From positions 140,258 to 204,257 of the IMG/VR virus record IMGVR_UViG_3300044821_000131: a stretch of 64,000 nt of DNA; one strand, written 5' to 3'. Positions 1-64,000 of this stretch are shown here, piece after piece. Both the position numbers and the translations under genes were made by a program. The notes below the pieces were generated by a model. It saw only the letters and a program-made list of their open reading frames with translations. It had not been told where the DNA came from and ran no database searches. Numbering within the stretch: position 1 is the first letter of the stretch; each line of letters opens with the position of its first letter.

Positions 1-11
1 CTAAACTAATT

Positions 12-737
12 ATGCCCGACATTGATTTCTACGGCTACGAGCGCGATTACGCGGGAACTTATTTATACTCCAGCGACGTCGCTGCGATCTATTTCGACAA
101 CAATGGCGCCGGCACTCCGCAGCGAGCGGGTCTCGTTCAGAACGTGTCCGCCAGCTATCAGCACTCGGTGCTGCCCAGGTTCGAAGCCGGCAGCTCCGAG
201 CTGTACTGGGTGACCGGTCAAGCTCAAGGCAGTGTCGGCATGGGCCGCTTGGTCAGTTACGGCGGATTGCTGTCTGGAATTCAAGTCGGTCAGGGTAGTT
301 CCGATCTCCGCAACGGCATCCTTGGTGGCGTGAACATCAAGATCGGCAAACTGGCCGGTCAACTGCGTCAAGTTGCATTGCCGCAGAGTCAGCTGGTTAT
401 GACCGGTTGCGTTTTGGAGAGCTATTCCACATCGTTTACTACAGGCGCCTTGGAGGTGTCCGAAATGACGGCCATTCGAGTGGCCCTGATGAAGAAGGTT
501 GCGGCGGGCGGCAGTTCTGCCTTTGGCGGCGGTTCCGCGCTGAACGGCTCCGGTTTCGTTCCGGCTGGTGGTAACACTGGCGTTGGTGCTGGTGGGGGTC
601 TGGGCAGTGCCTTGGCGGCCGCGGCTGAGAATCAGCTTATTGCACCGGTGGCGCAAGGCGCTTCGATCTTGGCTAATCAGGTGGCGTCCAATGCCACCGG
701 CATTATCTCTTCGGGTCTGGACGCGATTGGGCTGTAA
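12..737 (+). CDS. Putative tail tube-like protein with Gly/Ala-rich C-terminal extension
   Basis: Beta-rich ~165 aa core (VQNVSASYQHSVLPRFEAGSSELYWVTG...LESYSTSFTTG) resembling contractile tail tube proteins; lies upstream of the spike and tape measure genes. Confidence 0.5.
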   Translation: MPDIDFYGYERDYAGTYLYSSDVAAIYFDNNGAGTPQRAGLVQNVSASYQHSVLPRFEAGSSELYWVTGQAQGSVGMGRLVSYGGLLSGIQVGQGSSDLRNGILGGVNIKIGKLAGQLRQVALPQSQLVMTGCVLESYSTSFTTGALEVSEMTAIRVALMKKVAAGGSSAFGGGSALNGSGFVPAGGNTGVGAGGGLGSALAAAAENQLIAPVAQGASILANQVASNATGIISSGLDAIGL

Positions 738-789
738 CTGGTTCGTTTTTAGTATTGACGTGACGGCGATTTGAGGCTTTGCTCTTTGC

Positions 790-2748
790 ATGCCGGTCGC
801 CGTCAAACTCACTCCAGGTCTATACGAAGGTATAGTCAAAGCCTACTACCCGCCCAACAACACGATCAAAGTAAAGCTGAAGGCCGACGGTGCCGTTATA
901 CCATGCATTTGGGCCGTCGGTGTAGTGTCAGCCATGGTAGGTTTCAAGACGTCTTACTACCCGCCGATGAAGACCGAGGTGGTTGTTTTCTGGCCTGGCA
1001 CCAGTCAATTCGGTTGGGTCATCGGATCCAAACCTTCGAACTCCGTTGACGCTAAACGCCAACGCCGCACCATGACCGGAGATGACGCATACAATTACGC
1101 GGCGCAGCAAACTTTTCACGTGCAGAATTCGAACAAGAACGAGGTATTCGTAGGACACAAACCTCCGGTGGATTTGGCCGAAGGTGAGATCAACATGGAG
1201 AATTGGATGGGCGTCGGTCTATCTCTGCTTCGAAATCTTTCCTCCTTACAAGCCGGAGACTTGGCTCGGATCGAATGTCATCTGCTCGACGACATGGTGC
1301 GCATCATCAGTGACACTTTTCGGCATTACACGGCCTTCGGAGATTTCAAGGTGTCGAACGATGGCGGCAAGCTCAATGTGATCTGGAATGGCACCAAGAG
1401 TGATTTCGAGGCCCTGGGCAACCAGCACGCCACGGATCTGAAAGCCAAGATGTCCTCCCCGACCAGCATCACCGAGGATTTGAATAGCATCAATCAGATG
1501 GATGATGGGCGCTGGAGATTCAGTCAGTTTCTCGGATGGTTGGGTAACTTCATAAACGTGTTCGTCACCGATCCAGTGAACAGTCTGGGACAGATCGCCG
1601 AAGGTCAATTTCGAAGCGGCAAGGCCCGTATCCACATAAATGACGACGGTGCTGTGCTGGTACAGTCAGTGACGGATATAGTGTTGGAGAAGGTCGTGCG
1701 GATACCGGTTCCGAATCAGTTGCGAAAAGAAGATGATCCGAAAGGAGATCTGTCAGACGCCGAGTTTCCAAATTCCGAGTATCTGAAAAATTGGACGCCG
1801 AGCAACACTAGCAATGTGTTCGAGATGGCCTATCAACTGCGCGAATACGCACGTTGGTTGAACAACACACACTCATTGTCCCGGTTTTATCAGATGACCC
1901 GGGATTGGGAGGTACCATCCGAAGCGCAGACTCCGACTCCCGATATCAATAGTGACGAGACTGACAAATTGGCGGTGAATGCAAGGGTATCTTCTGGCTG
2001 GCGCATCGCTTATGCCACTATCCGGATATACCGGGACGGTTCGATTCAAACGGTGGATGCTTATGGTAACGCCATAACCACCACGGCAACGGGCATTCAG
2101 ATTTCCACTCCGAAGAGCTTGTTGTTGCAGGCCGGCGCCTCCGTGAATATCGTGGCGGGCACGGATGTCAACATCTTGGCGCATAATAACGTGGGCATCA
2201 CTGCAGTAACTTCAGCCATTCGATTGAAGGCACAATCGGCTTTCATGCTGTGTTGTACCGCTGGAAATTTCGTGTACGAAGCAGCGCTAGATGCTTGGCA
2301 CAACTTCATTGGCGGCCTGTCGGTAAACAACAACGTACAAATCTCGCCTGTGGGCATCGTGAATGTCACCACGGGTCTAAATGTGCCGCTCATAAATACT
2401 GACATAATAAACACACAGAACTCAGTTATCGTAACGGGGTCTCCTGCGACCATCGTGACGATTCCAATTCCGGATATATTTCTCTTCCAGACGGCCTATG
2501 ATTCCGGAAACTTGTATCAGACCTTCACTCAACAGATGCTGGCTGACGGAGACATTCGATCCAGCGGGCAAGTCTGGCATTTCTCCGACAATGCTGTCGC
2601 CGGCAAAGGTTCACCATGGCCTGGTGCTGGTGCACAGGAGTTGACGACGAAAGCCGGCGATAAACTAAACAAGCCGTCGAGCAACAAGAAGTTCACATCG
2701 ACTCCCGCGACGATGACCCAACAAGATCCACAGATGATAACGGATTAA
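790..2748 (+). CDS. Baseplate central spike, gp5/VgrG-like
   Basis: N-terminal OB-fold-like segment (IKVKL...YYPPMKTEVVVFW...GWVIGS) and beta-helix-like repeats (GIQISTPKSLLLQAGASVNIVAGTDVNILAHNNVGITA); tail operon context. Confidence 0.65.
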   Translation: MPVAVKLTPGLYEGIVKAYYPPNNTIKVKLKADGAVIPCIWAVGVVSAMVGFKTSYYPPMKTEVVVFWPGTSQFGWVIGSKPSNSVDAKRQRRTMTGDDAYNYAAQQTFHVQNSNKNEVFVGHKPPVDLAEGEINMENWMGVGLSLLRNLSSLQAGDLARIECHLLDDMVRIISDTFRHYTAFGDFKVSNDGGKLNVIWNGTKSDFEALGNQHATDLKAKMSSPTSITEDLNSINQMDDGRWRFSQFLGWLGNFINVFVTDPVNSLGQIAEGQFRSGKARIHINDDGAVLVQSVTDIVLEKVVRIPVPNQLRKEDDPKGDLSDAEFPNSEYLKNWTPSNTSNVFEMAYQLREYARWLNNTHSLSRFYQMTRDWEVPSEAQTPTPDINSDETDKLAVNARVSSGWRIAYATIRIYRDGSIQTVDAYGNAITTTATGIQISTPKSLLLQAGASVNIVAGTDVNILAHNNVGITAVTSAIRLKAQSAFMLCCTAGNFVYEAALDAWHNFIGGLSVNNNVQISPVGIVNVTTGLNVPLINTDIINTQNSVIVTGSPATIVTIPIPDIFLFQTAYDSGNLYQTFTQQMLADGDIRSSGQVWHFSDNAVAGKGSPWPGAGAQELTTKAGDKLNKPSSNKKFTSTPATMTQQDPQMITD

Positions 2749-2751
2749 TTT

Positions 2752-3474
2752 ATGCTAAACAAACCTACACCACCGACAAATGTACACACAGCGCCCGGAA
2801 GTGCCGGGACTGAAACCCCGACGGTCACGGCGAAGTTCAATCAAGACGATCCCATACTTCGTCAAAAGGTGGAAGCTTTCGTGCAGGATGCCGGAGGTCG
2901 CCCCGCCGATAAAACTCCGGTAGAAGTGAAACCCAATGATGACTTCAATCTACCAAATCCGAATGACACGATGCTCACCGAAGCCTTGATCAACACTGAG
3001 CAGCAGGATGTCACCGACACCGAGAAGGCTGTCTTCGTAAAGGCTCTCCTGAACGATGAACCGGTGCGATTCTCGGTCAGCCTGTATGACGGGAAGTTCG
3101 TGGTAGATCTTCGGTCACGTTCATTGCACGAACAGCGGCGTATATTCGATGTGCTGGAGAAGGATCATAAGGACAAGCTGGTCGATGTCAACGACATGGC
3201 CTACTTCGTTACCCGTCTGCAACAGTACTGTATGGCGATCATGGTGGAACGTGTGAACGGCAAATCGTTCTCGGAGATTTCGATCCCCAGCAGCATGACC
3301 CTCGACGACACCCAAGCTCTACTTCACAAGGCCGTTGCTGCGCACGTCGAGGGTGTGCAGGGTATACGGTGGACGTCGTTAAACAATGCGCTGCGAATCT
3401 TCGAGGCAAAGTGTGCCAAGATGAACACGGAGGCAGCGAATCAGGATTTTTGGAAGCCCCGCGGGTCAGGTTAA
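2752..3474 (+). CDS. Hypothetical protein, possible tail assembly chaperone
   Basis: 240 aa ORF just upstream of the tape measure gene; call rests on position only. Confidence 0.4.
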   Translation: MLNKPTPPTNVHTAPGSAGTETPTVTAKFNQDDPILRQKVEAFVQDAGGRPADKTPVEVKPNDDFNLPNPNDTMLTEALINTEQQDVTDTEKAVFVKALLNDEPVRFSVSLYDGKFVVDLRSRSLHEQRRIFDVLEKDHKDKLVDVNDMAYFVTRLQQYCMAIMVERVNGKSFSEISIPSSMTLDDTQALLHKAVAAHVEGVQGIRWTSLNNALRIFEAKCAKMNTEAANQDFWKPRGSG

Positions 3475-3854
3475 TGATTTTGGCGCATCTGCGTGGGCTC
3501 TTAAAGCCAGGATACAGTCAGGGTGTGGCCTCCGTAATTCGTGAAGAGCTGGTCCTACAGGCGCTCTCACAAGAGACGGAAGCGCATAATCTGCTCAGTC
3601 AGGCTCAGATGACTTCCAGTATGCTGGCGGCCTACGATCCATCACAGCGTCCGAAGATGTTGCGACAGGCTATTGATAATCTACGAATGGGCAGTTCCTT
3701 GCTTAGGATGGAGTCCTATGATAAGATCGTCCGGCAAGTTAAAGCACACAGCGTCGAGGCCAATATAGCCGCGTTTAAGTTGTTGGAACATACGAATGTG
3801 TTCGAACTGTTGAAAAAAACTTTAGATAAGGAAACACAGAATGCCGGCGTTTAA
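3474..3854 (+). CDS. Hypothetical protein, possible second tail chaperone
   Basis: TAATG stop/start overlap at 3472-3476 supports a start at 3474; helical; precedes the tape measure gene. Confidence 0.35.
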   Translation: MILAHLRGLLKPGYSQGVASVIREELVLQALSQETEAHNLLSQAQMTSSMLAAYDPSQRPKMLRQAIDNLRMGSSLLRMESYDKIVRQVKAHSVEANIAAFKLLEHTNVFELLKKTLDKETQNAGV

Positions 3855-6648
3855 TACACCGAACCCATACGGAAGTTATTTCAACTTTAACTCCGCCTAT
3901 GGTGGTGACCCCACGCCCTCACTATGGCGCAATCCCAATTATCCCAACATGGGTGCCCCCGTATCGCAAGGTGTAGCCTCGGCCATGGGAAGCCCTTCCG
4001 GCGGTATAAACCCGACCGAGACAGAGTTCCTCAATACCCGGCGCCGGGACATTGCCTTCCAATCCTTCATTGACCGCGCCATCAAGGAAGACCCCCGTAC
4101 CCGTACAATGGGCAATATGCTGCTGGACAGCATTTACGGTAATGACACCAGAGCGAAGACCTTGGCCATGGCGCGCGTAGGTGGCGCTGATGCCTATCAA
4201 GGCATCATTGGCACCGTGATGAACACGCCGGGTCTGAGCGGTTATTTCGGCGGGTCGGCCCGATCGTTGGCTGTTGGTTCGCTTGCAATTGGCACCAGCG
4301 GTCTGACCATGAATGGTTACGGTGTGTTTGGTGACAAGTCCATGAACCTGCGTTTTGCTGATGAGATGATGCGTCAAGTGAACAGTCGGTTTTACGCGCC
4401 CAATGGCAATCCGATACTCTCGATGACGAATGGTCTCAACCGTGATCAGATGGGTGGTGTAATGGTGCAGGCGGCGTCGCAAGGAGCCTTCACCGGTCTG
4501 GACATGGGTATGTTTCAAAAGTTGGATGCCGCCGGACGCACGTCTAAATTTATTGCCAATGGCAGCACCGTTCAGAAGATCACTGAATTCATGAAGGACA
4601 CGACCAAGGCTCTTGGTAGCCTGATCGACGTCTATGGCAACATCAGTTCGGGCGAGCTCTTACAAAAGGCTCAACAGATCACTGGTCTGGACCTGAGTCG
4701 ATTGGGAAATGCTAAGCTGATGTCGGAACGCCTGCAACGTTTGCGTGATATATCTGGATCCACTGGGATCGACGTGCAGTCGGCTTTCGATTTTTCGGCG
4801 CGGGCTGTGGATTACGGAACGGCTATCGGACTGCGACCGGAAATGGCTGGCTCCATCGGCGGATACGCCACTCGTCAGGGTTGGATGAATTATCGGGCGC
4901 GGCAGCTTAATACCAGTGGGTTCTATACGAACACGGTCAGCCCGATGGAGATGATTCAATCCAGTGTGCGGGATCAGACGGCTATGAGCCAAGATCCTCT
5001 CGGAGCCAGGTTCTACGCTTTGCAGATGGCCATAACGAACAGCGGCATGGACGCGACCAGTGCTGCTAATCTGCGTAATCGTGCTTCAGGCTTCAGTGCG
5101 AATGCGGCCGGAGTAAGTGCTTTCGATCAGATGTTCCAATCAAACTTCGGTATGTCAGCGCCTGGTCTAATTCGCGCTATGGGTGGAACTGCTGGTTTGC
5201 AACAACAATTGAGCCCAAGAGACCAAGAACTGGCAGCTGAAGCTGGGAATCGTAACCTAATGGCCCGACAAGGTCGGCTGATTGGTTACAATTTGTCTCG
5301 TGGGGGCATTATGCCGATGGGCAGCACTCGTGCTCAGATTGCTGCGATGCATGGATTGGTGACCACCTTTGACGACCAAACGATCTCGAAATTACTCGAC
5401 AGTGGTAGTTCTGCTGGCGACATCGCTGGCATCGTAGGTAAGATACTGGGACCGAATGCCTCTGGGGCTCTGAGCGACATCAACACAATTCGCGGTATGG
5501 GTGCTGGTGGGGTATTGGCCTATCACAACACGCGTTCGGCCATTCAGGCGAACGAGCTTACGAAAGGATTTCGATCTCAGGAAAGCTGGATCAAGAATGC
5601 CTACATGAACATGACGCAGATATCCACGGAGGCACGGGGGCAATTGCTTGGGGGTGGGTTCATGGCTGGCATGATGGACAAATATTCCGGCAATGATCCG
5701 ATGGGTCAATTGATGTGGCTGCAGAAGAATCGTCCTGATGTTGTGGCCGGGCTTGGCCGAGGTCAGTCGATCAGCATGGATTTTGCCAGTTTCATGAACG
5801 CAGACGGTTCGCTTAACATGGGAGCCTGGCAAAACGCCGCTAAGCAGTGGAGATCAGGTTTAGAACGCACACCGGAAGGCGCGGCGATTTCTCGTCGGTT
5901 CAAGCTTAACGGAATTGGCGGGCCAAACAATGCCAGTATACTGACCGATTTTTACAACACCGTCCGGGATCCCGGTAAACTGCAAGACTTGATGTCCGGA
6001 TTTAACATGTACGGGCTTGATAGTGGAAAAGGTGTAGCCTTCGCACGCTCTTCGGATTTGGCCCAGAAGGGTTTATATGGAGATACTGCCTCTGACATGT
6101 TGGCAGTGGCCAACGACCTGAGTCGCGCGGGTGGTTCCGAAACAGAGGTGGCTAATTTCAGAATGTACGCTGCGGCATTACAATCCGGAGGATTGATGTT
6201 CAGAGTTGGTAAGAACGGGGTTATGTCACGATCAGCTTTCGGTCGCGCGAGCGCTGACGCTATGGCCACCATGAGCAAGCAGTTCGAGACTTCCGTGATG
6301 AGTCATGTGTTGTCGGGCGGAAGCATTAGCAATACAACGCTGGTACAAATAGCCAAGCACGGTTACGCTGGTCACATGTTATCTGAGTGGCAGGATAAAG
6401 AAGACATGTTGAAATCGTTGATTAATATTGATCCCAAGAAGCATTGGTGGAATTCTGATCCGAGACAGGATCAGATCAACAGTCTGGAGAAGGCGAAGAA
6501 TTTGCTGAAGGCTGCTGGCGTGCAATCAGATTCCAAATTGGACAATGCAACTGGTGGTGGCAGAATTACCGGTAATTTAACAATTGAAGGAAGAAACGAC
6601 TTGGTGATGAAACTAAACGCGATCTTGGACGCGCCAACAACTCAATAA
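3841..6648 (+). CDS. Tape measure protein-like
   Basis: 935 aa, rich in Gly/Ala/Met/Ser and apparently helical; lies between chaperone-like and baseplate genes. Confidence 0.65.
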   Translation: MPAFNTPNPYGSYFNFNSAYGGDPTPSLWRNPNYPNMGAPVSQGVASAMGSPSGGINPTETEFLNTRRRDIAFQSFIDRAIKEDPRTRTMGNMLLDSIYGNDTRAKTLAMARVGGADAYQGIIGTVMNTPGLSGYFGGSARSLAVGSLAIGTSGLTMNGYGVFGDKSMNLRFADEMMRQVNSRFYAPNGNPILSMTNGLNRDQMGGVMVQAASQGAFTGLDMGMFQKLDAAGRTSKFIANGSTVQKITEFMKDTTKALGSLIDVYGNISSGELLQKAQQITGLDLSRLGNAKLMSERLQRLRDISGSTGIDVQSAFDFSARAVDYGTAIGLRPEMAGSIGGYATRQGWMNYRARQLNTSGFYTNTVSPMEMIQSSVRDQTAMSQDPLGARFYALQMAITNSGMDATSAANLRNRASGFSANAAGVSAFDQMFQSNFGMSAPGLIRAMGGTAGLQQQLSPRDQELAAEAGNRNLMARQGRLIGYNLSRGGIMPMGSTRAQIAAMHGLVTTFDDQTISKLLDSGSSAGDIAGIVGKILGPNASGALSDINTIRGMGAGGVLAYHNTRSAIQANELTKGFRSQESWIKNAYMNMTQISTEARGQLLGGGFMAGMMDKYSGNDPMGQLMWLQKNRPDVVAGLGRGQSISMDFASFMNADGSLNMGAWQNAAKQWRSGLERTPEGAAISRRFKLNGIGGPNNASILTDFYNTVRDPGKLQDLMSGFNMYGLDSGKGVAFARSSDLAQKGLYGDTASDMLAVANDLSRAGGSETEVANFRMYAAALQSGGLMFRVGKNGVMSRSAFGRASADAMATMSKQFETSVMSHVLSGGSISNTTLVQIAKHGYAGHMLSEWQDKEDMLKSLINIDPKKHWWNSDPRQDQINSLEKAKNLLKAAGVQSDSKLDNATGGGRITGNLTIEGRNDLVMKLNAILDAPTTQ

Positions 6649-6651
6649 TGT

Positions 6652-8316
6652 ATGTCAAGTGCTTACAGCATGCCGGCGCTCTCAGATCTGACTGGAATGT
6701 CCACTCAGGACAAAGTTGTCTTGGCCAAGCAGATAAAGGCGGCGAACGATGCTGCGCCCCCGTTCAGTTCGCAAGCCGATAAGACTGAAAAAGATTTGGA
6801 TACGGTCTTGGATTCCGATCCGAATGTGGCGAAGCAAGTTTACGCCGACACGGCATCTACTCCTTCAGCATCTTCGAATGCCGTACAAATGGCAGCCACC
6901 AGCCCGACCCCGGCCAATCTGGATTCAAATCCCAATGCTAGGGCTTCTGATGATTTCACTGCAGCATCGGACCCTAACGTCGTGCCCCTGGATTATATCA
7001 CTGGAGACGCCGCGAAACAGGATCAATTAAATGCTATAGTGCAAGCCAATGCTCCGGTAACCGGACAGATTGATGCCACGATACCCGGAAATTTGAGTCC
7101 GCCTCCCGCATCGTCCTCGGCGTTGTTGGGTGTGACTGCACCTAATGCCAACGATGCTGCCGCAGCTGCCGCGGGTTGGGAGATTCAGCCAGCGCCGAAA
7201 GCGCCTCCACCATCGCCTACGACCGGAGTGGCTATCCTTTGTGCCCGGGGAACCACCATGGTCACGGAGCTGAATTCGAATTCGAATACCCACAACACTG
7301 GATATTACGCAATTGAGGAGTGGTCCAGGTATCCGGACACATTGCGCCAACAGAATACCAACTCGAAGCAGGTACAGAACGCCAATCTATCGAAGAGCAT
7401 ATCGACGCAGGTGAAATTGGCGCCGATACTGATCACGGGTTGTACCTTTTCGCACCGTGATGTGATCAGTCAGACGTTGTGTATGAACAACGTAAAGGTA
7501 CTCTATTCGTTCGGCCAGAATTACGGCGACGTAACCATAGCCGGTGAAATACTTCTCGGCAACTTCGGTGATTTACTATTGGCTAACAACACGGTCAAAA
7601 CTTTTGTAGATTTCTTTTGGAAATACCGTGTATCGAACTATTTGGCACCGGTTACAGTGTCCGCGGTGAACGAGAAATTTCTTACATATCTGGTTGGCAT
7701 GGATTTCGGTGACATCATTCCCGACGTTCATATCCTGCCGTTTCTACTACATGGGATTCTTTTGGACGTGTCGAGAAACAAAAAGGCGGTTATTAATCCT
7801 CCCAGTGTGGTGCTGTCGACTGCGGATATATTTAACAGTTCGATCGCTGCGGCACTGTCCAAGACCACGAGTGTGAACACATCGTTGACGGGTGTGGGAA
7901 CTACGACGTCGGCAAGCACATCGGCTGCGAACACAACCAATGCCGCGAATGCTGCTGCAGCACAAATACAGATATTCAATAAGGACAATATACCAAGTAC
8001 GTTGCCAACTAAGGAAGCCGCGGCGCTACCGTCAGCAGAAGCCGCGGCTCCGGATACCGGTGCTTGTACGGACCCTGTGGCAATTTGTGCTAAGAATGCT
8101 GGCAGTCTTACGCCGACACAGAAATCTTTTCATGATGCCTACGTTGCCGACCTTAATAAAGGTCTGAAAGATCCTCTGTCTCAAGATCGAGACTTGGCGG
8201 ACTTGGGCGACGCGGTAACCGACGAGGAATCAACTCGATATAAAGCTGTGCAAAACGAACGCGCGGTGCAGGCATCCACTATCAACACACAGGCGTCCTT
8301 ACAGGCACTACAGTGA
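6652..8316 (+). CDS. Putative tube initiator/baseplate protein with low-complexity arms
   Basis: Central tube-like beta segment (ITGCTFSHRDVISQTLCMNNVKVLYSFGQNYGDVTIAGEIL) flanked by Ala/Pro/Thr/Ser-rich regions. Confidence 0.4.
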   Translation: MSSAYSMPALSDLTGMSTQDKVVLAKQIKAANDAAPPFSSQADKTEKDLDTVLDSDPNVAKQVYADTASTPSASSNAVQMAATSPTPANLDSNPNARASDDFTAASDPNVVPLDYITGDAAKQDQLNAIVQANAPVTGQIDATIPGNLSPPPASSSALLGVTAPNANDAAAAAAGWEIQPAPKAPPPSPTTGVAILCARGTTMVTELNSNSNTHNTGYYAIEEWSRYPDTLRQQNTNSKQVQNANLSKSISTQVKLAPILITGCTFSHRDVISQTLCMNNVKVLYSFGQNYGDVTIAGEILLGNFGDLLLANNTVKTFVDFFWKYRVSNYLAPVTVSAVNEKFLTYLVGMDFGDIIPDVHILPFLLHGILLDVSRNKKAVINPPSVVLSTADIFNSSIAAALSKTTSVNTSLTGVGTTTSASTSAANTTNAANAAAAQIQIFNKDNIPSTLPTKEAAALPSAEAAAPDTGACTDPVAICAKNAGSLTPTQKSFHDAYVADLNKGLKDPLSQDRDLADLGDAVTDEESTRYKAVQNERAVQASTINTQASLQALQ

Positions 8317-8317
8317 T

Positions 8318-9109
8318 ATGATCAACAAATTTTTACATGCGTTGACGAACCGACAGATAATATCTGGCGATCCAATGTTCGCTAGTGATCCTACCTTCGT
8401 GCCGGCGAAGTTGACGTCGAACGACTTGGCCATCAGGTCAGCACTGTGTTTGGACTATACAACGTCTGATTACTATCTCCGGGCCTACGTAGCCTTAATG
8501 GACACTTATCCGGACATTTTGTCCGCATTGAATGACAAGGTTATCAGCTATTCCGTGAAGGATTTCCTGCCACGCGGAGTTCGGATTCAAGGAGCTACAC
8601 TGTTTAGCAATCCGGGCACCTCTGGATTCTTCTCCGATCTGCGTCCATTGTCCATGCCTGTAGGTTTATCCTACACGATCGATCTGCCTTCGGTCAGCAA
8701 CACGATCAATAATTCCATGTGTACGATCAAGCAGGTGGAAACCGGGATTGTGCGCCAAGCTTCCTGTATTCTCTCGACCGATCCCAATGACACACTGTTG
8801 CGCATCGATTGGCCAGACGGCATTCCATTCCAAGGTCCAATGCGCCTCACTCAACCATGGGTCAGCGGCGCGCACATCTATATCCAGACTGAACCCAGTC
8901 GTTTCCCTTATTATGCCGCCGTACAGGGCGTGCGACAACAACCTTATCTGTCACAGCTGTTGTCGAACTATGGCGTGTTAGAGGCTTTCAAGAACACTCA
9001 GGATAGTCGAGACCAGTTGGCTATCGTGCTGTTGGTCGTGGCTTTGAGCAATCCGGCAGTGTACAAACCGATTAATCCCGGATCGTTTACTCCGATTTCG
9101 GCTGGTTGA
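8318..9109 (+). CDS. Hypothetical protein in baseplate module
   Basis: 263 aa ORF tightly coupled to its neighbours. Confidence 0.35.
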   Translation: MINKFLHALTNRQIISGDPMFASDPTFVPAKLTSNDLAIRSALCLDYTTSDYYLRAYVALMDTYPDILSALNDKVISYSVKDFLPRGVRIQGATLFSNPGTSGFFSDLRPLSMPVGLSYTIDLPSVSNTINNSMCTIKQVETGIVRQASCILSTDPNDTLLRIDWPDGIPFQGPMRLTQPWVSGAHIYIQTEPSRFPYYAAVQGVRQQPYLSQLLSNYGVLEAFKNTQDSRDQLAIVLLVVALSNPAVYKPINPGSFTPISAG

Positions 9110-11124
9110 CCACCATGAGCAATCCTGTAAACAAAGTCCGCGCGCCCTCGGTCACGGCAAAGATTGGCGACGTAGTTGTGCCAGTGTTGTCGATCAGCCT
9201 GTATCACACTATCAATTCCCTGCCGTACGTCGAATTTGCTGTAGCATTGGATAACTCTCCGAATGGTAGTGGAATTGCCAGCATCGGTGGTGTCCAGATC
9301 GATATCACAAAGATCCGACAGCTGGGCAAGTTGATACAGGAAAAGATATATAACAACTTTTCGTTGCAGCCTGATGTAGAGATCGTCATCACGGACGATA
9401 CGTCGACCAATATAAATACGAATACGCTTACGTTCGTGGGCTTTCTTTGCAACCCTGAATTTCAGGCCGCTGCAGGTGGTCAATTTCAACTGGTCTTCAC
9501 CGCGCTCCACAGCATGGTTCGCCTGCAAGCCTTCAACGCTCAGATATACTACTGGTCGGCATACTACGCCACCAATCAAGATGCTTTTCAGAATGTGTTC
9601 GAGGCGTATTTCGGAACCAATTATGTCAAGGACGATAGTATTACCAATCGAACTCTGGCAGGTCTGAATGGCTTGATGAAAGATTTCACCTCGATGCGGG
9701 AGGCAGTGAACAGCCCGACTGCCGGCGTAACCTTCCAAGCCGAGAATAATTCTCCGACGTTGTTCGAGCCGGTACAGTGGAATGTCCATGTGTTAAACCA
9801 ACTGGTGCTGCCCGCCGTAAATCAGGTGTTGAGTGAAAGCTCCAAACTGACCGAGATCGAGGGTCTGACTTCAGCCAATACGGCGGCATTGTTCTCAGAC
9901 GCTCCGTTACACCGTACCATATTTGACACATTAACTGGCAGCATGAACATGCTCGATGCGTTGACGAATCTGTGTTCTCCGTTCATGTTCCAGATGAACG
10001 CCACGTGGAGTGATCATCTGTGGCTGGAGCATCTACAGACCATGGAGGTACCACAGAGCATGATTATAGCGCCCACCGAGAGTATATCATTCAATCTGTC
10101 GTCGGCCTTCGAGATACCAATCCTACAGGTTATTGTCCGAGGCCCCGGCAGTAATTTTTACGACGGCATGCCGGTCAGTCAAGGTAGTGATGTGGCACCG
10201 GTCTCTCCCTCATTATTAGTTCCCGAAGTACAGGACTCCGTGGTGTTGTCCGATCAGAGTCTACGTATCCTCGGCCGGTATCCCTCCAGTGTGCCAACGG
10301 TGCCGGCAGGCGTAAATTCCGACGTAGCTGAAGCTGTGTCACAGGCGAGTAACCTGTTGCAGTTGACCATAACGAATTCGACCGGCAATTTTGGCACCCC
10401 TACAACGAATTCCATATTGTCCAACAAGCAGTTGGCCCCGATGCCTGGGCGTTACGTATATATCGATGCACCGTCTTGGATCGCTGCGGATTTCAATCTG
10501 CTGACTCCGGATGTGACCGACGCGCTTACTACGGCGACCGATATGGCATTGGATTTGGTGGCCGGTCTGCCGTCTGATCAGGATCGTTACGCGGCCATGT
10601 CCACCGCGAAGGTGCCGTTCCTGAATTACATGGCTCGTTCCTATTTTAATGATCTGTTCCTGAACCGATCCACCGCGCGTGTAACCGTGCCGTTGGTGTT
10701 AACCCCGCAAGTTGGACGGACATACTTCTTGAAGGCTACCGGTCAGGATGCGTCCCTGTATATCGGGTATTTGCAGTCAGTAAAACATACGATCGTGGTG
10801 GGAGATCAGGCAATTGCCTCGACCGAGCTAGTATTCACTCACGTCCAGTCCCGGGATGCTACGTTGACCCCGGTTGTGCTCGGTAACGCATCCTATGGTG
10901 TCACGGCGCAACAACTGCTGGATTCTATAAACAACTCGGAGTCACGGCTGAATGCCATAGCCGCAAAGGGCACCACCTACAACGTGCTTTCGCCGGATGA
11001 CTTGGCGCAGATACAATTACAAGCCAACCAGGTGGCCCAAGGTGTATTGAACACCATAAAGAAAGTTAAGCAATCACCGACGTTTACCAATGTTGCTTCC
11101 AAAATCCGTAAATTCCTGCCATAA
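9106..11124 (+). CDS. Putative baseplate hub protein (gp27/gpD-like)
   Basis: 672 aa; C-terminal pattern TARVTVPLVLTPQVG...GYLQSVKHTI...STELVFTHV resembles hub proteins; operon position. Confidence 0.45.
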   Translation: MTTMSNPVNKVRAPSVTAKIGDVVVPVLSISLYHTINSLPYVEFAVALDNSPNGSGIASIGGVQIDITKIRQLGKLIQEKIYNNFSLQPDVEIVITDDTSTNINTNTLTFVGFLCNPEFQAAAGGQFQLVFTALHSMVRLQAFNAQIYYWSAYYATNQDAFQNVFEAYFGTNYVKDDSITNRTLAGLNGLMKDFTSMREAVNSPTAGVTFQAENNSPTLFEPVQWNVHVLNQLVLPAVNQVLSESSKLTEIEGLTSANTAALFSDAPLHRTIFDTLTGSMNMLDALTNLCSPFMFQMNATWSDHLWLEHLQTMEVPQSMIIAPTESISFNLSSAFEIPILQVIVRGPGSNFYDGMPVSQGSDVAPVSPSLLVPEVQDSVVLSDQSLRILGRYPSSVPTVPAGVNSDVAEAVSQASNLLQLTITNSTGNFGTPTTNSILSNKQLAPMPGRYVYIDAPSWIAADFNLLTPDVTDALTTATDMALDLVAGLPSDQDRYAAMSTAKVPFLNYMARSYFNDLFLNRSTARVTVPLVLTPQVGRTYFLKATGQDASLYIGYLQSVKHTIVVGDQAIASTELVFTHVQSRDATLTPVVLGNASYGVTAQQLLDSINNSESRLNAIAAKGTTYNVLSPDDLAQIQLQANQVAQGVLNTIKKVKQSPTFTNVASKIRKFLP

Positions 11125-11133
11125 TTCAAGCCG

Positions 11134-11835
11134 ATGACCGCAACTGACACAGACAGCGCCTACGCAGCCTACAGAGCCAACCCGGCGCCGGATACGTTAC
11201 ACGGTGTCGTCAAGACCTTGGCTCCGACGATCAATTATGCCTTGGCCTCGGTGAATGCTGTCGATGATCCTCTAGTGCGCAGCAAGGCTCAGATATACGC
11301 GGCTCAAGCTGTGGCGAAGTATGATCCGGTTTACGGCGCCAATCTGGCTACGCACGTTGGACATCAGCTTCGGCAGTTGACACGTACGGCGCGACAGTCG
11401 CGAGCTCCGGTTAAGATTCCGGAACGCGTACAGTTGGATTCCTTCAAGTTAAGTGAAGCGAAGAAAAGTTTTATGGACGAGTTCGGGCACGAACCAGATA
11501 TTCTGGAACTGGCGGACCACACCGGAATGCCGGTCAAACATATTGAAAAACTCAACCGTTATCAGTTCAGTATTCCGTCGGAAGAAGGCTACGGAGCTGA
11601 TATCGAACACGAAGGTCCAGACTTTGCTAAGGATGCACTCGAATACATTCATCATGACTCTGATCACACCGACCGAAGGATTCTCGAGTTAAAGCTGGGG
11701 TATGGAGGTCACGCTCCGCTAAATCCGCAGGAGGTCGGGGCCAAGTTGAAGCTGACGCCATCACAGCTAAGTCGTCGGTCAATGCGTCTGGCCAAACGTA
11801 TTCATGAGGTCCAGTCAGCGCTGGAGACACAATAA
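11134..11835 (+). CDS. RNA polymerase sigma-70 family factor, probable phage late sigma
   Basis: Region 2 end (ANLATHVGHQLRQL...APVKIP), region 3 (FMDEFGHEPDILELADHTGMPVKHI) and region 4 HTH (DRRILELKLGYGGHAPLNPQEVGAKLKLTPSQLSR). Confidence 0.85.
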   Translation: MTATDTDSAYAAYRANPAPDTLHGVVKTLAPTINYALASVNAVDDPLVRSKAQIYAAQAVAKYDPVYGANLATHVGHQLRQLTRTARQSRAPVKIPERVQLDSFKLSEAKKSFMDEFGHEPDILELADHTGMPVKHIEKLNRYQFSIPSEEGYGADIEHEGPDFAKDALEYIHHDSDHTDRRILELKLGYGGHAPLNPQEVGAKLKLTPSQLSRRSMRLAKRIHEVQSALETQ

Positions 11836-11836
11836 C

Positions 11837-12304
11837 ATGATTCAAACGGCTCAAGTCACGGGCGCCCGGGCGTTGCAGGCTTTGCACACGATCCGACAGT
11901 ATGTGCAGTCACACGACACCAAGTACTGGACGGCGGAAGAGATGGGTAGTCTCGATGCGTCGTCTTTGGGTTCGCTTCTGGATGATATTGATCACCGAGC
12001 GGCACAGGAGCTGTCGTCACAGCTGATGCTCGAATTGTCGGATCTGTTTTGTCTGATTCGAGACCGGGCCTACGCGAACAGATCTCGACGCTGGTTGTAC
12101 ACCAAGGCGTACAAGACGAAGATTCTGTCGGCTTACGAACTATGGGCAGCGTTCGTAAAGGAGAACCGGTCACAAGATCTAAAGAAGAATTTCTTGGATG
12201 TGGACCCGCTAGCTTTGGTGAATATCGACTTTGCTACAGCGTTGACCCTGCCCGAGAATTCAACCAAACTAACGGAAGCGTTGGCCAATTTGAACAAGTC
12301 CTGA
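11837..12304 (+). CDS. Hypothetical protein
   Basis: 155 aa helical ORF starting 1 nt after the sigma stop codon. Confidence 0.45.
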   Translation: MIQTAQVTGARALQALHTIRQYVQSHDTKYWTAEEMGSLDASSLGSLLDDIDHRAAQELSSQLMLELSDLFCLIRDRAYANRSRRWLYTKAYKTKILSAYELWAAFVKENRSQDLKKNFLDVDPLALVNIDFATALTLPENSTKLTEALANLNKS

Positions 12305-12305
12305 T

Positions 12306-12710
12306 ATGCGTGGTGTAAAAATAGATTTTACCGGTGCTGCCCCAGTGTTTGATTTTTCAAACACAGTGCAAGACTTCAACACCACCGTCCAAAACTCCAT
12401 GGTCAACCTGGCCACACAGATTGGCAGCGATACCCTGTACCCGGATAAGGGTACCAATCTGTTAATGGATGCCGTACAAGGATTGATGATAAACCAGCAG
12501 TGGGCTAACAACTCTGCCAACTTCGCGGCCATCAAGACCATTGTGTTCAGTCAGAATAATGATCTACCGGGAGATCCGTTTAGTCTGCAGACACTTTCTC
12601 TGACGGCGGACGTGTTTAACATTTACAATCTTAATTTCTCGGTGACCGCCGTGTGCGTGGATGGAACAGTGGTTGGGGCCACGGCAAACATTCAAACACA
12701 AAGCTCATGA
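12306..12710 (+). CDS. Baseplate wedge protein, gp25-like
   Basis: 134 aa; TQIGSDTLYPDKGTNL resembles the gp25 T..G.R...P.FG motif; directly upstream of the baseplate J-like gene. Confidence 0.55.
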   Translation: MRGVKIDFTGAAPVFDFSNTVQDFNTTVQNSMVNLATQIGSDTLYPDKGTNLLMDAVQGLMINQQWANNSANFAAIKTIVFSQNNDLPGDPFSLQTLSLTADVFNIYNLNFSVTAVCVDGTVVGATANIQTQSS

Positions 12711-14695
12711 GCAATTTACTCAGCGACTATTTTCCGAATCTGGACCAACTATCTTTGACCCAGATCCAAACGATTCGCCAACGCATTGTCGATACCTTGG
12801 CATCCGCGTGGCCCCAGTTGGACACCAGGCCTAACTCGGTCGTCGGCGACCTGCTCGTGACTCCGAAGGCAATAGTCGACGCACAGTCGGAAGCGGCAAT
12901 GGCCATGTTGTTATCCGATCTGGATATGAGCAACGTGGCGAAAGGTATAGTCTATAACTCAGATTTCGTGACGGCATTCTTGGCCAATTTCGGTGTGACT
13001 CCTCTAAATTCGGTTCCGTCATCCGGGGTGATTGCCCTGACCTTCAGCACGAACAAAAATTATGTGCTGGATCCGAACGCGCAGATCACCCTCGGATCAA
13101 ACGTGTTTCAGCTGGATCCAAGCGCTGGAAACCCGGTAGTGATCTATAGCAACGATAGTTCGAATACTCAAAATGGAGCTAATCCTTGGGTGCTCACTCA
13201 AACTGATGTAAATCAGTATGTGGTATATCTGCCGGTGATTGGTCCTTCAGGGGCTTCGGTGGGTAACGGGGACGTGGCCACCTATACTTTGACGCAGCCT
13301 GAACTTATAAGCATCAGCGCCGCGGGCGATTTCGATTCAGGTTCGGTAGCGGAGACATTACCGCAAATGGCTGTCCGTGCACAACAGACATTTGCGGCAG
13401 CCAGTCTAAATAATCGTAGCGGGGCCATTACGTTTCTGAACCAGCGGTGGCCGCAGATGCTCGGCAGCGCAGTTACGCTCACTGGCGATCCGGAGATGCT
13501 GCGCGCGGGCGTCAATCCGTTGGGCATATCGGACGGGGCGATGGACGTGTTCGTCAAGTCGCAATCCCAATATGTGTCCGGATCATCGGTCATACAGTTG
13601 ACCTATGACGCCACCAATGGCGGATGGGTAGGTTCTTTGAATCTGCCAGTTACTGCCGCGTTCTATTCACCGGCTCAAGGCATATTTCAGACCAGCAATT
13701 TTCAAAACTCGAAGAGCCTGAACGTGGTGTATTCCGAATCGAAGCATCCCAGCGTGGACAGTGTTAGCGTGGCCTTTTCCAAATACGAGAAGCTGGGAAT
13801 CTTTATCGTTGACACCAGTCCTCAGAACTTTCAACCGTCATCGGTAAGTGCGATCAATGAAATCGCCGGCACCGGAGTCGAGTTACAGGTAATCGGAGAA
13901 TATGCCAGTTATTACTTTAACGGAGGTACTTCGCGCTCAGTTACACTTCGGCTGGAGTCACAGACGACTTTGAACGGTGCTCCGGCGATAAGCGCGAGTG
14001 TGATCGACAGTCTGACTGGAGATACTGGAACGGTATACTTCGTAGCTAACAGTTCGGTGAATCCAACCGGTGGAACGATTGTTACTGGAACCTACGACTA
14101 CGATCGACTTCTGCGCGGGCTGCAACTGACGGCGGTATCTCCGGCGGAGACCTTCAATATTGGTGATTATTTGGGTTCGACTTTCGTTTTCAGTTATACC
14201 GGACGCAGCGCTAGTTTTAACGTGAACTATCTGTACGATCCGTCATTGATTCAAGTCGACAGTGTGCTACAAGATCCAGACAATCATCCGATCGGAGTTG
14301 ATGTGATTGTGCGGTCTTTCATGCCGTGTTACATTTCGAAGATGGTGGTCAATTATCGCATCGGTTATGGCAACACATTGGATGTAGCCACCGCGCAGGC
14401 AAACATATTTAACTATATCAATTCGATCGTGCCACCGAATCTTTATGAAGAGTCGGTTATAGGCCAGATTATGCTGTCGGCTGGAGCCTTGGGTCTGACC
14501 AGCGTTTCCATCAATGGCATATACTATCCAAGTCTGGCTAGTAATTTCGTGGACAAGTCTGGGAACATAAGTGCTGTAGCGAAATTTCCGACGACCACGT
14601 TGCAGGTTCCTGCCAACGACTTGGGTGTAAGTGCAAACAATGTGACGTATATAATCAATCAAGCTACTATCCAGTTCAATGCCACCGTTGTTTAA
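12707..14695 (+). CDS. Baseplate J / gp6-like wedge protein
   Basis: LDTRPNSVVGDLLVTP, SGVIALTFS, AAGDFDSGSVAET...RAQQTFAAASL, VTLTGDPEMLR, GAMDVFV; ATGA coupling at 12707. Confidence 0.75.
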   Translation: MSNLLSDYFPNLDQLSLTQIQTIRQRIVDTLASAWPQLDTRPNSVVGDLLVTPKAIVDAQSEAAMAMLLSDLDMSNVAKGIVYNSDFVTAFLANFGVTPLNSVPSSGVIALTFSTNKNYVLDPNAQITLGSNVFQLDPSAGNPVVIYSNDSSNTQNGANPWVLTQTDVNQYVVYLPVIGPSGASVGNGDVATYTLTQPELISISAAGDFDSGSVAETLPQMAVRAQQTFAAASLNNRSGAITFLNQRWPQMLGSAVTLTGDPEMLRAGVNPLGISDGAMDVFVKSQSQYVSGSSVIQLTYDATNGGWVGSLNLPVTAAFYSPAQGIFQTSNFQNSKSLNVVYSESKHPSVDSVSVAFSKYEKLGIFIVDTSPQNFQPSSVSAINEIAGTGVELQVIGEYASYYFNGGTSRSVTLRLESQTTLNGAPAISASVIDSLTGDTGTVYFVANSSVNPTGGTIVTGTYDYDRLLRGLQLTAVSPAETFNIGDYLGSTFVFSYTGRSASFNVNYLYDPSLIQVDSVLQDPDNHPIGVDVIVRSFMPCYISKMVVNYRIGYGNTLDVATAQANIFNYINSIVPPNLYEESVIGQIMLSAGALGLTSVSINGIYYPSLASNFVDKSGNISAVAKFPTTTLQVPANDLGVSANNVTYIINQATIQFNATVV

Positions 14696-16406
14696 CATTG
14701 ATGCCAACTTCTATGGAGAGTTGACGCCTTATCTTGGATCATTCTGGACGTCCAAGTTCGGACAGCCTGTCCAGGTCAACATCTTGTTGAATCTGGCGCA
14801 ACTTACTAACCAGAACGGGGCTTTCAGATCTGCCGTGGCGAATTTAAACGGAGATCTTGAAACCGCCAAACTGGAGAAGTTCGCAGTTATACCATTCGAC
14901 CCCGACTCCGTGTCAAAGTCCGGGCAGCTGATCTACGATGACCCGGACTATGCCAAGTTCTACGAAGCAGGCCAGACCGACATCGAGGCTTACAATGACG
15001 ACAGTGTACAGTATTTTGTACTGCCGGTTACCACGCATATACCGAAGGTGTTGCAGACTCCGCAGATTAAATTGTTTCTCGGAATTGATTTTTTTGCGGT
15101 AAAGGAAAGATGGTTGTTTTTCCGTCAGGATCCGCGTCTTTTATTTCCGGAATCGCAGCTTACGGCTCCGTTGGCTGAGCGTGTGAAATTCAAGCCGATT
15201 AATACTTTCCTGCTGCGAGCTGACGTGCGCGAGAATAATCAGTATCTCACCCAGTATTACCGGGGTAAACAAACACCTGGTGCTTTTAAATTGGCACTGG
15301 CCGCCGTAGCTGGTTTAAAGATCATTCATTACGATCAGAAGCTCTTGAGTGTGCGAGACTATCTCGGGACCAAAGTTTACACCTTCGAGCAAGAAACGAT
15401 TCGCGTTGAATACGAGCACACGGAACTAATCGTTGGCCAGGTCTATTCTGCAGACCAGATCATCGGCGATGGTTTGCAGATCTATTACGATCAGGGCACC
15501 GGTGATGCCTGGTGGAAACAGATAGATTGGGGTGCGGGTATTTCGTTGGATCCGATCCTTAGATCGTTCTCGGGACTGCCATTACTAAATCAGGACACAA
15601 TCGCTTACGGTGCAGGTAGCGACCTCGGATCAGTGAATGGTAGCAAGTTGCACGCTCGCATCAAATTGTCCGACGACTTCTACGGAGAAAAGGTATATTG
15701 GGATTGGGTCGCAGCACGTGAAACCAATAGTGGTTATTACGTCAACGGCCTCATTGGGTTGCCGGACGAACCATCAGCGTTTGTACCCCAACAATTTGGA
15801 CGGAATTACCCGTCCCTGCCGTCACTTGCTGTTACCATTGAGGATTGGCTTAACATCACGATCGTTCCGAGCACCGATCTGGACTACGGATTAATCACTG
15901 ACACGATCACAGAATTCGATGATTACGGTCCACTGGTGGCAACCGCTTTGCCCGGTACGAGCACCATACCTATATTCGAGAGCATATCGAACACTTTTGA
16001 ATTGCTGTTGGCGCAATATGCAGAAGCCAATGCCCTGAATCAGCAACTGGGGTGGCCTATCGAAGCACCAGACTTACAATCGTTGCCTGATCGACGGATC
16101 GTGAACGCGTTGGACTTCTTTTTCCAAGCCGTGTTGCAGAAGACCGGCATGGTGATCGTCGTGGATCGGAGTCAGATAAAGAATTTGGCCTTCTTTTACC
16201 GGTTCATGCAGCGGGAGATGCTGGCCGGGGTGGTGCCGGTTATCCTGAGTCACGGTGACGATTTGGAGATTGAATCTATGGCCGTAGGCACTACAATGAT
16301 CGTCGACGACCGCGCTGTAAACATAATGCCATCCACTCCGATTTCGCTGCTGGAGGCCGTGGATTTGACCGCGATTATGACCGATTCGGTTACACTAAAT
16401 GTATGA
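14679..16406 (+). CDS. Baseplate wedge protein (gp7/tail protein I position)
   Basis: 575 aa ORF following the baseplate J-like gene; position plus YYRGKQTPGAFKLALAAVAG segment. Confidence 0.45.
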   Translation: MPPLFNIDANFYGELTPYLGSFWTSKFGQPVQVNILLNLAQLTNQNGAFRSAVANLNGDLETAKLEKFAVIPFDPDSVSKSGQLIYDDPDYAKFYEAGQTDIEAYNDDSVQYFVLPVTTHIPKVLQTPQIKLFLGIDFFAVKERWLFFRQDPRLLFPESQLTAPLAERVKFKPINTFLLRADVRENNQYLTQYYRGKQTPGAFKLALAAVAGLKIIHYDQKLLSVRDYLGTKVYTFEQETIRVEYEHTELIVGQVYSADQIIGDGLQIYYDQGTGDAWWKQIDWGAGISLDPILRSFSGLPLLNQDTIAYGAGSDLGSVNGSKLHARIKLSDDFYGEKVYWDWVAARETNSGYYVNGLIGLPDEPSAFVPQQFGRNYPSLPSLAVTIEDWLNITIVPSTDLDYGLITDTITEFDDYGPLVATALPGTSTIPIFESISNTFELLLAQYAEANALNQQLGWPIEAPDLQSLPDRRIVNALDFFFQAVLQKTGMVIVVDRSQIKNLAFFYRFMQREMLAGVVPVILSHGDDLEIESMAVGTTMIVDDRAVNIMPSTPISLLEAVDLTAIMTDSVTLNV

Positions 16407-16987
16407 ACAACAACTTTAAGTTTTGGAACGAAGTTCGTATCCGCGGGCACAACCGTGACGGAACGCCGCGGGAGCAAATCGTTCATAACACGTTAACCTA
16501 CGCGGCCGCAGATATAATGATCGCGGCGCTGTTGAGGTCTGGACCGTCACAAGTGTCGTATCTGTATGCCCAACATGGTGGCTCAACGAACACGGCGCCG
16601 ATCACACTGCCGAATCCGATGCAGACGGCTACAATAACCAGCTTTACCCGAACCATAGGGGGTTACGACAACGGAGGGCTATGGATACCCATTCTGGCAG
16701 CGCCGGCTGTCGATACGACCGATGCACTTCTGTACGCTGGAAACTTGGCCACCTATTTCTTCCGCATCCCAGGCACATTGGCGTCCAATCAGTTTACAGG
16801 CAACTTCGTGGCCGGTACTAGCCTGATCTATTCGCTGGGCTTGGCCGTAGCGAAGAATGCCAATGACCGTTCAACGGACGTAGTCATTTCCGCGCTCGGC
16901 AACGGCGCGTTCACACCTTTCGTTATCTCGCCCACGGGTCAGGAAGCGATCGACTATCCGCTGCAGATCACGATTCCATCTTCTTAA
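16403..16987 (+). CDS. Baseplate/tail fibre attachment protein
   Basis: HNTLTYAAADIMIAALL N-terminus resembles fibre-collar domains; 194 aa. Confidence 0.4.
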   Translation: MNNNFKFWNEVRIRGHNRDGTPREQIVHNTLTYAAADIMIAALLRSGPSQVSYLYAQHGGSTNTAPITLPNPMQTATITSFTRTIGGYDNGGLWIPILAAPAVDTTDALLYAGNLATYFFRIPGTLASNQFTGNFVAGTSLIYSLGLAVAKNANDRSTDVVISALGNGAFTPFVISPTGQEAIDYPLQITIPSS

Positions 16988-16989
16988 AT

Positions 16990-19900
16990 ATGATACAAGA
17001 TCTTAGCAAAATAAGACATGTACAGCCGAACGATCCAGTCGATGCTGGTGTAACGTCTCAGCCAACCCGGGCGATTGAGTTGCGGCTTCAAGAGTTGGAA
17101 GCGCTTGTTTATGGCACAGGCGCGGCCAATCTCAATAATCAGTTGATCCTGTACAACATGCCGATCAATACCCAATCGCCGAATCAGGTGGGCTTGTACA
17201 ACACCGTGTTCTACAATCCGAACACGAATCAATATGAGCTGGCGATTGCCGACGTGACCTTGGTTGCCGGTACATTCACGAATAACCCTTCAGCATTGGC
17301 CGTTGGTGTGGTCATTGCCATTAATGGAGGCATGGCTAACATTTTGATCGGTGGCGCCAATTCTTGGGGTGTGGGCGGGGCCAGAACCGACATGCTGAAC
17401 GCGCTGATCGTGGAAGGTGCCTCCGGGTATACGCCCGGGGTGGTGTATTATTTGAGTGCTACGGTCCCTGGCAAGGTGACTCAGTATCCTCCGTCGCTGA
17501 AGATTCAAGTACTGGTGGATTCCAATAACAATTTCATCGTCGCGCCTATCTACGCCACGCCTGACGCGATTCAAAACATTTATTCATTGCCGGTAGGTAT
17601 GCGACCGGTCGGTTCTGTGCGTACGATCCCGCCGGATCAAGATCAATCTATCGTCGTAGGATTCGATGCGCTGGAGCAGTACGACTCAGTGAACAATTTA
17701 TGGCGCCTGTCTTCCGAAGGAACTGTGGCCGCAATCTCGAACTTTGGCTATATGGTGGCCGATGCTCGTGTGACCACTGAACCCGCGAATCCAATCTATG
17801 TTCGCATCCAAGTGGACGGATCTGGACATCTCAATATCTTCAGTGCCAACAAATTAGCTGACCTGTATGATGGAGGACCAAACGTATTCAATCAGTTCAA
17901 AGGTGTATCGGCGCTGTTGGCTCTATCGTCAGGAAATCAAGGCACGGTTCGTTATTATACAGTGGTAGACAATACCAATGTCACACTCGGAACCTTGGCT
18001 TTCAAGTTCACCTCGGCCGACATCAGTCTGGTCCGGCACGTGATCTTTAAATTTCCGGATCATTTTCAAGGCTGGAAGATGGTCAATGCTCCGATTCCTC
18101 CTACCGCCGCCGCCGTCATAAACTCTTCCGGCGTGATCACGAACATAAACGTAACCGAAGGAAGTGTCGGATACACCACGCCGCCTACGGTGGTTATTGT
18201 TGATGGTTCTGGTCCTGGGTTTGGCGCTACGGCGACCGCGGTGCTCAACGAGTTTGGAATGATTACCTCGATCACCGTCAACAACGGTGGTTCTGGTTAT
18301 ATCGCGCCGGTTGTGTCTTTCGATTCAAGACTGACAAACGTTCAGGTGTTAAATGGTGGCAGCGGAGCTACTGCGACGGCCACCGTGATTGGTGGCAGCA
18401 TAACCAGTGTTACTGTGACCAATGGGGGATCCGGCTACTATGCCAATCCAACTGTAAGCATTGTCGATCCGTTGGGTGTTGGATTGGGAGCGCAACTCGC
18501 TACTGAAGTTTTGAACGGGGCGGTTATCAGTGTCGCGGTCATCAATGGCGGCTCCGGTTACAATACGTCGCCGCTACCGATCTTGAAGTTGAACAACCCA
18601 TTCAACAGCAACTACGATCCCGGTATAAACTATGCGGCACCGCTGTTGAAGTTGGTGGGACAGACGCCGACCACGAATCCCGTACTGGCGCCAAGTTTTT
18701 CAGCGGCTGGCATCGTGCGGGTCGATGTGTTGAGCTCGGGAATCGGTTATAGTCCGCTCACAACGATTACGATTACTCCGAATTTGAATGGCGCCGTCGT
18801 GCATCCAGTCGTGGATTCGGATGGACGAATCATTCGGGTGGATGTCCTAAATGCTGGATCGAACTTTTCTGCCACACCCACATTGACGATTGTCAATTAT
18901 TCCGGGTTCAATGGTAACGGTGCGAGCCTGCAGGCAGTCTTGGGGTCTTCGTTGCAGAGCGTGGTAATTTCAAACGCTGGCAAAGGTTTGACTGATCCCG
19001 CTGCCGTGTTGCTCGGCACTCCGGTACGCGCTATCGAAATCGAGGCCAGCGGCAGTGGCTACGTGTCGGCGCCGGCCGTTACAATAGATCCGCCGGACAC
19101 CGCTGGCATTCCTGTGGCAAGTGGTGGCGTTCAGGCGACGGCTGTGGCGCTCATGGGTGGAACCATTGCCCGGGTGGAGATCACCAATGCCGGCACCGGC
19201 TATTCTCAAACGTCACCGCCGGCTATAACTCTGACCGGCACTGGTGGTACTGGTGCCGCGTTATCATTGTCGGTTGGTGCAGATGGCACTATCTGGGCAG
19301 TCGAGGTCTTGAATCCTGGTTCAGGCTACACGGCATTGTCAGCTACCATCGCGGCACCGATAAGCGGCACGACGGCCACGGTTAACATCTATTTGGAAGG
19401 TGCTGGATCAGTTATTGGGTTCACCATCACGAATCCAGGAAATGGATACGTTGGGTTGCCCAACGTGGTCATCGCAGCATCGCCGACCCTCGATAATGCT
19501 CTGGCGTCGTCCAAGCTGGTTGGTGGTACGGCACAGTTTCAGGTAACGATGAGTGGCGCGGGTGGAACACGAATTCCGCAGACGTTGACTTTGTCACAGG
19601 GTAACAATTTGCAGATATGGGATTACAACGATGATTTTCCGGATATCGTTCGTCCTCTCAATGCCTGTTGGTACTACAACATGAACGCAGATCCAAATCT
19701 GAAAGCGCTCTACCCGGCCGTACCGATCGACAAAGTTTCGTTCTTGCTGAATGGCGTGGAACAGAACGTGACTACGTTTAATGAATCTACCCAACTGTTG
19801 AGTAATCCGGACGCTGACTTTGCGGTGAGCCGTCGCACATTATTGTGGACCACATTCGACACCGACGGATGCCCTTGGGATGCGTCTGTCCAACAGTATG

Positions 19901-20601
19901 CGAATGACACCGGTGCCTTGGGTCGTGACTGTCAAATACCATTGACCGGCCCGGTTGGTCTGAACATTATTTTCTGGAATCTGTGGGACCAGATGTTCAA
20001 GTACGAGCCGCAGAGGAATCAGGCTTGGATCGATTTGAACAAAGCCAGTCGCTTCTATCAGACTGGGCGTGTCGAGAGCTTGGCGGCCCTGTCACCTCTG
20101 GTCCTGATCGATACGGTGACTGGTAATTTATCCTCCAACGACGGTACGCCGATGACAGGACAGTTACTGATCACACTCGATTCGGCGGCGAACTTAACAG
20201 GCAAACCAAGCGTTCAAATTAATCTAACGAATCCCGGGGAGATTCAACCGATCTACACAAACAATACCGGTCGGCTGGTAGCGATCAGTTCGATTGTCTT
20301 GGTCATTGTTTTTCAGAACAATTCTGCGGGTTCTGGAGTTCCGGATGCTTCGTATTGTGCGAACATCACGATCGGCACCCAAGCCGGCAATTATCGGGAC
20401 ATTGTGGGATCATCGACGGCTGACGTTTATCCTACGCGGCTATTTGCCGTGAACCAGGTCAAGGAGGTATTTCCTGACCCAGATCAGCCGGCGCCGTTGA
20501 TTCAGCCGCATCAGTCGGTATATATTCAGGTTGTTCAGCCTGCTGGATCTCCGATTACGACGCAACTGGCCGTGGCAAGAATCAAAGGTGCGGTACTTTG
20601 A
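16990..20601 (+). CDS. Large virion structural protein with tandem GSGY beta repeats
   Basis: About 11-12 copies of [IV]x[IV]xNxGSGYxxxPx[VI]x[IV] between ~18120 and ~19520. Confidence 0.6.
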   Translation: MIQDLSKIRHVQPNDPVDAGVTSQPTRAIELRLQELEALVYGTGAANLNNQLILYNMPINTQSPNQVGLYNTVFYNPNTNQYELAIADVTLVAGTFTNNPSALAVGVVIAINGGMANILIGGANSWGVGGARTDMLNALIVEGASGYTPGVVYYLSATVPGKVTQYPPSLKIQVLVDSNNNFIVAPIYATPDAIQNIYSLPVGMRPVGSVRTIPPDQDQSIVVGFDALEQYDSVNNLWRLSSEGTVAAISNFGYMVADARVTTEPANPIYVRIQVDGSGHLNIFSANKLADLYDGGPNVFNQFKGVSALLALSSGNQGTVRYYTVVDNTNVTLGTLAFKFTSADISLVRHVIFKFPDHFQGWKMVNAPIPPTAAAVINSSGVITNINVTEGSVGYTTPPTVVIVDGSGPGFGATATAVLNEFGMITSITVNNGGSGYIAPVVSFDSRLTNVQVLNGGSGATATATVIGGSITSVTVTNGGSGYYANPTVSIVDPLGVGLGAQLATEVLNGAVISVAVINGGSGYNTSPLPILKLNNPFNSNYDPGINYAAPLLKLVGQTPTTNPVLAPSFSAAGIVRVDVLSSGIGYSPLTTITITPNLNGAVVHPVVDSDGRIIRVDVLNAGSNFSATPTLTIVNYSGFNGNGASLQAVLGSSLQSVVISNAGKGLTDPAAVLLGTPVRAIEIEASGSGYVSAPAVTIDPPDTAGIPVASGGVQATAVALMGGTIARVEITNAGTGYSQTSPPAITLTGTGGTGAALSLSVGADGTIWAVEVLNPGSGYTALSATIAAPISGTTATVNIYLEGAGSVIGFTITNPGNGYVGLPNVVIAASPTLDNALASSKLVGGTAQFQVTMSGAGGTRIPQTLTLSQGNNLQIWDYNDDFPDIVRPLNACWYYNMNADPNLKALYPAVPIDKVSFLLNGVEQNVTTFNESTQLLSNPDADFAVSRRTLLWTTFDTDGCPWDASVQQYANDTGALGRDCQIPLTGPVGLNIIFWNLWDQMFKYEPQRNQAWIDLNKASRFYQTGRVESLAALSPLVLIDTVTGNLSSNDGTPMTGQLLITLDSAANLTGKPSVQINLTNPGEIQPIYTNNTGRLVAISSIVLVIVFQNNSAGSGVPDASYCANITIGTQAGNYRDIVGSSTADVYPTRLFAVNQVKEVFPDPDQPAPLIQPHQSVYIQVVQPAGSPITTQLAVARIKGAVL

Positions 20602-20603
20602 CC

Positions 20604-21482
20604 ATGCAAGCACAAGTACAATTGACCAGGTTTCAGGCTGATCCGGGCGCGCTGCCAGGTCAACGTCAGGGCTATCCGATCACCATACAGGCGTCGGGTA
20701 CGAATATACCGTCGGAGATTTTTGTGTATCGCGTCGGAAAGCTTGGCGACGCGTTTCCAGGGGATCAGTTCTCTTGTGTTGCCTCTGTGGTTCAACTGGA
20801 TGAGATACCAGCTATCAAGGCTGTGACACTCACCCGGGAAGTTCAGATACCGTTCTATCGTACGTCGCAAATGGAGCTTATCTGTCGCACGGCGGCGGAA
20901 GCCGATCAAGTGTGGAACATTGTGCAAGAGGATGTGGCCGCGCTGGTGGCCAATTATGAATTGGCTTACTGTCTCAAAGGGAACGTGACAGCGACGATTT
21001 CCAACGGTACGATAAGCACCAGCACAAATGATATGACACCGCCCACACGCATTCAACTTGAATACCAACCTGCCGGCACCGCCACCTACGTCAGCAGCGT
21101 GCAAGGTATTACGTCTCCCGATATCTCGTTGCCTGGATGGTTACCCGTGTCTCAGGCTTTCTCGGGCTGGTCCGTGCCTCCCGGAGCTCTTTTCTTTTAC
21201 AACATAGCACAGGACGCAAATCTGCAATCCATATGGCCACTTCCGCAACCATATTCAGGACAGGAGCTTTACCGAAATGGTGTTTTGCTTCCGTATGGCA
21301 TCGTGTACGTTATCGATCAGAACACGATCTGGTGGTTGAATTTCGATCCCACGACCATACCGAATTATGCGCGGATCGCGGGTCAGGTCGCAGACGGAAA
21401 TGCACCTTGGCCGACGGATTATGTCAGTCCGGCGAGTCCGGGTGCTGTGTCATCGCAGATCATTCTGATGGCTTTCGCATGA
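20604..21482 (+). CDS. Hypothetical virion protein
   Basis: ~292 aa ORF in the fibre module, coupled to both neighbours. Confidence 0.4.
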   Translation: MQAQVQLTRFQADPGALPGQRQGYPITIQASGTNIPSEIFVYRVGKLGDAFPGDQFSCVASVVQLDEIPAIKAVTLTREVQIPFYRTSQMELICRTAAEADQVWNIVQEDVAALVANYELAYCLKGNVTATISNGTISTSTNDMTPPTRIQLEYQPAGTATYVSSVQGITSPDISLPGWLPVSQAFSGWSVPPGALFFYNIAQDANLQSIWPLPQPYSGQELYRNGVLLPYGIVYVIDQNTIWWLNFDPTTIPNYARIAGQVADGNAPWPTDYVSPASPGAVSSQIILMAFA

Positions 21483-22129
21483 GATACGCAATTCCAGGTT
21501 TTCAGACGCCGGATCATCCCAAGCATGACACTCGGGTATTCGCGAAGGCTGACGGCACGGTACATTTCATGTTCATGGATGATCGTCCGCTGGATGAAAA
21601 ATTGCCGCCGTTTTTGATTTTCATCAGCATCGAACATGGACGGGAAATTGAATTGCAGGCGTTCACACAATCCACACGTTTCGTATATCAAAGAAAACAC
21701 GAGGACCGAGCCAGCAAGTCTTACTGGTTTAAACTTCGCACTGATGAGTTGATAATTCTTCCGGGTACCTATCAAGTTCGGTTTGTAGTAAAAGGTGACG
21801 AGTGGGTGAAAAAGTCATTGACCGTACGCAATCACCCGGCGTTGCCTCGCAACCCAAAACCCGGAGTAGGTGTCGGCCATCGCATGGTGTTAAGTTTCGG
21901 TGACCCGAAAGTGGTGGTAGTTCAAGGTGACATGCGGCATCAAGCTGACAACCTGCCGAAGCCTAACAATTTTGCCTACAACATGGGTACTACCTATTTC
22001 GGTAGTCCGCCTCCGAATGACTATCAGACGGGCAGTGTGGGTGACGCCTATATTCAGATTATTGGAAATGAGTTTATAGCCGAGTGGATAAAGGTTTCAG
22101 GTTATGACACAAATACAGGCTGGGAGTAA
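21479..22129 (+). CDS. Hypothetical protein, fibre module
   Basis: ATGA coupling at 21479; C-terminal [19 protein letters not shown]...[13 protein letters not shown] resembles fibre shoulder motifs. Confidence 0.45.
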
Positions 22130-25100
22130 TGCCGCACATCTATCCATCTTCAGAATGGTTTGCAGACCAGTTGCAGTTGCAGACAACCGCTTCCGGCGTT
22201 AAACGTGTTTTAGATGTACAGGATGGAGAGCCTGGCCCGACTGGACCAACCGGTCCTACTGGTCCTGCTGGCGGCCCGACAGGTCCAACTGGTGCCGATT
22301 CTACAGTGCCAGGTCCCACGGGACCGACTGGTCCAACTGGATCTACCGGTCCCACTGGACCGACAGGACCTACAGGACCAACTGGTGCAGCATCTACCGT
22401 TGCTGGGCCAACTGGACCTACAGGGGCGCATGGGACAATTAAATTTTATGTTACACTTGACCCGGCGTATACTTCAACCGGTCATGCTGGAACAAGCATA
22501 GATCAATTTTCGTATGAGGATTTTATAGCATCGGCAAACGCTACTGAAAATAATACTTATTTGCTTGCCGGAGAGCGGACCTTAACTGATGCAGATGCTC
22601 AGTTCGTTATTAATCCATTTTCTCATATAATTACTGCACAGTATCCTTCGACTCCGTGGAGATTAAATTTAACGATATCAACATACAATCCCATAACGGA
22701 TAGTCCTCTTGAACAGGGGATTATTTTTGCTCCTACTGTGTTGGTGGGGGTTTTTGCTTTAACTGAAATGTATTTGAGCGCCTTTATTTGTATATTGTGC
22801 GACAACATTGACAAGTCAGTAATAATATCCCCGAACATAAATTTTCAGCCGGGATCACTGTCTTCGTTTTTTCAGTTAGCTGTAACTAATTCAATTATTT
22901 CCAGTTCTACCGGCTCTCCGCCTAATGCCTCTTATGGAGGTATAACGGCTTCAAATAGTATATTTACTGCGGCCTTTGCTGCTATGTCCGGTCTGATTGA
23001 TGGCGGGCAAAATACATTCAGTTGGAATGACTCTTCGGTAACTTATCCCCTTTGGAATGATGGAATTTTAGCTCATTATAATTTATACAGACGCTACGGG
23101 GTTGGGTATGTTGGAAGTTGGGCCTGCATAATAGATTCTGGTGGCGTTGGTCCAACTGGACCTACCGGCCCTACGGGACCGACTGGCGCTTCAGGAGCAG
23201 CTTCAACAGTCGCTGGTCCGACTGGACCTACGGGTCCTACAGGCGCTTCAGGAGCAGCAAGTACGGTTGCTGGCCCTACCGGTCCAACAGGTCCTACAGG
23301 CGCATCTGGAGCGGCTAGTACCGTGGCCGGACCGACTGGTCCCACCGGACCTACAGGAGCAAGTGGTGCTGCCTCTACTGTTGCTGGACCAACCGGCCCT
23401 ACGGGACCAACAGGGGCCAGTGGTGCTACTGGCCCGGGATACAAAGCGACATCGACGTCGTCTCTGGCTGTCGCTACCGGATCTAAGACATTTGTTTCGC
23501 AAACTGGGTTAGCGTATTCGGCTGGAGACCGGATGCGCGCTACAAGTAGTGGTACGCCTGCCAGTTATATGGAGGGATTGATCTCGTCATATATTACCGG
23601 TAGTTTTGTGACGACGGTTGACACGATTGGGGCGACGGGTACGTTTGCAGATTGGAATATAAATTTATCGGGCAATGTAGGATTGACCGGACCAACCGGC
23701 CCAACTGGTCCCACCGGCGTATCCGGCGCAGCGAGTACTGTAGCGGGACCTACGGGTCCGACTGGGCCGACAGGAGCTACAGGAGCAGCCTCGACTGTAG
23801 CAGGCCCTACCGGGCCGACAGGCCCAACAGGTGCGTCAGGAGCAGCGAGTACTGTGGCGGGTCCGACAGGCCCAACTGGGCCCACAGGTGCGTCAGGAGC
23901 AGCCTCGACTGTAGCAGGCCCAACTGGACCTACGGGTCCGACAGGGGCCAGTGGTGTTGCTTCCACAGTGGCTGGCCCTACCGGGCCGACAGGCCCAACA
24001 GGGGCGAGTGGGGCTGCCTCTACGGTCGCGGGTCCGACAGGTCCGACTGGACCGACAGGAGCAAGTGGAGCCGCGTCAACAGTGGCTGGACCAACTGGTC
24101 CTACCGGACCTACCGGTGCGGGTTATAAAGCCACGTCAACATCGTCACTCGCGGTCGCGACCGGATCCAAGACGTTTGCCTCGCAGACTAACCTTGCATA
24201 TTCGGCCGGCGATCGGATGCGTGCTACAAGCAGCGGCACACCCACCAGCTATATGGAAGGGGTGATCTCATCGTATGGTTCGGGAAATTTTGTGACGACG
24301 GTTGACACGATTGGAGCGACCGGTACGTTTGCAGATTGGAATATAAATCTGGCTGGTAACGTCGGTTTTACTGGACCAACAGGCCCAACTGGACCAACAG
24401 GGGCCAGTGGCGCCGCCTCGACTGTAGCAGGTCCGACTGGACCTACGGGTCCGACAGGCGCATCCGGTGCAGCAAGCACTGTAGCAGGCCCTACCGGTCC
24501 GACAGGCCCAACGGGCGCTTCAGGAGCAGCTTCAACAGTCGCTGGTCCGACTGGACCTACGGGTCCTACAGGCGCTTCAGGAGCAGCAAGTACGGTTGCT
24601 GGCCCTACCGGTCCAACAGGTCCTACAGGGGCCAGTGGTGCTGCAAGTACCGTGGCTGGTCCAACTGGACCTACGGGTCCGACCGGGGCTAGCGGAGCAA
24701 CCGGGCCGGGTTATAAAGCCACATCAACTTCGTCGTTAGCAGTCGCAACCGGGTCCAAGACATTTGCTTCGCAGACGAACCTTGCATATTCAGCTGGAGA
24801 TCGGATGCGTGCTACAAGTAGCGGCACACCCGCCAGCTATATGGAAGGGGTGATCTCGTCATACATTACAGGCAGTTTTGTAACGACGGTAGACACGATT
24901 GGGGCTACAGGCACGTTTGCAGATTGGAATATAAATTTAGCGGGCAATGTAGGATTAACCGGACCTACAGGTCCGACTGGACCGACTGGTCCCACCGGCG
25001 TATCCGGCGCAGCGAGTACTGTAGCGGGACCTACGGGTCCGACTGGGCCGACAGGAGCTACAGGAGCAGCCTCGACTGTAGCAGGCCCTACCGGGCCGAC

Positions 25101-25578
25101 AGGCCCAACCGGGGCGAGTGGGGCTGCTTCCACCGTGGCTGGACCAACTGGACCTACAGGTCCGACAGGCGCGTCAGGAGCAGCGAGTACTGTAGCGGGT
25201 CCGACAGGTCCGACAGGCCCAACGGGCGCTTCTGGTGCTGCAAGTACGGTTGCCGGACCAACCGGCCCTACGGGACCAACAGGTGCTTCTGGTGCTGCTT
25301 CAACAGTTGCTGGCCCTACCGGTCCGACAGGCCCAACGGGCGCTTCTGGTGCTGCAAGTACCGTGGCTGGCCCTACCGGGCCGACAGGTGCGTCAGGAGC
25401 AGCGAGTACTGTGGCGGGTCCGACAGGCCCAACTGGGCCGACAGGTGCGTCAGGAGCAGCAAGTACTGTTGCTGGACCAACTGGTCCTACCGGACCTACC
25501 GGTGCAACAGGGCCGACCGGCCCCGGCGGCGGCGCATCTTCAAACTCAATGGCATATCCTTGGTTTTTAGACTTATGA
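22129..25578 (+). CDS. Collagen-like tail fibre 1 (interrupted GPT repeats plus three copies of an 82-aa domain)
   Basis: Repeating [19 protein letters not shown] units; three copies of [19 protein letters not shown]...ADWNINL. Confidence 0.85.
23437..24954 (+). repeat. Three 246-nt direct repeats (23437-23682, 24121-24366, 24709-24954) separated by 57-nt-unit collagen arrays
   Basis: Near-identical DNA and protein copies seen directly. Confidence 0.9.
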
Positions 25579-28500
25579 CAATCATACTCGACACAACCTC
25601 AAAATACATAGACGTGGTAATGACCGCACCGCCGGCCACGACCAACCCGTCGTTCTTCTCCAGCTACGCCGACAACAACGGCACGACTTTTACGGAAGGA
25701 GGCAACGATGGTGTGCTCAATGGAACTACGCTGGTAACACTGGTTGCCGCACCGGCATCGAGCACGCGCCGGACGGTAAAGAAGCTTGGAATTTATAATG
25801 CTGATACCGCGCCCGTCACAATTACAGTTGCAATAAATGACTCAGCCACTCGTCGTATTTTTGCCAAGGTTACGCTGCAACAAAATGAAACGTGGTTGGG
25901 TGATGTGCAGATGGACGCGAATGGAAACGTGAAGGGGATTGGACCTACTGGCCCTACTGGACCAACTGGTCCAACTGGACCAACTGGTCCTACAGGAGGC
26001 ACGGGTGCAGTTTCAACGGTCGCGGGTCCGACTGGTCCTACTGGTCCGACAGGTCCCACTGGTGCTGCTAGTACCGTGGCGGGACCTACTGGTCCAACTG
26101 GACCTACAGGTCCCACTGGTGCTGCTTCTACTGTTGCGGGTCCGACTGGTCCTACTGGTCCGACAGGCCCAACTGGAGCAGCAAGTACCGTAGCAGGTCC
26201 GACTGGTCCAACCGGACCTACTGGTGCAGCTAGTACCGTAGCCGGCCCAACTGGTCCGACGGGAGCCACTGGACCTACCGGGCCGACTGGATCAGCCGCA
26301 GTCGTAACTGTACAGGTCATTGCCACAGCGGGAAGTACGACCACGCTAACATCTGGAAGTCCTTATCAAACAGATTTTACGGGGACGCTTAATCAGACTT
26401 GTGTTTTACCGAATGCTACGACTTTATCAGTGGGGCAGCGTTACCAAGTAAACAACAATTCTACTGGACTGATTACAGTACAGGTAAATGGTGGAACATT
26501 CTTGGCAACCATAGCTACTGGAATGTCATGGCTAGTTACATTGTTGACCAATGGTACTACTGCTGGTACGTGGGATTTTGATTGGATAGGTAACGTCCAA
26601 GGACGCGGGACTCAAAGTATAGCCACTTCCGGTGGGAGCACACAATTGACAGCGACGAGTCATAGACAGCTTATCTTAACGGGTACGGCTACGCATACCA
26701 TAATACTTCCCGATTGTACTACGCTACCTTTCACGGATTGGTCTTTTGAAATAGACAATCAATCTCCGCTAACCATTGCTGTGCAGTATTTTGGAGGGGC
26801 GGCACTAACGCTTATTACGGGCTACGGGCAGTTAATTTTAAGCTGTAACTCTATCGCCACACAAGCAGGCACTTGGCAATATCAGACGGACCAGCAGATT
26901 TCGGCGGATATTCCGCCAACGCCACAGGTTCTCAACGGACTGGATGTTTGGGGGCATAGTTGGCTGGAGAATCCTTTAACGTCACCAACATTTTCAAGCT
27001 TGGGCACGAATAGTAACGAATTGTTTGGGCGCATATTTGCAACATCGTGTGGTATCCCAGCATCAAGATATATTCAGCACGCCCGTACAGGAGCCATGCT
27101 GGTGGGTGGAACTCGGGCCGCGACAACTGGCGGCGGTAATTTTGCAAAGATGTTGAACGAACTTGTACGTTCAAGGCAAACTCCGCCGTACGTTCGATCA
27201 GGAAATGCGCATCTTATTTGTTGGGGCATTAACGACATTGGGAATAACACGGCGGCGAATCAGGCCAATCTCAGAGTTAGCGCGCAGAACATCTTAACGG
27301 TGCTAATTTCCAAGGCACGTTCGGCAGCGATCTATAACGCCAACCCGACGGGAGCAAACCTTGCATTCGGTGCCAACTGGGTGGCCGCAACTGGTGCCAA
27401 CGATTTTACGTCGGGCTTCGCCCGTCAATGCACGGTGGTAGATTCCGCCGGATCGTCTACTATCACGTTTACAATCCCCATCGGCTATCAAGGCGAACCG
27501 ATTTGTTTCTGCTTGGGCACGCTTTCAGGCGGATCAATCGTGGTTACTTGGGGCGGTGGTGCTGGTATTACTGGCACCACAACCTTGAGCGGTATTGGTT
27601 TGGCAGCAAACGGCGTCATTCTCAAGAGGATCACAACTCTGACCAAGGCGAACGCCGGTCAAACCATAACCTGCGCGGTGACGACCATATCCGCTTCGAC
27701 GGCCTATTTTGACGGGGTATGGATTGAGGCGTTCAAGGCTGTGCCTATCTTAGTGTGTAACTGTCCTCGCCTGCCGGAGCATTTAATTACTTGGGCGAGC
27801 GGAGCAGGCGTCACTACGGGTGTCAACACCAGTTTTACCGACGCTAACGTGCAATTCTCAAACACGGGCGGTTGGTATGACGTAGGAGCCACCCTAAACG
27901 AAACCGATGCGCAAGGCGCGTTTACTGGAGCGACAAATACCATCTCATCCGTCACCAATGCAACCACGGTTGTACTGGGTACGAATGCGGCGGCGGCAAA
28001 AACAAATATCCAATACACAATCCAACGTCGAATTCGAGGTTACTCCTCAAGTCTATATTGGACAACGAATACCAATTTCACCAGCGCGACGAATCTTAGC
28101 CATGCGGCGGCGGATACGGACATCACGAATTGGAACTCGATGATAGCAACTGTCGTGGCTCAGTTCGACTCAATGGTTCAAGTTGTTGATCTGGATGCGG
28201 CTATTGGAGCAGACGCCACCGTGCCTTCAAACGTTTACACATGGTTCTCCATGGATGGAGGTCATCTCAACGCACTTGGGCACATGCGCTGCGCTCAAGC
28301 GGTTATGCTGGCTGCGATTAACTTGATTGCGCCAACAACCGATCCGCAACCATTCGCGAACCTTCAAGAGCAGTCTGTTCCGGTTTATGAGCCGGCAGAG
28401 TACCGGCGCGTGATTCGTACGGGCCAGATTTACCTGCCTGATGGAGCAATCCTTGGTCCGGTGGCAAATTTATACACAGCCGTTCTGGGAGATTGTTTTG

Positions 28501-29006
28501 CATTTCCGTTTTTTGTGACGGAAGCCGCAGAGTTTTGGACAACCGTGTTCATGGATCAGTCAAACGCTGGAACCTCGCAAATGCGTGTAGCGGTATATGA
28601 TGATGTGGGCGGTGGAAATGGGCCGCTGGGTTACCCTAGTTGCGTTCTCATCGACACAGGAGTCGTGGCCATGAACGGTTCGGCGTCGGTAACAAATATA
28701 GCCCCGGCTGGAATAGCTCGAACGATCTATCCGGGACTGAACTGGCTGGTAATCAAATGCGACGTGTTGGGTACAGCATCCACGTTTTACACCATGTTCG
28801 GCACTTCTCTACAATTACCGGGATGGAACGGAGCACACTTGGGCACATCCACAAACTTTCTTCAGCCCATAGCCTACAAGGTAACGGGCGTGGCCGCGGG
28901 TGCATTTCCGGGCGTGTTCCCGACTGGCGGATTACTTGTTGGTTGTAACGTGGGCGCAACTGGCCAGTTTGCTCCCGTTGTAGGCGTAACCCGGACTATT
29001 CAATAA
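25575..29006 (+). CDS. Collagen-like tail fibre 2 with SGNH/GDSL esterase domain
   Basis: ATGA coupling at 25575; short GPT collagen; two TLP-type repeats; SGNH blocks [17 protein letters not shown] and [11 protein letters not shown]. Confidence 0.75.
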
Positions 29007-29010
29007 TAAC

Positions 29011-29039
29011 TTGACAGTTCTTACACCATACAATAGAAC
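29011..29039 (+). promoter_or_regulatory. Candidate sigma-70 promoter
   Basis: TTGACA-17 bp-TAGAAC in the 39-nt gap before the FkbM gene. Confidence 0.45.
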
Positions 29040-29045
29040 CAAACC

Positions 29046-29753
29046 ATGTCTACGACCAACGATCTTATTCGCACAAAAATGGGTTTTTATGTCCTGCAAA
29101 ACGATACACATTTATCGCGCTGGATCGAAAATTCAAATCAGTTGGTGATCCCTTACAACGTGGCGGAGATCGCCAGTTACGCGCACGTTATTCCTGAAGG
29201 TGGTGTGGTAATAAACGCTGGTGCCTGTCTGGGAGATCACACCGCGGCCTATGCCCATATCGTGGGCAGCCAAGGGCATGTATACGCTTTTGAGCCTCGT
29301 CCTGATACCTTTGCAGCCCTCGAAAAGAACATGAGCGTGTTCAAAAACGTACACGTGCTCAATTGTGCACTGTCCGATACCAACGGTACTGTAAATCTAG
29401 TGTTGGACCCTAACGTAGGCGCGTCTTACACTACGTCTGCGGAGGGTGACGTGAAAATAGAGCCAGCAAAGCTGGACGACTTGTTCCTGACTACATTTAC
29501 ACGTTGCGATTTTATCCACTTGGATGCCGAAGGCTATGAACCGAGGATACTCTTAGGAGCACAAGAGTTGATCCGGAAATTCCGACCGGCATTGGTCCTT
29601 GAACTGTGCGACCACCATCTCAAACGCGCGGGATCGTCCGAAACAGAGCTTCTAAGCTTACTGAAAAAATGGGGATACATTGTATTCCCGATTCCCGGTC
29701 AGGTGTGTCCTGAGCAACGCGACGTTTTGGCGCTTCCGAGGATGGCCCAATGA
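29046..29753 (+). CDS. FkbM family SAM-dependent methyltransferase
   Basis: VINAGACLGDHT, VYAFEPRP, NCALSD, FIHLDAEGYEPRILLGA, RPALVLEL. Confidence 0.9.
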   Translation: MSTTNDLIRTKMGFYVLQNDTHLSRWIENSNQLVIPYNVAEIASYAHVIPEGGVVINAGACLGDHTAAYAHIVGSQGHVYAFEPRPDTFAALEKNMSVFKNVHVLNCALSDTNGTVNLVLDPNVGASYTTSAEGDVKIEPAKLDDLFLTTFTRCDFIHLDAEGYEPRILLGAQELIRKFRPALVLELCDHHLKRAGSSETELLSLLKKWGYIVFPIPGQVCPEQRDVLALPRMAQ

Positions 29754-30850
29754 GACTGCACCTGCTGGCGCTTCCGAATGTTCAGACGACAAAAGCTTAT
29801 TCGTTGGATGGGTTCTGTGTCGCCACCATACGCTTTGCCAAGATGATGAAAGATATTGGTCACACGGTTATCCTCTACGCTTCGGAAGAAAATGAGGCAC
29901 CGTGTGATGAACTGGTTACTGTGATCACCAAGGCTGAACAGAAGGCGCTGAGTCGTGGAGAGTATCAATACGAGGCCATGAATGAGAACTACCCGCTGTG
30001 GTCCGTGGCAAACCCACGTATCATCGAAGCAATCAGGGAGCGTAAACAGCCGCGAGATTTGCTTCTCACAATCGGCGGTGCCTCCCAAAAGGTCATAGCC
30101 GATGCCCATCCCGACTTGCCCTGTGTTGAATATTCGATCGGATACATTGCAAGTTTCGCGCCTTACCGCATCTACGAGAGCTGCGCCTGGCAACACTGGT
30201 CACACGGACAGCAGCAGAATCAGTTCGGAAGATTCTTCGACGAAGTCATACCCTATTTTTTCGACGAGCAAGAATTTATACCCCGGGTGAACAAGGAGAA
30301 TTTCACACTGTATGTGGGTCGGCTGACTCAAAATAAAGGACTTACCATCGCCTGTCGCGCGGCGAAACTAGCCGGAGTGCCACTGAAGGTTATAGGGCAT
30401 GGAGATCCTGCCTTGGTGACGGATGGCGCCGAATATCTGGGAGTCTTGCCAGACGCGGAACGAAACGATTGGATGTCCCGAGCTTCGTCTGTATTGTGCC
30501 CTACTCTGTATTTAGAACCCTTCGGCGCGGTCGCAGTTGAGGCACAGCTTTCTGGAACTCCGGTAATAAGCACCAACTTTGGTGGCTTCACGGAGACTGT
30601 CGAGCATGGCAAGACCGGATTTCGTTGCGCCTATTTGGGGCAGTTCGCACAGGCTTTAAAAGAGGTGTACAGCTTGGATCCAAACTACATACGACAACGC
30701 GCGGTGGAAAAATATTCCATGCACCGATTGAAGTACTCCTACGAACGTTACTTCGACAAGCTGTCGATGCTCTGGGATAAGGGCTGGGATACCACTTCAG
30801 TCAACGTGTCAGATTTCGCACCGTCGCCGATCGGTAGCGCGCAACCGTAG
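29750..30850 (+). CDS. GT-B glycosyltransferase family 4
   Basis: LYVGRLTQNKG and LCPTLYLEPFGAVAVEAQLSGTPVISTNFGGFTETVEHGKTGF (E-x7-E motif). Confidence 0.92.
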   Translation: MRLHLLALPNVQTTKAYSLDGFCVATIRFAKMMKDIGHTVILYASEENEAPCDELVTVITKAEQKALSRGEYQYEAMNENYPLWSVANPRIIEAIRERKQPRDLLLTIGGASQKVIADAHPDLPCVEYSIGYIASFAPYRIYESCAWQHWSHGQQQNQFGRFFDEVIPYFFDEQEFIPRVNKENFTLYVGRLTQNKGLTIACRAAKLAGVPLKVIGHGDPALVTDGAEYLGVLPDAERNDWMSRASSVLCPTLYLEPFGAVAVEAQLSGTPVISTNFGGFTETVEHGKTGFRCAYLGQFAQALKEVYSLDPNYIRQRAVEKYSMHRLKYSYERYFDKLSMLWDKGWDTTSVNVSDFAPSPIGSAQP

Positions 30851-33288
30851 AACTTTCGTAGCAGTTCGAGCAGGGCCTCTGCATTCATTAGGATCTCCCG
30901 GAACTTGTACATTGAAGCAGAAGCGTGCTTTGTCACCAACTCCTTATGTACGTCTTGGCGCCGATGGCTGGACAGATTGGCGAAACTCAACACCATTGTA
31001 CCAGAGGTTGTATCCAATTTGAAATGCTTGGGCAGGTCCTCTAAGGGTATACCGGTCAGCAGGTCACGAAAAACTGGCATGTCATCATCGAAGACCTCAA
31101 ATTTCTGATATTGAGTAAAGCGCTCGATCAGCCTGCGGCCCTCAAGGATATAGTCCACCATAACCGAAGCCTGGTCATCCATCATAGGACTTACTCCGCC
31201 ACTTCCTTCGCGTACCAGTCGCAGCGTGATCTGGGTGTAGATGTTGTAGGCCACGGTGTAGATTTGATCATACAGTGGCTTGTCGATCTCTACGCTAAAC
31301 GGTAGTCCTAATTTACTGAGTGCCATGATGTAGCCGGACCGACCTTGGCATCCTTCAGGGTCATGGTATAAGCCGAATACGGGATATGCGGCAAACTCGG
31401 ATGGAACGAGACTTGTCTCTCGGCGTTTATTTGAGTTGAGATCGAATGGATGCACCTGGCCGAAAGGGAGAAATAACGCACCCAGCAGTTTAAGGCTGTT
31501 GTCATTGTTCGCCAACGAGAGCACAGGAAAGGTGCGCTTAAGGAAAAGTCGAGCGCACATCGAAGCCATCAGGGCCAGAAACGATTTTATCTGGGGCGTC
31601 ACCAGATCGGTGGAATTGGATTGGGCGAACTTCTGAAATTTATAATGATCCTGCAGGAGGCTGAAAAAAGGATGTCCAACACGCAGAGTTTCATCCAAGC
31701 CGGAGATCGAAACCTTCCATGTGGGCGTGTTAAAAATACTGCGATTCGAAGTCCAGCCGAGATGTTTGAGGCCTAGTGTACTCGCGTAATTTTGACTCTG
31801 AAAGTGAGCACTCAAACTCTGCATGATGTAGGTCCTGGCCGAAGCATCATAGATGATGGGCTGGAATGCACTCTTGCCTTGGGTGTGTACCAACACCGCG
31901 GTTCGGAGCGTAGTTAGAAGATTGGCAGCCTTTTCGGCGGATTTACGATCAAGACAGAAGGGATATTCTGTGCCATCGACCATCATGGTGCCGTAGTGAT
32001 AAAGATCGCCATTTTCTTGGAACCACACGCTGGAGAACAAGCGCAGTGTGAAGTTAGAACCGAGCACAGGCTGCGATGTTTTATTCTTTCGGTACACGTA
32101 CCCGGCGTTGGTCTCTTCCAGTTCGACGTCGGATACGAAAAACGTTTTTGGAGTAATCGTGTGTTTTTTGATTTTCTGTACTATATCGTCGCGCCCAAGA
32201 TCATGCATCCATCCGATGATGCTATCAATAACGACACGGTCGAAACGAAGATCATCCAGCACCCGACCCACCTTCGGTGTGATATCGTTCTCGATTGCGA
32301 CGGACGCTTGGAATTCAGAAACGGCAAATTCCAACCAAGTCTTACGTTTGGGTTTCTCCGATCCTTGTAGGATATCATGTTCGACCGACACGTGATAATC
32401 GACGAAGCCTCCTCTAAAGCGAGCTATCAATGAAAGGTCGTAGTCATTGCCGGCGATGAACGTGCCGGTGCGTAATTGCATTTGATGCACTTTGCTGGAA
32501 ACGTTGAAGTGCGGATGCACTACACCGAAATCGAGGTTGCCATAATAGACACCTTGCGAGAATAACTTGGCCGACTGTAACGCGTTACCGGTCACTCGTA
32601 CATCATCAGTGTCTGGGGCGATTGTGTGTAAGCCAAAGAAAGAATGACGCGCATGGTTTATATCGACTACGACAGGGCCACCGTCGTTCAGCGGATATAT
32701 CACCAACCGGGAGAATGTGTGGTAATTGCTGAAGTAGGGTAAGACGATGTAAGTATCACAGGGCTGAAATTTTTCACTGGCGCTGTAGGGTGTCAGAAGT
32801 CCATTCAGATCAAGACCTTTGGCCACATAAAGAAAACGAGCTACATGGGGAGCTCGAATATTTCGCCGCTCCAACCACATCAAAGCTTCCGGATAAAGTG
32901 GGGCACGATCGCGAAGGTTGAGATTCAGTTCGTAGAGCTTCAAGAACTGTGCTCGTTGAGATTCCAGCTGGCTAACGAAGACCACGCGAGAGGTGTCGGG
33001 TTGAACGTTTGCAGACGGCTCGACCATGTCCCCATAGCGGCTCATAACGTGGTTTACGGCAAGATCATAGCCTCCCATATGAAAAGCCAGAAAATCGAAC
33101 ACATCCCCGGCTACAAACGAACACTTAGGATCTAGGCTGATGAACTCATCGCCTACGAGCCAAATACGAGCATCGGCCAAGTGCGGGTGCTGGATATAGC
33201 TATAACCCGAGGCGTCCTTGATATTTAGGCCGAGATCGCGTACGACCCGGTAAGGTTCGACGGCCTTAAAAATGTCTTGAATACGCAT
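30748..33288 (-). CDS. DnaG-like primase-derived protein with apparently degenerate active site and long C-terminal region
   Basis: Primase-like order of motifs: GDVFDFL, EALMWLERRNI, IVLPYF, FFGLH; the TOPRIM EG..D position reads TGNALQS. Confidence 0.5.
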   Translation of the reverse strand: MRIQDIFKAVEPYRVVRDLGLNIKDASGYSYIQHPHLADARIWLVGDEFISLDPKCSFVAGDVFDFLAFHMGGYDLAVNHVMSRYGDMVEPSANVQPDTSRVVFVSQLESQRAQFLKLYELNLNLRDRAPLYPEALMWLERRNIRAPHVARFLYVAKGLDLNGLLTPYSASEKFQPCDTYIVLPYFSNYHTFSRLVIYPLNDGGPVVVDINHARHSFFGLHTIAPDTDDVRVTGNALQSAKLFSQGVYYGNLDFGVVHPHFNVSSKVHQMQLRTGTFIAGNDYDLSLIARFRGGFVDYHVSVEHDILQGSEKPKRKTWLEFAVSEFQASVAIENDITPKVGRVLDDLRFDRVVIDSIIGWMHDLGRDDIVQKIKKHTITPKTFFVSDVELEETNAGYVYRKNKTSQPVLGSNFTLRLFSSVWFQENGDLYHYGTMMVDGTEYPFCLDRKSAEKAANLLTTLRTAVLVHTQGKSAFQPIIYDASARTYIMQSLSAHFQSQNYASTLGLKHLGWTSNRSIFNTPTWKVSISGLDETLRVGHPFFSLLQDHYKFQKFAQSNSTDLVTPQIKSFLALMASMCARLFLKRTFPVLSLANNDNSLKLLGALFLPFGQVHPFDLNSNKRRETSLVPSEFAAYPVFGLYHDPEGCQGRSGYIMALSKLGLPFSVEIDKPLYDQIYTVAYNIYTQITLRLVREGSGGVSPMMDDQASVMVDYILEGRRLIERFTQYQKFEVFDDDMPVFRDLLTGIPLEDLPKHFKLDTTSGTMVLSFANLSSHRRQDVHKELVTKHASASMYKFREILMNAEALLELLRKFYGCALPIGDGAKSDTLTEVVSQPLSQSIDSLSK

Positions 33289-33310
33289 TGGGGTTTAATA
33301 TGATTGGTAC

Positions 33311-34372
33311 ATGGATTTTGTAAAAGACTGCTCTGGCCGACATTTGCTTCGGATCAACAACTTGGTGACCGTACCGGAATACGTCAAACAAGCCTCGATC
33401 CCAGACGACGGCCTCGGTGATCTGCCCGAACACTTGTTCGCAGATCCTGTCCGTCGTGAGTTTCCCATTGACAGCGCCGGTCATACGTATCTCAGTCAGG
33501 CTTACTGTATGTCTGCCGGAATCGATAGCAAGTCAATTCTAGGAAACATCAAATCGGCCATGTCCCGCTTTCCCGAGGTGCCGGCGGATATCGCAAAACT
33601 GGAGGCGGCCATGGATGCCAGCGTCAAATCCAGTTCTGTTGGTAATCAGCCACAGTTCGCCGTTTACGTCGATTTCGGTGCCGGCAATCCGGACTCTGAA
33701 ATCGAGTACGTGAAGTCCGGCGGCGTGAAAGGTTTCTATCCCATCAATGATGTAGACCAAGTGGTGGATTCTGCCATTCAGATCGGCAACGAGTCGCATC
33801 GCATCCCACTGGAACTCTTTGTTGAAGGTTGTCAGGCGATCTACAAATCGGCCAAAGATATGGGTTGCACCGAGCAACTACCGAAGACCATTGTTCAATA
33901 CGGCGTGGAACGCGTGCCGGATTACGAGTTCGTGAAACAACAGGCTGAGATCCGAGCGCGTGAGACGAATGACCCGATTTACATCGAACTGGCAGCTTCG
34001 GCTGAAGACGACACAGAACACGACTCCAATTTGTGGTCCGAACTCTGGGGCAAGGCCGATGCGAGTCACGGCGTCAAGTATGCTCGGCACACGTTGAACC
34101 CCTATCAGATATTTCATTCCGGCATGCCCAAATCGGCCTTTGAAGCGGCTATCAATAAATGGACACTCTTGCATGGCGCCGCCATTCCGGTTCCTGCGCT
34201 GCAGGCTCTGAAAGAGGACAGCATCAGCCGTGTGATGTCGAAGGAAGCCGCGGACAAGGTGCAGGAGGTCCTGAACAAGTCAGCCTCAGTTACCGGGGCG
34301 GAATTGGCCAACGAGTTGTCAAAGCTCGATAAACCGATCCAGTTGGCACTGTTGAAACTGGTCGCCCAGTAA
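33311..34372 (+). CDS. Hypothetical protein, possibly head-associated
   Basis: 353 aa; LPEHLFADPVRREFPIDSAGHTYLS resembles the LPxSxFAxP..R.YPI motif of some phage head proteins. Confidence 0.35.
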   Translation: MDFVKDCSGRHLLRINNLVTVPEYVKQASIPDDGLGDLPEHLFADPVRREFPIDSAGHTYLSQAYCMSAGIDSKSILGNIKSAMSRFPEVPADIAKLEAAMDASVKSSSVGNQPQFAVYVDFGAGNPDSEIEYVKSGGVKGFYPINDVDQVVDSAIQIGNESHRIPLELFVEGCQAIYKSAKDMGCTEQLPKTIVQYGVERVPDYEFVKQQAEIRARETNDPIYIELAASAEDDTEHDSNLWSELWGKADASHGVKYARHTLNPYQIFHSGMPKSAFEAAINKWTLLHGAAIPVPALQALKEDSISRVMSKEAADKVQEVLNKSASVTGAELANELSKLDKPIQLALLKLVAQ

Positions 34373-34373
34373 A

Positions 34374-34979
34374 ATGGCTGTCAAACCACAGGCGTTGAAT
34401 CCCAAAGGGGTTTTCCTGGCCCTCACCGATCCGAACACCTTCGCAACGGTAATCCATATAGTGCTGATTTCCCGTTACGGCGAAGAGATTTACAACGAGG
34501 ACCCAATAGAACTCTTTCTTCGGCTGGAGGAGGACTTTGGATCGAAACCCTGTGAAGAGGTCGAGAACAAGATAAATGCCATACTGCTTGCCACCAGTAC
34601 GGATCTGTTTTACGAGGACCCGCATGCGTTCACGACCATCTGCCAGACGCTCACAACCGGAGACCCGGGAATTGACATGCTGGACCCGCTTACCTTGCCC
34701 GAGGTGATGTGGGGCGTGTACGAAGTAGAGTTGAACCATGGCTCGGGCAAAATGTCCAAACATGTGGAAAAGGTTATTCAGCAGGTCGTCGAGGAAGAGT
34801 CAAACGAGGTGGATCACGAGGCCATGTTGAACGAGGATCCCTACGACTACTTGATGCACTTTTTGGAGGACCAGCGGGAAGTTCTGCAACGTCAGATGGA
34901 AGCCGTAGGATTGACCGGTACCGACCTGCCGCCAGTACAGACCTTGGCCGACCCCAAGACCCATCCTGCCCTGCAATAG
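34374..34979 (+). CDS. Acidic hypothetical protein
   Basis: 201 aa ORF coupled to the previous gene. Confidence 0.5.
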   Translation: MAVKPQALNPKGVFLALTDPNTFATVIHIVLISRYGEEIYNEDPIELFLRLEEDFGSKPCEEVENKINAILLATSTDLFYEDPHAFTTICQTLTTGDPGIDMLDPLTLPEVMWGVYEVELNHGSGKMSKHVEKVIQQVVEEESNEVDHEAMLNEDPYDYLMHFLEDQREVLQRQMEAVGLTGTDLPPVQTLADPKTHPALQ

Positions 34980-35028
34980 AGCGGTATTCTGTGTTATAAG
35001 TATTTGAACAGGATATGTTTAGATATTG

Positions 35029-35125
35029 ACCTATTTGCCCTATTTTAACCTAGGGCAATTGGGTTAGTTCTTTGAGTGCTGCTGTCGGGTACGACTGACG
35101 GCAGCACTCAAGGAGTTACTTCCTT
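35029..35125 (+). other. Cluster of intergenic inverted repeats/hairpins
   Basis: ttgcccta/tagggcaa; 15-bp stem 35072-35086/35097-35111 with one G-U pair; aagga/tcctt. Confidence 0.6.
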
Positions 35126-35191
35126 GTCAACAAACCAACAAAACAAAAACAACGGCAACCGCGCGGCCGACAACAGTGCGATAGAAAACCT

Positions 35192-35398
35192 ATGGCTAAA
35201 GCTCAACAATCAAAATCGAGTAATCGTGCAACTGGCAAACACATAGTGAAGCAGGCGACTTCACCGCACTGGGTTGAACCCTGCAAATTACCCTCGTTAG
35301 CCGAAGACCTGTCAACACGGGTTTCGCTGTTCGAGTATGTAGTCGCCAACGTTCAAAACAGCTGCACATTAACCGGAATAGCAGGGTACAGCGAATAA
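35192..35398 (+). CDS. Small hypothetical protein
   Basis: 68 aa ORF following an A/C-rich leader. Confidence 0.4.
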   Translation: MAKAQQSKSSNRATGKHIVKQATSPHWVEPCKLPSLAEDLSTRVSLFEYVVANVQNSCTLTGIAGYSE

Positions 35399-35404
35399 AA
35401 TACT

Positions 35405-36010
35405 ATGCGAACAATAACCGCGGTCGTTCCCATTTCCGGAGTTCCCAAGAATGGGGTGTTCTCAGTCGAAGGCGCGGAGAGACTTAAAAATGGTCTCGTG
35501 CATATATTGATTGACGTGGGACCTACTCCGGAAGCTTGGAGAACTTGGAAAGTGAATGCCACAGTGTCAATCGCTTCACGGCTCTTGACACTACGTGCAC
35601 CAGCTACCATCAACGACATACTGTTTGAGATCTGGTCGGACGATTTGGTCAAAGCCGACGTCGGCGTCACTATCGAAGTTGAGGACTCAGTTTTCAACAA
35701 TCTGCAAAAACGGCTGGCCGTTGAAAGCAAAGTGCCAGACTGGGTGATCGGGTACTTGAATGCGTCCTTTCGTTTCAACGAGAATCCTTTAAGGTTCTTA
35801 CGCAAGATATTCGGTGGTGTATGGAAGTTCGAACACGGCAAGGACCAGGGACACTTCTCGTCGGTGTATTGGAATGATGTGAAAATTTGGTCCGGGCTTA
35901 CGAACTCGGCCGTCGTTCCGATAACGACGTCTACGATTGAGTCCGACAAGACCATGCGACGAATCGAATACACCAGCATGGGTCCGACTTTGGTTGATAA
36001 TAACCGCTGA
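35405..36010 (+). CDS. Hypothetical protein
   Basis: 201 aa ORF. Confidence 0.55.
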   Translation: MRTITAVVPISGVPKNGVFSVEGAERLKNGLVHILIDVGPTPEAWRTWKVNATVSIASRLLTLRAPATINDILFEIWSDDLVKADVGVTIEVEDSVFNNLQKRLAVESKVPDWVIGYLNASFRFNENPLRFLRKIFGGVWKFEHGKDQGHFSSVYWNDVKIWSGLTNSAVVPITTSTIESDKTMRRIEYTSMGPTLVDNNR

Positions 36011-36044
36011 CATCGGATCGGACAGTTAAGATCAAACTTACAAC

Positions 36045-36078
36045 CGGCAGGAGGCTTACAACCTCCTGCCGAACTTTT
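36045..36078 (+). terminator. Candidate intrinsic terminator
   Basis: Perfect 10-bp GC-rich stem cggcaggagg/cctcctgccg with a 7-nt loop, followed by aactttt. Confidence 0.6.
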
Positions 36079-36175
36079 AATTAAATGCCGAGCAGACTGG
36101 TTCTGGTTCGGCCGAGCTTCTACGCAAAGAATTTCAAATTTTTTATCTATTGGGTCTTCCAACTGAAAGGGATAC

Positions 36176-36457
36176 ATGAAGTTGACCAGAAAGCAACTCA
36201 ACAAAATTCTAAAGCACACAGACATGTTTACAGTCGATGGCATAATGCACTTGGCTACATACAAGTACATACCGAAGGACAGTTATGACCGGGCACTTGT
36301 AGGATCGCCAATAATGCCAACTCAGCGCTCTCACAACGAGAGCTTTGCTCTACGGTTATTACTTGACGCGTACGTCGTAGCAGAGAACACACTGGACGTG
36401 TGCGGAACTAAAATCAAATTTTTCACATGGCAAGAATTATCATTAGCACCAAGTTAA
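36176..36457 (+). CDS. Hypothetical protein
   Basis: 93 aa ORF. Confidence 0.5.
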   Translation: MKLTRKQLNKILKHTDMFTVDGIMHLATYKYIPKDSYDRALVGSPIMPTQRSHNESFALRLLLDAYVVAENTLDVCGTKIKFFTWQELSLAPS

Positions 36458-36831
36458 AGGCTCGTCGCGCAAGCTTTATGCCGGCAGGAGTGCCGAAGTA
36501 TGTGCGATGTTATGATAATGGAGGTGAGACATGGGATCGGTACACTGTGGTGTATACGGGGAAATACAGAACGACGCTGCCTGCGCCGCTACGAAGAGAC
36601 TACGGCCCAAAGCGTTGGTTCCAATATGTCGGCATGTCGGAGTCCCCCTTTCATCCGCAGGGGTTCGGTCAACACGGGGAAAGCGTCAATCAAATAGACT
36701 TGAACAAATGGGGTTTCGCTCCGGCCATCGGTCGCAAGAACCATCTCGGCACGAGGATACCGTTTAAGAAGTTGCCCGAAGATTGTAGAAAACTCGTAAT
36801 ACAAGATTACCGAGATATTTGGTCGCTATGA
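36427..36831 (+). CDS. Phage hypothetical protein (YDNGG...DRYTV motif)
   Basis: CYDNGGETWDRYTVVY motif recalled from phage accessory genes; start may be 36478. Confidence 0.55.
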   Translation: MARIIISTKLKARRASFMPAGVPKYVRCYDNGGETWDRYTVVYTGKYRTTLPAPLRRDYGPKRWFQYVGMSESPFHPQGFGQHGESVNQIDLNKWGFAPAIGRKNHLGTRIPFKKLPEDCRKLVIQDYRDIWSL

Positions 36832-37436
36832 AAACGTTCGTTAATAAGAAGACTGGAAATCGTTACCCGGAAAGCGGCGTGGTCTCTTGGTTCCATCCAG
36901 CTTGGAGTCAAAAATTGAGGGGGGACTCGGCGCAGGTCTCCAGCAAGGTACGTTGGGAGCATCACATTAAGCCAGGATATCCGGAATGTACGCATGGCTG
37001 GAAGACGCTAAAGAAAAAAGAGTGGTCCGAGGAAGACATTCCGGATTTGGAGGAACCCTTTACAAAAGAACAATGGCTGGCCTATGCTGACAAGTATGGA
37101 GACATGTGCGCGATGCAGTTCTTGAATACTTGCGCTTACATGAAACCACGTGAAGCATTTCGGCTGCGCCATCCACCTAAGAATGAGGAGAAGTGGTACG
37201 ATCCTGACACAACAGCTTGGTTTAAAAGAATATTTAAACGAGAACATAATGATTTTCTGGACGGTTATTTAATGTGGTACGGCAACACGTACAGCCTGGA
37301 CATACTAAAATTTGAAAATCATCTAGCCAGAGAATTTGGCTATCCGATGCACGAAGACGGCAGCATGAAAGACTTTATGATAAAAACATTCGGCGAAGCC
37401 GAGACCGACAAATTTGAACTTCTGTTTCTTACATAA
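36828..37436 (+). CDS. Hypothetical protein
   Basis: ATGA coupling at 36828. Confidence 0.5.
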   Translation: MKTFVNKKTGNRYPESGVVSWFHPAWSQKLRGDSAQVSSKVRWEHHIKPGYPECTHGWKTLKKKEWSEEDIPDLEEPFTKEQWLAYADKYGDMCAMQFLNTCAYMKPREAFRLRHPPKNEEKWYDPDTTAWFKRIFKREHNDFLDGYLMWYGNTYSLDILKFENHLAREFGYPMHEDGSMKDFMIKTFGEAETDKFELLFLT

Positions 37437-37438
37437 CA

Positions 37439-37825
37439 ATGAGCCTTAACACTGATGAGATTGAACCGGCGATTCGAGATATGCACTTTAACGGTCCTAG
37501 TACCATGCCGGGAGGAATTGACCTGCTGTGTCCCAATTGCACATCGGTCAGTTTCGGAGCATTCGAGATATGGTATTCATACAAGACGCCGGTCGCCTTT
37601 AGAATAGGTGAGAATTGGAGAGTGGTGTCACAGAACTACTGGAGTAGTACCACCGGCAGACACTTAACGTTGATTGACGGTGGATCCAAAGAGGCCAAGA
37701 AATCCAGGGTGGATGATGCCACGTTCAACCGGCTGTGGAATGAGCAATTCGGAAAAGTGGTGCCGAAGGGCCAGGTTGTACCAAAGATAGATTCGTTCAT
37801 GAGCCGAAATTTAGGGCTTGATTAA
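37439..37825 (+). CDS. Phage hypothetical protein (YSY.T.VAF...WSSTTGRHL motif)
   Basis: Motif recalled from phage accessory proteins. Confidence 0.55.
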   Translation: MSLNTDEIEPAIRDMHFNGPSTMPGGIDLLCPNCTSVSFGAFEIWYSYKTPVAFRIGENWRVVSQNYWSSTTGRHLTLIDGGSKEAKKSRVDDATFNRLWNEQFGKVVPKGQVVPKIDSFMSRNLGLD

Positions 37826-37854
37826 ATGAGAACCAGTCGGCTAAAGTTCGGCCG

Positions 37855-38088
37855 ATGCAGCCCCGATACCAAGTCAAGTTCATTCAGAACAAAAAGCGCG
37901 AGCGCATCTGTATCATCATTCACCGTAACGGCCACGTGGTGCTGCAATCTGCCAGCGGCTACCGCCGACTCAACAAGGCGGTGCGAAGCGTGAAGCGATT
38001 CCTGAATGCCCTGGCTAAAGGGGACTATGTGTTCGATGTAGAACGAGTTCCGCTGGGAAGACCGGTTGGAACCAAGAAGAAGCGGTAG
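37855..38088 (+). CDS. YegP/DUF1508-like small protein
   Basis: IIHRNGHVVLQSASGYRRLNKAVRSV resembles the NG..I..SEGY pattern. Confidence 0.55.
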   Translation: MQPRYQVKFIQNKKRERICIIIHRNGHVVLQSASGYRRLNKAVRSVKRFLNALAKGDYVFDVERVPLGRPVGTKKKR

Positions 38089-38119
38089 ATCACCTATTTC
38101 CTTTAGCCATCAGCCGCGG

Positions 38120-39955
38120 CTATCCTGAATACGCTCCCGGGAGATTGTAGTTGAAGTTTCCTCGTAACATCGACTCCAGCCGTAGCTTCATGCTGAGATC
38201 ACTGAACATCGGCTCGCCAATCATAATCTTGCCAAGCATGTAAGCGTAGTTGAGGGCCTGCAGCGTGTCGTTCGGACGACTGGCACTAGCGCGATAAATA
38301 AACGTGTTAGTGCCAGCGTTCCCCGCCTTCTCACCCGGCGCGCGATACATGTTGAGACAGTCCGTCAAATACTCCTCAGCGTACTCCCAAGAGAAACAGC
38401 GTATACGCTTCTGGCGTATAGCATCGAAGGTGAAAGACAATGATTCTGTTTTGTTGAGCGACCATTGATTATAGATGTGCGGTCCTTTTGGTTCAGATAT
38501 GAGGGCTGTAGCGGGACCGACGTAGTTAAAGATAAGATGTTTCTCCGGCTGAATAAATTCTCGCAATTTGCTATTGTAGACTGCGCCAACACCGAAATCT
38601 GAGGCCAAGGCAAATCCCATGTGCTGCTTCCATTCCCGTATGATGGTACCAATGATGTCGTCGTAGTTCATACCGGTAAAGCGACTCATATGCAGAATGT
38701 CAAAGAGTCCGTTTGAAGTGATACCAAGTACGACATGTACGGTCGTACTGATCTTAGTGTGAGACATAGGTTGGTAGTCACTGCCACCCCAGTCACAACC
38801 AGACACGATGTATTGATATTTTTTTGCTTGGGCGTTACGCTTGAGCAGCCCAACGTCCTTACCGAGCGTGCAGATGTCTTGTAGTTGTTGCCGAGTTATT
38901 TCACGCTCACCTTCTTCGGTTGGGACACCAAGAATTTCCTGCAGGAACTTTCGATAATCGCCTTTGTTCTTCCGCTCATAGATCTTGGACCAGCGATAAG
39001 GATTCTGGATAACGGACGGTACGATCAACTGAGGAATGTGAAAGCCATACTTCTTGGCTTCAAACGCCTGCATGTTGGAATGAAGAAATCTACCAGCGCG
39101 AACGTTCAGGAGCTTTCCACATTTGGCACAGCAAGGTCCCTCCGGTTGAATCATGTCCATCACGCCATGTTCCGGGAGTGGAATGTTCTCGTGACCGGAC
39201 GGGCAGGTCATGACCCATACGCCACCTGAAGACTCTCCGTACTTCTTCTCAAGAAACGTGTCGGTGGTGAGCGAGGTGCCGGCGTAAAAAGTGATCGGGT
39301 ATTCCGAGGCCGATTGTACCTGCTCGACTTCGATTTCCAGATCGGGATCGAAGTCCTGACTTTCATCGAATAAGATTTCATCGGAACTTTTGCCGCGTAC
39401 ATTAGACGCACTACTGAGCACGTAGGCGAGTTCGATCTTCGATCCGTTCGCAAATTCTTTCAAGTGAAGATTCTGTCGGAGTTTGTAGTCCGGCTTGTAG
39501 TCCAGCTGCGCGCGCACCATTTCTTGTAAACGGTTGGCATAGGTCTCAAGCTGTTGACTGCGAGGACTGATGTACAGACTGGAGAATCCTGGGAACAGGC
39601 GTGTCAATAGGAGTTGACGCGCGGCGAAACTTGTGGATTTACTGATCTGTCGAGACCCCCGCAACACGGTGAACCCGCCGAGATGAATATTAAAGATTTG
39701 AAACGAAAAACCGTAATCACTAAACAGGAGCGGACGGTCTTTCGGGTAGCGCGGCCAGTAAAAACCGGTTAAGAACACCATGTTGAAATTGCAGAATTTC
39801 AAGAAATCCATCAAGGCGTCATTGAACTCCCGGGCGCCGGCAGCACTTATTTTTGATCGTTCGTAGAGGCCGGACAGTTCATTGCTGCGCGTGACGAGCT
39901 GGTGCCGAAACTCACCATCAGTGCGAAGTTTATAATCGAGGTCGAGATAAGGCAT
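38120..39955 (-). CDS. terL: Terminase large subunit (GpA-like)
   Basis: VLRGSRQISKSTS Walker A variant, RGKSSDEILFDESQD Walker B, Cys clusters (CPSGH, CAKC), nuclease motif SGCDWGG. Confidence 0.85.
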   Translation of the reverse strand: MPYLDLDYKLRTDGEFRHQLVTRSNELSGLYERSKISAAGAREFNDALMDFLKFCNFNMVFLTGFYWPRYPKDRPLLFSDYGFSFQIFNIHLGGFTVLRGSRQISKSTSFAARQLLLTRLFPGFSSLYISPRSQQLETYANRLQEMVRAQLDYKPDYKLRQNLHLKEFANGSKIELAYVLSSASNVRGKSSDEILFDESQDFDPDLEIEVEQVQSASEYPITFYAGTSLTTDTFLEKKYGESSGGVWVMTCPSGHENIPLPEHGVMDMIQPEGPCCAKCGKLLNVRAGRFLHSNMQAFEAKKYGFHIPQLIVPSVIQNPYRWSKIYERKNKGDYRKFLQEILGVPTEEGEREITRQQLQDICTLGKDVGLLKRNAQAKKYQYIVSGCDWGGSDYQPMSHTKISTTVHVVLGITSNGLFDILHMSRFTGMNYDDIIGTIIREWKQHMGFALASDFGVGAVYNSKLREFIQPEKHLIFNYVGPATALISEPKGPHIYNQWSLNKTESLSFTFDAIRQKRIRCFSWEYAEEYLTDCLNMYRAPGEKAGNAGTNTFIYRASASRPNDTLQALNYAYMLGKIMIGEPMFSDLSMKLRLESMLRGNFNYNLPGAYSG

Positions 39956-39969
39956 TGCCCAAATTTTTG

Positions 39970-39998
39970 TTGATAAATGCGAACCAGCGTGTTAAACA
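39970..39998 (+). promoter_or_regulatory. Candidate sigma-70 promoter
   Basis: TTGATA-17 bp-TAAACA in the divergent gap. Confidence 0.35.
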
Positions 39999-40004
39999 CA
40001 TCTC

Positions 40005-40538
40005 ATGGCCGATACAGATAATGCGACCCAGTCGCCGACACCGCAAGTCCAAACTGAGACACCGGCACCCGCCTTACCTGAAACGCCAGACCCCGCCGAC
40101 CTCCGTCCGCCACCTAAAATAAACATAAGGCTTAGACGCCAATGCCCAGTGGAACCTCCGACTAATGTCACAAACGTCGTCGACGAGTCTTTGACCTCAG
40201 ACGAACTTCATGCCCGTGTCACCATCGAAATTTGGAGTCGAAACGAGAAGATCTACAGTGCACCACCCAGAAAATTTGATCATCCATACGGGGCGCGCCA
40301 AGACATGAAACAGGTGAGTTACGAAGAATTTCGAGACTGGTTGAAAGGTGTGGTCAAGACAGCGCAGACGATTTACTACGAATGGTGTGGCAAGGCACCG
40401 GTGGTTCCAACACCAGAAGTGAAGCCTCCAGCGGGCGCAGCACCACAAGATCAGTATTCACTGAGCGCTATTACCAAGAACCCACCGAATATGTCTGCCG
40501 CCGTACCGCCTGTTGTACCAGAAGCCTTACCTAAATAG
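40005..40538 (+). CDS. Pro-rich hypothetical protein
   Basis: 177 aa, divergent from terL; Pro/Thr-rich termini. Confidence 0.55.
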   Translation: MADTDNATQSPTPQVQTETPAPALPETPDPADLRPPPKINIRLRRQCPVEPPTNVTNVVDESLTSDELHARVTIEIWSRNEKIYSAPPRKFDHPYGARQDMKQVSYEEFRDWLKGVVKTAQTIYYEWCGKAPVVPTPEVKPPAGAAPQDQYSLSAITKNPPNMSAAVPPVVPEALPK

Positions 40539-40573
40539 TAGTTCCGACAAATAATTAACGAGCAAAATAATCA

Positions 40574-40828
40574 ATGAAAGTTTTCGTGACGAAATATGCC
40601 TTGACCCAAGGCATCACAGAAGCAGAAGTCGATCGATCGCCCTTGCATCCGGACATGGTGTGCTCAAGTGCTACAAAAACATGGGATCGGTCTTATTATC
40701 ACGGCGAGGGTAAAGAATGGCACCAGACGCGCAGTGCCGCGGTCGAACAGGCCGAGAAGCTTCGACTGAATAAAATCCGCTTGCTGAAACAGCGCATCAA
40801 ACAATTGGAGACTATGGAATTCAAATGA
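40574..40828 (+). CDS. Phage hypothetical protein (TKYALT.GI motif)
   Basis: MKVFVTKYALTQGITEAEV motif recalled from phage accessory genes. Confidence 0.55.
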   Translation: MKVFVTKYALTQGITEAEVDRSPLHPDMVCSSATKTWDRSYYHGEGKEWHQTRSAAVEQAEKLRLNKIRLLKQRIKQLETMEFK

Positions 40829-41136
40829 CAGGCAAAAAATCTGACCGCCGGTACAAAACTGATTACCGCTTCGGTCTAATAGGTTCGCAGCTAGGTCTCT
40901 TCTTCACTCTGACACTCGACGGTAAAAAGGATTTTGAGCGTGCCGTCACCACGGCGCGAGAAATGTTGAGCCAGTATAACGTTGGCAGTCTAAATCTGAG
41001 CGACACGTCTATTGGTGTCGGCTCTGGATTCCAACAGGTGGAACTTCACATCCACGAGAAAAATGTGAATCATGAACACATAATCGATTCGAAAACTTAT
41101 GTCGATAAAAGCACCGAACCTCCTGCTGTTCACTGA
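40825..41136 (+). CDS. Hypothetical protein
   Basis: Coupled ORF. Confidence 0.5.
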   Translation: MTGKKSDRRYKTDYRFGLIGSQLGLFFTLTLDGKKDFERAVTTAREMLSQYNVGSLNLSDTSIGVGSGFQQVELHIHEKNVNHEHIIDSKTYVDKSTEPPAVH

Positions 41137-41647
41137 CGGCTCAGGACACGCCGACGGCTTTGGTGGTTACGCCGCCTACGTAAAGACTGCCGACGACCTG
41201 GTGAAGCATTTCTGCATGGGTTCATGTTCGGACACGAGCGTCGACAGAATGGAGTTCACGGCCTTGATCGAGGGTCTTAGGATGGCCATGGAGATGTGGA
41301 TGCGATTCCCCGAAGCTTGGGAGAATGCCATGTCTGATAATCCTGTGCTGCGAAAACCAAGAGTGCTATGGCACAGTGATCGAGAATCACTAGTGCTATC
41401 TGTGAAGAATGTGTATGCGCGCGACAATTGTCCTGATCTATGGGCAGCGTTTGCGCATTTCGAGTCTGTGATGGAGATCGAGGCCAGGCATGTGACGGAG
41501 CCATTTACGGACACGGTGTCCGAGTTTGTCGAGGTCGACCTGCAATCAAGTACTGGACGTGATATGATGAAGAACTACTATCGTCAGACGCCGTTGAGGT
41601 GTGACGAGGAGCTACTCAAAAAACGAATTAAGAAAACAAAAACATGA
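41099..41647 (+). CDS. Ribonuclease HI-like protein
   Basis: LFTDGS (D10), DRMEFTALIEGL (E48), WHSDRESLV (D70). Confidence 0.8.
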   Translation: MSIKAPNLLLFTDGSGHADGFGGYAAYVKTADDLVKHFCMGSCSDTSVDRMEFTALIEGLRMAMEMWMRFPEAWENAMSDNPVLRKPRVLWHSDRESLVLSVKNVYARDNCPDLWAAFAHFESVMEIEARHVTEPFTDTVSEFVEVDLQSSTGRDMMKNYYRQTPLRCDEELLKKRIKKTKT

Positions 41648-41940
41648 GAAGAATCGAGTGGAAACTGGTACAGCACCGCCGACCACACCTTGGGTTTGGA
41701 GTCCATGTTACGCTACCTAATGGCGGTCAAAGTGACGAAATCGCATTCGTTTGTTGCCCAGGAAACGAAGAAGCCACGGTGGCGTATGCCAAACTGATCG
41801 TCGCGGCGCCGGAGCTGTTGGCGGCGTGCAAGGCGTTGCTGGACTGTCCGGCGATGAACTTGGACAACGTGGAGCCGGCAGACTGTGCGGCGTTTAATTG
41901 CGCCCAGGCAGTCGTTGCCAAAGTGGAAGGAAAAGTATGA
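41644..41940 (+). CDS. Phage hypothetical protein (AAPELL motif)
   Basis: AKLIVAAPELLAACKALL. Confidence 0.6.
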   Translation: MRRIEWKLVQHRRPHLGFGVHVTLPNGGQSDEIAFVCCPGNEEATVAYAKLIVAAPELLAACKALLDCPAMNLDNVEPADCAAFNCAQAVVAKVEGKV

Positions 41941-42254
41941 GCGCAAAACACACACCGGGCGATTGGTTGGTGGCCTATAACCGCAACACTGGCCGCGCAA
42001 AATTAGAAGTTTTGGGGCGCAATGGCCAGATCTGCGTTGCTGCTGAATTGGGCGATGGACCTGAAGCTGAAGCGAACGCCAAGCTGATCGCCGCCGCGCC
42101 TAAGTTGCTGAAAGCGCTTAATGCTATTATTAAAACTTGCAATGCCGGAGTTATCATCCGGTACGAAACCGAAAAACCACAATGGTCCGCGTTGGATCAC
42201 ATAGAGTCGGTTGCTCGCGGCGCCATTGCCAAAGCTGTAGGTGAAAAACCATGA
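41937..42254 (+). CDS. Phage hypothetical protein (HTPG.W / ANAKLIAAAP motif)
   Basis: KHTPGDW...EANAKLIAAAPKLLKAL; ATGA coupling. Confidence 0.6.
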   Translation: MSAKHTPGDWLVAYNRNTGRAKLEVLGRNGQICVAAELGDGPEAEANAKLIAAAPKLLKALNAIIKTCNAGVIIRYETEKPQWSALDHIESVARGAIAKAVGEKP

Positions 42255-42484
42255 GTCCAAAAGACATCAAGGTTGGAAAAACCTATTACAATCGCGGACA
42301 GGGCAAAACCACACGCACCGTCTTGGAAATAGCAGACAAACACCGGCCAGAATATTGGTACGGAGAAAGGGCTCCTACCGACCCGGGAGTGTTGTATAAG
42401 CAAGGATCTCGTGAGCGAACCTTGTACCTATCCAGCTTTGCTAAATGGGCCGGAGGAGTATCATCGGAGGTAGTGACGTCATGA
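42251..42484 (+). CDS. Hypothetical protein
   Basis: Coupled small ORF. Confidence 0.5.
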   Translation: MSPKDIKVGKTYYNRGQGKTTRTVLEIADKHRPEYWYGERAPTDPGVLYKQGSRERTLYLSSFAKWAGGVSSEVVTS

Positions 42485-42735
42485 GACCTAACTGTAGTTG
42501 CCCGGTAACCCATGACGGAGTGAACCCGGATTCAAGATACACGATTAGCCCAGAGTCTTGTGGGTTTGTTGTGCGATTCAATGGGAGGCAGATAGGCGAG
42601 TCCAAGTTTTATGCTTCGGCCGCCATACTGGCGATCGGTCACAATTCGGCCCGCAAAGGAAATAACATAATCGTTGAAAAATCTCGACAAGCACAACTCA
42701 CTCAACAGATGGGTTGTGGAAAGGAGACTATATGA
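42481..42735 (+). CDS. Hypothetical protein
   Basis: ATGA coupling at 42481. Confidence 0.45.
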   Translation: MRPNCSCPVTHDGVNPDSRYTISPESCGFVVRFNGRQIGESKFYASAAILAIGHNSARKGNNIIVEKSRQAQLTQQMGCGKETI

Positions 42736-42980
42736 CTGAATTAACCACCCGCATCGGTGAATTACTGCCCAATCTGGACGCGATGGATATTGATGACATG
42801 CCAGTGATGCGGCAGGAGTTGATCGTGTTGTCGGTCGGCATCCGCGCTCTGGCCAGCTATGCCGAGGCGAAGCAAGAAGCGATGGTTTATCGGCTGGCTG
42901 GCAACATCGACTTGGCCCAGCGTATCGAAACCCACTGCGAATCACTCTATCACAAACTGCCCGATTGGGCGAAATGGTAA
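42732..42980 (+). CDS. Hypothetical protein
   Basis: AAGGAG Shine-Dalgarno before the ATG at 42732. Confidence 0.55.
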   Translation: MTELTTRIGELLPNLDAMDIDDMPVMRQELIVLSVGIRALASYAEAKQEAMVYRLAGNIDLAQRIETHCESLYHKLPDWAKW

Positions 42981-42989
42981 GCACAAGAT

Positions 42990-43280
42990 ATGAAACAAAT
43001 AGAGGCTACACCAGACCGTCCGTTTTTCAGTGTAGGATACCAGTACGCTCGTAATCCAAGCACGGTTTATTCTTTCAACAGTTACTTTGAAGTTACCGGG
43101 GATAAGCGTCGAGCCACGATGTCTGGAACCGACGATGCAGCCTTGGCCAAGCGGTGCGCTGATTATTGCGTAACGCAACCCGGTGTGAAATTCGCTTGGG
43201 TACATAAAACAGAGGATTGCTACAACCACAAAGAAGTCTACAAGACTGAGCGACAGAATGAGTTCAACGCAACAACCTGA
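42990..43280 (+). CDS. Hypothetical protein
   Basis: 96 aa ORF. Confidence 0.5.
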   Translation: MKQIEATPDRPFFSVGYQYARNPSTVYSFNSYFEVTGDKRRATMSGTDDAALAKRCADYCVTQPGVKFAWVHKTEDCYNHKEVYKTERQNEFNATT

Positions 43281-43710
43281 ATGGAAATTAGTGGCGCAGC
43301 TCGGCGATGTTAATCCAATCGAGCACGGTGGTTACTTCGTGTTCGAAGATCTGACCGGCGTCTATGCACCAGAAGGTGAAACGGTGCGACGCACATTTGA
43401 AGACAAATTTGAGATACATAGGTTCATACTAGAGCCCTGTACCTATATTAACGGAGTGCTGTCTGATAATAAATATCATCCGGAGACCCCGGTTTGGTTC
43501 GCTGACTCAATAGGCGCTGTTTCAAGTTGGGCCGGCGTGGTACCGGTTGAATTTATAGCCGCGCTAACCGGAGACAACATAGTGGATAAAGCCAGGGCTT
43601 GGTATGATGTTGGGTCGTACTTTGGTTTTTTCGAATTGGACTCATATCCCCTCATCATGAGCCGGGAGGAAGTGGAGGCTCGTTACGCGAAGGCAAAATA
43701 TAATCTCTAG
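43258..43710 (+). CDS. Phage hypothetical protein (LGDVNPIEHGG motif)
   Basis: 150 aa acidic ORF. Confidence 0.55.
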   Translation: MSSTQQPEWKLVAQLGDVNPIEHGGYFVFEDLTGVYAPEGETVRRTFEDKFEIHRFILEPCTYINGVLSDNKYHPETPVWFADSIGAVSSWAGVVPVEFIAALTGDNIVDKARAWYDVGSYFGFFELDSYPLIMSREEVEARYAKAKYNL

Positions 43711-43804
43711 TCCGAACGGTCAGATTCTCACAGATTGGCAGCGGCTGGAATATTTACATTGGCGAACGCAAATTGATTATTGCAACAATCAACATAAATC
43801 TGAC

Positions 43805-44026
43805 ATGAAGCTAAATGCTAAAGTTGTAGCGACGTCCATTCTTTCTCAGCGATGGACAAAATCAACGGAAGCCAAACCCACGAAAGACAAGGCTTTTACC
43901 GTAGCGATCTTCGGCACGGGTATAGGTATTCGTCCGTGTAACGCGATCGGACGTACTGGTACAGAAGCGCATCAGGTGGCTCAACATATTATTGATCTGC
44001 ACAATGACAATTTAACGCATGAATGA
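43805..44026 (+). CDS. Hypothetical protein
   Basis: 73 aa ORF. Confidence 0.45.
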   Translation: MKLNAKVVATSILSQRWTKSTEAKPTKDKAFTVAIFGTGIGIRPCNAIGRTGTEAHQVAQHIIDLHNDNLTHE

Positions 44027-44330
44027 CAAAGACTTGGCCGAAGTTTTAAGACTGAAAGCGGTAGTTGAATTTGAAACCCCGATCGACGGACCTTGGAACG
44101 GCGGACGTAAATCCGTGTTCGAATTCAAACCGAAAGTTGATCCCACCAAAGGCAAACCAGCCATCCGTTGGGGAAGTTTCGGGGCGAATTATTGGTTCTC
44201 GCTTAATCAAGGTAAAAACCTAAAATCCCATTTGACCGGGGTTCGCCGAAAACTTCGAGGCGCTCCGAAACGAAGAATTGAATTTCAGACAATGACACCA
44301 GATGAAATCTATGCCGTCCGATACTGCTAA
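44019..44330 (+). CDS. Basic hypothetical protein
   Basis: 103 aa coupled ORF. Confidence 0.5.
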   Translation: MNDKDLAEVLRLKAVVEFETPIDGPWNGGRKSVFEFKPKVDPTKGKPAIRWGSFGANYWFSLNQGKNLKSHLTGVRRKLRGAPKRRIEFQTMTPDEIYAVRYC

Positions 44331-44511
44331 ACAAAACGACACAGCCAAGGCCAGGATATTCTGGCCCGATGGCAGGATTGAACACTTCGACGATCAGCAA
44401 ATGGCTTATCGTCTTTACATCGGCCTTCCACCTAAATTTCGTTGCGCCTTTCGAGGCAAGCACGACGCGCGTCCGGTGCACCCGGGTGACATGGTGGCTG
44501 GAGTTCCGTGA
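44311..44511 (+). CDS. Hypothetical protein
   Basis: Small ORF in the accessory array. Confidence 0.45.
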   Translation: MPSDTAKQNDTAKARIFWPDGRIEHFDDQQMAYRLYIGLPPKFRCAFRGKHDARPVHPGDMVAGVP

Positions 44512-44523
44512 AACTTTACAAAT

Positions 44524-44808
44524 ATGACTAGACAAGAATCGACGGCCGTCCAGACACTAAGTTTACCGGAATCTTGGCCTAATATATTCGCAGATGGTCG
44601 TGAAGTAAGGAAGTTTTCGAAACCGTGCTGGTACATATTAGCCGGCGAGTTTGGAGCTTTCGTGGCCAAATCCAAGTGCGGAAAATTTGAAGCCATTGCC
44701 GAACCAAGAGATTCAGGATGGCAATTCTGGCTAGTGCGTACCATCGATGGCGAGACCATACAGGAACTATTTTTGTCATCGACCATACCATATAAGCAAC
44801 GACTTTGA
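44524..44808 (+). CDS. Hypothetical protein
   Basis: 94 aa ORF. Confidence 0.45.
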   Translation: MTRQESTAVQTLSLPESWPNIFADGREVRKFSKPCWYILAGEFGAFVAKSKCGKFEAIAEPRDSGWQFWLVRTIDGETIQELFLSSTIPYKQRL

Positions 44809-44823
44809 AGCAAAGACCTAAAA

Positions 44824-45105
44824 ATGAATATGGAACAAAAACACTTTGAAAAACCTAGTCAGCTAACGGAACTCGTCCTACGCCTTGAGCGTATCGCCAA
44901 GAAAAATCGCGATGAGTTCTGTTATAATATTGAAGTCGAGCCGAAATTAAGCGGTCGCCTTCAGTATCGTTTTGTATGTAACGAGAAGGCCGAAGATCAT
45001 GGCTTCGTGGGTGGAGAAGGCGACACCTTGGAAGCCGCGGTAGAGGCGGCGACGGCAGAGATCGAAGAAGCTTGTGAAATTTGGGGCTATAAGCCAGTAC
45101 AATAA
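44824..45105 (+). CDS. Hypothetical protein
   Basis: 93 aa ORF. Confidence 0.5.
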   Translation: MNMEQKHFEKPSQLTELVLRLERIAKKNRDEFCYNIEVEPKLSGRLQYRFVCNEKAEDHGFVGGEGDTLEAAVEAATAEIEEACEIWGYKPVQ

Positions 45106-45108
45106 TGT

Positions 45109-47142
45109 ATGAACATTGCCACACTTTATTCCGCTATGGTCGACCGAATTAACCTGCTCGACCACGCTTACTGGGTGCAGAACGAACCTTTAGTCAGCGA
45201 CCAGCAGTATGACCGAGAAATGCAGTCACTTATAGCGTTCGAAAAGGATCACCCCGATCTCGTATCTGTCAGAAGCCCGACCCAAAGAATTGGTGGCGGA
45301 CTAGCATCTGGTTTCGTGTCCCGACCCCACGTGTTGCCTTGCCTGTCGCTGGATAACGTATTCAAGCCGTCCGATCTGGAACAAAAGATATTGGGCTGGC
45401 ACACAGAATTGGGAATACGCGAAGATATTAAGATGCAGTGCATTGTCGAGCCGAAGATCGACGGCCTGTCTCTGGATCTCAAATATAAGCACGGGGATCT
45501 GGTGCAAGCATTAACCCGAGGCAATGGCACCGAAGGTGATGACGTCACTACGAATGCCAAGACCATCCACAGTATACCGTTTTATGTGCCAGGATTCGGT
45601 AAGGACTCGGACATCCATGTTCGTGGAGAGGTGTTCCTGACTTTCGAGGATTTCAAATTGATTAACGAGCGCCAAGAAACTTTGGGACGCGAGAAGTTCG
45701 CGAATCCAAGAAACGCCGCGTCAGGTTCGATGAAACTACTGGATTCGTTCGAAGTAGCTCAGCGGCGGCTCAGCTTTATGCCGTATCACGTGTTGAACGG
45801 GTGCCATACATTAGTGCCCGTATATCAGGATGAGCTGCATGGATGGTTCAAAGACATGGGATTCAAGGCAGTGCCTTGGTTCAAGGTCGGAGACAACGTT
45901 GAAGATGTAGTGGACTGGGTAATGAAGTTTGAAGCACTACGGCCTACGATGACCTTCCCGGTTGACGGGGCAGTCATCAAACTGAACTATCGTCCTTGTT
46001 GGGACCAATTAACCAATTCGACCCGTGCTGTGCGATGGGGCTATGCCTACAAGTATGCACCTTCGGAAGTTGAAACCGTGTTGAATTCCATAACCGTTCA
46101 GGTAGGACGTACCGGGGCGTTGGCGCCAGTGGCTGAATTGGAACCTGTGGAGATCGATGGCAGCGTCATTGGTCGGGCGTCGTTACATAACTTCGATGAG
46201 ATCGACAGGCTGGACGTTCGTGTGGGCGATACAGTTGTTATAGCGAAACAGGGGGAGATTATTCCTAATGTTGTTCGGGTGGTAAAAGCGAAGCGTAACA
46301 AAAACTGTACAGTTTTTGTTCCACCAGAAGCCTGTCCAATTTGTCAGTCCCCAGTTGAGAAAAAGACACTCAGTGACGGCAAGACACAAAGCGTGGCTAT
46401 TTATTGCAACAATAAACAATGTCCGGCGATTCGCATCGGATCAATTATACACTGGGCGGCCAAGGCTCAGATGGACATTGAGGGCTTAGGAGAATCGTCC
46501 GCAGAGAGCCTCTTCAATCTGTTGCACGTCGACAGCATTGACAAGCTATATGAGCTGACCGTCAAGAGTCTTCGTGGAGTATCTGGCAATGTCTTCGGCG
46601 CCAAGGAGGCTGAGAACCTCTACAACGCGATCCAGGCCAGCAAGGACCGAGGCATGGAAGCAGTACTGGCGGGATTGGGAATCGATCACATTGGTAACAC
46701 GTTGGCCCGAAAGCTTGCTCTTCGCTACGAGGACCTGTGGGCCTTTTTGAATACCGATACTCCGGAATTGCAGAAGCAGGTAGGACCTGTAGTTTTGAAA
46801 TCGCTTGAAGACAATGACGAGTGGATACGCATTATGGTAATGAAACTTGAGAAACACGGTGTCAATTTAAAATCGAAAACGTTTAACCCTGCGGCGGCTT
46901 CTGGAGCGTTGGCCGGAAAATCGATATGCTTTACCGGAACATTAAGCATGGATCGCGATGAGGCGGCACGACTGGCAGAAGCGAAAGGAGCCAAGGTGGT
47001 CAACAGTATAAGCAAGAAACTGTCTTATTTGGTAGTGGGTGACAGCGCTGGCTCCAAGTTGGACAAGGCCAAGGCTTTGGGAACGGTACAGATCATTGGA
47101 GAAGAAGACTTCTTGAAACTAATAGGCAAAACGGATGAGTAA
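45109..47142 (+). CDS. ligA: NAD-dependent DNA ligase
   Basis: EPKIDGLSL adenylation motif, FANPRNAASGS, VDGAVIK, QVGRTGALAPVA, CPIC/CNNKQC zinc finger, HhH repeats, C-terminal BRCT (CFTGTL...AKVVNSISKKLSYLVVG). Confidence 0.97.
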   Translation: MNIATLYSAMVDRINLLDHAYWVQNEPLVSDQQYDREMQSLIAFEKDHPDLVSVRSPTQRIGGGLASGFVSRPHVLPCLSLDNVFKPSDLEQKILGWHTELGIREDIKMQCIVEPKIDGLSLDLKYKHGDLVQALTRGNGTEGDDVTTNAKTIHSIPFYVPGFGKDSDIHVRGEVFLTFEDFKLINERQETLGREKFANPRNAASGSMKLLDSFEVAQRRLSFMPYHVLNGCHTLVPVYQDELHGWFKDMGFKAVPWFKVGDNVEDVVDWVMKFEALRPTMTFPVDGAVIKLNYRPCWDQLTNSTRAVRWGYAYKYAPSEVETVLNSITVQVGRTGALAPVAELEPVEIDGSVIGRASLHNFDEIDRLDVRVGDTVVIAKQGEIIPNVVRVVKAKRNKNCTVFVPPEACPICQSPVEKKTLSDGKTQSVAIYCNNKQCPAIRIGSIIHWAAKAQMDIEGLGESSAESLFNLLHVDSIDKLYELTVKSLRGVSGNVFGAKEAENLYNAIQASKDRGMEAVLAGLGIDHIGNTLARKLALRYEDLWAFLNTDTPELQKQVGPVVLKSLEDNDEWIRIMVMKLEKHGVNLKSKTFNPAAASGALAGKSICFTGTLSMDRDEAARLAEAKGAKVVNSISKKLSYLVVGDSAGSKLDKAKALGTVQIIGEEDFLKLIGKTDE

Positions 47143-47626
47143 GAAACCAACCATTACTTCGGTGATAGATCCATTGTGTGAATGCGACAATTGTGGGCAT
47201 CGCTGTGGTTGTAGCAAGCTGGCTCAAATTCACAATCTGTTGGATCGACTCGACGTGGGTGGGGAGATGCCGGCAGGTGATTGTCCCAAGTGCGGATGTT
47301 TCAGTTATTTGGTCAAGCCAGAGGTTGTTGTTAGCTTCACACGTCAAGCTGGAGAAGATATTAAAAAACTTGATGGCTGCGTTACCCACTATACCAAAGA
47401 TCTTCGTGGTCTCTTGGAAGAACAGCTGGTAAAGGAGATCAATAAAAATCCTATCTTGGCACGAATGAACAAGATGCCGAGATGCTCCAGCGCAATCGAT
47501 AGATTTGGTACCTACAAAACGACGGTGGTGTTCGAAACGGACTTAGATTGGATCACCATGCAGCAAGTGCTGCAGTGGACTTATGACACATTTGGCATGA
47601 CCGGGTCGTTTGAAAAATATGAGTGA
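47135..47626 (+). CDS. Hypothetical protein with Cys clusters
   Basis: CECDNCGHRC and CPKC. Confidence 0.5.
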   Translation: MSKKPTITSVIDPLCECDNCGHRCGCSKLAQIHNLLDRLDVGGEMPAGDCPKCGCFSYLVKPEVVVSFTRQAGEDIKKLDGCVTHYTKDLRGLLEEQLVKEINKNPILARMNKMPRCSSAIDRFGTYKTTVVFETDLDWITMQQVLQWTYDTFGMTGSFEKYE

Positions 47627-48794
47627 CAGACCTCACATTGAACCCAATATGAAGATTAAACTAGGATGGGTGTCCGATAGTCATCTGGGCTATTCGCAGT
47701 ACGGGTCGTCGAAACGTAGACGTGACTTCGCGTTGGGGCTGAAGAATGCAGTCGACGACATGTTGAATAATAAGGTCAATGCTATTATTCACACAGGCGA
47801 CATGTTCAACTCGAATCGGCCTTCCGCGGAAGATGTGCGGGACCTTCAACATATCCACAATCTGCTGATCGCTAAAGGAACATTCCTCTACACGATTGAC
47901 GGCAATCACGATCACACCAATCCGCCTTGGCCCGAAGTACTGATTCCCAACTCCCGGGGAGGAATCGTACTGATCAGCACCTACCCAAAGGTCGTGATCG
48001 GCGATCTAGTGCTACGCGGCTATTCTTCCATGAGCAAAGAGGCGCTGCTCAGTCGGTTCCAGGAGGATGACATGTCGGGTATCGACGTGTTACTATTGCA
48101 TCAACCGATAAAGGAATTCTGTGGGTTTCCGAGTCCAAATGCGCTCGCTATCGACGATGTCCCAGACATATTTGAGTTAACTGCAGTAGGTGATATTCAC
48201 GTGATGGATATTCGTCAACGGCCGAGCGGAGGTTGGATTGGCTATCCTGGGTCCACCGAGATGTGTAGTTCGTCTGAGTGTCCAGACAAGTATTGGATCG
48301 AGCTTAACTTCGGCGACCGTAAATTGGTGTCTTACGATCCTCACAAAATTCGTACACGACCTGTATTACACTGGTTAGTAAACACGGAGGCAGAGTTGAC
48401 GGCGAAACTGGATGAGTTTGATCGATTGGAAACGGAACTCAAGAAGACCGACCCGCGCGAACCCATGCTGTACGTGAAGTTCCCGACCAGCCTGTCCGAC
48501 GTGATCGCCCGCGTACGTCAGAAATTGGATCCAGACAAATACATCGTTGTTCTGCAACCTATATATCTGAACCCGGAATCAGCTACAGGTGTGATAAATC
48601 CGCTGGCGGTGCAGGCAGAAGACAAGGATATCAGTGTGCAGGACCTCTTGAACGCGAAGGTACCGACGGAAGATGGGCTGTATCAGATAGCGTCTCAGAT
48701 GTTGAATCCGGATATTGATGCGGGTAAGGCGTTGAAAGAGTTCGTAGAGGCACGCCTGGCCGCGATTGAGGCCAATGCAACCGAAAGTTCTTGA
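47619..48794 (+). CDS. Mre11/SbcD-like nuclease
   Basis: SDSHLG, HTGDMF, DGNHD, LLLHQ, GDIH and YPGS metallophosphoesterase motifs. Confidence 0.92.
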   Translation: MSDRPHIEPNMKIKLGWVSDSHLGYSQYGSSKRRRDFALGLKNAVDDMLNNKVNAIIHTGDMFNSNRPSAEDVRDLQHIHNLLIAKGTFLYTIDGNHDHTNPPWPEVLIPNSRGGIVLISTYPKVVIGDLVLRGYSSMSKEALLSRFQEDDMSGIDVLLLHQPIKEFCGFPSPNALAIDDVPDIFELTAVGDIHVMDIRQRPSGGWIGYPGSTEMCSSSECPDKYWIELNFGDRKLVSYDPHKIRTRPVLHWLVNTEAELTAKLDEFDRLETELKKTDPREPMLYVKFPTSLSDVIARVRQKLDPDKYIVVLQPIYLNPESATGVINPLAVQAEDKDISVQDLLNAKVPTEDGLYQIASQMLNPDIDAGKALKEFVEARLAAIEANATESS

Positions 48795-49071
48795 ACACGT
48801 AGGATTCCTAAACGTATTCCTTACCGACCCAGAAATCATCGTTGAGTTGGTTGATGATGAAGACCACGACTTGGGAATGTTCGGATGCTGTTGTTGTTCG
48901 GAAAAGGAACTCATGGAGTTTGTGCTTTTCCGGGCAGCTATACAGTGCGGTTGTGGTCGTTTCGATTCTCAATTGGAGCAGGTGACTGCGGTTGTTAGAG
49001 GACTGGGTCAGGAGTGGATATTAAATTACAAGCATGAAAAACTTAAATACGAAATAGAGCGACATGTCTAA
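48775..49071 (+). CDS. Hypothetical protein
   Basis: ~98 aa ORF overlapping both neighbours. Confidence 0.4.
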   Translation: MQPKVLEHVGFLNVFLTDPEIIVELVDDEDHDLGMFGCCCCSEKELMEFVLFRAAIQCGCGRFDSQLEQVTAVVRGLGQEWILNYKHEKLKYEIERHV

Positions 49072-49648
49072 AAACAAACCAATGACTAATTACGACGAAT
49101 ATAGACTGAATGACGACAAGCATTGGGAGTGGCACACGACATTTATTGGCCGTCTGATGCAGCACAATTATCGTGTCTATCACATTCTGGACGGCGTATT
49201 CAAAATCGCACCGAATTTAGGTGCCATTGTTGAGATCGGTACTGGTTGTGGGGCGCTTACCACGTATCTAGGACTGTGGGGCTTACATCTAAACATCCCT
49301 GTGCTGACGGTCGATAATGTGAGATCTACAGATACGGATGCATTCCTGCAACGCCTCGGTGTGACTGTACTGGATGGCGATGTATTTTCCACAGAGGTCT
49401 ACCGAAAGATAAAAGAATTCGTTGGCCAGCGTCCCGTATTTTTATTGTGTGATGGTGGGGCTAAACAACGAGAGTTTGACACTTGGGCACGACTACTTGT
49501 ATCTGGATCATTCATAGCGGCGCACGATCTAGGTCACGAGTTTTCGGTTGAGAATATATCGGAATGGACTCGAACCCTAGTTACTCCCGTTATGGAAGAA
49601 AGGTGGAACGAGATGAATGCTCAAATTGCAATATTTAAAGTTAATTAA
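49064..49648 (+). CDS. Class I SAM methyltransferase, CmcI-like
   Basis: IVEIGTGCGALTTYL, VLTVD, LLCDGG and IAAHD motifs. Confidence 0.7.
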   Translation: MSKNKPMTNYDEYRLNDDKHWEWHTTFIGRLMQHNYRVYHILDGVFKIAPNLGAIVEIGTGCGALTTYLGLWGLHLNIPVLTVDNVRSTDTDAFLQRLGVTVLDGDVFSTEVYRKIKEFVGQRPVFLLCDGGAKQREFDTWARLLVSGSFIAAHDLGHEFSVENISEWTRTLVTPVMEERWNEMNAQIAIFKVN

Positions 49649-49653
49649 ACCGC

Positions 49654-52248
49654 ATGATAATCGAAAAACTAATTGGTGACAACTGGGGTAAACACCGGCA
49701 CTTCGAATTTGAGAGCAACGGAAGCATCGTCGGTGTCGTCGGACCAAACGGGTCTGGCAAATCAACCGTACTGGACCTGGTCGAATTCCTGATAACCGGG
49801 CAGACCCGTGATAATCTGGATTCGTATGTCCGCAATCAGCAAGGCAACGGCGGCGGCTCCATGACCTTCGTGAAGAACGGTCAACGGGGAACCATCATGC
49901 GCCAGATCGGCTCCACCAAGAAGCGCGAACTCGTTTGGGGCGATCAGACGTTGAAGTCAGTCAAAGACGTGGACAAGCTGATGTCGGAAATATTCGGTGC
50001 TGATAAAAAGGCCTTGGCTAACTCGGTGTTCGTAAATCAAGGCACACTGCAAGATATCCTTTTTAAGGACGGCGTGGATAGAAGTCGAGCGTTCCTGCAG
50101 TTGGTCAATTTATCCTTCTGCGAGGCCCGGTCGCACATGGTGAATAGCCAGATCCAAATGATTTCTGGCACTGTGGTGGATCTAACCCCAGCACGGGATG
50201 AGGCGTCTGCTGCTCGTATGGACGCCTTGGGAACCATGAATCGCAAAAACATGGAGCTGTTGGCCTGCCCGAATCATGAGGCCGAGTTGACATACCTGCA
50301 CAATCTGTCCAAGGCCAACACGGAGCTCAATCTGCTGCAGCAACAGATCGGTGAGGCCCTTGTACAGAAGCAGAGCAAGCAAGCCGAGTTGGAGGTCAAA
50401 CTGGCAGGGGCCACGTTGGACCAACGTATTGCGGAGCTGGAGGAGACGCGACAGAATTTAGAGTCGGATAGGACCAAGTCCGACGATTATGGAAAAATCT
50501 TGGCTGAGTTAACGCATTACACCAGAGTGAGAACTGAGATTGATTGCATCACCCGACGCCAGATACAGGTAATGTCTGACTTGAGTTATGTTAATGCGGA
50601 TAGCTATACGGTGCAGCAGATCGAAGGTTTCATCAAAGACCTGAATGATGACATCAAGCTGCACGACAATCGGAAATCCATAACGGAAACGATCGCAGGC
50701 ATCGAATCCAACTTGACGCACTTGCACAATCAGTTGGGAATATTTCCGGTGCCTCCGGCGAGTCAAGATCAGCTGAATAAAGTGCAGCACGATTTGCAGT
50801 TGAAACGATCGTCGGTATCACAACTGTCACAGTACACAAGACTACAGGCCAAGATCAAAGGTCGGGTGAGTGCGAAGTCCGAATGTACCGGTGATTGTCC
50901 GGAATGTGGTCTCACCCTGATGGATATAAATCAATTAAACGATGAGTATCTTCAAGGTAAGACGGCAGAGATCGAGCTTTTGACTTCCGAGATAAAGGTT
51001 CTTGAGAAGCAACAGTCGGACTGGCTATCCGCATTGGCAGAATATAACCGAAAGAAAAATAATCTTGAAGGAAGCATCGAAAGTCAGAAACAGGCGAAGT
51101 TGAGAGAGCAGCAACGTCTGGCTGACATCAAGACAAAGTTTGACTACGAGGTGGCGAAAGAAGACGTACGAGCTTGGTCTGACATCCGGGAAAAGACAAA
51201 GGAACTTTTAACTGAGCAGAGCAATCTGGATACCCAGAAAGCGACGGCTATAAAATTACTGGACACGTTCCCATTGGGAGCGTCTAACTGGGAACGACGT
51301 TACGAATTTTCCGCCGCGGGACACAGTGATCTGTCCAGCCGCACCACCCACTGGTCCAATCTGTACAATCAGCGCAATCAGCAGTTGAGTCTGTCCAACA
51401 ACTTGGCCAGCCAAATCGAAACCATAACCCATAGTCTGGCCCAGATGCAAACGCGAGTCACCGAGGCGTCGGCGATCTTTAACGCCCCGGCGCCTGGTGT
51501 ACTGTCAGAGAAGTTGCAAGATACTAGTGTGTCCATGACCCAGGTGGAATCTGAACTGTCAGCCGCGGAGCACCACCGTATAAGTCTAAAGGGAGAAGTG
51601 AAAACAGCCGTAGAGGCATATCAGGCGGCCAATGTTCGCTTTCAAGACTTGGAACAACGAATTGCCCAGAACCGAGCAAAGCTAGACCTGTTAAATGATC
51701 TGCGGCGGTTAAAAGACCTGCTGGGTAACGACGGCATACCCATGATGTTTGTGCGGCACAAGTTTGAGAAGTTGGCGCAGCATACACAGGATGGGTTGCA
51801 GCAGATGAATGCGAACTTCTATATATTCATTGACAAGGATAAGGATTTGGAGTTCCTATTCCATCGTCTGGATGAGCCGACGAAGTTCGACCTGCCGATG
51901 TGCAAGTTGTCAGGCGGTCAACGCGTTCGCCTGTGCTTGGCATTTCTGATGGCTTTGCAGAAGACGCTGATCAAAGACATAGGTCTTCTGGTGTTGGATG
52001 AGCCGCTAGGCGGATTGGACATAAATGGTGTGGAACAAGTTATTGAATTTCTGAGTTTGATGAAACAGGAATTGAAGAATGCCGAACATCAAATCTGGAT
52101 CGTGGACCACAATTTCGCGATCGAGCAAGCATTGGAAAAAGAATTGAAATTAGGACAAGAACAAAATAATCATGAACAAGAAAACGCAGATCCAGCAGAA
52201 CAAGAAGTTGTCGCCGAAAGAATTGATCACGTTCATACGGAAGCCTGA
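49654..52248 (+). CDS. Rad50/SbcC-like SMC ATPase
   Basis: GPNGSGKST Walker A, VNQG Q-loop, coiled coils with central CPEC zinc hook, LSGGQ signature, LVLDEP Walker B, IVDH. Confidence 0.93.
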   Translation: MIIEKLIGDNWGKHRHFEFESNGSIVGVVGPNGSGKSTVLDLVEFLITGQTRDNLDSYVRNQQGNGGGSMTFVKNGQRGTIMRQIGSTKKRELVWGDQTLKSVKDVDKLMSEIFGADKKALANSVFVNQGTLQDILFKDGVDRSRAFLQLVNLSFCEARSHMVNSQIQMISGTVVDLTPARDEASAARMDALGTMNRKNMELLACPNHEAELTYLHNLSKANTELNLLQQQIGEALVQKQSKQAELEVKLAGATLDQRIAELEETRQNLESDRTKSDDYGKILAELTHYTRVRTEIDCITRRQIQVMSDLSYVNADSYTVQQIEGFIKDLNDDIKLHDNRKSITETIAGIESNLTHLHNQLGIFPVPPASQDQLNKVQHDLQLKRSSVSQLSQYTRLQAKIKGRVSAKSECTGDCPECGLTLMDINQLNDEYLQGKTAEIELLTSEIKVLEKQQSDWLSALAEYNRKKNNLEGSIESQKQAKLREQQRLADIKTKFDYEVAKEDVRAWSDIREKTKELLTEQSNLDTQKATAIKLLDTFPLGASNWERRYEFSAAGHSDLSSRTTHWSNLYNQRNQQLSLSNNLASQIETITHSLAQMQTRVTEASAIFNAPAPGVLSEKLQDTSVSMTQVESELSAAEHHRISLKGEVKTAVEAYQAANVRFQDLEQRIAQNRAKLDLLNDLRRLKDLLGNDGIPMMFVRHKFEKLAQHTQDGLQQMNANFYIFIDKDKDLEFLFHRLDEPTKFDLPMCKLSGGQRVRLCLAFLMALQKTLIKDIGLLVLDEPLGGLDINGVEQVIEFLSLMKQELKNAEHQIWIVDHNFAIEQALEKELKLGQEQNNHEQENADPAEQEVVAERIDHVHTEA

Positions 52249-52402
52249 AGTCGTTTGGTATGGACCGCACGCTTGTGAACGATGTGCTTGTAACGTCGTA
52301 AAATCATCGATTGAGTCCGGTGGTATAACGTTGGACTTCGAGTTTGATTCGCACTATCCGAATCATAAGTGGACTCAACATCAATGTGGTCAGCCGAAAT
52401 AA
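52172..52402 (+). CDS. Small Cys/His-containing hypothetical protein
   Basis: HACERC...HKWTQHQC; overlaps the Rad50 3' end by 77 nt. Confidence 0.45.
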   Translation: MNKKTQIQQNKKLSPKELITFIRKPEVVWYGPHACERCACNVVKSSIESGGITLDFEFDSHYPNHKWTQHQCGQPK

Positions 52403-52405
52403 CTT

Positions 52406-52903
52406 GTGTTAATTCTAGCGCGCCTGCGTCTAAACACGCCGATGCTTGGTGATATGACGCCAGGCCGAGACGGCATAAGACGCTTTCGAAAAGAGAGTTC
52501 TATGGTTCTCGTGAACGAGCAAGCGTGGCGCGGTCAGTTTGAACAGGCGGCGCGTGACGCTCGTATGCTGGTTAACATTAATGCAATCCTGCCACCGAGA
52601 ACCATACTGCCGGCCAGCTATCACATTTACACACGGCATTACTCACAGGTAAAAACGGATTACTTCGAATCGTTCCGAAAGGGTACCATACTGACCATGA
52701 TCTTCAGGATTGAGGAAACCATGGCCAAAGCACCGACCTTAGACCAGTTCACCACACTGTTATCGCTGGTAGGTACTTGGTTAGGGCTATCGCCTTGGGG
52801 TAGTAAATTTAATTTCGGACGATTCGAAGTATTGGACACACACGTGGTTGAGGAGAAAAATAATGAACAAAGCACCATTCAAACTGATTGTCAGTCGGAC
52901 TGA
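52406..52903 (+). CDS. Stand-alone RAMP superfamily (Cas7/Csm3/Csf2-like) protein
   Basis: RLRLNTPMLG (motif I), VLVNEQAWRGQFEQAA (SxxKG-like helix), FESFRKGTILTMIFRI, Gly loop LVGTWLGLSPWGSKFNFGRFEV; GTG start. Confidence 0.65.
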   Translation: MLILARLRLNTPMLGDMTPGRDGIRRFRKESSMVLVNEQAWRGQFEQAARDARMLVNINAILPPRTILPASYHIYTRHYSQVKTDYFESFRKGTILTMIFRIEETMAKAPTLDQFTTLLSLVGTWLGLSPWGSKFNFGRFEVLDTHVVEEKNNEQSTIQTDCQSD

Positions 52904-53144
52904 AGACAACGCACGACTGCATCTACTGATTCTTACCGATACTGAAGTCTTGCTAAACTTGGCCAACGCCGCGCAAGCACAAGACCTTGCTGGACACGTC
53001 ATCGATCTTGGAAAAGATTCGGACACAGGAATAGAGTCGATCTTACTGGAGGTTAAGTCTTCGGGAACACCCAACGGTAAGACAGCCTATTTCCGCGAGG
53101 TAGCACAACACGCAGATCGTATTGTGCATGTAGACACGCTATGA
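52863..53144 (+). CDS. Hypothetical protein
   Basis: 93 aa ORF between the RAMP and helicase genes. Confidence 0.45.
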   Translation: MNKAPFKLIVSRTEDNARLHLLILTDTEVLLNLANAAQAQDLAGHVIDLGKDSDTGIESILLEVKSSGTPNGKTAYFREVAQHADRIVHVDTL

Positions 53145-54598
53145 TCCGAATTACTTGGTACTCCGGAGAACTTGTAGTCTCAGACTCAGACCGCGCACCT
53201 GACGACGCCTGTCCCATTGAGTCGAAGTTGTATTACACGCACAAGAGCTTGGTACAGAATGAAGAGAAGCCTTGGATCCGAGATGTGACCAAAGAGAAGG
53301 TGAGCTTGGTACGGCCGCTCATGGGACAGCCGTGTCGAACGTTTGTATGTTATCAAGGACTTCTGGATCGGGTGCTCGACGCCTGCAAGAAAAAGAGACT
53401 GGCCTACGAGTTGATCGACGCGCGGGATCCGATGCCGGCGCCGCAGGTCAAGAACATGAAGGGATTCAGGAACGGGCAGTTCACCGCGGTGATTAATTTT
53501 CTGTCACCGAACCGCTCTGGAATATTAAAATGTCCTACCCGCTGGGGAAAAACGGTTGCACTTGTTAACGTAATCCGAGCCTATCCAAATACCCCGACAA
53601 TATTGGCGGCGCCTGGTGTTGACCTGATGCGGCAGCTGGTCGACGAATTGAAGGCCGCGTTGCCCGGGAGAACCATCACGGGACTGTTCACTGGATCGAA
53701 AGACAAGAATCAGTCGCAGGACATAACCGTGTGCAGTCTGGACTCGTTGGAAAAAATAAACCCAGATCACGTGCGGCTGCTGCTGATAGACGAACCACAC
53801 GCGATCGCAACGCCCTCCCGAATGTTAAATGTGGCCAAATTTAAGCACGCGCGCATCTACGGGTTCGGTGCAACAGTTGAAGGTAGATTCGATGGTGCCG
53901 ATATAATAACGGAAGGTTTGGTTGGTCCGGTCTTGTACGAGAGAACATTTCAACAGGCTGTGGCCGATGGAGCTATCTGTCCACTTGTAGTATACATGTT
54001 GAAACTGGAGTTCCCGACGTTCGAGTGTCAGAGCCGTGATCATGCCTATCGCTACCTTGTGTACAAGAATAAAGATCTGTGTGCCATCGTTCAAGAGATA
54101 GTGGCTTCCAAGATACCTGAGGATTGGCAGACTCTAATATTTGCCGATCAACAGAAGCAGGTGGATCTGATCAATCAGTTCGTCGAGTCTGGCGTCGGAG
54201 CGGTGGCGTCGCGGATGAATACGAAGGAGCGACGGGAAATGTTTGCGGCGATGAAAGCTGGAACGATCAAGCGCTGTGTGTCCACTAGCATCTACGCACA
54301 AGGTGTAACATTTCCGGACCTGCGGGTGATCATCAATACGTCGGGCGGTGGAGGCTCTATTACGGGTACGCAGAAGCCTGGACGTCTGGCGCAGATACGG
54401 CCAGGTAAGAAAGCCGGATATCTGGTGGATTTCCTGCTGGAACCGAAGGACTGGCATTTACGCGAGAATCAGAATTACGGACCTTTGGACAAGTGGTCAT
54501 CGGTGGTGTTCGATTGTCGTAATCGAATGAAAGTATATCAAGAAAACGGCTACGATGTACGCATTGTACGTTCGGTAGATGAAATCAATTTTGAATAA
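53141..54598 (+). CDS. Superfamily 2 helicase (UvsW/RadD-like)
   Basis: CPTRWGKT Walker A, LLIDEPH Walker B, GATVEG motif III, TSIYAQGVTFPDL motif V, QKPGRL motif VI. Confidence 0.9.
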   Translation: MIRITWYSGELVVSDSDRAPDDACPIESKLYYTHKSLVQNEEKPWIRDVTKEKVSLVRPLMGQPCRTFVCYQGLLDRVLDACKKKRLAYELIDARDPMPAPQVKNMKGFRNGQFTAVINFLSPNRSGILKCPTRWGKTVALVNVIRAYPNTPTILAAPGVDLMRQLVDELKAALPGRTITGLFTGSKDKNQSQDITVCSLDSLEKINPDHVRLLLIDEPHAIATPSRMLNVAKFKHARIYGFGATVEGRFDGADIITEGLVGPVLYERTFQQAVADGAICPLVVYMLKLEFPTFECQSRDHAYRYLVYKNKDLCAIVQEIVASKIPEDWQTLIFADQQKQVDLINQFVESGVGAVASRMNTKERREMFAAMKAGTIKRCVSTSIYAQGVTFPDLRVIINTSGGGGSITGTQKPGRLAQIRPGKKAGYLVDFLLEPKDWHLRENQNYGPLDKWSSVVFDCRNRMKVYQENGYDVRIVRSVDEINFE

Positions 54599-54600
54599 TT

Positions 54601-55077
54601 ATGGGCGATAGATTTTCGACGACTTTGGAAATAGGTGGTAAGTTGGAACGGTCGAAGTTGCATGAGTTGGTAGAAGCACTACGGTCCGATACTTACGGCC
54701 TTGACTGGGGTGATCCGGGCGCTGAGACCGAGTTCAGGGAATACATAGAACACGCATCTGAGAATACAGGCATTTTAAGTTTTCACTGCAGTGAATTGTC
54801 TCTTAGCAGTACGGCTACAACTGATTTTTGTGAAGAGAACAGACTGTCATATGTTACTTACCAAGAAGGAAAGCACGAATATGATGGCGATATAAGTTGG
54901 TGGCGTCCGGGAATGAAAATACCAAGAATTCACATGGCAGATCATGCAGGATCGAGGCCGGTTTTGGGTTTAAGTGAGCTGAAAAACTATAAGACCCGAG
55001 GTCTGACCTTGGCTGGTGTTATTAAAAACCTGCGGGCTGTTCCGCCCAAATTGCCGGTGTTTAAATTAATCCAATGA
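54601..55077 (+). CDS. Hypothetical protein
   Basis: 158 aa ORF. Confidence 0.55.
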   Translation: MGDRFSTTLEIGGKLERSKLHELVEALRSDTYGLDWGDPGAETEFREYIEHASENTGILSFHCSELSLSSTATTDFCEENRLSYVTYQEGKHEYDGDISWWRPGMKIPRIHMADHAGSRPVLGLSELKNYKTRGLTLAGVIKNLRAVPPKLPVFKLIQ

Positions 55078-55436
55078 CCACATTGTCTATAAAGGAACTT
55101 AGGCCCGACAGCATTCCGGAAGGAATGAAAGCGGTGGCCGATATCGCTACGCGGCACCTGACTGAAACTGACGGTAATCTCTTACGATGGAGTAAAACTA
55201 GCGCAAGAATTATAGGCTATGTGGGACCTACAGAATACGGATGGATGCTGGAGACAGCGCAGTACGATGAGGCTATGATGGACGCAGACTTGGGTCTCGC
55301 GGAAGACATCAAACGCAGCGGCATGTCAAAAACGTTTGTGGCCATAATGTCGGCTTTGTACAGACAGAACATCTACTATGTGTGCTTCGATACCGACGGG
55401 TACGAACTCGCCGAGTTTCCTATATTCGACTGGTAA
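55074..55436 (+). CDS. DUF5983-like hypothetical protein
   Basis: IATRHLT...TEYGW...VCFDTDG...FPIFDW pattern. Confidence 0.5.
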   Translation: MTTLSIKELRPDSIPEGMKAVADIATRHLTETDGNLLRWSKTSARIIGYVGPTEYGWMLETAQYDEAMMDADLGLAEDIKRSGMSKTFVAIMSALYRQNIYYVCFDTDGYELAEFPIFDW

Positions 55437-55438
55437 TT

Positions 55439-55603
55439 ATGACTACTGAGCAACTTGTAATGGATGCCAAATGTAGTTTGGGAAAAGCCTTGGACCTGAT
55501 ACTGGACGCAAAGTTTAACTTGGTAAAAGCGAATCATATGGCCAGCATCGATGCAGAAAAAGTGAGGGCCAAGCTGCTGTTGCTAATAAAAAAATTGAAA
55601 TGA
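55439..55603 (+). CDS. Small helical hypothetical protein
   Basis: 54 aa coupled ORF. Confidence 0.4.
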   Translation: MTTEQLVMDAKCSLGKALDLILDAKFNLVKANHMASIDAEKVRAKLLLLIKKLK

Positions 55604-55815
55604 GCGCTAAGGACACCGACTTTGAAATCATAAGTACATCAAAGCGAAAGCACATCGACGGATCCACATCCGGAGGTATCCAGGTAAAAGTTGATGGAAG
55701 AAAGTACAATGTGAAGTTTTCCAAGGATAGCAAAGGACACTCGGAACAGTGGGGTGCTCCAATGGAAGTGCTTATTAAGACTTACAAAACTTTCGAGCGT
55801 CTAATGGAACCATAA
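55600..55815 (+). CDS. Hypothetical protein
   Basis: 71 aa coupled ORF. Confidence 0.45.
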   Translation: MSAKDTDFEIISTSKRKHIDGSTSGGIQVKVDGRKYNVKFSKDSKGHSEQWGAPMEVLIKTYKTFERLMEP

Positions 55816-55816
55816 T

Positions 55817-56353
55817 ATGGAATTTATTAAACTTGAAGCAAATCCAAGCGATGCGCCGGGCTGCGTTAAACTCGTGGCAGAGGACGGACGATCGCGCTTG
55901 ATTCAAACGGATTGGGACTGGCCGGGAATAGCGAGAGCCTTCGGTTGGAGCACGGAACACTGTTTTCGTAAATCTACGCTATTCTTTGATCCTGAAGTTA
56001 GTACCAGTTGTTCCGGATATGATCTTACGGACGGGACAATCGATTGTCCAACCTGCAAAAAATCCGCATCGTCGTTTATCGAAGAAGCTCGGCAGTATAT
56101 TGACGACCATGATGGTGACGAGATCGAAGATCCGGGATATTTAGATGGAGTGGATGAGGTAGAACCCGAACTGACAGTTCGGGACATTACGGATGATGAG
56201 TTCGACGACATCCTCCACGACCTGGTAGCTAAGATGTCGGCCTCGACGATTCTGAGCTACGGCGACGTCTATGTGATCTTGAGGGAGGAGCTCAACAACG
56301 AGGTGCTGGAGGTTTGGGAAAGGCGGCAAAAAGATGGACCAAGAAAAGTTTGA
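55817..56353 (+). CDS. Acidic hypothetical protein
   Basis: 178 aa with CPTC. Confidence 0.55.
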   Translation: MEFIKLEANPSDAPGCVKLVAEDGRSRLIQTDWDWPGIARAFGWSTEHCFRKSTLFFDPEVSTSCSGYDLTDGTIDCPTCKKSASSFIEEARQYIDDHDGDEIEDPGYLDGVDEVEPELTVRDITDDEFDDILHDLVAKMSASTILSYGDVYVILREELNNEVLEVWERRQKDGPRKV

Positions 56354-56531
56354 TCCGGTCTGCCTTATTCACGGTAAGCGCGCGTCCGAACACTATTGCC
56401 TCTACTGTTGCCTGTGCTTCAAACCATTGACGATCGAGGAGTGCCATGTGCTGCCGGATGGTAAGAAAGAGGACGTATGCAATGAATGCGCCGCCGAAGA
56501 GGCGCGCATCTGGAAACAACTCAAAACCTAA
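56334..56531 (+). CDS. Small zinc-finger protein
   Basis: CLIH, CLYCCLC and CNEC. Confidence 0.55.
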   Translation: MDQEKFDPVCLIHGKRASEHYCLYCCLCFKPLTIEECHVLPDGKKEDVCNECAAEEARIWKQLKT

Positions 56532-56534
56532 CAC

Positions 56535-56747
56535 ATGAAACAATACTTGGTAAGATTACCAATAACTGGAGTGGTGGAAGTATATGTCGAAGCCGAGAGC
56601 GAAGACGATGCCATAGATAACGCGTTGGAAACAGATATCACGATAGACGATATTGTCGAGTGGGACATCTGTCGGCAAATAGTACAGGGCAATGTTTTCC
56701 ACGGAAGGATGAATGCTGCTGAAGTGGTGAACGGCGAAGAGGACTAA
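56535..56747 (+). CDS. Small acidic protein (VEAESE..A motif)
   Basis: VEVYVEAESEDDAIDNA. Confidence 0.55.
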   Translation: MKQYLVRLPITGVVEVYVEAESEDDAIDNALETDITIDDIVEWDICRQIVQGNVFHGRMNAAEVVNGEED

Positions 56748-56752
56748 AGTTC

Positions 56753-57328
56753 ATGGACCCAGATATTCAGAACATCGCGTCCGAGATAAAAAAATACTTC
56801 TACGACTTCAAACGGCAACAAATAGGAAAAGCCTATTCCCCGTCCGAACGTATGCGTCGACCAGCCATCTGGGCCGCCGCAGCAGAGCTCTGCGTAGAGT
56901 TGAAGGCCGATCCGTTTGCCTTCGTCAAAGCCGCCTTCATGTTTAATAACGTTCCCGGTGGTCCGTACCCGACACAGATCACCGGGCGTGCTGCCGATAA
57001 ATGGTATCGTCAGTACGTGCAGCTGAACGACGCAAAAGGTCTGACGCTGCTGGAGGTAACGGAGAAGGAGGTCAAGAACGTCATGTCGCACGCGTTGCAG
57101 GTCGTCGCCAGTCAAAGTCGGCGTTCATGGAAAGATTTGTTGATGGACGCCTATGAAGTACGGCAGGATATTGTGCCGGCCTACGCCAGAATTTTCATGT
57201 TTCCGACTGATAAGGATATTTTAAACCAGTGGGGCAAATTGGCCACTGAAGAGTTAAACAGCAATCCCAAGCTGATCGAATGCGTTCAGCGTCTGGGATA
57301 CAATACGGATTTTACTAATGGCTACTGA
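56753..57328 (+). CDS. Hypothetical protein
   Basis: 191 aa ORF. Confidence 0.55.
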   Translation: MDPDIQNIASEIKKYFYDFKRQQIGKAYSPSERMRRPAIWAAAAELCVELKADPFAFVKAAFMFNNVPGGPYPTQITGRAADKWYRQYVQLNDAKGLTLLEVTEKEVKNVMSHALQVVASQSRRSWKDLLMDAYEVRQDIVPAYARIFMFPTDKDILNQWGKLATEELNSNPKLIECVQRLGYNTDFTNGY

Positions 57329-57695
57329 AGAGTGTAATGTCCAACTGGACAAGCAGTATATCAATACCGCCGCAGTGCGCAGAAAATTGTTGTTGTTATC
57401 GAAAGAGAAACGTGCCGGCAAATTCAAGCGGGTAAGCGAACAGACGCTGCAGAACGTCAACACGGAAGTTCGTTTAATCGTCGAGCGGATACTTAGAGAA
57501 TACAAACCCGAACACTACAAGACCCAATTGATCAACCGATCAGTAATCAAGGCTTTGTTGGAGGAACGCGCCACGGACAATAGCGTTCCGAAGTTCAAGG
57601 TCACACCGGGAATGTTGGTTAACATTGACAAGCAGCTTCACACATATCTCGACGGTGTAGTTCATCGTCAACCCAGTGTTGGAAAAACGTTATGA
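57318..57695 (+). CDS. Tandem (doublet) histone-fold-like protein
   Basis: Two ~56-aa internal repeats: INTAAVRRKL..RVS..long helix..PEHYKT and INRSVIKAL..KVT..long helix..PSVGKT; basic composition. Confidence 0.6.
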   Translation: MATEECNVQLDKQYINTAAVRRKLLLLSKEKRAGKFKRVSEQTLQNVNTEVRLIVERILREYKPEHYKTQLINRSVIKALLEERATDNSVPKFKVTPGMLVNIDKQLHTYLDGVVHRQPSVGKTL

Positions 57696-58042
57696 GCGAA
57701 AACAAACCGTTGGTTTATCTGGCTGTACCTTATTCCCATCCCGATCCGAGTGTCAGGCAATGGCGTTTCGAACGTGTAAATTTGGCGGCGGCGAAATTGA
57801 TGCGCCAAGGCCTGAATATATTTTCACCCATCAGCCATACACATCCGATATCTGAGGCTGGGGATCTGCCGAAAGGTTGGGAATTCTGGGAGGCGTTTGA
57901 TCGGGCATATCTTACCTGTTGCAACAAATTGATCGTGCTCAAACTGGCCGGATGGCAAGAGAGCGTCGGAGTGACCAGCGAAATCGACATTGCCCGGGAG
58001 CTTGGCATCCCGGTGGAGTTTATCGAAGATGAACAAGGATGA
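57692..58042 (+). CDS. DUF1937 / nucleoside 2-deoxyribosyltransferase-like protein
   Basis: VYLAVPYSHPD, FSPISHTHPI, W..SVGVTSEIDIARELGIPV. Confidence 0.8.
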   Translation: MSENKPLVYLAVPYSHPDPSVRQWRFERVNLAAAKLMRQGLNIFSPISHTHPISEAGDLPKGWEFWEAFDRAYLTCCNKLIVLKLAGWQESVGVTSEIDIARELGIPVEFIEDEQG

Positions 58043-58223
58043 ATTACTTCTGGTGACCGATCTTTATTGGGAAGCCCGAGATGCTTACGTGCCCCAAAGC
58101 GGTGATCATAAACACTTAAAGGAAGCGCTACTAGGTGTGTTGGATTTGATCTACCGCGAGGGCGCTATGGACGCGAACACTAGAGATAAAGAGTATAAAT
58201 CATTAAACGAATATTATGACTGA
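58029..58223 (+). CDS. Hypothetical protein
   Basis: Small coupled ORF. Confidence 0.4.
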   Translation: MNKDELLLVTDLYWEARDAYVPQSGDHKHLKEALLGVLDLIYREGAMDANTRDKEYKSLNEYYD

Positions 58224-58662
58224 TGCAAAATTAAAAGAGCGAACGCCCTTGTCTTGGAAAGCCGTTCGTAGAGGTGATATTTATTGTGCGCCTGCCTGCG
58301 GTCGCGGATGCACTTGGAAGGAATACACCAGAGCCACAATCGAAGCCAAGGCCATAATTACCGCGATGAAGACTAAGGGGTGGCGTGCCGAAGTTACTGA
58401 GAACCTCGGATGGTATTGGTGCTTAACTAACGACTTTTGTGGCATATCGCTTCATGTACACGAACACTACGGGGTGCCTAAATATTGGTGTCTGATGGCG
58501 GGTGGAGACGTGACAAATGCCACAAGCGGCAGTTATGATTTCCATTCAGACAAAAGCTTTCGGGATCCGAATCGAGCTGTGGCGCATCAGATCAAAATAG
58601 CCACAAGGTTTTTCGAATCGCACGATCGAGCGCGTAAAAACATGTTGTCGATCTTGCCATGA
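58216..58662 (+). CDS. Hypothetical protein
   Basis: YCAPACGRGC; 148 aa. Confidence 0.55.
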   Translation: MTDAKLKERTPLSWKAVRRGDIYCAPACGRGCTWKEYTRATIEAKAIITAMKTKGWRAEVTENLGWYWCLTNDFCGISLHVHEHYGVPKYWCLMAGGDVTNATSGSYDFHSDKSFRDPNRAVAHQIKIATRFFESHDRARKNMLSILP

Positions 58663-59393
58663 GCCGGCTGAGCGTCTTGGTGGCCTGTGAAGAGAGCGGA
58701 ACGGTGCGGGACGCATTTATCGCCCGCGGCCACAATGCTTGGTCCTGTGACTTAAAGCCGTCACTGACGCCAGGACCACATCTGAAAAGTGACGTGGTGC
58801 GCTGGCTAACAGGACAGCCTAGACTTGTTTCAACACTGAAGCCAGTGCCATGGGACCTGCTTATCTGCCACCCTCCGTGCACGTATCTGTGCGGATCGGG
58901 CATGCATTGGACCACCCGCGGTCTGAGAGATCCAAAATTGACGTCCGACGCTATCGAGTTTGCTGAGACTTTGTGGAATTGCGGCATCGAAAAAATATGT
59001 CTGGAGAATCCGGTAGGCGTCCTCAGCACCCGGAGCAATCTGGGTAAGCCGTCCCAGATCATTCAACCTTACGAGTTCGGCGAAGATGCCAGCAAAAAGA
59101 CATGCCTGTGGCTGAAGAATCTTCCGATCTTGGAGTCAACCGAATATTTTGAGCCGAGGATGGTCTGCAAAGCTTGCGGTGGTCATAATGGCTATGCTGC
59201 GGCCTCCCGAGACGGATGTAGACATTGCGGAGCAGAAGCTGCGTTTTTAAGACCCAGGTGGTCCAATCAGACTGACAGCGGACAGAATAAACTTGGACCT
59301 TCGGCCAATCGAGCGGCAGCTCGAGCGCAGACCTATCGGGGAATAGCAAGAGCTATGGCGGAGCAGTGGTCGGAAGATTTAAAGAAAGTGTAG
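58659..59393 (+). CDS. Phage DNA cytosine-5 methyltransferase-like protein
   Basis: VLVACEESGTVRDAF, SCDL, DLLICHPPCTYL (catalytic PC), LENPVG, KKTCLWL. Confidence 0.75.
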   Translation: MSRLSVLVACEESGTVRDAFIARGHNAWSCDLKPSLTPGPHLKSDVVRWLTGQPRLVSTLKPVPWDLLICHPPCTYLCGSGMHWTTRGLRDPKLTSDAIEFAETLWNCGIEKICLENPVGVLSTRSNLGKPSQIIQPYEFGEDASKKTCLWLKNLPILESTEYFEPRMVCKACGGHNGYAAASRDGCRHCGAEAAFLRPRWSNQTDSGQNKLGPSANRAAARAQTYRGIARAMAEQWSEDLKKV

Positions 59394-59403
59394 AATAAAA
59401 TAA

Positions 59404-59432
59404 TTGACACAAAACAGCATCAGGATTAGTGT
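59404..59432 (+). promoter_or_regulatory. Sigma-70-type promoter for the helicase gene
   Basis: TTGACA-17 bp-TAGTGT with an A/T-rich upstream tract. Confidence 0.65.
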
Positions 59433-59440
59433 CAAAACTG

Positions 59441-59571
59441 TCCGGCGAAAATGTGGAGTAAACAGAAGCAGATCCAATCACGATTTTGGTCATCGTGCGA
59501 CGCTGCCTTGCCTCTGTCTTGCCACCTTTCGCCGGGGGATGATCTAGGATCCGCAGCCAACACGATGACCA
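59441..59571 (+). ncRNA. Candidate structured 5' leader with alternative folds
   Basis: Stem 59442-59450/59527-59535; apical hairpin 59479-59497; perfect 11-nt alternative partner at 59561-59571. Confidence 0.45.
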
Positions 59572-59583
59572 TTTTATTTTTGT

Positions 59584-61104
59584 ATGGGTAGTATTACACA
59601 AGACTTTAGACGGGCACCGTTGCCTCCAGATGCGTCCGAAGTACGAAAAGACCACACCGGTATAGAGCGGGAAATCTTCTTCGGCGCCGTAGCCTCCTAC
59701 AATTTTTACAAACTTGTCCGCAATAACGTTTGCCCATACGACGCAGAAAAAAGGACATGCCGACCCGATTTTAGCATCGAGCGCTATAACATCGCGTGGG
59801 CCTTCATTGTCGCGTACTGGCAACGTTTTGAGAATATAACACTTCAGCGCGATCTAAGCATTCCCACCGAGACGCTGTGTGCCTTCGTTATTGATTGTGC
59901 CAACCGTTCCGGCTTGGTCGTGGACGTAGCCAAACAGATCACCGACGAAATCGTCGAAGAAGTCGGCTACACGGCAAATCTTACCTACGAGTCCCTGAAA
60001 GCTCTGGCCGAGAGCTCCGCGTTCAACGAGTGGCTGGAGTCCAGGCTATTGTCGCAGGTTACGGGCACCATTGCGGCGCAGAAGAACTTGGGCTATCTGA
60101 CCATGGACACGTTGGAGGAAGCCGTGGCGAAGGCCCGGAGGGCCATTACACCGGTAAAGAATGACTATTTCGTCAACGGAGCCAACTTCCTCTTCGGTAA
60201 ACGGAAAATACGTCCCAGCGTTCCCATAACGGCATTCCCAAATCTGTCCCGCGCGCTGGGCGGCGGCCTGTTCTGGGGAGAAGCCACAATGGTAGCCGGA
60301 ATCAATGCCGGAGGAAAAACGATAGTTACCATGCAGCTTGCTCGAGACTTTGCCTATCAAAGTATTAATACTGTGGTATTTACTACAGAGCGTAAACCGG
60401 AGGAATTGTTTGTTCGTTCTGTGAGTGAGTTATTGAATGTGGATATAGGCCGTCTCATGACGGTTCCGGCAACGGTGAATCAGGAAGTGGAGATAAATTA
60501 CATTCCAGATTGGGTGTGGTCCCACCCGGGAGATGCTGCGCGCTTGGAGCGAATGTACGATGTCTACAGTCAGCATTTACTGTTCATTGATTGGAGTAAG
60601 GGTCAAGGCGCTACCATAAGCGAGAGTTTTGAACAGGTTATGCAGCAGATAGAACAAACCGGATGGATGCCACAAATAGTGATATTCGACTGGATAGGTG
60701 GAGGATTAGACGTTATCGAGAATAAGGACTGGCTTCGGATGTATTACCAGTCGGCCGCAGACTGCCTGATCAATCATAGCAAACGCACGAACCGACATGT
60801 GATCATGACGGCACAATTGAACAAGGAGAAGGTCAAGCCTAGTACTAACTTTGTGGATATGAGCATGTTATCGGAATGTTTGACGATGACTAACAACTTG
60901 ACCAATTTTATTGGTATTACGGCTAAGCGGGATCAGAATCTGAAACCGGGGGCTGCGACGGTGCAGAAGTTTCAGAATCTGTGTGCGGCCAAAGCGACGC
61001 ACGGGCCAGGTGGCATCATACCGGTGGAGGCACAGTTCAATGTACAAAGGTTTATGGAACGTAACGATGCGGCTGAGAAGATGTTGAAGACTGGGGGTGG
61101 TTAA
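59584..61104 (+). CDS. DnaB-like replicative helicase
   Basis: GEATMVAGINAGGKT Walker A, VVFTTE, VIFDWIG Walker B, MTAQLNK. Confidence 0.88.
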   Translation: MGSITQDFRRAPLPPDASEVRKDHTGIEREIFFGAVASYNFYKLVRNNVCPYDAEKRTCRPDFSIERYNIAWAFIVAYWQRFENITLQRDLSIPTETLCAFVIDCANRSGLVVDVAKQITDEIVEEVGYTANLTYESLKALAESSAFNEWLESRLLSQVTGTIAAQKNLGYLTMDTLEEAVAKARRAITPVKNDYFVNGANFLFGKRKIRPSVPITAFPNLSRALGGGLFWGEATMVAGINAGGKTIVTMQLARDFAYQSINTVVFTTERKPEELFVRSVSELLNVDIGRLMTVPATVNQEVEINYIPDWVWSHPGDAARLERMYDVYSQHLLFIDWSKGQGATISESFEQVMQQIEQTGWMPQIVIFDWIGGGLDVIENKDWLRMYYQSAADCLINHSKRTNRHVIMTAQLNKEKVKPSTNFVDMSMLSECLTMTNNLTNFIGITAKRDQNLKPGAATVQKFQNLCAAKATHGPGGIIPVEAQFNVQRFMERNDAAEKMLKTGGG

Positions 61105-61109
61105 AGAGG

Positions 61110-61141
61110 ACAGGCGCCACGGTGGGGGACCGGGCGCCTGT
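61110..61141 (+). terminator. GC-rich hairpin after the helicase gene, lacking a U-tract
   Basis: acaggcgcc-a-cggt/accg-ggcgcctgt stem with a 5-nt G loop. Confidence 0.4.
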
Positions 61142-61333
61142 GTCGAACGTTAGTTTGAGGACCAAAGGCGCGTCAAAATATTCGGTTATGTCAGACCGAA
61201 CTGGCGAGCACCAACAGTGTCAACGAGTCGCAAACCGGATTCGTGAACAAAATGATGACTAGCGCCATTCTGTCGCGTCAGTGTGAATATGTCGCTAGTG
61301 CGACAATTTGTCAACAGGAATTTAATACGAACG

Positions 61334-61380
61334 ATTTTTCGAAAAATAATTTGACAATGAAAATGAAGATGTCATAGTGA
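61334..61380 (+). promoter_or_regulatory. Perfect 14-bp palindrome plus sigma-70-type promoter
   Basis: atttttcgaaaaat (61334-61347) just upstream of TTGACA (61351), then TG-n-CATAGT / TAGTGA as -10. Confidence 0.6.
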
Positions 61381-61384
61381 TCTC

Positions 61385-61477
61385 GCTTTAGTAAAGTGAC
61401 AACATGAATTTTGTGCCGCCCTGTTGCGTGTAACACTTCTATGTTGTTGCGTTACTAAAGCCCGCAACAGGCGGCGC
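61385..61477 (+). ncRNA. Candidate structured 5' leader with alternative or pseudoknot pairing
   Basis: ~21-bp stem 61385-61405/61441-61461; loop segment 61413-61428 complementary to 61463-61477. Confidence 0.5.
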
Positions 61478-61519
61478 CCTTCTTCAATAAGGTCCACGCC
61501 GTCTTAATTTAATACAATT

Positions 61520-63025
61520 ATGATCGCCGCAATTCAAGACTTCGAGTCGACGCCCGCAACATGTCGCCAGCCAGACAAGGCTCTGCAACTGCCCCAATAT
61601 ATCATGCACGCGACCTTGCAGAGATGCTGTGACCTCCAAGGCCAAGCCACGACACAGGCATTGCACATCAGCTGCCATATCCAAGCATTCAGTAACATTG
61701 CCATACACGAGGTGGCGAAGTATGCCTGGGACCGGCGGCGCGCGGTGCGGGGGCATGGCCAACAGATGAAGCCGCGTCCGGATCGTAAGTACAGATTCAA
61801 ATTGTCCGGGGACGAAATGGCGGTCTATCGCTTCCTGATCAACGTCCATAAGCCGGACAGCCGGAACCACCTCAAGTTTCACAAGCGCTTCAATGTGTAT
61901 GGAAGTTTGGACATGACGTCGGAAGAAATTGCCCGGTATATAAAACTGGAAGTGTATTCTGTTCGCCGGGCCTTGGTGAAACTGGACGCCCTTTGGCTGC
62001 TGGATCGTGTCTTAATTGCGCTAAAGGCGGAGGATGGCCACTATGTGGGCAGCAAGACATTGCTGCATCTGAGGCTGGATCGCCACCTGCAAATGTTTCA
62101 TGAAATTAAGAAGAACCGGGGGGTAGTTACCCCCGAAGAGGATGAGCAAAATCAGGCAGCAAATATGCCGGTTTTTGATGCATCTGGAGATGATAATAAT
62201 GTCAGTTGTAATAATGATATTATGGACCCCTCCTCTTCTCGTTTGGATTCAATCGTCAAGAGTTCTGGGTCCGAAGAGGAAAAAGACAGCGCGGCGCCGC
62301 TGTGCGGCGACCCAAATCTTTTTCCAGAGGGAGTTTTGAAAATAGGGGATGCGACGTTCCAGAAGTTTACAAAGGCCATTGATGACGCATTTCCCGGGCA
62401 ACTCGAAACCCCGGAACAATTGAATCGACTTCGTTACTTGATCCTTCGGACTTCACCTAAAGACCGCATGCAATACGAGGATCTCTGTGCAGTGTTGGAA
62501 TACAACATGGCCAGTTCGGTGAAGAATCTTTTGGATTACTGGTGGGTCATTCTGCACGATCTTCGGGTTGAACAGCTTTCCGCCAAGGACGGTTACGACG
62601 CGGATCGTTATCTTAAAAATTGGAGCGCTGAGGCGTCGGAAGTTAATTTCATCGAGTCGATGAAGGACGCGGTGCAGTTTATCGCCTATCGTAGAATCTT
62701 GGAACCCGGATTAAAAACATACGACGCCGTTTTGGACAGTTACGGAAATCCATTTGGTGCCTTGGCCGCTTGTCTCGAATTGGGTTTGCACAAGAAAATC
62801 GATTACGCTTTTACTGACGAACGGCGTTTTAACCTGCTTATGGACTGGATCAAGGATCCCAGTCATGACTTCGAGTCGCTCATGTTTCGTCAGCATTATC
62901 CTTGGATAATGGAGCGTTTGGGTTTGCCGGAGGCGGATTGGAACACCAAGAAACGGCGGGTACGCAAGGCTTATGAACGGATGCTGAATCTTCGGGCACA
63001 TGCGTCGATATGGCCAAAAAATTAA
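61520..63025 (+). CDS. Putative replication initiator with winged HTH
   Basis: MTSEEIARYIKLEVYSVRRALVKLDALWLL HTH followed by an acidic linker; adjacent to the DnaB-like gene. Confidence 0.5.
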   Translation: MIAAIQDFESTPATCRQPDKALQLPQYIMHATLQRCCDLQGQATTQALHISCHIQAFSNIAIHEVAKYAWDRRRAVRGHGQQMKPRPDRKYRFKLSGDEMAVYRFLINVHKPDSRNHLKFHKRFNVYGSLDMTSEEIARYIKLEVYSVRRALVKLDALWLLDRVLIALKAEDGHYVGSKTLLHLRLDRHLQMFHEIKKNRGVVTPEEDEQNQAANMPVFDASGDDNNVSCNNDIMDPSSSRLDSIVKSSGSEEEKDSAAPLCGDPNLFPEGVLKIGDATFQKFTKAIDDAFPGQLETPEQLNRLRYLILRTSPKDRMQYEDLCAVLEYNMASSVKNLLDYWWVILHDLRVEQLSAKDGYDADRYLKNWSAEASEVNFIESMKDAVQFIAYRRILEPGLKTYDAVLDSYGNPFGALAACLELGLHKKIDYAFTDERRFNLLMDWIKDPSHDFESLMFRQHYPWIMERLGLPEADWNTKKRRVRKAYERMLNLRAHASIWPKN

Positions 63026-63342
63026 CAAGCAAATTACGTTTTCGCACGCGCAAGCATTTGGAGGAGGATTTGAACCACGGTATTTTCTTTCTCGGCCGAT
63101 CGAATGTAGAGTTCGAGTACACGGACGATTGGAGTGTAGTTTGGATATTGAGTCTGGGCGTGGTTAAGGAGTTTCGTCGGCAAGGTTTTGCCACGCAGCT
63201 TTTAACCGAAATATTTAAACGGATGCCAGAGAACGGCTACTTTAATCCCGGGTGGTTCGCTTGCAGTCGTCCGCTGAAATGTGGCTTGGTGCGTGTAATA
63301 ACGCGCCTGAGCCATAAATATAAAGTTAAAATCCATTGGTAA
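63010..63342 (+). CDS. GNAT acetyltransferase-like protein
   Basis: ILSLGVVKEFRRQGFATQLL acetyl-CoA binding motif A. Confidence 0.7.
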   Translation: MAKKLTSKLRFRTRKHLEEDLNHGIFFLGRSNVEFEYTDDWSVVWILSLGVVKEFRRQGFATQLLTEIFKRMPENGYFNPGWFACSRPLKCGLVRVITRLSHKYKVKIHW

Positions 63343-63357
63343 TTAAAAACTGAATTT

Positions 63358-63645
63358 ATGTCAAAAACTGAACGTTTTATTAAAAAATTTCCAAAGTCAG
63401 AAGAGAACGATAATTGCCTTGCTGATTACGCCTGTCCCAAGTGCGGTTCACGTGGTGATTTCGAGGTGGAGGTTTACATTGTCGTTACCATGAGTGATAT
63501 GGGTACTGAATCTGATGGCGGCGATTCTGAGTTTACTGGTCGATACATGAAATGTTGCGCGTGTGCCCATGAAGGCAAGTCGAAGGATTTTTGGCATTTT
63601 GGGCTGGATGACGGTCTAGCGTATAAACGGCAGAATGAAGATTAG
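63358..63645 (+). CDS. Small zinc-ribbon protein
   Basis: CPKCGS and CCAC. Confidence 0.55.
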   Translation: MSKTERFIKKFPKSEENDNCLADYACPKCGSRGDFEVEVYIVVTMSDMGTESDGGDSEFTGRYMKCCACAHEGKSKDFWHFGLDDGLAYKRQNED

Positions 63646-63649
63646 ATTT

Positions 63650-64000
63650 ATGAACCTATATCTAAAAGATTCAGACGGTAATTGGAAATTACACAGCTAC
63701 GAAACGTTATCCGATTTGGCCGGGGAGTTTGCCAAACGTAACATAAAAATCGGCAATCGCGTGGCGATCGGCAGTGACGTGACGATCGGCAATTTCGTGA
63801 AGATCGGCGATTACGTGACGATCGGCAATCGCGTGACGATCGGCAATTTCGTGAAGATCGGCGATTACGTGACGATCGGCGATTACGTGACGATCGGCAA
63901 TCGCGTGGCGATCGGCAATCGCGTGACGATCGGCAATGGCGTGACGATCGACAATTACGTGACGATCGGCGATGACGTGACGATCGGCAATCGCGTGACG
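63650..64000 (+). CDS. Left-handed beta-helix hexapeptide-repeat protein (truncated by window end)
   Basis: Not in the ORF track; reads MNLYLKDS... then IGNRVA IGSDVT IGNFVK IGDYVT... to the window end. Confidence 0.85.
   Translation, partial: MNLYLKDSDGNWKLHSYETLSDLAGEFAKRNIKIGNRVAIGSDVTIGNFVKIGDYVTIGNRVTIGNFVKIGDYVTIGDYVTIGNRVAIGNRVTIGNGVTIDNYVTIGDDVTIGNRVT
63749..64000 (+). repeat. 18-nt tandem repeat, 14 units in the window
   Basis: atcggc(a/g)at...gtg(acg/aag/gcg) units encoding hexapeptides. Confidence 0.9.

What the first reader, a model, noticed from the sequence alone, without database searches (positions are those of the whole stretch)
59404..59591. Switch-like leader RNA upstream of the DnaB-like helicase
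Seen: a promoter TTGACA-17-TAGTGT puts the transcription start near 59439-59441. The transcript can fold a long basal stem (ccggcgaaa 59442-59450 with tttcgccgg 59527-59535, continued by gtgg/ccac, acaga/tctgt and gcag/ctgc) topped by the hairpin cacgat/atcgtg (59479-59497). The segment 59487-59497 (tggtcatcgtg) is also perfectly complementary to 59561-59571 (cacgatgacca), extended by gctgc/gcagc. This partner ends 12 nt before the ATG. Inference: two mutually exclusive folds control helicase translation, with the loop acting as a toehold, as in antisense or pseudoknot replication control of IncI/IncF plasmids.
Basis: partly seen in the sequence, partly recalled or inferred. Interest (0 to 1): 0.65.

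Follow-up and report, generated by a model that had tools for sequence, protein, structure and literature searches.

The report
Conserved terminator-switch leader before phage helicase
The 190 bases in front of a jumbo phage's replicative helicase gene hold a promoter and an RNA leader with two competing folds, one of which looks like a transcription stop signal; one distant relative keeps the same design, so it is probably a real but ordinary kind of gene switch whose trigger is unknown.

Summary
The window is the last 64 kb of a 204-kb phage genome from a peat metagenome.

The whole leader folds no better than shuffled sequence (z about -1). The two sub-folds, cut at their own ends, do (z -3.1 and -3.9).

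One relative, L050 (helicase 59% identical), carries a homologous leader. It keeps:
- TTGACA-17-TAGTGT around a diverged spacer;
- the basal stem, the apical hairpin and the long-range stem, with one both-sided compensatory change each in the basal and long-range stems;
- an identical ACCAUUUUAUUUUU after the long-range stem.

That U-tract lies 12 nt before the AUG here and 35 nt before it in L050. It therefore belongs to the stem, as in this phage's own terminators (perfect 11-13-bp stems followed by UUUU).

In both sequences fold A is the best structure of every growing transcript until the last bases of fold B's 3' arm emerge.

Best reading: a promoter-proximal terminator/antiterminator attenuator with an unknown signal. 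Translational, IncI/IncF-like control is not favoured:
- predicted start-site accessibility is the same in both folds;
- the upstream ORF is absent from L050;
- no antisense promoter was found.

There are no RNA data, only two sequences and no Rfam match.

The parts
59394..59403 (+). A-rich stretch AATAAAATAA just upstream of the -35 hexamer (UP-element-like)
   Evidence: L050 has AATAAAAAAC at a similar position, separated from the -35 by 3 extra bases. The function is inferred.
59404..59409 (+). -35 hexamer TTGACA
   Evidence: It is identical in L050 at 2313-2318. TTGACA occurs 10 times in the sense-oriented upstream intergenic DNA of this genome against 2.6 expected. TTGACA or TTGACC also lies within 260 nt upstream of the helicase in L003, L005, L006/L007, L008 and L054.
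59427..59432 (+). -10 hexamer TAGTGT, 17 nt after the -35
   Evidence: L050 has TAGTGT at 2336-2341 after a 17-nt spacer of different sequence. The block GG-TTAGTGTC is kept at 10 of 11 positions. It is below the threshold of the consensus scan.
59439..59441 (+). Predicted transcription start
   Evidence: Inferred from the usual distance of about 7 nt after the -10 hexamer. No RNA data exist.
59442..59450 (+). Helix A1, 5' arm (CCGGCGAAA); pairs with 59527-59535
   Evidence: Perfect 9 bp (I3). All 9 pairs are kept in L050, with one G-C to A-U change on both sides and one C-G to U-G change.
59453..59471 (+). 5' strands of the inner fold-A helices (GUGG 59453-56, ACAGA 59462-66, GCAG 59468-71)
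   Evidence: Minimum-free-energy fold of 59442-59535. L050 instead has one 7-bp helix, GCGCGAA/UUCGCGC, nested at the same place.
59479..59497 (+). Hairpin P1 (CACGAU / loop UUUGGUC / AUCGUG), proposed antiterminator. Its loop and 3' arm form the 5' arm of B1.
   Evidence: The block CGAUUUUGGUC is identical in L050. The four shared pairs are kept, with one U-A to U-G change.
59487..59497 (+). Helix B1, 5' arm (UGGUCAUCGUG); pairs with 59561-59571
   Evidence: Perfect 11 bp (I1). Nine pairs are kept in L050, with one A-U to G-C change on both sides. It is part of the RNAalifold consensus structure.
59502..59506 (+). Helix B2, 5' arm (GCUGC); pairs with GCAGC 59553-59557
   Evidence: L050 has CUGU/ACAG and GCGU/ACGC at the equivalent place.
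59503..59525 (+). 3' strands of the inner fold-A helices (CUGC 59503-06 or UUGC 59508-11, UCUGU 59513-17, CCAC 59522-25)
   Evidence: These bases overlap the interior of fold B, so the inner helices of A and B exclude each other.
59527..59535 (+). Helix A1, 3' arm (UUUCGCCGG). In fold B it sits in and next to the apical loop.
59553..59557 (+). Helix B2, 3' arm (GCAGC)
59561..59571 (+). Helix B1, 3' arm (CACGAUGACCA)
59572..59582 (+). U-tract UUUUAUUUUUG directly after B1; proposed termination site
   Evidence: ACCAUUUUAUUUUU is identical in L050 (and a 20-nt hit at 95% identity). Five other perfect intergenic stems of 11-13 bp in this genome are followed by UUUU.
59584..61104 (+). DnaB-like replicative helicase gene (506 aa), the gene served by the leader
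   Evidence: Pfam DnaB_C, E = 2.5e-6. PHROG 19, DnaB-like replicative helicase, E = 1.6e-13. The start MGSITQ is kept in L050.

Best explanation
The spacer is a cis-acting transcription attenuator for the helicase gene.

A sigma-70-type promoter (TTGACA-17-TAGTGT) starts an RNA at about 59439-59441. Transcription first produces fold A, a long hairpin (59442-59535) topped by P1. P1 holds the 5' arm of the second structure.

Once the last bases of the 3' arm (59561-59571) have been made, the more stable fold B can form. Fold B is an 85-nt rod closed by an 11-bp perfect stem. It is followed directly by UUUUAUUUUU, which is the anatomy of an intrinsic terminator.

If B forms in time, transcription stops about 2-10 nt before the helicase AUG and leaves a leader RNA of roughly 135-145 nt. 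If A persists, RNA polymerase reads into the helicase gene.

What is shown:
- the motifs;
- their conservation and compensatory changes in one relative;
- the order of folding in silico;
- the likeness to the phage's own terminators.

What is inferred:
- the transcription start;
- that fold B terminates;
- that the balance between A and B is regulated. The signal is unknown.
For: 1. Homologous leader in L050 (helicase 59% identical). Promoter hexamers and spacing are kept, CGAUUUUGGUC is kept and ACCAUUUUAUUUUU is identical, while the rest has diverged with indels of 14, 6 and 1 nt.
2. All A1, P1 and B1 pairs that have letters in both sequences are paired in both (100% of cells). A1 and B1 each carry one change on both sides. 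Partners slid by 1-3 columns give 10-70% paired.
3. Fold B has z = -3.9 here and z = -4.3 in L050. It is also the RNAalifold consensus.
4. The U-tract stays with the stem, not with the AUG: 12 nt against 35 nt from stem to AUG.
5. This phage's other perfect intergenic stems of 11-13 bp are followed by UUUU and sit 2-40 nt before the next start codon.
6. In both sequences fold A is the minimum-free-energy structure of every prefix, from its completion until 3-4 nt before the end of the B 3' arm. B then takes over. The direct-path barrier is about 30-34 kcal/mol.
7. The genes upstream of the leader differ: a DNA methyltransferase here and unrelated small ORFs in L050. The leader therefore travels with the helicase gene.
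Against: - There are no RNA data, so neither the start, the 3' end nor any regulation has been observed.
- Only two sequences exist, so each helix rests on one compensatory change. The shuffle control has no power at this depth.
- Fold B is not a textbook terminator. The 'loop' between the B1 arms is 63 nt, and the terminator scan does not call it.
- Fold A is weaker in L050 (z = -1.6 to -2.0).
- At equilibrium fold A is rare: about 1% here and about 0.002% in L050.
- A1 and B1 cross without sharing bases, so they could coexist as a pseudoknot instead of alternating.
- No sensor is identified. There is no Rfam match and no conserved leader peptide.
- Eleven other helicase relatives lack the element.
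Confidence: 0.45

Rival explanations
1. The two folds, or a loop-to-distal-site pseudoknot, gate translation of the helicase, as in antisense and pseudoknot control of Rep proteins of IncI/IncB/IncF plasmids.
For: - The P1 loop UGGUC is complementary to GACCA 59567-71, which is a possible toehold.
- Here the 3' partner ends 12 nt before the AUG.
- The upstream ORF 59451-59591 stops at 59589-91, overlapping the helicase start. That is a coupling-like layout.
- In the full-length minimum-free-energy fold, the freed 5' arm pairs weakly with UAUUUUUGU.AUGGG.
Against: - Predicted accessibility of the start region is nearly equal in folds A and B.
- In L050 the stem ends 35 nt before the AUG and a separate AU-rich start region follows it.
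- L050's leader contains no ATG, so the upstream ORF is not conserved. Other reading frames are broken by indels of 14, 6 and 1 nt.
- No promoter-like site lies on the minus strand.
- This phage uses no Shine-Dalgarno sites that a fold could mask (14% SD-like).
Confidence: 0.12
2. A free-standing small RNA gene. Promoter, a structured RNA of about 135-145 nt (fold B, possibly with A1 as a pseudoknot) and its own terminator make up the gene. The RNA acts in trans, and the helicase is expressed only by read-through or from upstream transcripts.
For: - Promoter, stable rod and U-tract are the three conserved blocks.
- At equilibrium fold B holds 73-80% of the ensemble.
- A1 and B1 are topologically compatible.
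Against: - No target-like complementarity elsewhere in the genome exceeds 12-13 nt chance matches.
- The element is always glued to the helicase start while the upstream genes differ.
- The conserved 5' arm of P1 (CGAU) has no role in a fold-B-only RNA.
- The helicase would lack a promoter of its own.
Confidence: 0.15
3. An RNA stability or processing element. Fold A is a 5'-terminal hairpin that protects the helicase mRNA from 5'-end-dependent decay. Alternatively, the long imperfect rods are RNase III-type processing sites like those between T7 early genes.
For: - Fold A starts 2-3 nt after the predicted start here, and about 5 nt after it in L050.
- Two other TTGACA promoters of this genome are also followed at once by stable hairpins: window 61385-61461 (z = -4.2 for 61378-61530), and a 9-bp hairpin after the promoter at genome position 114852.
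Against: - This does not explain the conserved U-tract directly after B1.
- It does not explain why a second fold that excludes the first is conserved.
- No data on RNA ends exist.
Confidence: 0.1
4. A DNA-level element. The inverted and direct repeats are protein-binding sites (operators or origin repeats) next to the helicase gene, or the promoter primes replication as at T4 and T7 origins.
For: - CACGAT occurs three times.
- There is an 11-nt tandem pair, CTGCCTTGCC/CTGTCTTGCC (D2).
- The location is inside a replication module.
- A/T-rich runs lie at both ends (I4).
Against: - The compensatory changes keep pairing, not sequence.
- The tandem pair is not kept in L050.
- Spacings differ between the two leaders.
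- No repeat family is shared with other parts of the genome.
Confidence: 0.05
5. There is no specific function: a promoter followed by an untranslated spacer whose pairings are accidental.
For: - The whole-leader z-scores are only -1.0 to -1.5.
- At least 40 other places in the genome fold as stably.
- Most helicase relatives do without the element.
Against: Blocks of 11-20 identical bases, and paired changes, survive between genomes whose helicase genes are only about 63% identical at the DNA level.
Confidence: 0.06

Closest known systems
Terminator/antiterminator attenuators in bacterial 5' leaders (expression platforms of riboswitches and T-boxes; trp, pyr and bgl-type leaders)
   Same: - A promoter-proximal leader.
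- A hairpin followed by a U-tract just before the regulated gene.
- An upstream segment (P1 5' arm CACGAU) that competes for the 5' arm of that hairpin.
- The competing fold forms first during transcription.
   Different: - No recognisable sensor: no Rfam aptamer, no conserved leader peptide and no known protein-binding motif.
- The terminator stem encloses a structured insert of 60-63 nt instead of a small loop.
- It is known from two phage genomes only.
Lambda PR'-6S RNA-tR' unit and Q antitermination (from my own knowledge)
   Same: A constitutive-looking promoter is followed within about 150-200 nt by a terminator placed before the genes to be switched on. The default product would be a short leader RNA.
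   Different: Lambda Q acts through a DNA site at the promoter and needs no alternative RNA fold. No Q-like gene or site was looked for or found here. The gene controlled here is a replication gene, not a late gene.
Satellite phage P4 immunity: CI RNA with seqA and seqC upstream of the alpha primase-helicase gene (from my own knowledge)
   Same: RNA-RNA pairing between a middle segment and two flanking repeats of the same sequence. Here CACGAU at 59479 and at 59561 are both complementary to AUCGUG at 59492. The pairing is tied to premature termination ahead of a replication helicase gene.
   Different: In P4 the pairing RNA is processed and acts in trans on new transcripts. Nothing here shows processing or trans action. 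There is no sequence similarity.
   Same: A hairpin loop is complementary to a distal site upstream of the start codon of a replication gene. In the window, an upstream ORF ends on top of that start codon.
   Different: - The upstream ORF is absent from L050.
- The distance from the distal site to the AUG is not kept (12 nt against 35 nt).
- There is no start-site-masking stem.
- There is no antisense promoter.
- The distal site is followed by a terminator-type U-tract.

Membership tests
Sigma-70-type promoter | -35 and -10 hexamers at 16-18 nt spacing, with A at position 2 and T at position 6 of the -10 | tested here: met
   TTGACA (6 of 6), a 17-nt spacer and TAGTGT (3 of 6, with the key A and T present). 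The same hexamers and spacing occur in L050 around a diverged spacer. The site is below the scan's threshold of 4 of 6 per hexamer.
Sigma-70-type promoter | Transcripts start 5-9 nt after the -10 hexamer | not testable with these tools
   No RNA run holds this sequence. Only DNA contigs could be laid on it.
Intrinsic (Rho-independent) terminator | A stable stem followed directly by a U-rich tract | tested here: met
   An 11-bp perfect stem ends at 59571 and UUUUAUUUUU begins at 59572. L050 has the same layout with a 9-bp stem. It resembles five other stem-plus-UUUU sites in the genome.
Intrinsic (Rho-independent) terminator | A compact hairpin with a loop of a few nucleotides | tested here: not met
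   63 nt lie between the B1 arms; the corresponding gap in L050 is 60 nt (coordinates). The scan, which allows loops of 3-8 nt, does not call it. The insert folds into a rod with inner helices.
Intrinsic (Rho-independent) terminator | RNA 3' ends map in the U-tract | not testable with these tools
   No RNA data exist.
Terminator/antiterminator attenuator | An alternative helix that uses bases of the terminator's 5' arm | tested here: met
   P1 (59479-84 with 59492-97) shares 59492-97 with B1. The inner helices of fold A share 59503-25 with the inner helices of fold B.
Terminator/antiterminator attenuator | Both alternatives are conserved, with covariation | tested here: inconclusive
   100% of cells are paired in both sequences. 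There is one both-sided change in A1 and one in B1, and a one-sided change in P1. With only two sequences the shuffle control has no power.
Terminator/antiterminator attenuator | An identifiable sensor (aptamer, leader peptide, or a protein- or tRNA-binding site) | tested here: not met
   Rfam gives no match, even at E up to 10. The upstream ORF 59451-59591 has no counterpart in L050.
IncI/IncB-type Rep translational control | A leader peptide ORF translationally coupled to the replication gene | tested here: not met
   Such an ORF is present only in the window (59451-59591). L050's leader contains no ATG, and indels break all reading frames.
IncI/IncB-type Rep translational control | A stem that masks the start site, relieved by a pseudoknot next to it | tested here: not met
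   The AUG unpaired probability is 0.50 in fold A and 0.46 in fold B. The distal site lies 12 nt from the AUG here and 35 nt from it in L050.
IncI/IncB-type Rep translational control | An antisense RNA with its own promoter opposite the target loop | tested here: inconclusive
   No promoter-like site lies on the minus strand of 58500-60500. By eye there is only a -10-like TAAAAT with no -35 partner. No strand-specific RNA data exist.
Any curated RNA family (Rfam 15) | A match to a covariance model | tested here: not met
   No matches at gathering score in the whole window. No matches at E up to 10 in 59350-59650.

The most novel reading that the evidence does not exclude
The leader is a new class of ligand- or protein-sensing riboregulator that ties transcription of a phage replicative helicase to a cellular or phage signal, for example nucleotide supply or a phage antiterminator. 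Fold A, or an A1+B1 pseudoknot, would be the sensor, and the long rod terminator would be the output. A further possibility, which nothing tested here excludes, is that the terminated leader RNA also acts as a replication primer or as a trans-acting RNA.
Probability: 0.12. Interest if true: 0.75.

Novelty: new member of a known kind. Interest (0 to 1): 0.45.

Why it matters
Regulation of replication genes in uncultivated jumbo phages is almost unknown. This locus offers a compact, testable cis-element: a promoter, two competing folds and a terminator-like stem, all within 190 nt. A second natural version is available for designing compensatory mutants.

If the balance between the folds responds to a signal, the element would be a handle on how such phages time helicase expression. 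If not, it is still a clear case of a promoter-proximal terminator that sets the expression level of the gene.

It also shows that this phage and its relatives use TTGACA-type promoters and classic intrinsic terminators while using no Shine-Dalgarno sites. That combination narrows the range of possible hosts.

Tried and rejected
- **Rfam.** The whole window at gathering score, and 59350-59650 at E up to 10, gave nothing. There are no tRNA or tmRNA genes.
- **Annotated phage records.** The DNA search found only short, unrelated hits. The protein search found only helicases of 35% identity or less.
- **Expression data.** No RNA run holds the sequence. Laying the two DNA runs on 57500-62500 (5,001 letters, within the 6,000-letter limit) showed the source contig and a few fragments that do not cover the leader. 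It showed no variants in the leader.
- **Other helicase relatives.** Eleven relatives at 33-53% identity have spacers from -37 to 128 nt, plus one gap of 368 nt for which no DNA was available. None has the element. Covariance model R1, searched over 37 sources, found only the window and L050.
- **Pattern scans of public collections.**
  - The exact B1 arms gave one unrelated hit, L009.
  - The A1 arms gave 40 hits, consistent with chance matches to a short palindromic pattern; they were not inspected individually.
  - The conserved blocks gave nothing in viral contigs. They gave one chance hit inside a coding region of a Cellulophaga genome bin, L078.
  - A looser pattern gave 11 hits. Only L079 and L086 (the same sequence) have a 13-bp stem plus U-tract and a P1-like competitor. 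They lie in a different context with no helicase and no Pfam matches, and score 21.7 bits (E about 0.1) although they were pre-selected by the pattern. I treated them as unrelated.
- **Small ORFs in the leader.** Four were checked: 59451-59591 (+), 59404-59547 (+), 59432-59572 (-), and the 45-aa ORF of L006. None is similar to another, and none is conserved in frame with L050.
- **Close relatives of L050.** A search of viral contigs found none.
- **Literature.** Two searches found no description of such a leader.
- **Not run.** The large protein-representative search was not run.
Full report
**Setting.** The window is bases 140258-204257 of a 204,257-bp virus record with 61-bp direct terminal repeats. 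The only run that holds the stretch in full is a peat metagenome.
- Nearly all genes lie on the + strand.
- The finding sits in a DNA-metabolism block: an SbcC-like protein, an SF2 helicase, a DUF1937 protein and a DNA methyltransferase (58659-59393, PHROG 757). The DnaB-like helicase follows at 59584-61104 (Pfam DnaB_C 2.5e-6; PHROG 19 1.6e-13).
- The 190-nt spacer 59394-59583 is one of 42 non-coding gaps of 100 nt or more in the genome.

**The observation.**
- The promoter is TTGACA (59404-09), 17 nt, TAGTGT (59427-32). The consensus scan does not list it, because the -10 hexamer matches TATAAT at only 3 of 6 positions.
- RNAfold of 59442-59535 reproduces fold A at -33.1 kcal/mol. It contains A1 (9 bp), GUGG/CCAC, ACAGA/UCUGU, GCAG with UUGC or CUGC, and the P1 hairpin CACGAU/AUCGUG.
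- RNAfold of 59487-59571 gives fold B at -37.4 kcal/mol. It contains B1 (11 bp), B2 (GCUGC/GCAGC) and further inner pairs.

**Chance.** On this sequence alone the case is moderate.
- The whole transcript is not unusually stable: z = -1.04 for 59439-59600 and -1.5 for 59439-59583.
- Cut at their own ends, fold A has z = -3.1 and fold B has z = -3.9. Those ends were chosen after the fact.
- At least 40 other places in the genome have an 85-nt window that folds as well or better.
- Of 20 perfect inverted repeats of 11 nt or more with loops up to 120 nt, eight are intergenic. This is the only intergenic one with a long loop.

**Relatives.** The word-based protein search found helicase relatives of at most 51-53% identity.
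- Their upstream spacers are short: 76, 2, 86, 37, 128, 19, 79, -37, 17, 1 and -4 nt. One further contig has a 368-nt gap, but no DNA was available for it.
- None of the fetched loci contains the element.
- TTGACA or TTGACC does recur upstream of the helicase in several of them: L003, L005, L006/L007, L008 and L054.
- A profile-guided scan of JGI metagenome contigs then returned L050, a contig of 11.9 kb. Its helicase is 59% identical, and it is preceded by a clearly homologous leader.

**What L050 shows.**
- *Promoter.* L050 has an A-rich stretch, TTGACA at 2313-18, a 17-nt spacer of different sequence, and TAGTGT at 2336-41. The -10 block GG-TTAGTGTC is kept at 10 of 11 positions.
- *A1.* UCGGCAAAA pairs with UUUUGCCGG. 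All nine pairs are kept. The window's G-C becomes A-U (both sides changed) and one C-G becomes U-G.
- *P1.* The block CGAUUUUGGUC is identical. The four shared pairs are kept, with U-A becoming U-G.
- *B1.* UGGUCGUCG pairs with CGACGACCA. Nine pairs are kept and the window's A-U becomes G-C.
- *Slide controls.* Partners slid by 1-3 columns are only 10-70% paired. With two sequences the shuffle control has no power.
- *Inner helices.* Their sequences differ but the helices are present in both. Inside fold A the window has 4+5+4 bp and L050 has the 7-bp GCGCGAA/UUCGCGC, plus an outer UCACAG/CUGUGA. Inside fold B the window has GCUGC/GCAGC and L050 has CUGU/ACAG with GCGU/ACGC.
- *Stability in L050.* Fold B has z = -4.3 and fold A has z = -1.6 to -2.0. 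RNAalifold returns fold B as the consensus.
- *Non-coding.* The two leaders differ by indels of 14, 6 and 1 nt, so no reading frame is shared. L050's leader has no ATG, so the window's upstream ORF 59451-59591 is not conserved. The antisense ORFs agree for only five codons.
- *Linkage.* The genes upstream differ: the methyltransferase here, unrelated small ORFs in L050. The DUF1937 gene, the helicase and a GNAT-like gene are shared. The leader therefore belongs to the helicase gene.

**What the element does.** The strongest clue is the run after B1.
- ACCAUUUUAUUUUU is identical in both leaders. After it the sequences diverge. The AUG follows 2 nt after the run here. In L050 there are 21 more nt, including that leader's own AU-rich start region.
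- The U-tract therefore belongs to the stem and not to the start codon.
- Five of the phage's other seven perfect intergenic stems of 11-13 bp are followed by UUUU. They often sit 2-40 nt before the next start codon. 'Perfect stem, then UUUU' is thus this phage's terminator signature, and B1 shares it.
- The difference is the 60-63-nt structured insert between the arms.
- Prefix folding shows the same order in both sequences. Fold A is the best structure from its completion until 3-4 nt before the end of the B 3' arm. Fold B then becomes best, by about 2 kcal/mol here and about 6-7 kcal/mol in L050. The direct-path barrier is about 30-34 kcal/mol, which is an upper-bound heuristic.
- At equilibrium fold B holds 73-80% of the ensemble. 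Fold A holds about 1% here and about 0.002% in L050.
- This is the logic of a kinetically controlled attenuator. The first-formed fold keeps the terminator's 5' arm busy. The 3' arm repeats CACGAU and adds GACCA, which pairs with the P1 loop.
- Whether anything tips this balance is unknown.

**Why not translation.**
- The phage uses no Shine-Dalgarno sites: 14% of starts have an SD-like tetramer, which is below random expectation. There is no ribosome-binding site to mask.
- Predicted unpaired probability of the AUG and of the U-rich stretch is almost the same in both folds: 0.50 against 0.46, and 0.47 against 0.36.
- The weak pairing of the freed 5' arm with the start region, seen in the window's minimum-free-energy fold, has no counterpart in L050.

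**Caveats.**
- A1 and B1 cross without sharing bases and have long connecting loops. They could coexist as a pseudoknot. Strict exclusion holds only for P1 against B1 and for the inner helices.
- Fold A also looks like the 5'-terminal hairpins that follow two other TTGACA promoters of this genome. A role in stabilising the mRNA is therefore possible.
- The short terminated RNA could have a function of its own.
- With two sequences and no RNA data, none of these alternatives is excluded.

**Novelty.** There is no Rfam family, and two literature searches found no description. The kind of element, a terminator/antiterminator leader, is well known. This is a new, rare member with an unusually long terminator rod and no identified sensor.

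Noticed in passing
window 61345-61530: A second promoter-plus-structured-leader lies upstream of the 501-aa gene (61520-63025). It has AAAATAAT, then TTGACA (61351-56), 16 nt and an extended -10 TGtCATAGT. A 77-nt hairpin (61385-61461, arms 86% complementary) follows at once. Next comes a GC-rich hairpin (about 61469-61504), then an AU-rich run and the AUG. The fold of 61378-61530 has z = -4.23, far stronger than the leader under study. GUUGCG occurs twice and can pair alternately with CGCAAC.
   Followed up: partly
window 61108-61160; L050 4014-4062: A conserved hairpin lies directly after the helicase stop codon. Here ACAGGCGCC pairs with GGCGCCUGU; in L050 GAAGGCGCCA pairs with UGGCGCCUUC. 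Two lower-stem pairs changed on both sides. The 14-nt loop ACGGUGGGG(G/A)ACCG is nearly identical, and so is the 3' flank GAACG(U/C)UAGUU. No U-tract follows. DNA identity is 81% over 64 nt.
   Followed up: partly
window 61140-61410; L050 4060-4200: The helicase-downstream spacer (415 nt here, 197 nt in L050) is crowded with TGTCA/TGACA-type motifs in both orientations. Examples are CAGTGTCAAC, TTTGTCAAC, TTTGACAAT, GATGTCATAG and AGTGACAAC. They may be operators or origin repeats. A similar cluster of TGTCATA repeats lies in a 300-nt divergent spacer outside the window, at genome positions 33843-34142.
   Followed up: no
whole genome (G000); window starts listed: There is no Shine-Dalgarno usage. 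Only 14% of 265 ORF starts have an SD-like tetramer at -20 to -5. Starts that follow a gap are preceded by AT-rich sequence. Even so, TTGACA is four-fold enriched in upstream spacers (10 against 2.6 expected), and classic stem-plus-UUUU terminators are used. TAnnTTTG, the Bacteroidota-type motif, is not enriched (51 and 45 sites against about 50 expected). The host remains unknown.
   Followed up: partly
window 34980-35195: This spacer holds the most stable 85-nt window of the whole genome (-52.5 kcal/mol, starting at window position 35029), between a + strand gene (34374-34979) and a - strand ORF (35196-35369 in my ORF set; the nearest larger - strand ORF is 35353-36270). It includes an 11-bp perfect inverted repeat at 35072-35111. 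It may be a bidirectional terminator.
   Followed up: no
window 23608-23690 and 24292-24375: Two near-identical copies of about 70 nt or more (GTGACGACGGTTGACACGATTGG(G/A)GCGAC...GGTACGTTTGCAGATTGGAATATAAAT) lie 684 nt apart inside the GC-rich region 22129-29006. This points to internal repeats in a very large structural gene.
   Followed up: no
genome positions 47193-47232 and 51424-51463 (outside the window): The same terminator hairpin (ACGCGCAGTAA-tccc-TTACTGCGCGT followed by ttttgcatttt) occurs twice. Each copy lies 11 nt before the ATG of a paralogous gene (the products start MNLLYLKDSDGNW... and MLLYLKDSNGIW...). A repeated block coding ...IGN.V.IG... recurs at six places in the genome.
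   Followed up: no
proteins P0003 (657 aa) and P0011 (839 aa), relatives of the helicase: Two helicase homologues from other metagenomes are longer and carry a Hint/homing-endonuclease-associated domain (PF05203). They are intein-containing versions of this helicase.
   Followed up: no
L079 412-554 and L086 10277-10419 (minus strand): An unrelated viral contig, present in two records, has a similar layout. UGAGCAG lies upstream and competes for the 5' arm of a 13-bp stem (UGGUCUCUGCUCA/UGAGCAGAGACCA) that encloses about 70 nt and is followed by UUUUAUUUUUUUU. The whole unit is flanked by a 20-nt inverted repeat. There is no helicase nearby and the neighbouring ORFs have no Pfam match.
   Followed up: partly
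window 59404-59435: The -35 and -10 regions form a 7-bp inverted repeat (TTGACAC ... GTGTCAA, 18 nt apart; I2). L050 keeps only the GACA/TGTC core, so a palindromic operator is not supported there.
   Followed up: partly

What the first reader, a model, noticed from the sequence alone, without database searches (positions are those of the whole stretch)
61334..61520. Second, analogously built leader RNA upstream of the initiator-like gene
Seen: a perfect palindrome (atttttcgaaaaat) abuts TTGACA. From the predicted transcription start, gctttagtaa...acaacat (61385-61405) pairs with atgttgt...ttactaaagc (61441-61461) over ~21 bp with one mismatch and two G-U pairs. The 28-nt loop contains gtgccgccctgttgcg (61413-61428), complementary over ~15 bp with one bulge to cgcaacaggcggcgc (61463-61477). 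Only 1 nt links the two stems, so a classical H-pseudoknot is sterically unlikely and a switch is more plausible. The design matches the helicase leader (5' long hairpin whose loop pairs downstream) with no sequence identity. Inference: the two core replication genes share a post-transcriptional control logic, plus an operator possibly bound by the wHTH initiator itself.
Basis: partly seen in the sequence, partly recalled or inferred. Interest (0 to 1): 0.65.

Follow-up and report, generated by a model that had tools for sequence, protein, structure and literature searches.

The report
Structured leader before phage initiator-like gene
The DNA just upstream of a jumbo phage's putative replication-initiator gene carries a promoter followed by two strong, mutually exclusive RNA helices that are far beyond chance. 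They look like a lineage-specific regulatory mRNA leader, but no relatives conserve it and its function is untested.

Summary
S1 (61385-61405 / 61441-61461, 21 bp) and S2 (61413-61428 / 61463-61477, 15 bp plus one bulge) exist as described. They are interleaved with a 1-nt linker, so they cannot coexist. None of 1000 dinucleotide shuffles reaches this pair. It is the strongest interleaved pair among 4082 windows of the 204-kb phage genome, and it is much weaker on the minus strand. That points to a plus-strand RNA. A good sigma-70-type promoter puts the start at about 61385.

I read it as a 135-nt 5' leader with a chain of exclusive helices (S1, S2, S3, S4) ending on the SD-less AUG. By default S1 and S3 form and the AUG is open.

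Several limits apply:
- There is no Rfam match and no sequence homologue.
- The leader is absent from every homologous helicase/initiator locus found, all of them distant.
- The region also holds a repeated CGCAACA/TGTCAA motif set that fits a DNA-binding-site rival.
- The palindrome is not statistically special and sits where an UP element would.
- The helicase leader shares the promoter type and an interleaved topology (4/1000 shuffles), but its overall fold is no better than shuffles.

Interest is moderate.

The parts
59584..61104 (+). DnaB-like replicative helicase gene (506 aa), upstream neighbour
   Evidence: Pfam DnaB_C and phrog_19; 16 homologues at 33-59% identity
61110..61141 (+). 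GC-rich hairpin just after the helicase stop (terminator-like, no U tract); position and stem conserved in relatives L004/L006/L007/L008
   Evidence: Folds; alignments
61203..61215 (+). 13-nt block of the intergenic backbone shared with relatives (12/13 identical to L006/L007)
   Evidence: MAFFT alignments
61189..61401 (.). Cluster of six TGTCA(A) motifs (61189+, 61218+, 61309+, 61352-, 61370+, 61397-). The -35 hexamer is one of them read on the other strand
   Evidence: top-ranked TGTCAA density in the genome. ATGTCAA occurs twice in each of the L004/L006/L008 leaders
61319..61328 (+). First copy of the 10-nt direct repeat AATTTAATAC; the second copy is at 61506-61515. The two copies bracket the promoter-plus-hairpin module
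   Evidence: Read; 8-mers counted twice. Chance expectation is about 0.1, so this is only suggestive
61334..61347 (.). Perfect 14-bp AT-rich palindrome at -51..-38 of the predicted start; most simply an UP-like element
   Evidence: single copy; 17 such palindromes genome-wide against 12.5 expected
61351..61378 (+). Sigma-70-type promoter: TTGACA, 16 nt, CATAGT with TG at 61370-71; predicted start near 61385
   Evidence: 10/12. One of only three strict TTGACA..TAnnn[T/A] sites in intergenic DNA on the plus strand of this genome
61385..61461 (+). S1: 5'-terminal long hairpin (arms 61385-61405 and 61441-61461)
   Evidence: It forms as soon as 61450-61460 is transcribed (prefix folds)
61404..61433 (+). 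9-codon mini-ORF (MNFVPPCCV) inside the S1 loop, covering S2a; significance unknown
   Evidence: Read
61413..61477 (+). S2: alternative helix (arms 61413-61428 and 61463-61477); excludes both S1 and S3
61469..61504 (+). S3: hairpin whose 5' arm overlaps S2b (61469-76 with 61497-61504); part of the MFE state
61498..61527 (+). S4: weak AU-rich hairpin pairing across the AUG; predicted only when S3 is prevented (S2 state)
   Evidence: Constrained folds. P(unpaired) of the AUG is 0.66 in the S1 state and 0.36 in the S2 state
61520..63025 (+). 501-aa initiator-like gene: wHTH N-domain (about aa 30-200), disordered linker (203-275), helical C-domain; no SD sequence
59404..59583 (+). Helicase leader: promoter of the same make (TTGACA 59404, TAGTGT 59427) and two crossing perfect helices (59443-51/59528-36; 59488-98/59562-72)

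Best explanation
61385-61519 is the 5' untranslated leader of the initiator-like gene's own mRNA. It is made from a sigma-70-type promoter (61351-61378) with an AT-rich UP-like tract upstream. The leader holds a chain of four mutually exclusive helices. S1 excludes S2 by topology. S2 excludes S3 because they share 61469-77. S3 excludes S4 because they share 61498-61504. S4 pairs across the AUG. During transcription S1 closes first and is also the thermodynamic ground state, so the default is S1 plus S3 with an open, AU-rich, SD-less start region, which allows translation. Anything that removes or occupies the 5' arm of S1 would let S2 form, dissolve S3 and let S4 partly cover the AUG, lowering translation. 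Candidates for that trigger are 5'-end processing, cleavage of the 21-24-bp stem by a double-strand RNase, a trans-acting RNA or protein, or a different upstream 5' end on read-through transcripts. What is shown: the helices, their exclusivity, their statistics and the strand bias. What is inferred: the transcription start, the regulatory output and the trigger.
For: The helices and energies are. The z-score is -4.9. The interleaved pair is reached by 0/1000 shuffles, and the single helix S2 by 0/1000. It ranks 1/4082 genome-wide and lies in AT-richer intergenic DNA, whereas the other top windows are GC-rich coding sequence. All three transition-type non-Watson-Crick positions are G.U on the plus strand, which is why the minus-strand score drops to -10.7. 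The promoter scores 10/12 with an extended -10, and S1 begins at the predicted +1. The helicase gene has the same promoter type. Constrained ensembles put the S2 state 5.2 kcal/mol above the S1 state, with the AUG unpaired probability falling from 0.66 to 0.36. The phage almost never uses SD sequences (28/266 ORFs), so start-site accessibility is a plausible control point. From established knowledge, initiator genes of plasmids are classically controlled through alternative leader structures (summarised in PMC8053102 and PMC5703833).
Against: No covariation test is possible. The leader has no homologue in IMG/VR, metagenome or genome collections by pattern search, and there is no Rfam hit. Homologous helicase-initiator loci (L003, L004, L006, L007, L008) and the closest initiator relative (L012) have no crossing helices at all. 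Other relatives have upstream gaps that are too short. S2 is 5 kcal/mol less favourable and kinetically disfavoured, so no trigger is evident. S4 is weak and the predicted change in AUG accessibility is modest. No antisense promoter was found.
Confidence: 0.4

Rival explanations
1. Static RNA element. S1 is simply a 5'-terminal stabilising hairpin and/or a double-strand-RNase (RNase III-type) processing site of the kind that separates or matures phage early mRNAs. S2 complementarity is not used as a switch.
For: S1 starts at the predicted +1 with no 5' overhang and is 21 bp, or 24 bp with the MFE extension, about two helical turns. It forms first and is the ground state. From established knowledge, 5'-terminal stem-loops protect mRNAs from 5'-end-dependent decay, and T7 and lambda use long leader hairpins as RNase III sites.
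Against: It leaves a 15-bp, -27 kcal/mol complementarity unexplained; that helix is itself beyond all 1000 shuffles. It also leaves unexplained the precise overlap of S2b with S3. The host and its RNases are unknown.
Confidence: 0.2
2. DNA-level element. The arms are binding sites for the wHTH initiator or another phage protein, forming an operator array or replication origin beside an AT-rich stretch. The RNA helices are a by-product of inverted site orientation.
For: The 7-mer CGCAACA occurs 29 times in 204 kb but 4 times within 61422-61561. CAACA cores in the four arms lie about 20-23 bp apart (read). A GTCAACA core sits right before the start codon of the homologous gene in L004, L006 and L008. 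TGTCA(A) motifs are clustered at 61189-61401 and in relatives' leaders. The flanking DNA is AT-rich (GC 0.35 in 61299-61438). From established knowledge, phage and plasmid origins often lie in or beside the initiator gene.
Against: The repeats form two unrelated classes, each present as one inverted pair 50-56 bp apart centre to centre, rather than a series of like-oriented iterons. Complementarity extends well beyond the shared core; for example, the outer 10 bp of S1 are perfect and lack the core. The strand bias from G.U pairs is unexpected for duplex-DNA sites. GC skew gives no origin signal anywhere.
Confidence: 0.15
3. Non-functional by-product. A recently inserted or duplicated promoter cassette has crossing inverted repeats that arose by template switching or duplication and have not yet decayed.
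For: The intergenic region is 415 nt, against 160-208 nt in homologous loci. The conserved backbone of relatives aligns to 61095-61330, and the promoter-plus-hairpin block has no counterpart in them. The block is bracketed by a 10-nt direct repeat (61319 and 61506). Relatives show no conservation.
Against: Two independent long helices, a promoter placed so that S1 starts at +1, and the S2/S3/S4 overlaps reaching the AUG are a lot of coincidence. The alignment boundary is ambiguous (offers an alternative placement). A 10-nt repeat has a chance expectation of about 0.1.
Confidence: 0.12
4. Transcription attenuator. S3 followed by the U/A-rich tail acts as a terminator just before the gene. S2 is the antiterminator and S1 the anti-antiterminator, so the default is OFF, possibly read out through the 9-codon mini-ORF that covers S2a.
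For: The S1/S2/S3 exclusivity is the classical three-helix attenuator layout. S3 has an 8-bp GC-rich outer stem ending 16 nt before the AUG, followed by 5 U in 9 nt. The mini-ORF at 61404-61433 has Pro-Pro and Cys-Cys codons.
Against: The terminator scan did not flag S3, and terminator-like sites in the region are at shuffle level. The U tract is poor. A default-OFF leader behind a strong promoter needs a trigger that is not visible. The mini-ORF start is buried in the top of S1.
Confidence: 0.08

Closest known systems
I-complex plasmid (IncI-alpha ColIb-P9, IncB pMU720) repZ/repA leader
   Same: A replication-initiator mRNA leader in which the loop of a 5' stem-loop is complementary to a downstream leader segment, so initiator synthesis depends on RNA conformation (as summarised in PMC8053102, citing Asano and Mizobuchi 1998 and Praszkier and Pittard 2002).
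   Different: In those plasmids the loop-downstream pairing is short, forms a true pseudoknot next to the RBS and activates translation. It is blocked by an antisense RNA and coupled to a leader peptide. Here the pairing is 15 bp, cannot coexist with the hairpin (1-nt linker) and lies 43 nt from the AUG. No antisense promoter was found, the mini-ORF is not adjacent to the gene, and there is no sequence similarity.
pT181 / pIP501-type antisense-driven attenuation of rep mRNA
   Same: The rep leader has mutually exclusive helices, one of which precedes the rep start codon as a terminator-like hairpin (PMC5703833).
   Different: Those systems need a countertranscript and a bona fide terminator. 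Neither is evident here.
Long leader hairpins of phage early mRNAs (T7 RNase III sites, lambda N leader) and 5'-terminal stabiliser stem-loops (ompA type)
   Same: A stem of about 20 bp or more lies at or near the 5' end of a phage early-type transcript.
   Different: Those act as static processing or stability elements. The extra S2/S3/S4 exclusivity seen here is not part of them. This resemblance is recalled from general knowledge and was not tested.
PeSL promoter/stem-loop cassettes of T4-type phages (PMC2839356, PMC4122927)
   Same: A compact composite of an early sigma-70-type promoter and a stem-loop in intergenic DNA, associated with indels between related genomes.
   Different: PeSLs are repeated many times per genome and pair a terminator with a promoter. 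This module is single-copy and its hairpins lie downstream of the promoter.

Membership tests
Any Rfam family | Score at or above the family's gathering threshold | tested here: not met
   0 hits in the whole window at gathering thresholds. The only sub-threshold hit in 59300-61700 is a chance snoRNA match, E = 0.76.
I-complex rep leader (pseudoknot activator) | Hairpin-loop to downstream pairing that can coexist with the hairpin and lies next to the rep translation start | tested here: not met
   The linker is 1 nt after a 21-bp stem, and S2b ends 43 nt before the AUG.
I-complex rep leader (pseudoknot activator) | Antisense RNA gene on the opposite strand overlapping the stem-loop | tested here: not met
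   No minus-strand promoter-like site to the right of 61461 at 9/12 or better. The host promoter type is unknown, so this negative is soft.
I-complex rep leader (pseudoknot activator) | Leader peptide translationally coupled to the rep gene | tested here: not met
   The only mini-ORF (61404-61433) stops 86 nt before the AUG.
pT181/pIP501 attenuator | Mutually exclusive leader helices | tested here: met
   S1/S2/S3 exclusivity.
pT181/pIP501 attenuator | Intrinsic terminator (stable stem plus U tract) immediately upstream of rep | tested here: inconclusive
   S3 has a GC-rich 8-bp outer stem but a 20-nt interior and a poor U tract. It was not flagged by the scan.
PeSL cassette | Many near-identical copies per genome | tested here: not met
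   Single copy in the 204-kb genome.
Iteron-type origin or operator | Three or more like-oriented repeats of one 17-22-bp unit at regular spacing | tested here: not met
   Only a 7-nt core recurs, 4 times. The long repeats are two different inverted pairs.
Iteron-type origin or operator | Binding by the cognate initiator | not testable with these tools
   Needs EMSA or footprinting.
UP element (for the palindrome) | AT-rich T-tract/A-tract at about -60 to -38 of a sigma-70 promoter | tested here: met
   61334-61347 corresponds to -51..-38 of the predicted start. The function itself was not tested.
Double-strand-RNase (RNase III-type) site | About two turns (20 bp or more) of near-continuous duplex | tested here: met
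   21 bp plus a 3-bp extension. Cleavage is not testable here.
Winged-helix replication initiator (for the 501-aa protein) | wHTH DNA-binding domain | tested here: met
   AF2 model with helices 134-141 and 145-157 and a beta wing at 161-184, pLDDT 80-89 there. Foldseek gives weak matches, E 0.02-0.1, to winged-helix regulators and the RepA N-domain.
Winged-helix replication initiator (for the 501-aa protein) | Membership of a curated initiator family | tested here: not met
   No Pfam or PHROG hit. Only weak HTH hits in relatives. The PDB profile search found nothing.

The most novel reading that the evidence does not exclude
The two adjacent core replication genes of this jumbo phage (helicase and initiator-like protein) each acquired a sigma-70-type promoter cassette. 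Each cassette's 5' leader carries crossing, mutually exclusive helices. Together they would form a small phage 'replication regulon' in which one trans-acting factor or one RNase flips both SD-less mRNAs between open and closed start sites. This would be a family of cis-regulatory phage leaders with no described counterpart.
Probability: 0.1. Interest if true: 0.6.

Novelty: new member of a known kind. Interest (0 to 1): 0.38.

Why it matters
Very little is known about how uncultivated jumbo phages time and dose their replication proteins. If the leader is a working toggle, it would be a phage example of the RNA-conformation control long known for plasmid initiators, acting on an mRNA without a Shine-Dalgarno sequence. 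It would also give a compact, testable two-state RNA module. If it is instead a binding-site array, it marks the likely origin or operator of an orphan initiator family. Either result would annotate an otherwise opaque replication module. As it stands, it is a single-genome prediction.

Tried and rejected
- Rfam at gathering thresholds on the whole window and at permissive thresholds on 59300-61700: nothing.
- BLASTN of 59400-63100 against 50,697 phage records: no match.
- Pattern scans for both S2 arms in IMG/VR, metagenome contigs and GTDB genomes: 0 hits. A scan for the outer S1 arms gave 3 hits, which is about the number expected by chance, and inspection showed no further similarity.
- The initiator protein found only itself in the word search and nothing in IMG/VR. 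The exhaustive HMMER search found 11 distant relatives.
- Contexts of the relatives and of helicase homologues were read. None has a comparable leader.
- Apparent similarity of the proximal leader to L012 (a shared GGCGGCGC at the same distance from the ATG) was too short to use.
- A covariance model was not built because there is nothing to align.
- MITE or transposon reading: no terminal inverted repeats and a single copy.
- tRNA or tmRNA: none in the window.
- Origin mapping by GC skew: the skew rises monotonically, with no signal.
- A first genome-wide fold scan timed out. The second scan showed the window-level MFE here is only a moderate outlier (z about -2), so the claim rests on the specific helices and not on bulk stability.
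Full report
**Context.** The window is the last 64 kb of a 204,257-bp IMG/VR virus record. Its 'terminal repeat' is only 61 bp, so the record may simply be a circular assembly. The finding lies in the 415-nt gap between two genes. Upstream is a DnaB-like helicase gene (59584-61104; Pfam DnaB_C, phrog_19). Downstream is a 501-aa ORF (61520-63025) with no Pfam or PHROG match.

**The 501-aa protein.** It has only 11 distant relatives among 1.84 billion representatives. An AlphaFold model built on those relatives has mean pLDDT 70.6. It shows a winged helix-turn-helix in the N-domain (helices 134-141 and 145-157, wing 161-184), a disordered linker (203-275) and a helical C-domain. Foldseek gives only weak matches (E 0.02-0.1), to MarR/TFE-type winged helices and to the N-domain of staphylococcal RepA initiators. 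'Initiator-like wHTH protein' is therefore a fair label, supported by fold and by position next to the helicase, but not by family membership.

**The observation.**
- The sequence contains S1 (61385-61405 with 61441-61461) and S2 (61413-61428 with 61463-61477) as described. Duplex energies are -23.4 and -27.0 kcal/mol.
- The four arms are interleaved, and S1b and S2b are separated by a single nucleotide. Both helices cannot form at once in any classical pseudoknot geometry.
- RNAfold of 61380-61525 gives -45.9 kcal/mol with z = -4.9.
- I scored the weaker of the best two crossing helices. The observed value is -24.4 kcal/mol, against a shuffle mean of -1.2 and a best shuffle of -13.1 in 1000 dinucleotide shuffles.
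- Across the whole genome, on both strands, this is the top-scoring 200-nt window of 4082.
- Among the top 14 windows, only this one and the helicase leader are intergenic. The rest are GC-rich coding sequence.
- On the minus strand the score falls to -10.7, because the three transition-type non-Watson-Crick positions are all G.U on the plus strand. This is modest evidence for a plus-strand single-stranded molecule, most simply RNA. With three sites, the one-sided chance is about 1 in 8. Single-stranded DNA cannot be excluded.

**Promoter and palindrome.** TTGACA (61351), 16 nt, then CATAGT with an upstream TG scores 10/12 and puts +1 at about 61385, the first base of S1. A strict search for TTGACA-N16-18-TAnnn[T/A] finds only three intergenic plus-strand sites in 204 kb. 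Two of them are this one and the site upstream of the helicase gene (59404), and both share an AATAAT tract and a TAGTG -10. The 14-bp palindrome (61334-61347) is real and single-copy. However, the genome has 17 perfect 14-bp palindromes against 12.5 expected. This one occupies -51 to -38, where AT-rich UP elements lie (general knowledge). I therefore do not favour the operator reading.

**How it might work.**
- Prefix folds show S1 closing as soon as its 3' arm emerges, before S2b exists.
- In the full leader the ground state is S1 plus a second hairpin S3 (61469-76 with 61497-61504). This leaves the AU-rich region around the AUG mostly unpaired.
- Forcing S2 costs 5.2 kcal/mol in ensemble free energy and destroys S3, because S2b and the 5' arm of S3 overlap. 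It releases 61498-61504 to pair across the AUG in a weak hairpin S4. The unpaired probability of the AUG falls from 0.66 to 0.36.
- Only 28 of 266 ORFs in this phage have an SD-like motif, so start-site accessibility is a reasonable point of control.
- The helices and their exclusivity are shown. The transcription start, the output and the trigger are inferred.

**Comparative evidence.**
- The helicase has homologues at 33-59% identity. In L003, L004, L006, L007 and L008 it is followed, after 160-208 nt, by a gene of similar length. A profile of the initiator family recognises the gene in L003, L004 and L006, so the gene pair is conserved.
- Those intergenic regions share a backbone with the window: the post-helicase hairpin, a 13-nt block (61203-61215), ATGTCAA motifs, and a GTCAACA core that sits just before the start codon in L004, L006 and L008.
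- They have no counterpart of the promoter-plus-hairpin block and no crossing helices at all.
- The closest initiator relative (L012, 45% identity over the N-domain) has an unstructured upstream region (z = +1.65). Other relatives have upstream gaps of 88 nt or less.
- The leader is thus lineage-specific. It may be an insertion bracketed by a 10-nt direct repeat (61319 and 61506), although an alternative alignment keeps this uncertain.
- No covariation test is possible. No sequence homologue exists in any collection searched, and Rfam is silent.

**The DNA-level rival.** CGCAACA occurs 29 times in the genome but four times in 61422-61561. CAACA cores in the four arms are about 20-23 bp apart. 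TGTCA(A) is clustered at 61189-61401 and in a second regulatory region of the genome, where it shares the 10-mer GATGTCATAG. These facts fit binding sites for a phage DNA-binding protein, perhaps the wHTH protein itself. Three points count against this as the explanation of S1 and S2. The long repeats are two unrelated inverted pairs rather than a set of like iterons. Their complementarity runs well beyond the shared core. They also show strand bias. The two readings are not exclusive.

**The helicase leader.** It has two perfect crossing helices, 59443-51/59528-36 and 59488-98/59562-72. The plus strand is reached by 4/1000 shuffles and the minus strand by 0/1000. However, the whole leader folds no better than shuffles (z -1.4 and -1.0). 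Its MFE pairs the 5' end with the U-rich stretch before the AUG instead of forming the proposed hairpin. The two leaders share no sequence apart from the promoter. 'Analogously built' is thus true for topology and promoter type only.

**Comparison with known systems.**
- The nearest functional analogues are the leaders of plasmid initiator mRNAs. One is the I-complex repZ/repA pseudoknot with antisense RNA and a leader peptide (PMC8053102, with the references cited there). The other is the pT181/pIP501 attenuators (PMC5703833). This leader shares with them the control of an initiator through alternative leader helices.
- It fails their defining features: a coexisting pseudoknot at the RBS, a countertranscript, translational coupling and a clear terminator.
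- PeSL cassettes of T4-type phages (PMC2839356, PMC4122927) resemble it as promoter/stem-loop composites linked to indels, but they are multi-copy.
- Static RNase III or stabiliser hairpins explain S1 but not S2.

**Verdict.** This is a real, statistically exceptional, plus-strand-biased pair of exclusive helices directly behind a good promoter and in front of an orphan initiator-like gene. It is most likely a lineage-specific regulatory mRNA leader, with confidence 0.4 for the toggle model. Interest is moderate.

Noticed in passing
window 34980-35195 (+): This intergenic stretch has three consecutive strong hairpins, including a near-perfect 20-bp stem, followed by a CA-rich tail containing TTGTCAACA. 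It has the most extreme fold in the whole genome (z = -7.3, 0/200 shuffles). There is no Rfam or tRNA match.
   Followed up: partly
window 61189-61401 and genome C1:33,960-34,260 (outside the window): TGTCA/TGACA motifs are clustered in two regulatory regions, 5-7 per 250 nt against 0.45 expected. The two regions share the 10-mer GATGTCATAG. The promoters' TTGACA hexamers are this motif read on the other strand, so some '-35 boxes' may double as protein-binding sites.
   Followed up: partly
window 61286-61314 (-): A minus-strand promoter-like site (TTGACA, 17 nt, CATATT; 10/12) points towards the post-helicase hairpin at 61110-61141. It could make a small RNA of about 170 nt, antisense to the intergenic backbone.
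   Followed up: no
window 61404-61433 (+): A nine-codon mini-ORF (MNFVPPCCV) lies in the S1 loop and exactly covers S2a. It has tandem Pro and tandem Cys codons, and its start codon is buried in the top of S1.
   Followed up: no
whole genome (G000): Only 28 of 266 heuristic ORFs have an SD-like motif upstream, and position -1 is T in 48% of starts. The host probably initiates translation without SD pairing. The host was not identified.
   Followed up: partly
window 63635-64000 (+), runs off the end: This ORF is made of many short V/I-T-I-G-N/D-type repeats, typical of a beta-helix or fibre-like protein. The record's terminal repeat is only 61 bp, so the ORF may continue at the start of the record.
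   Followed up: no
relatives P0004 and P0012 (helicase homologues): Two homologous helicases are 657 and 839 aa long and carry a Hint/homing-endonuclease domain (PF05203). They appear to be intein-containing versions of the same helicase.
   Followed up: no
L005:2039-3563: In one relative, the 1.5 kb after the helicase gene has no called gene and only short ORFs. In the other relatives the initiator-like gene sits at this position. The gene may be degraded, or read in another frame or code.
   Followed up: no
window 61110-61141 and the equivalent sites in L004, L006, L007 and L008: The hairpin right after the helicase stop codon is conserved in position. Its stem sequences differ compatibly between loci and it lacks a U tract. 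It is a better candidate for covariation analysis than the leader itself.
   Followed up: partly
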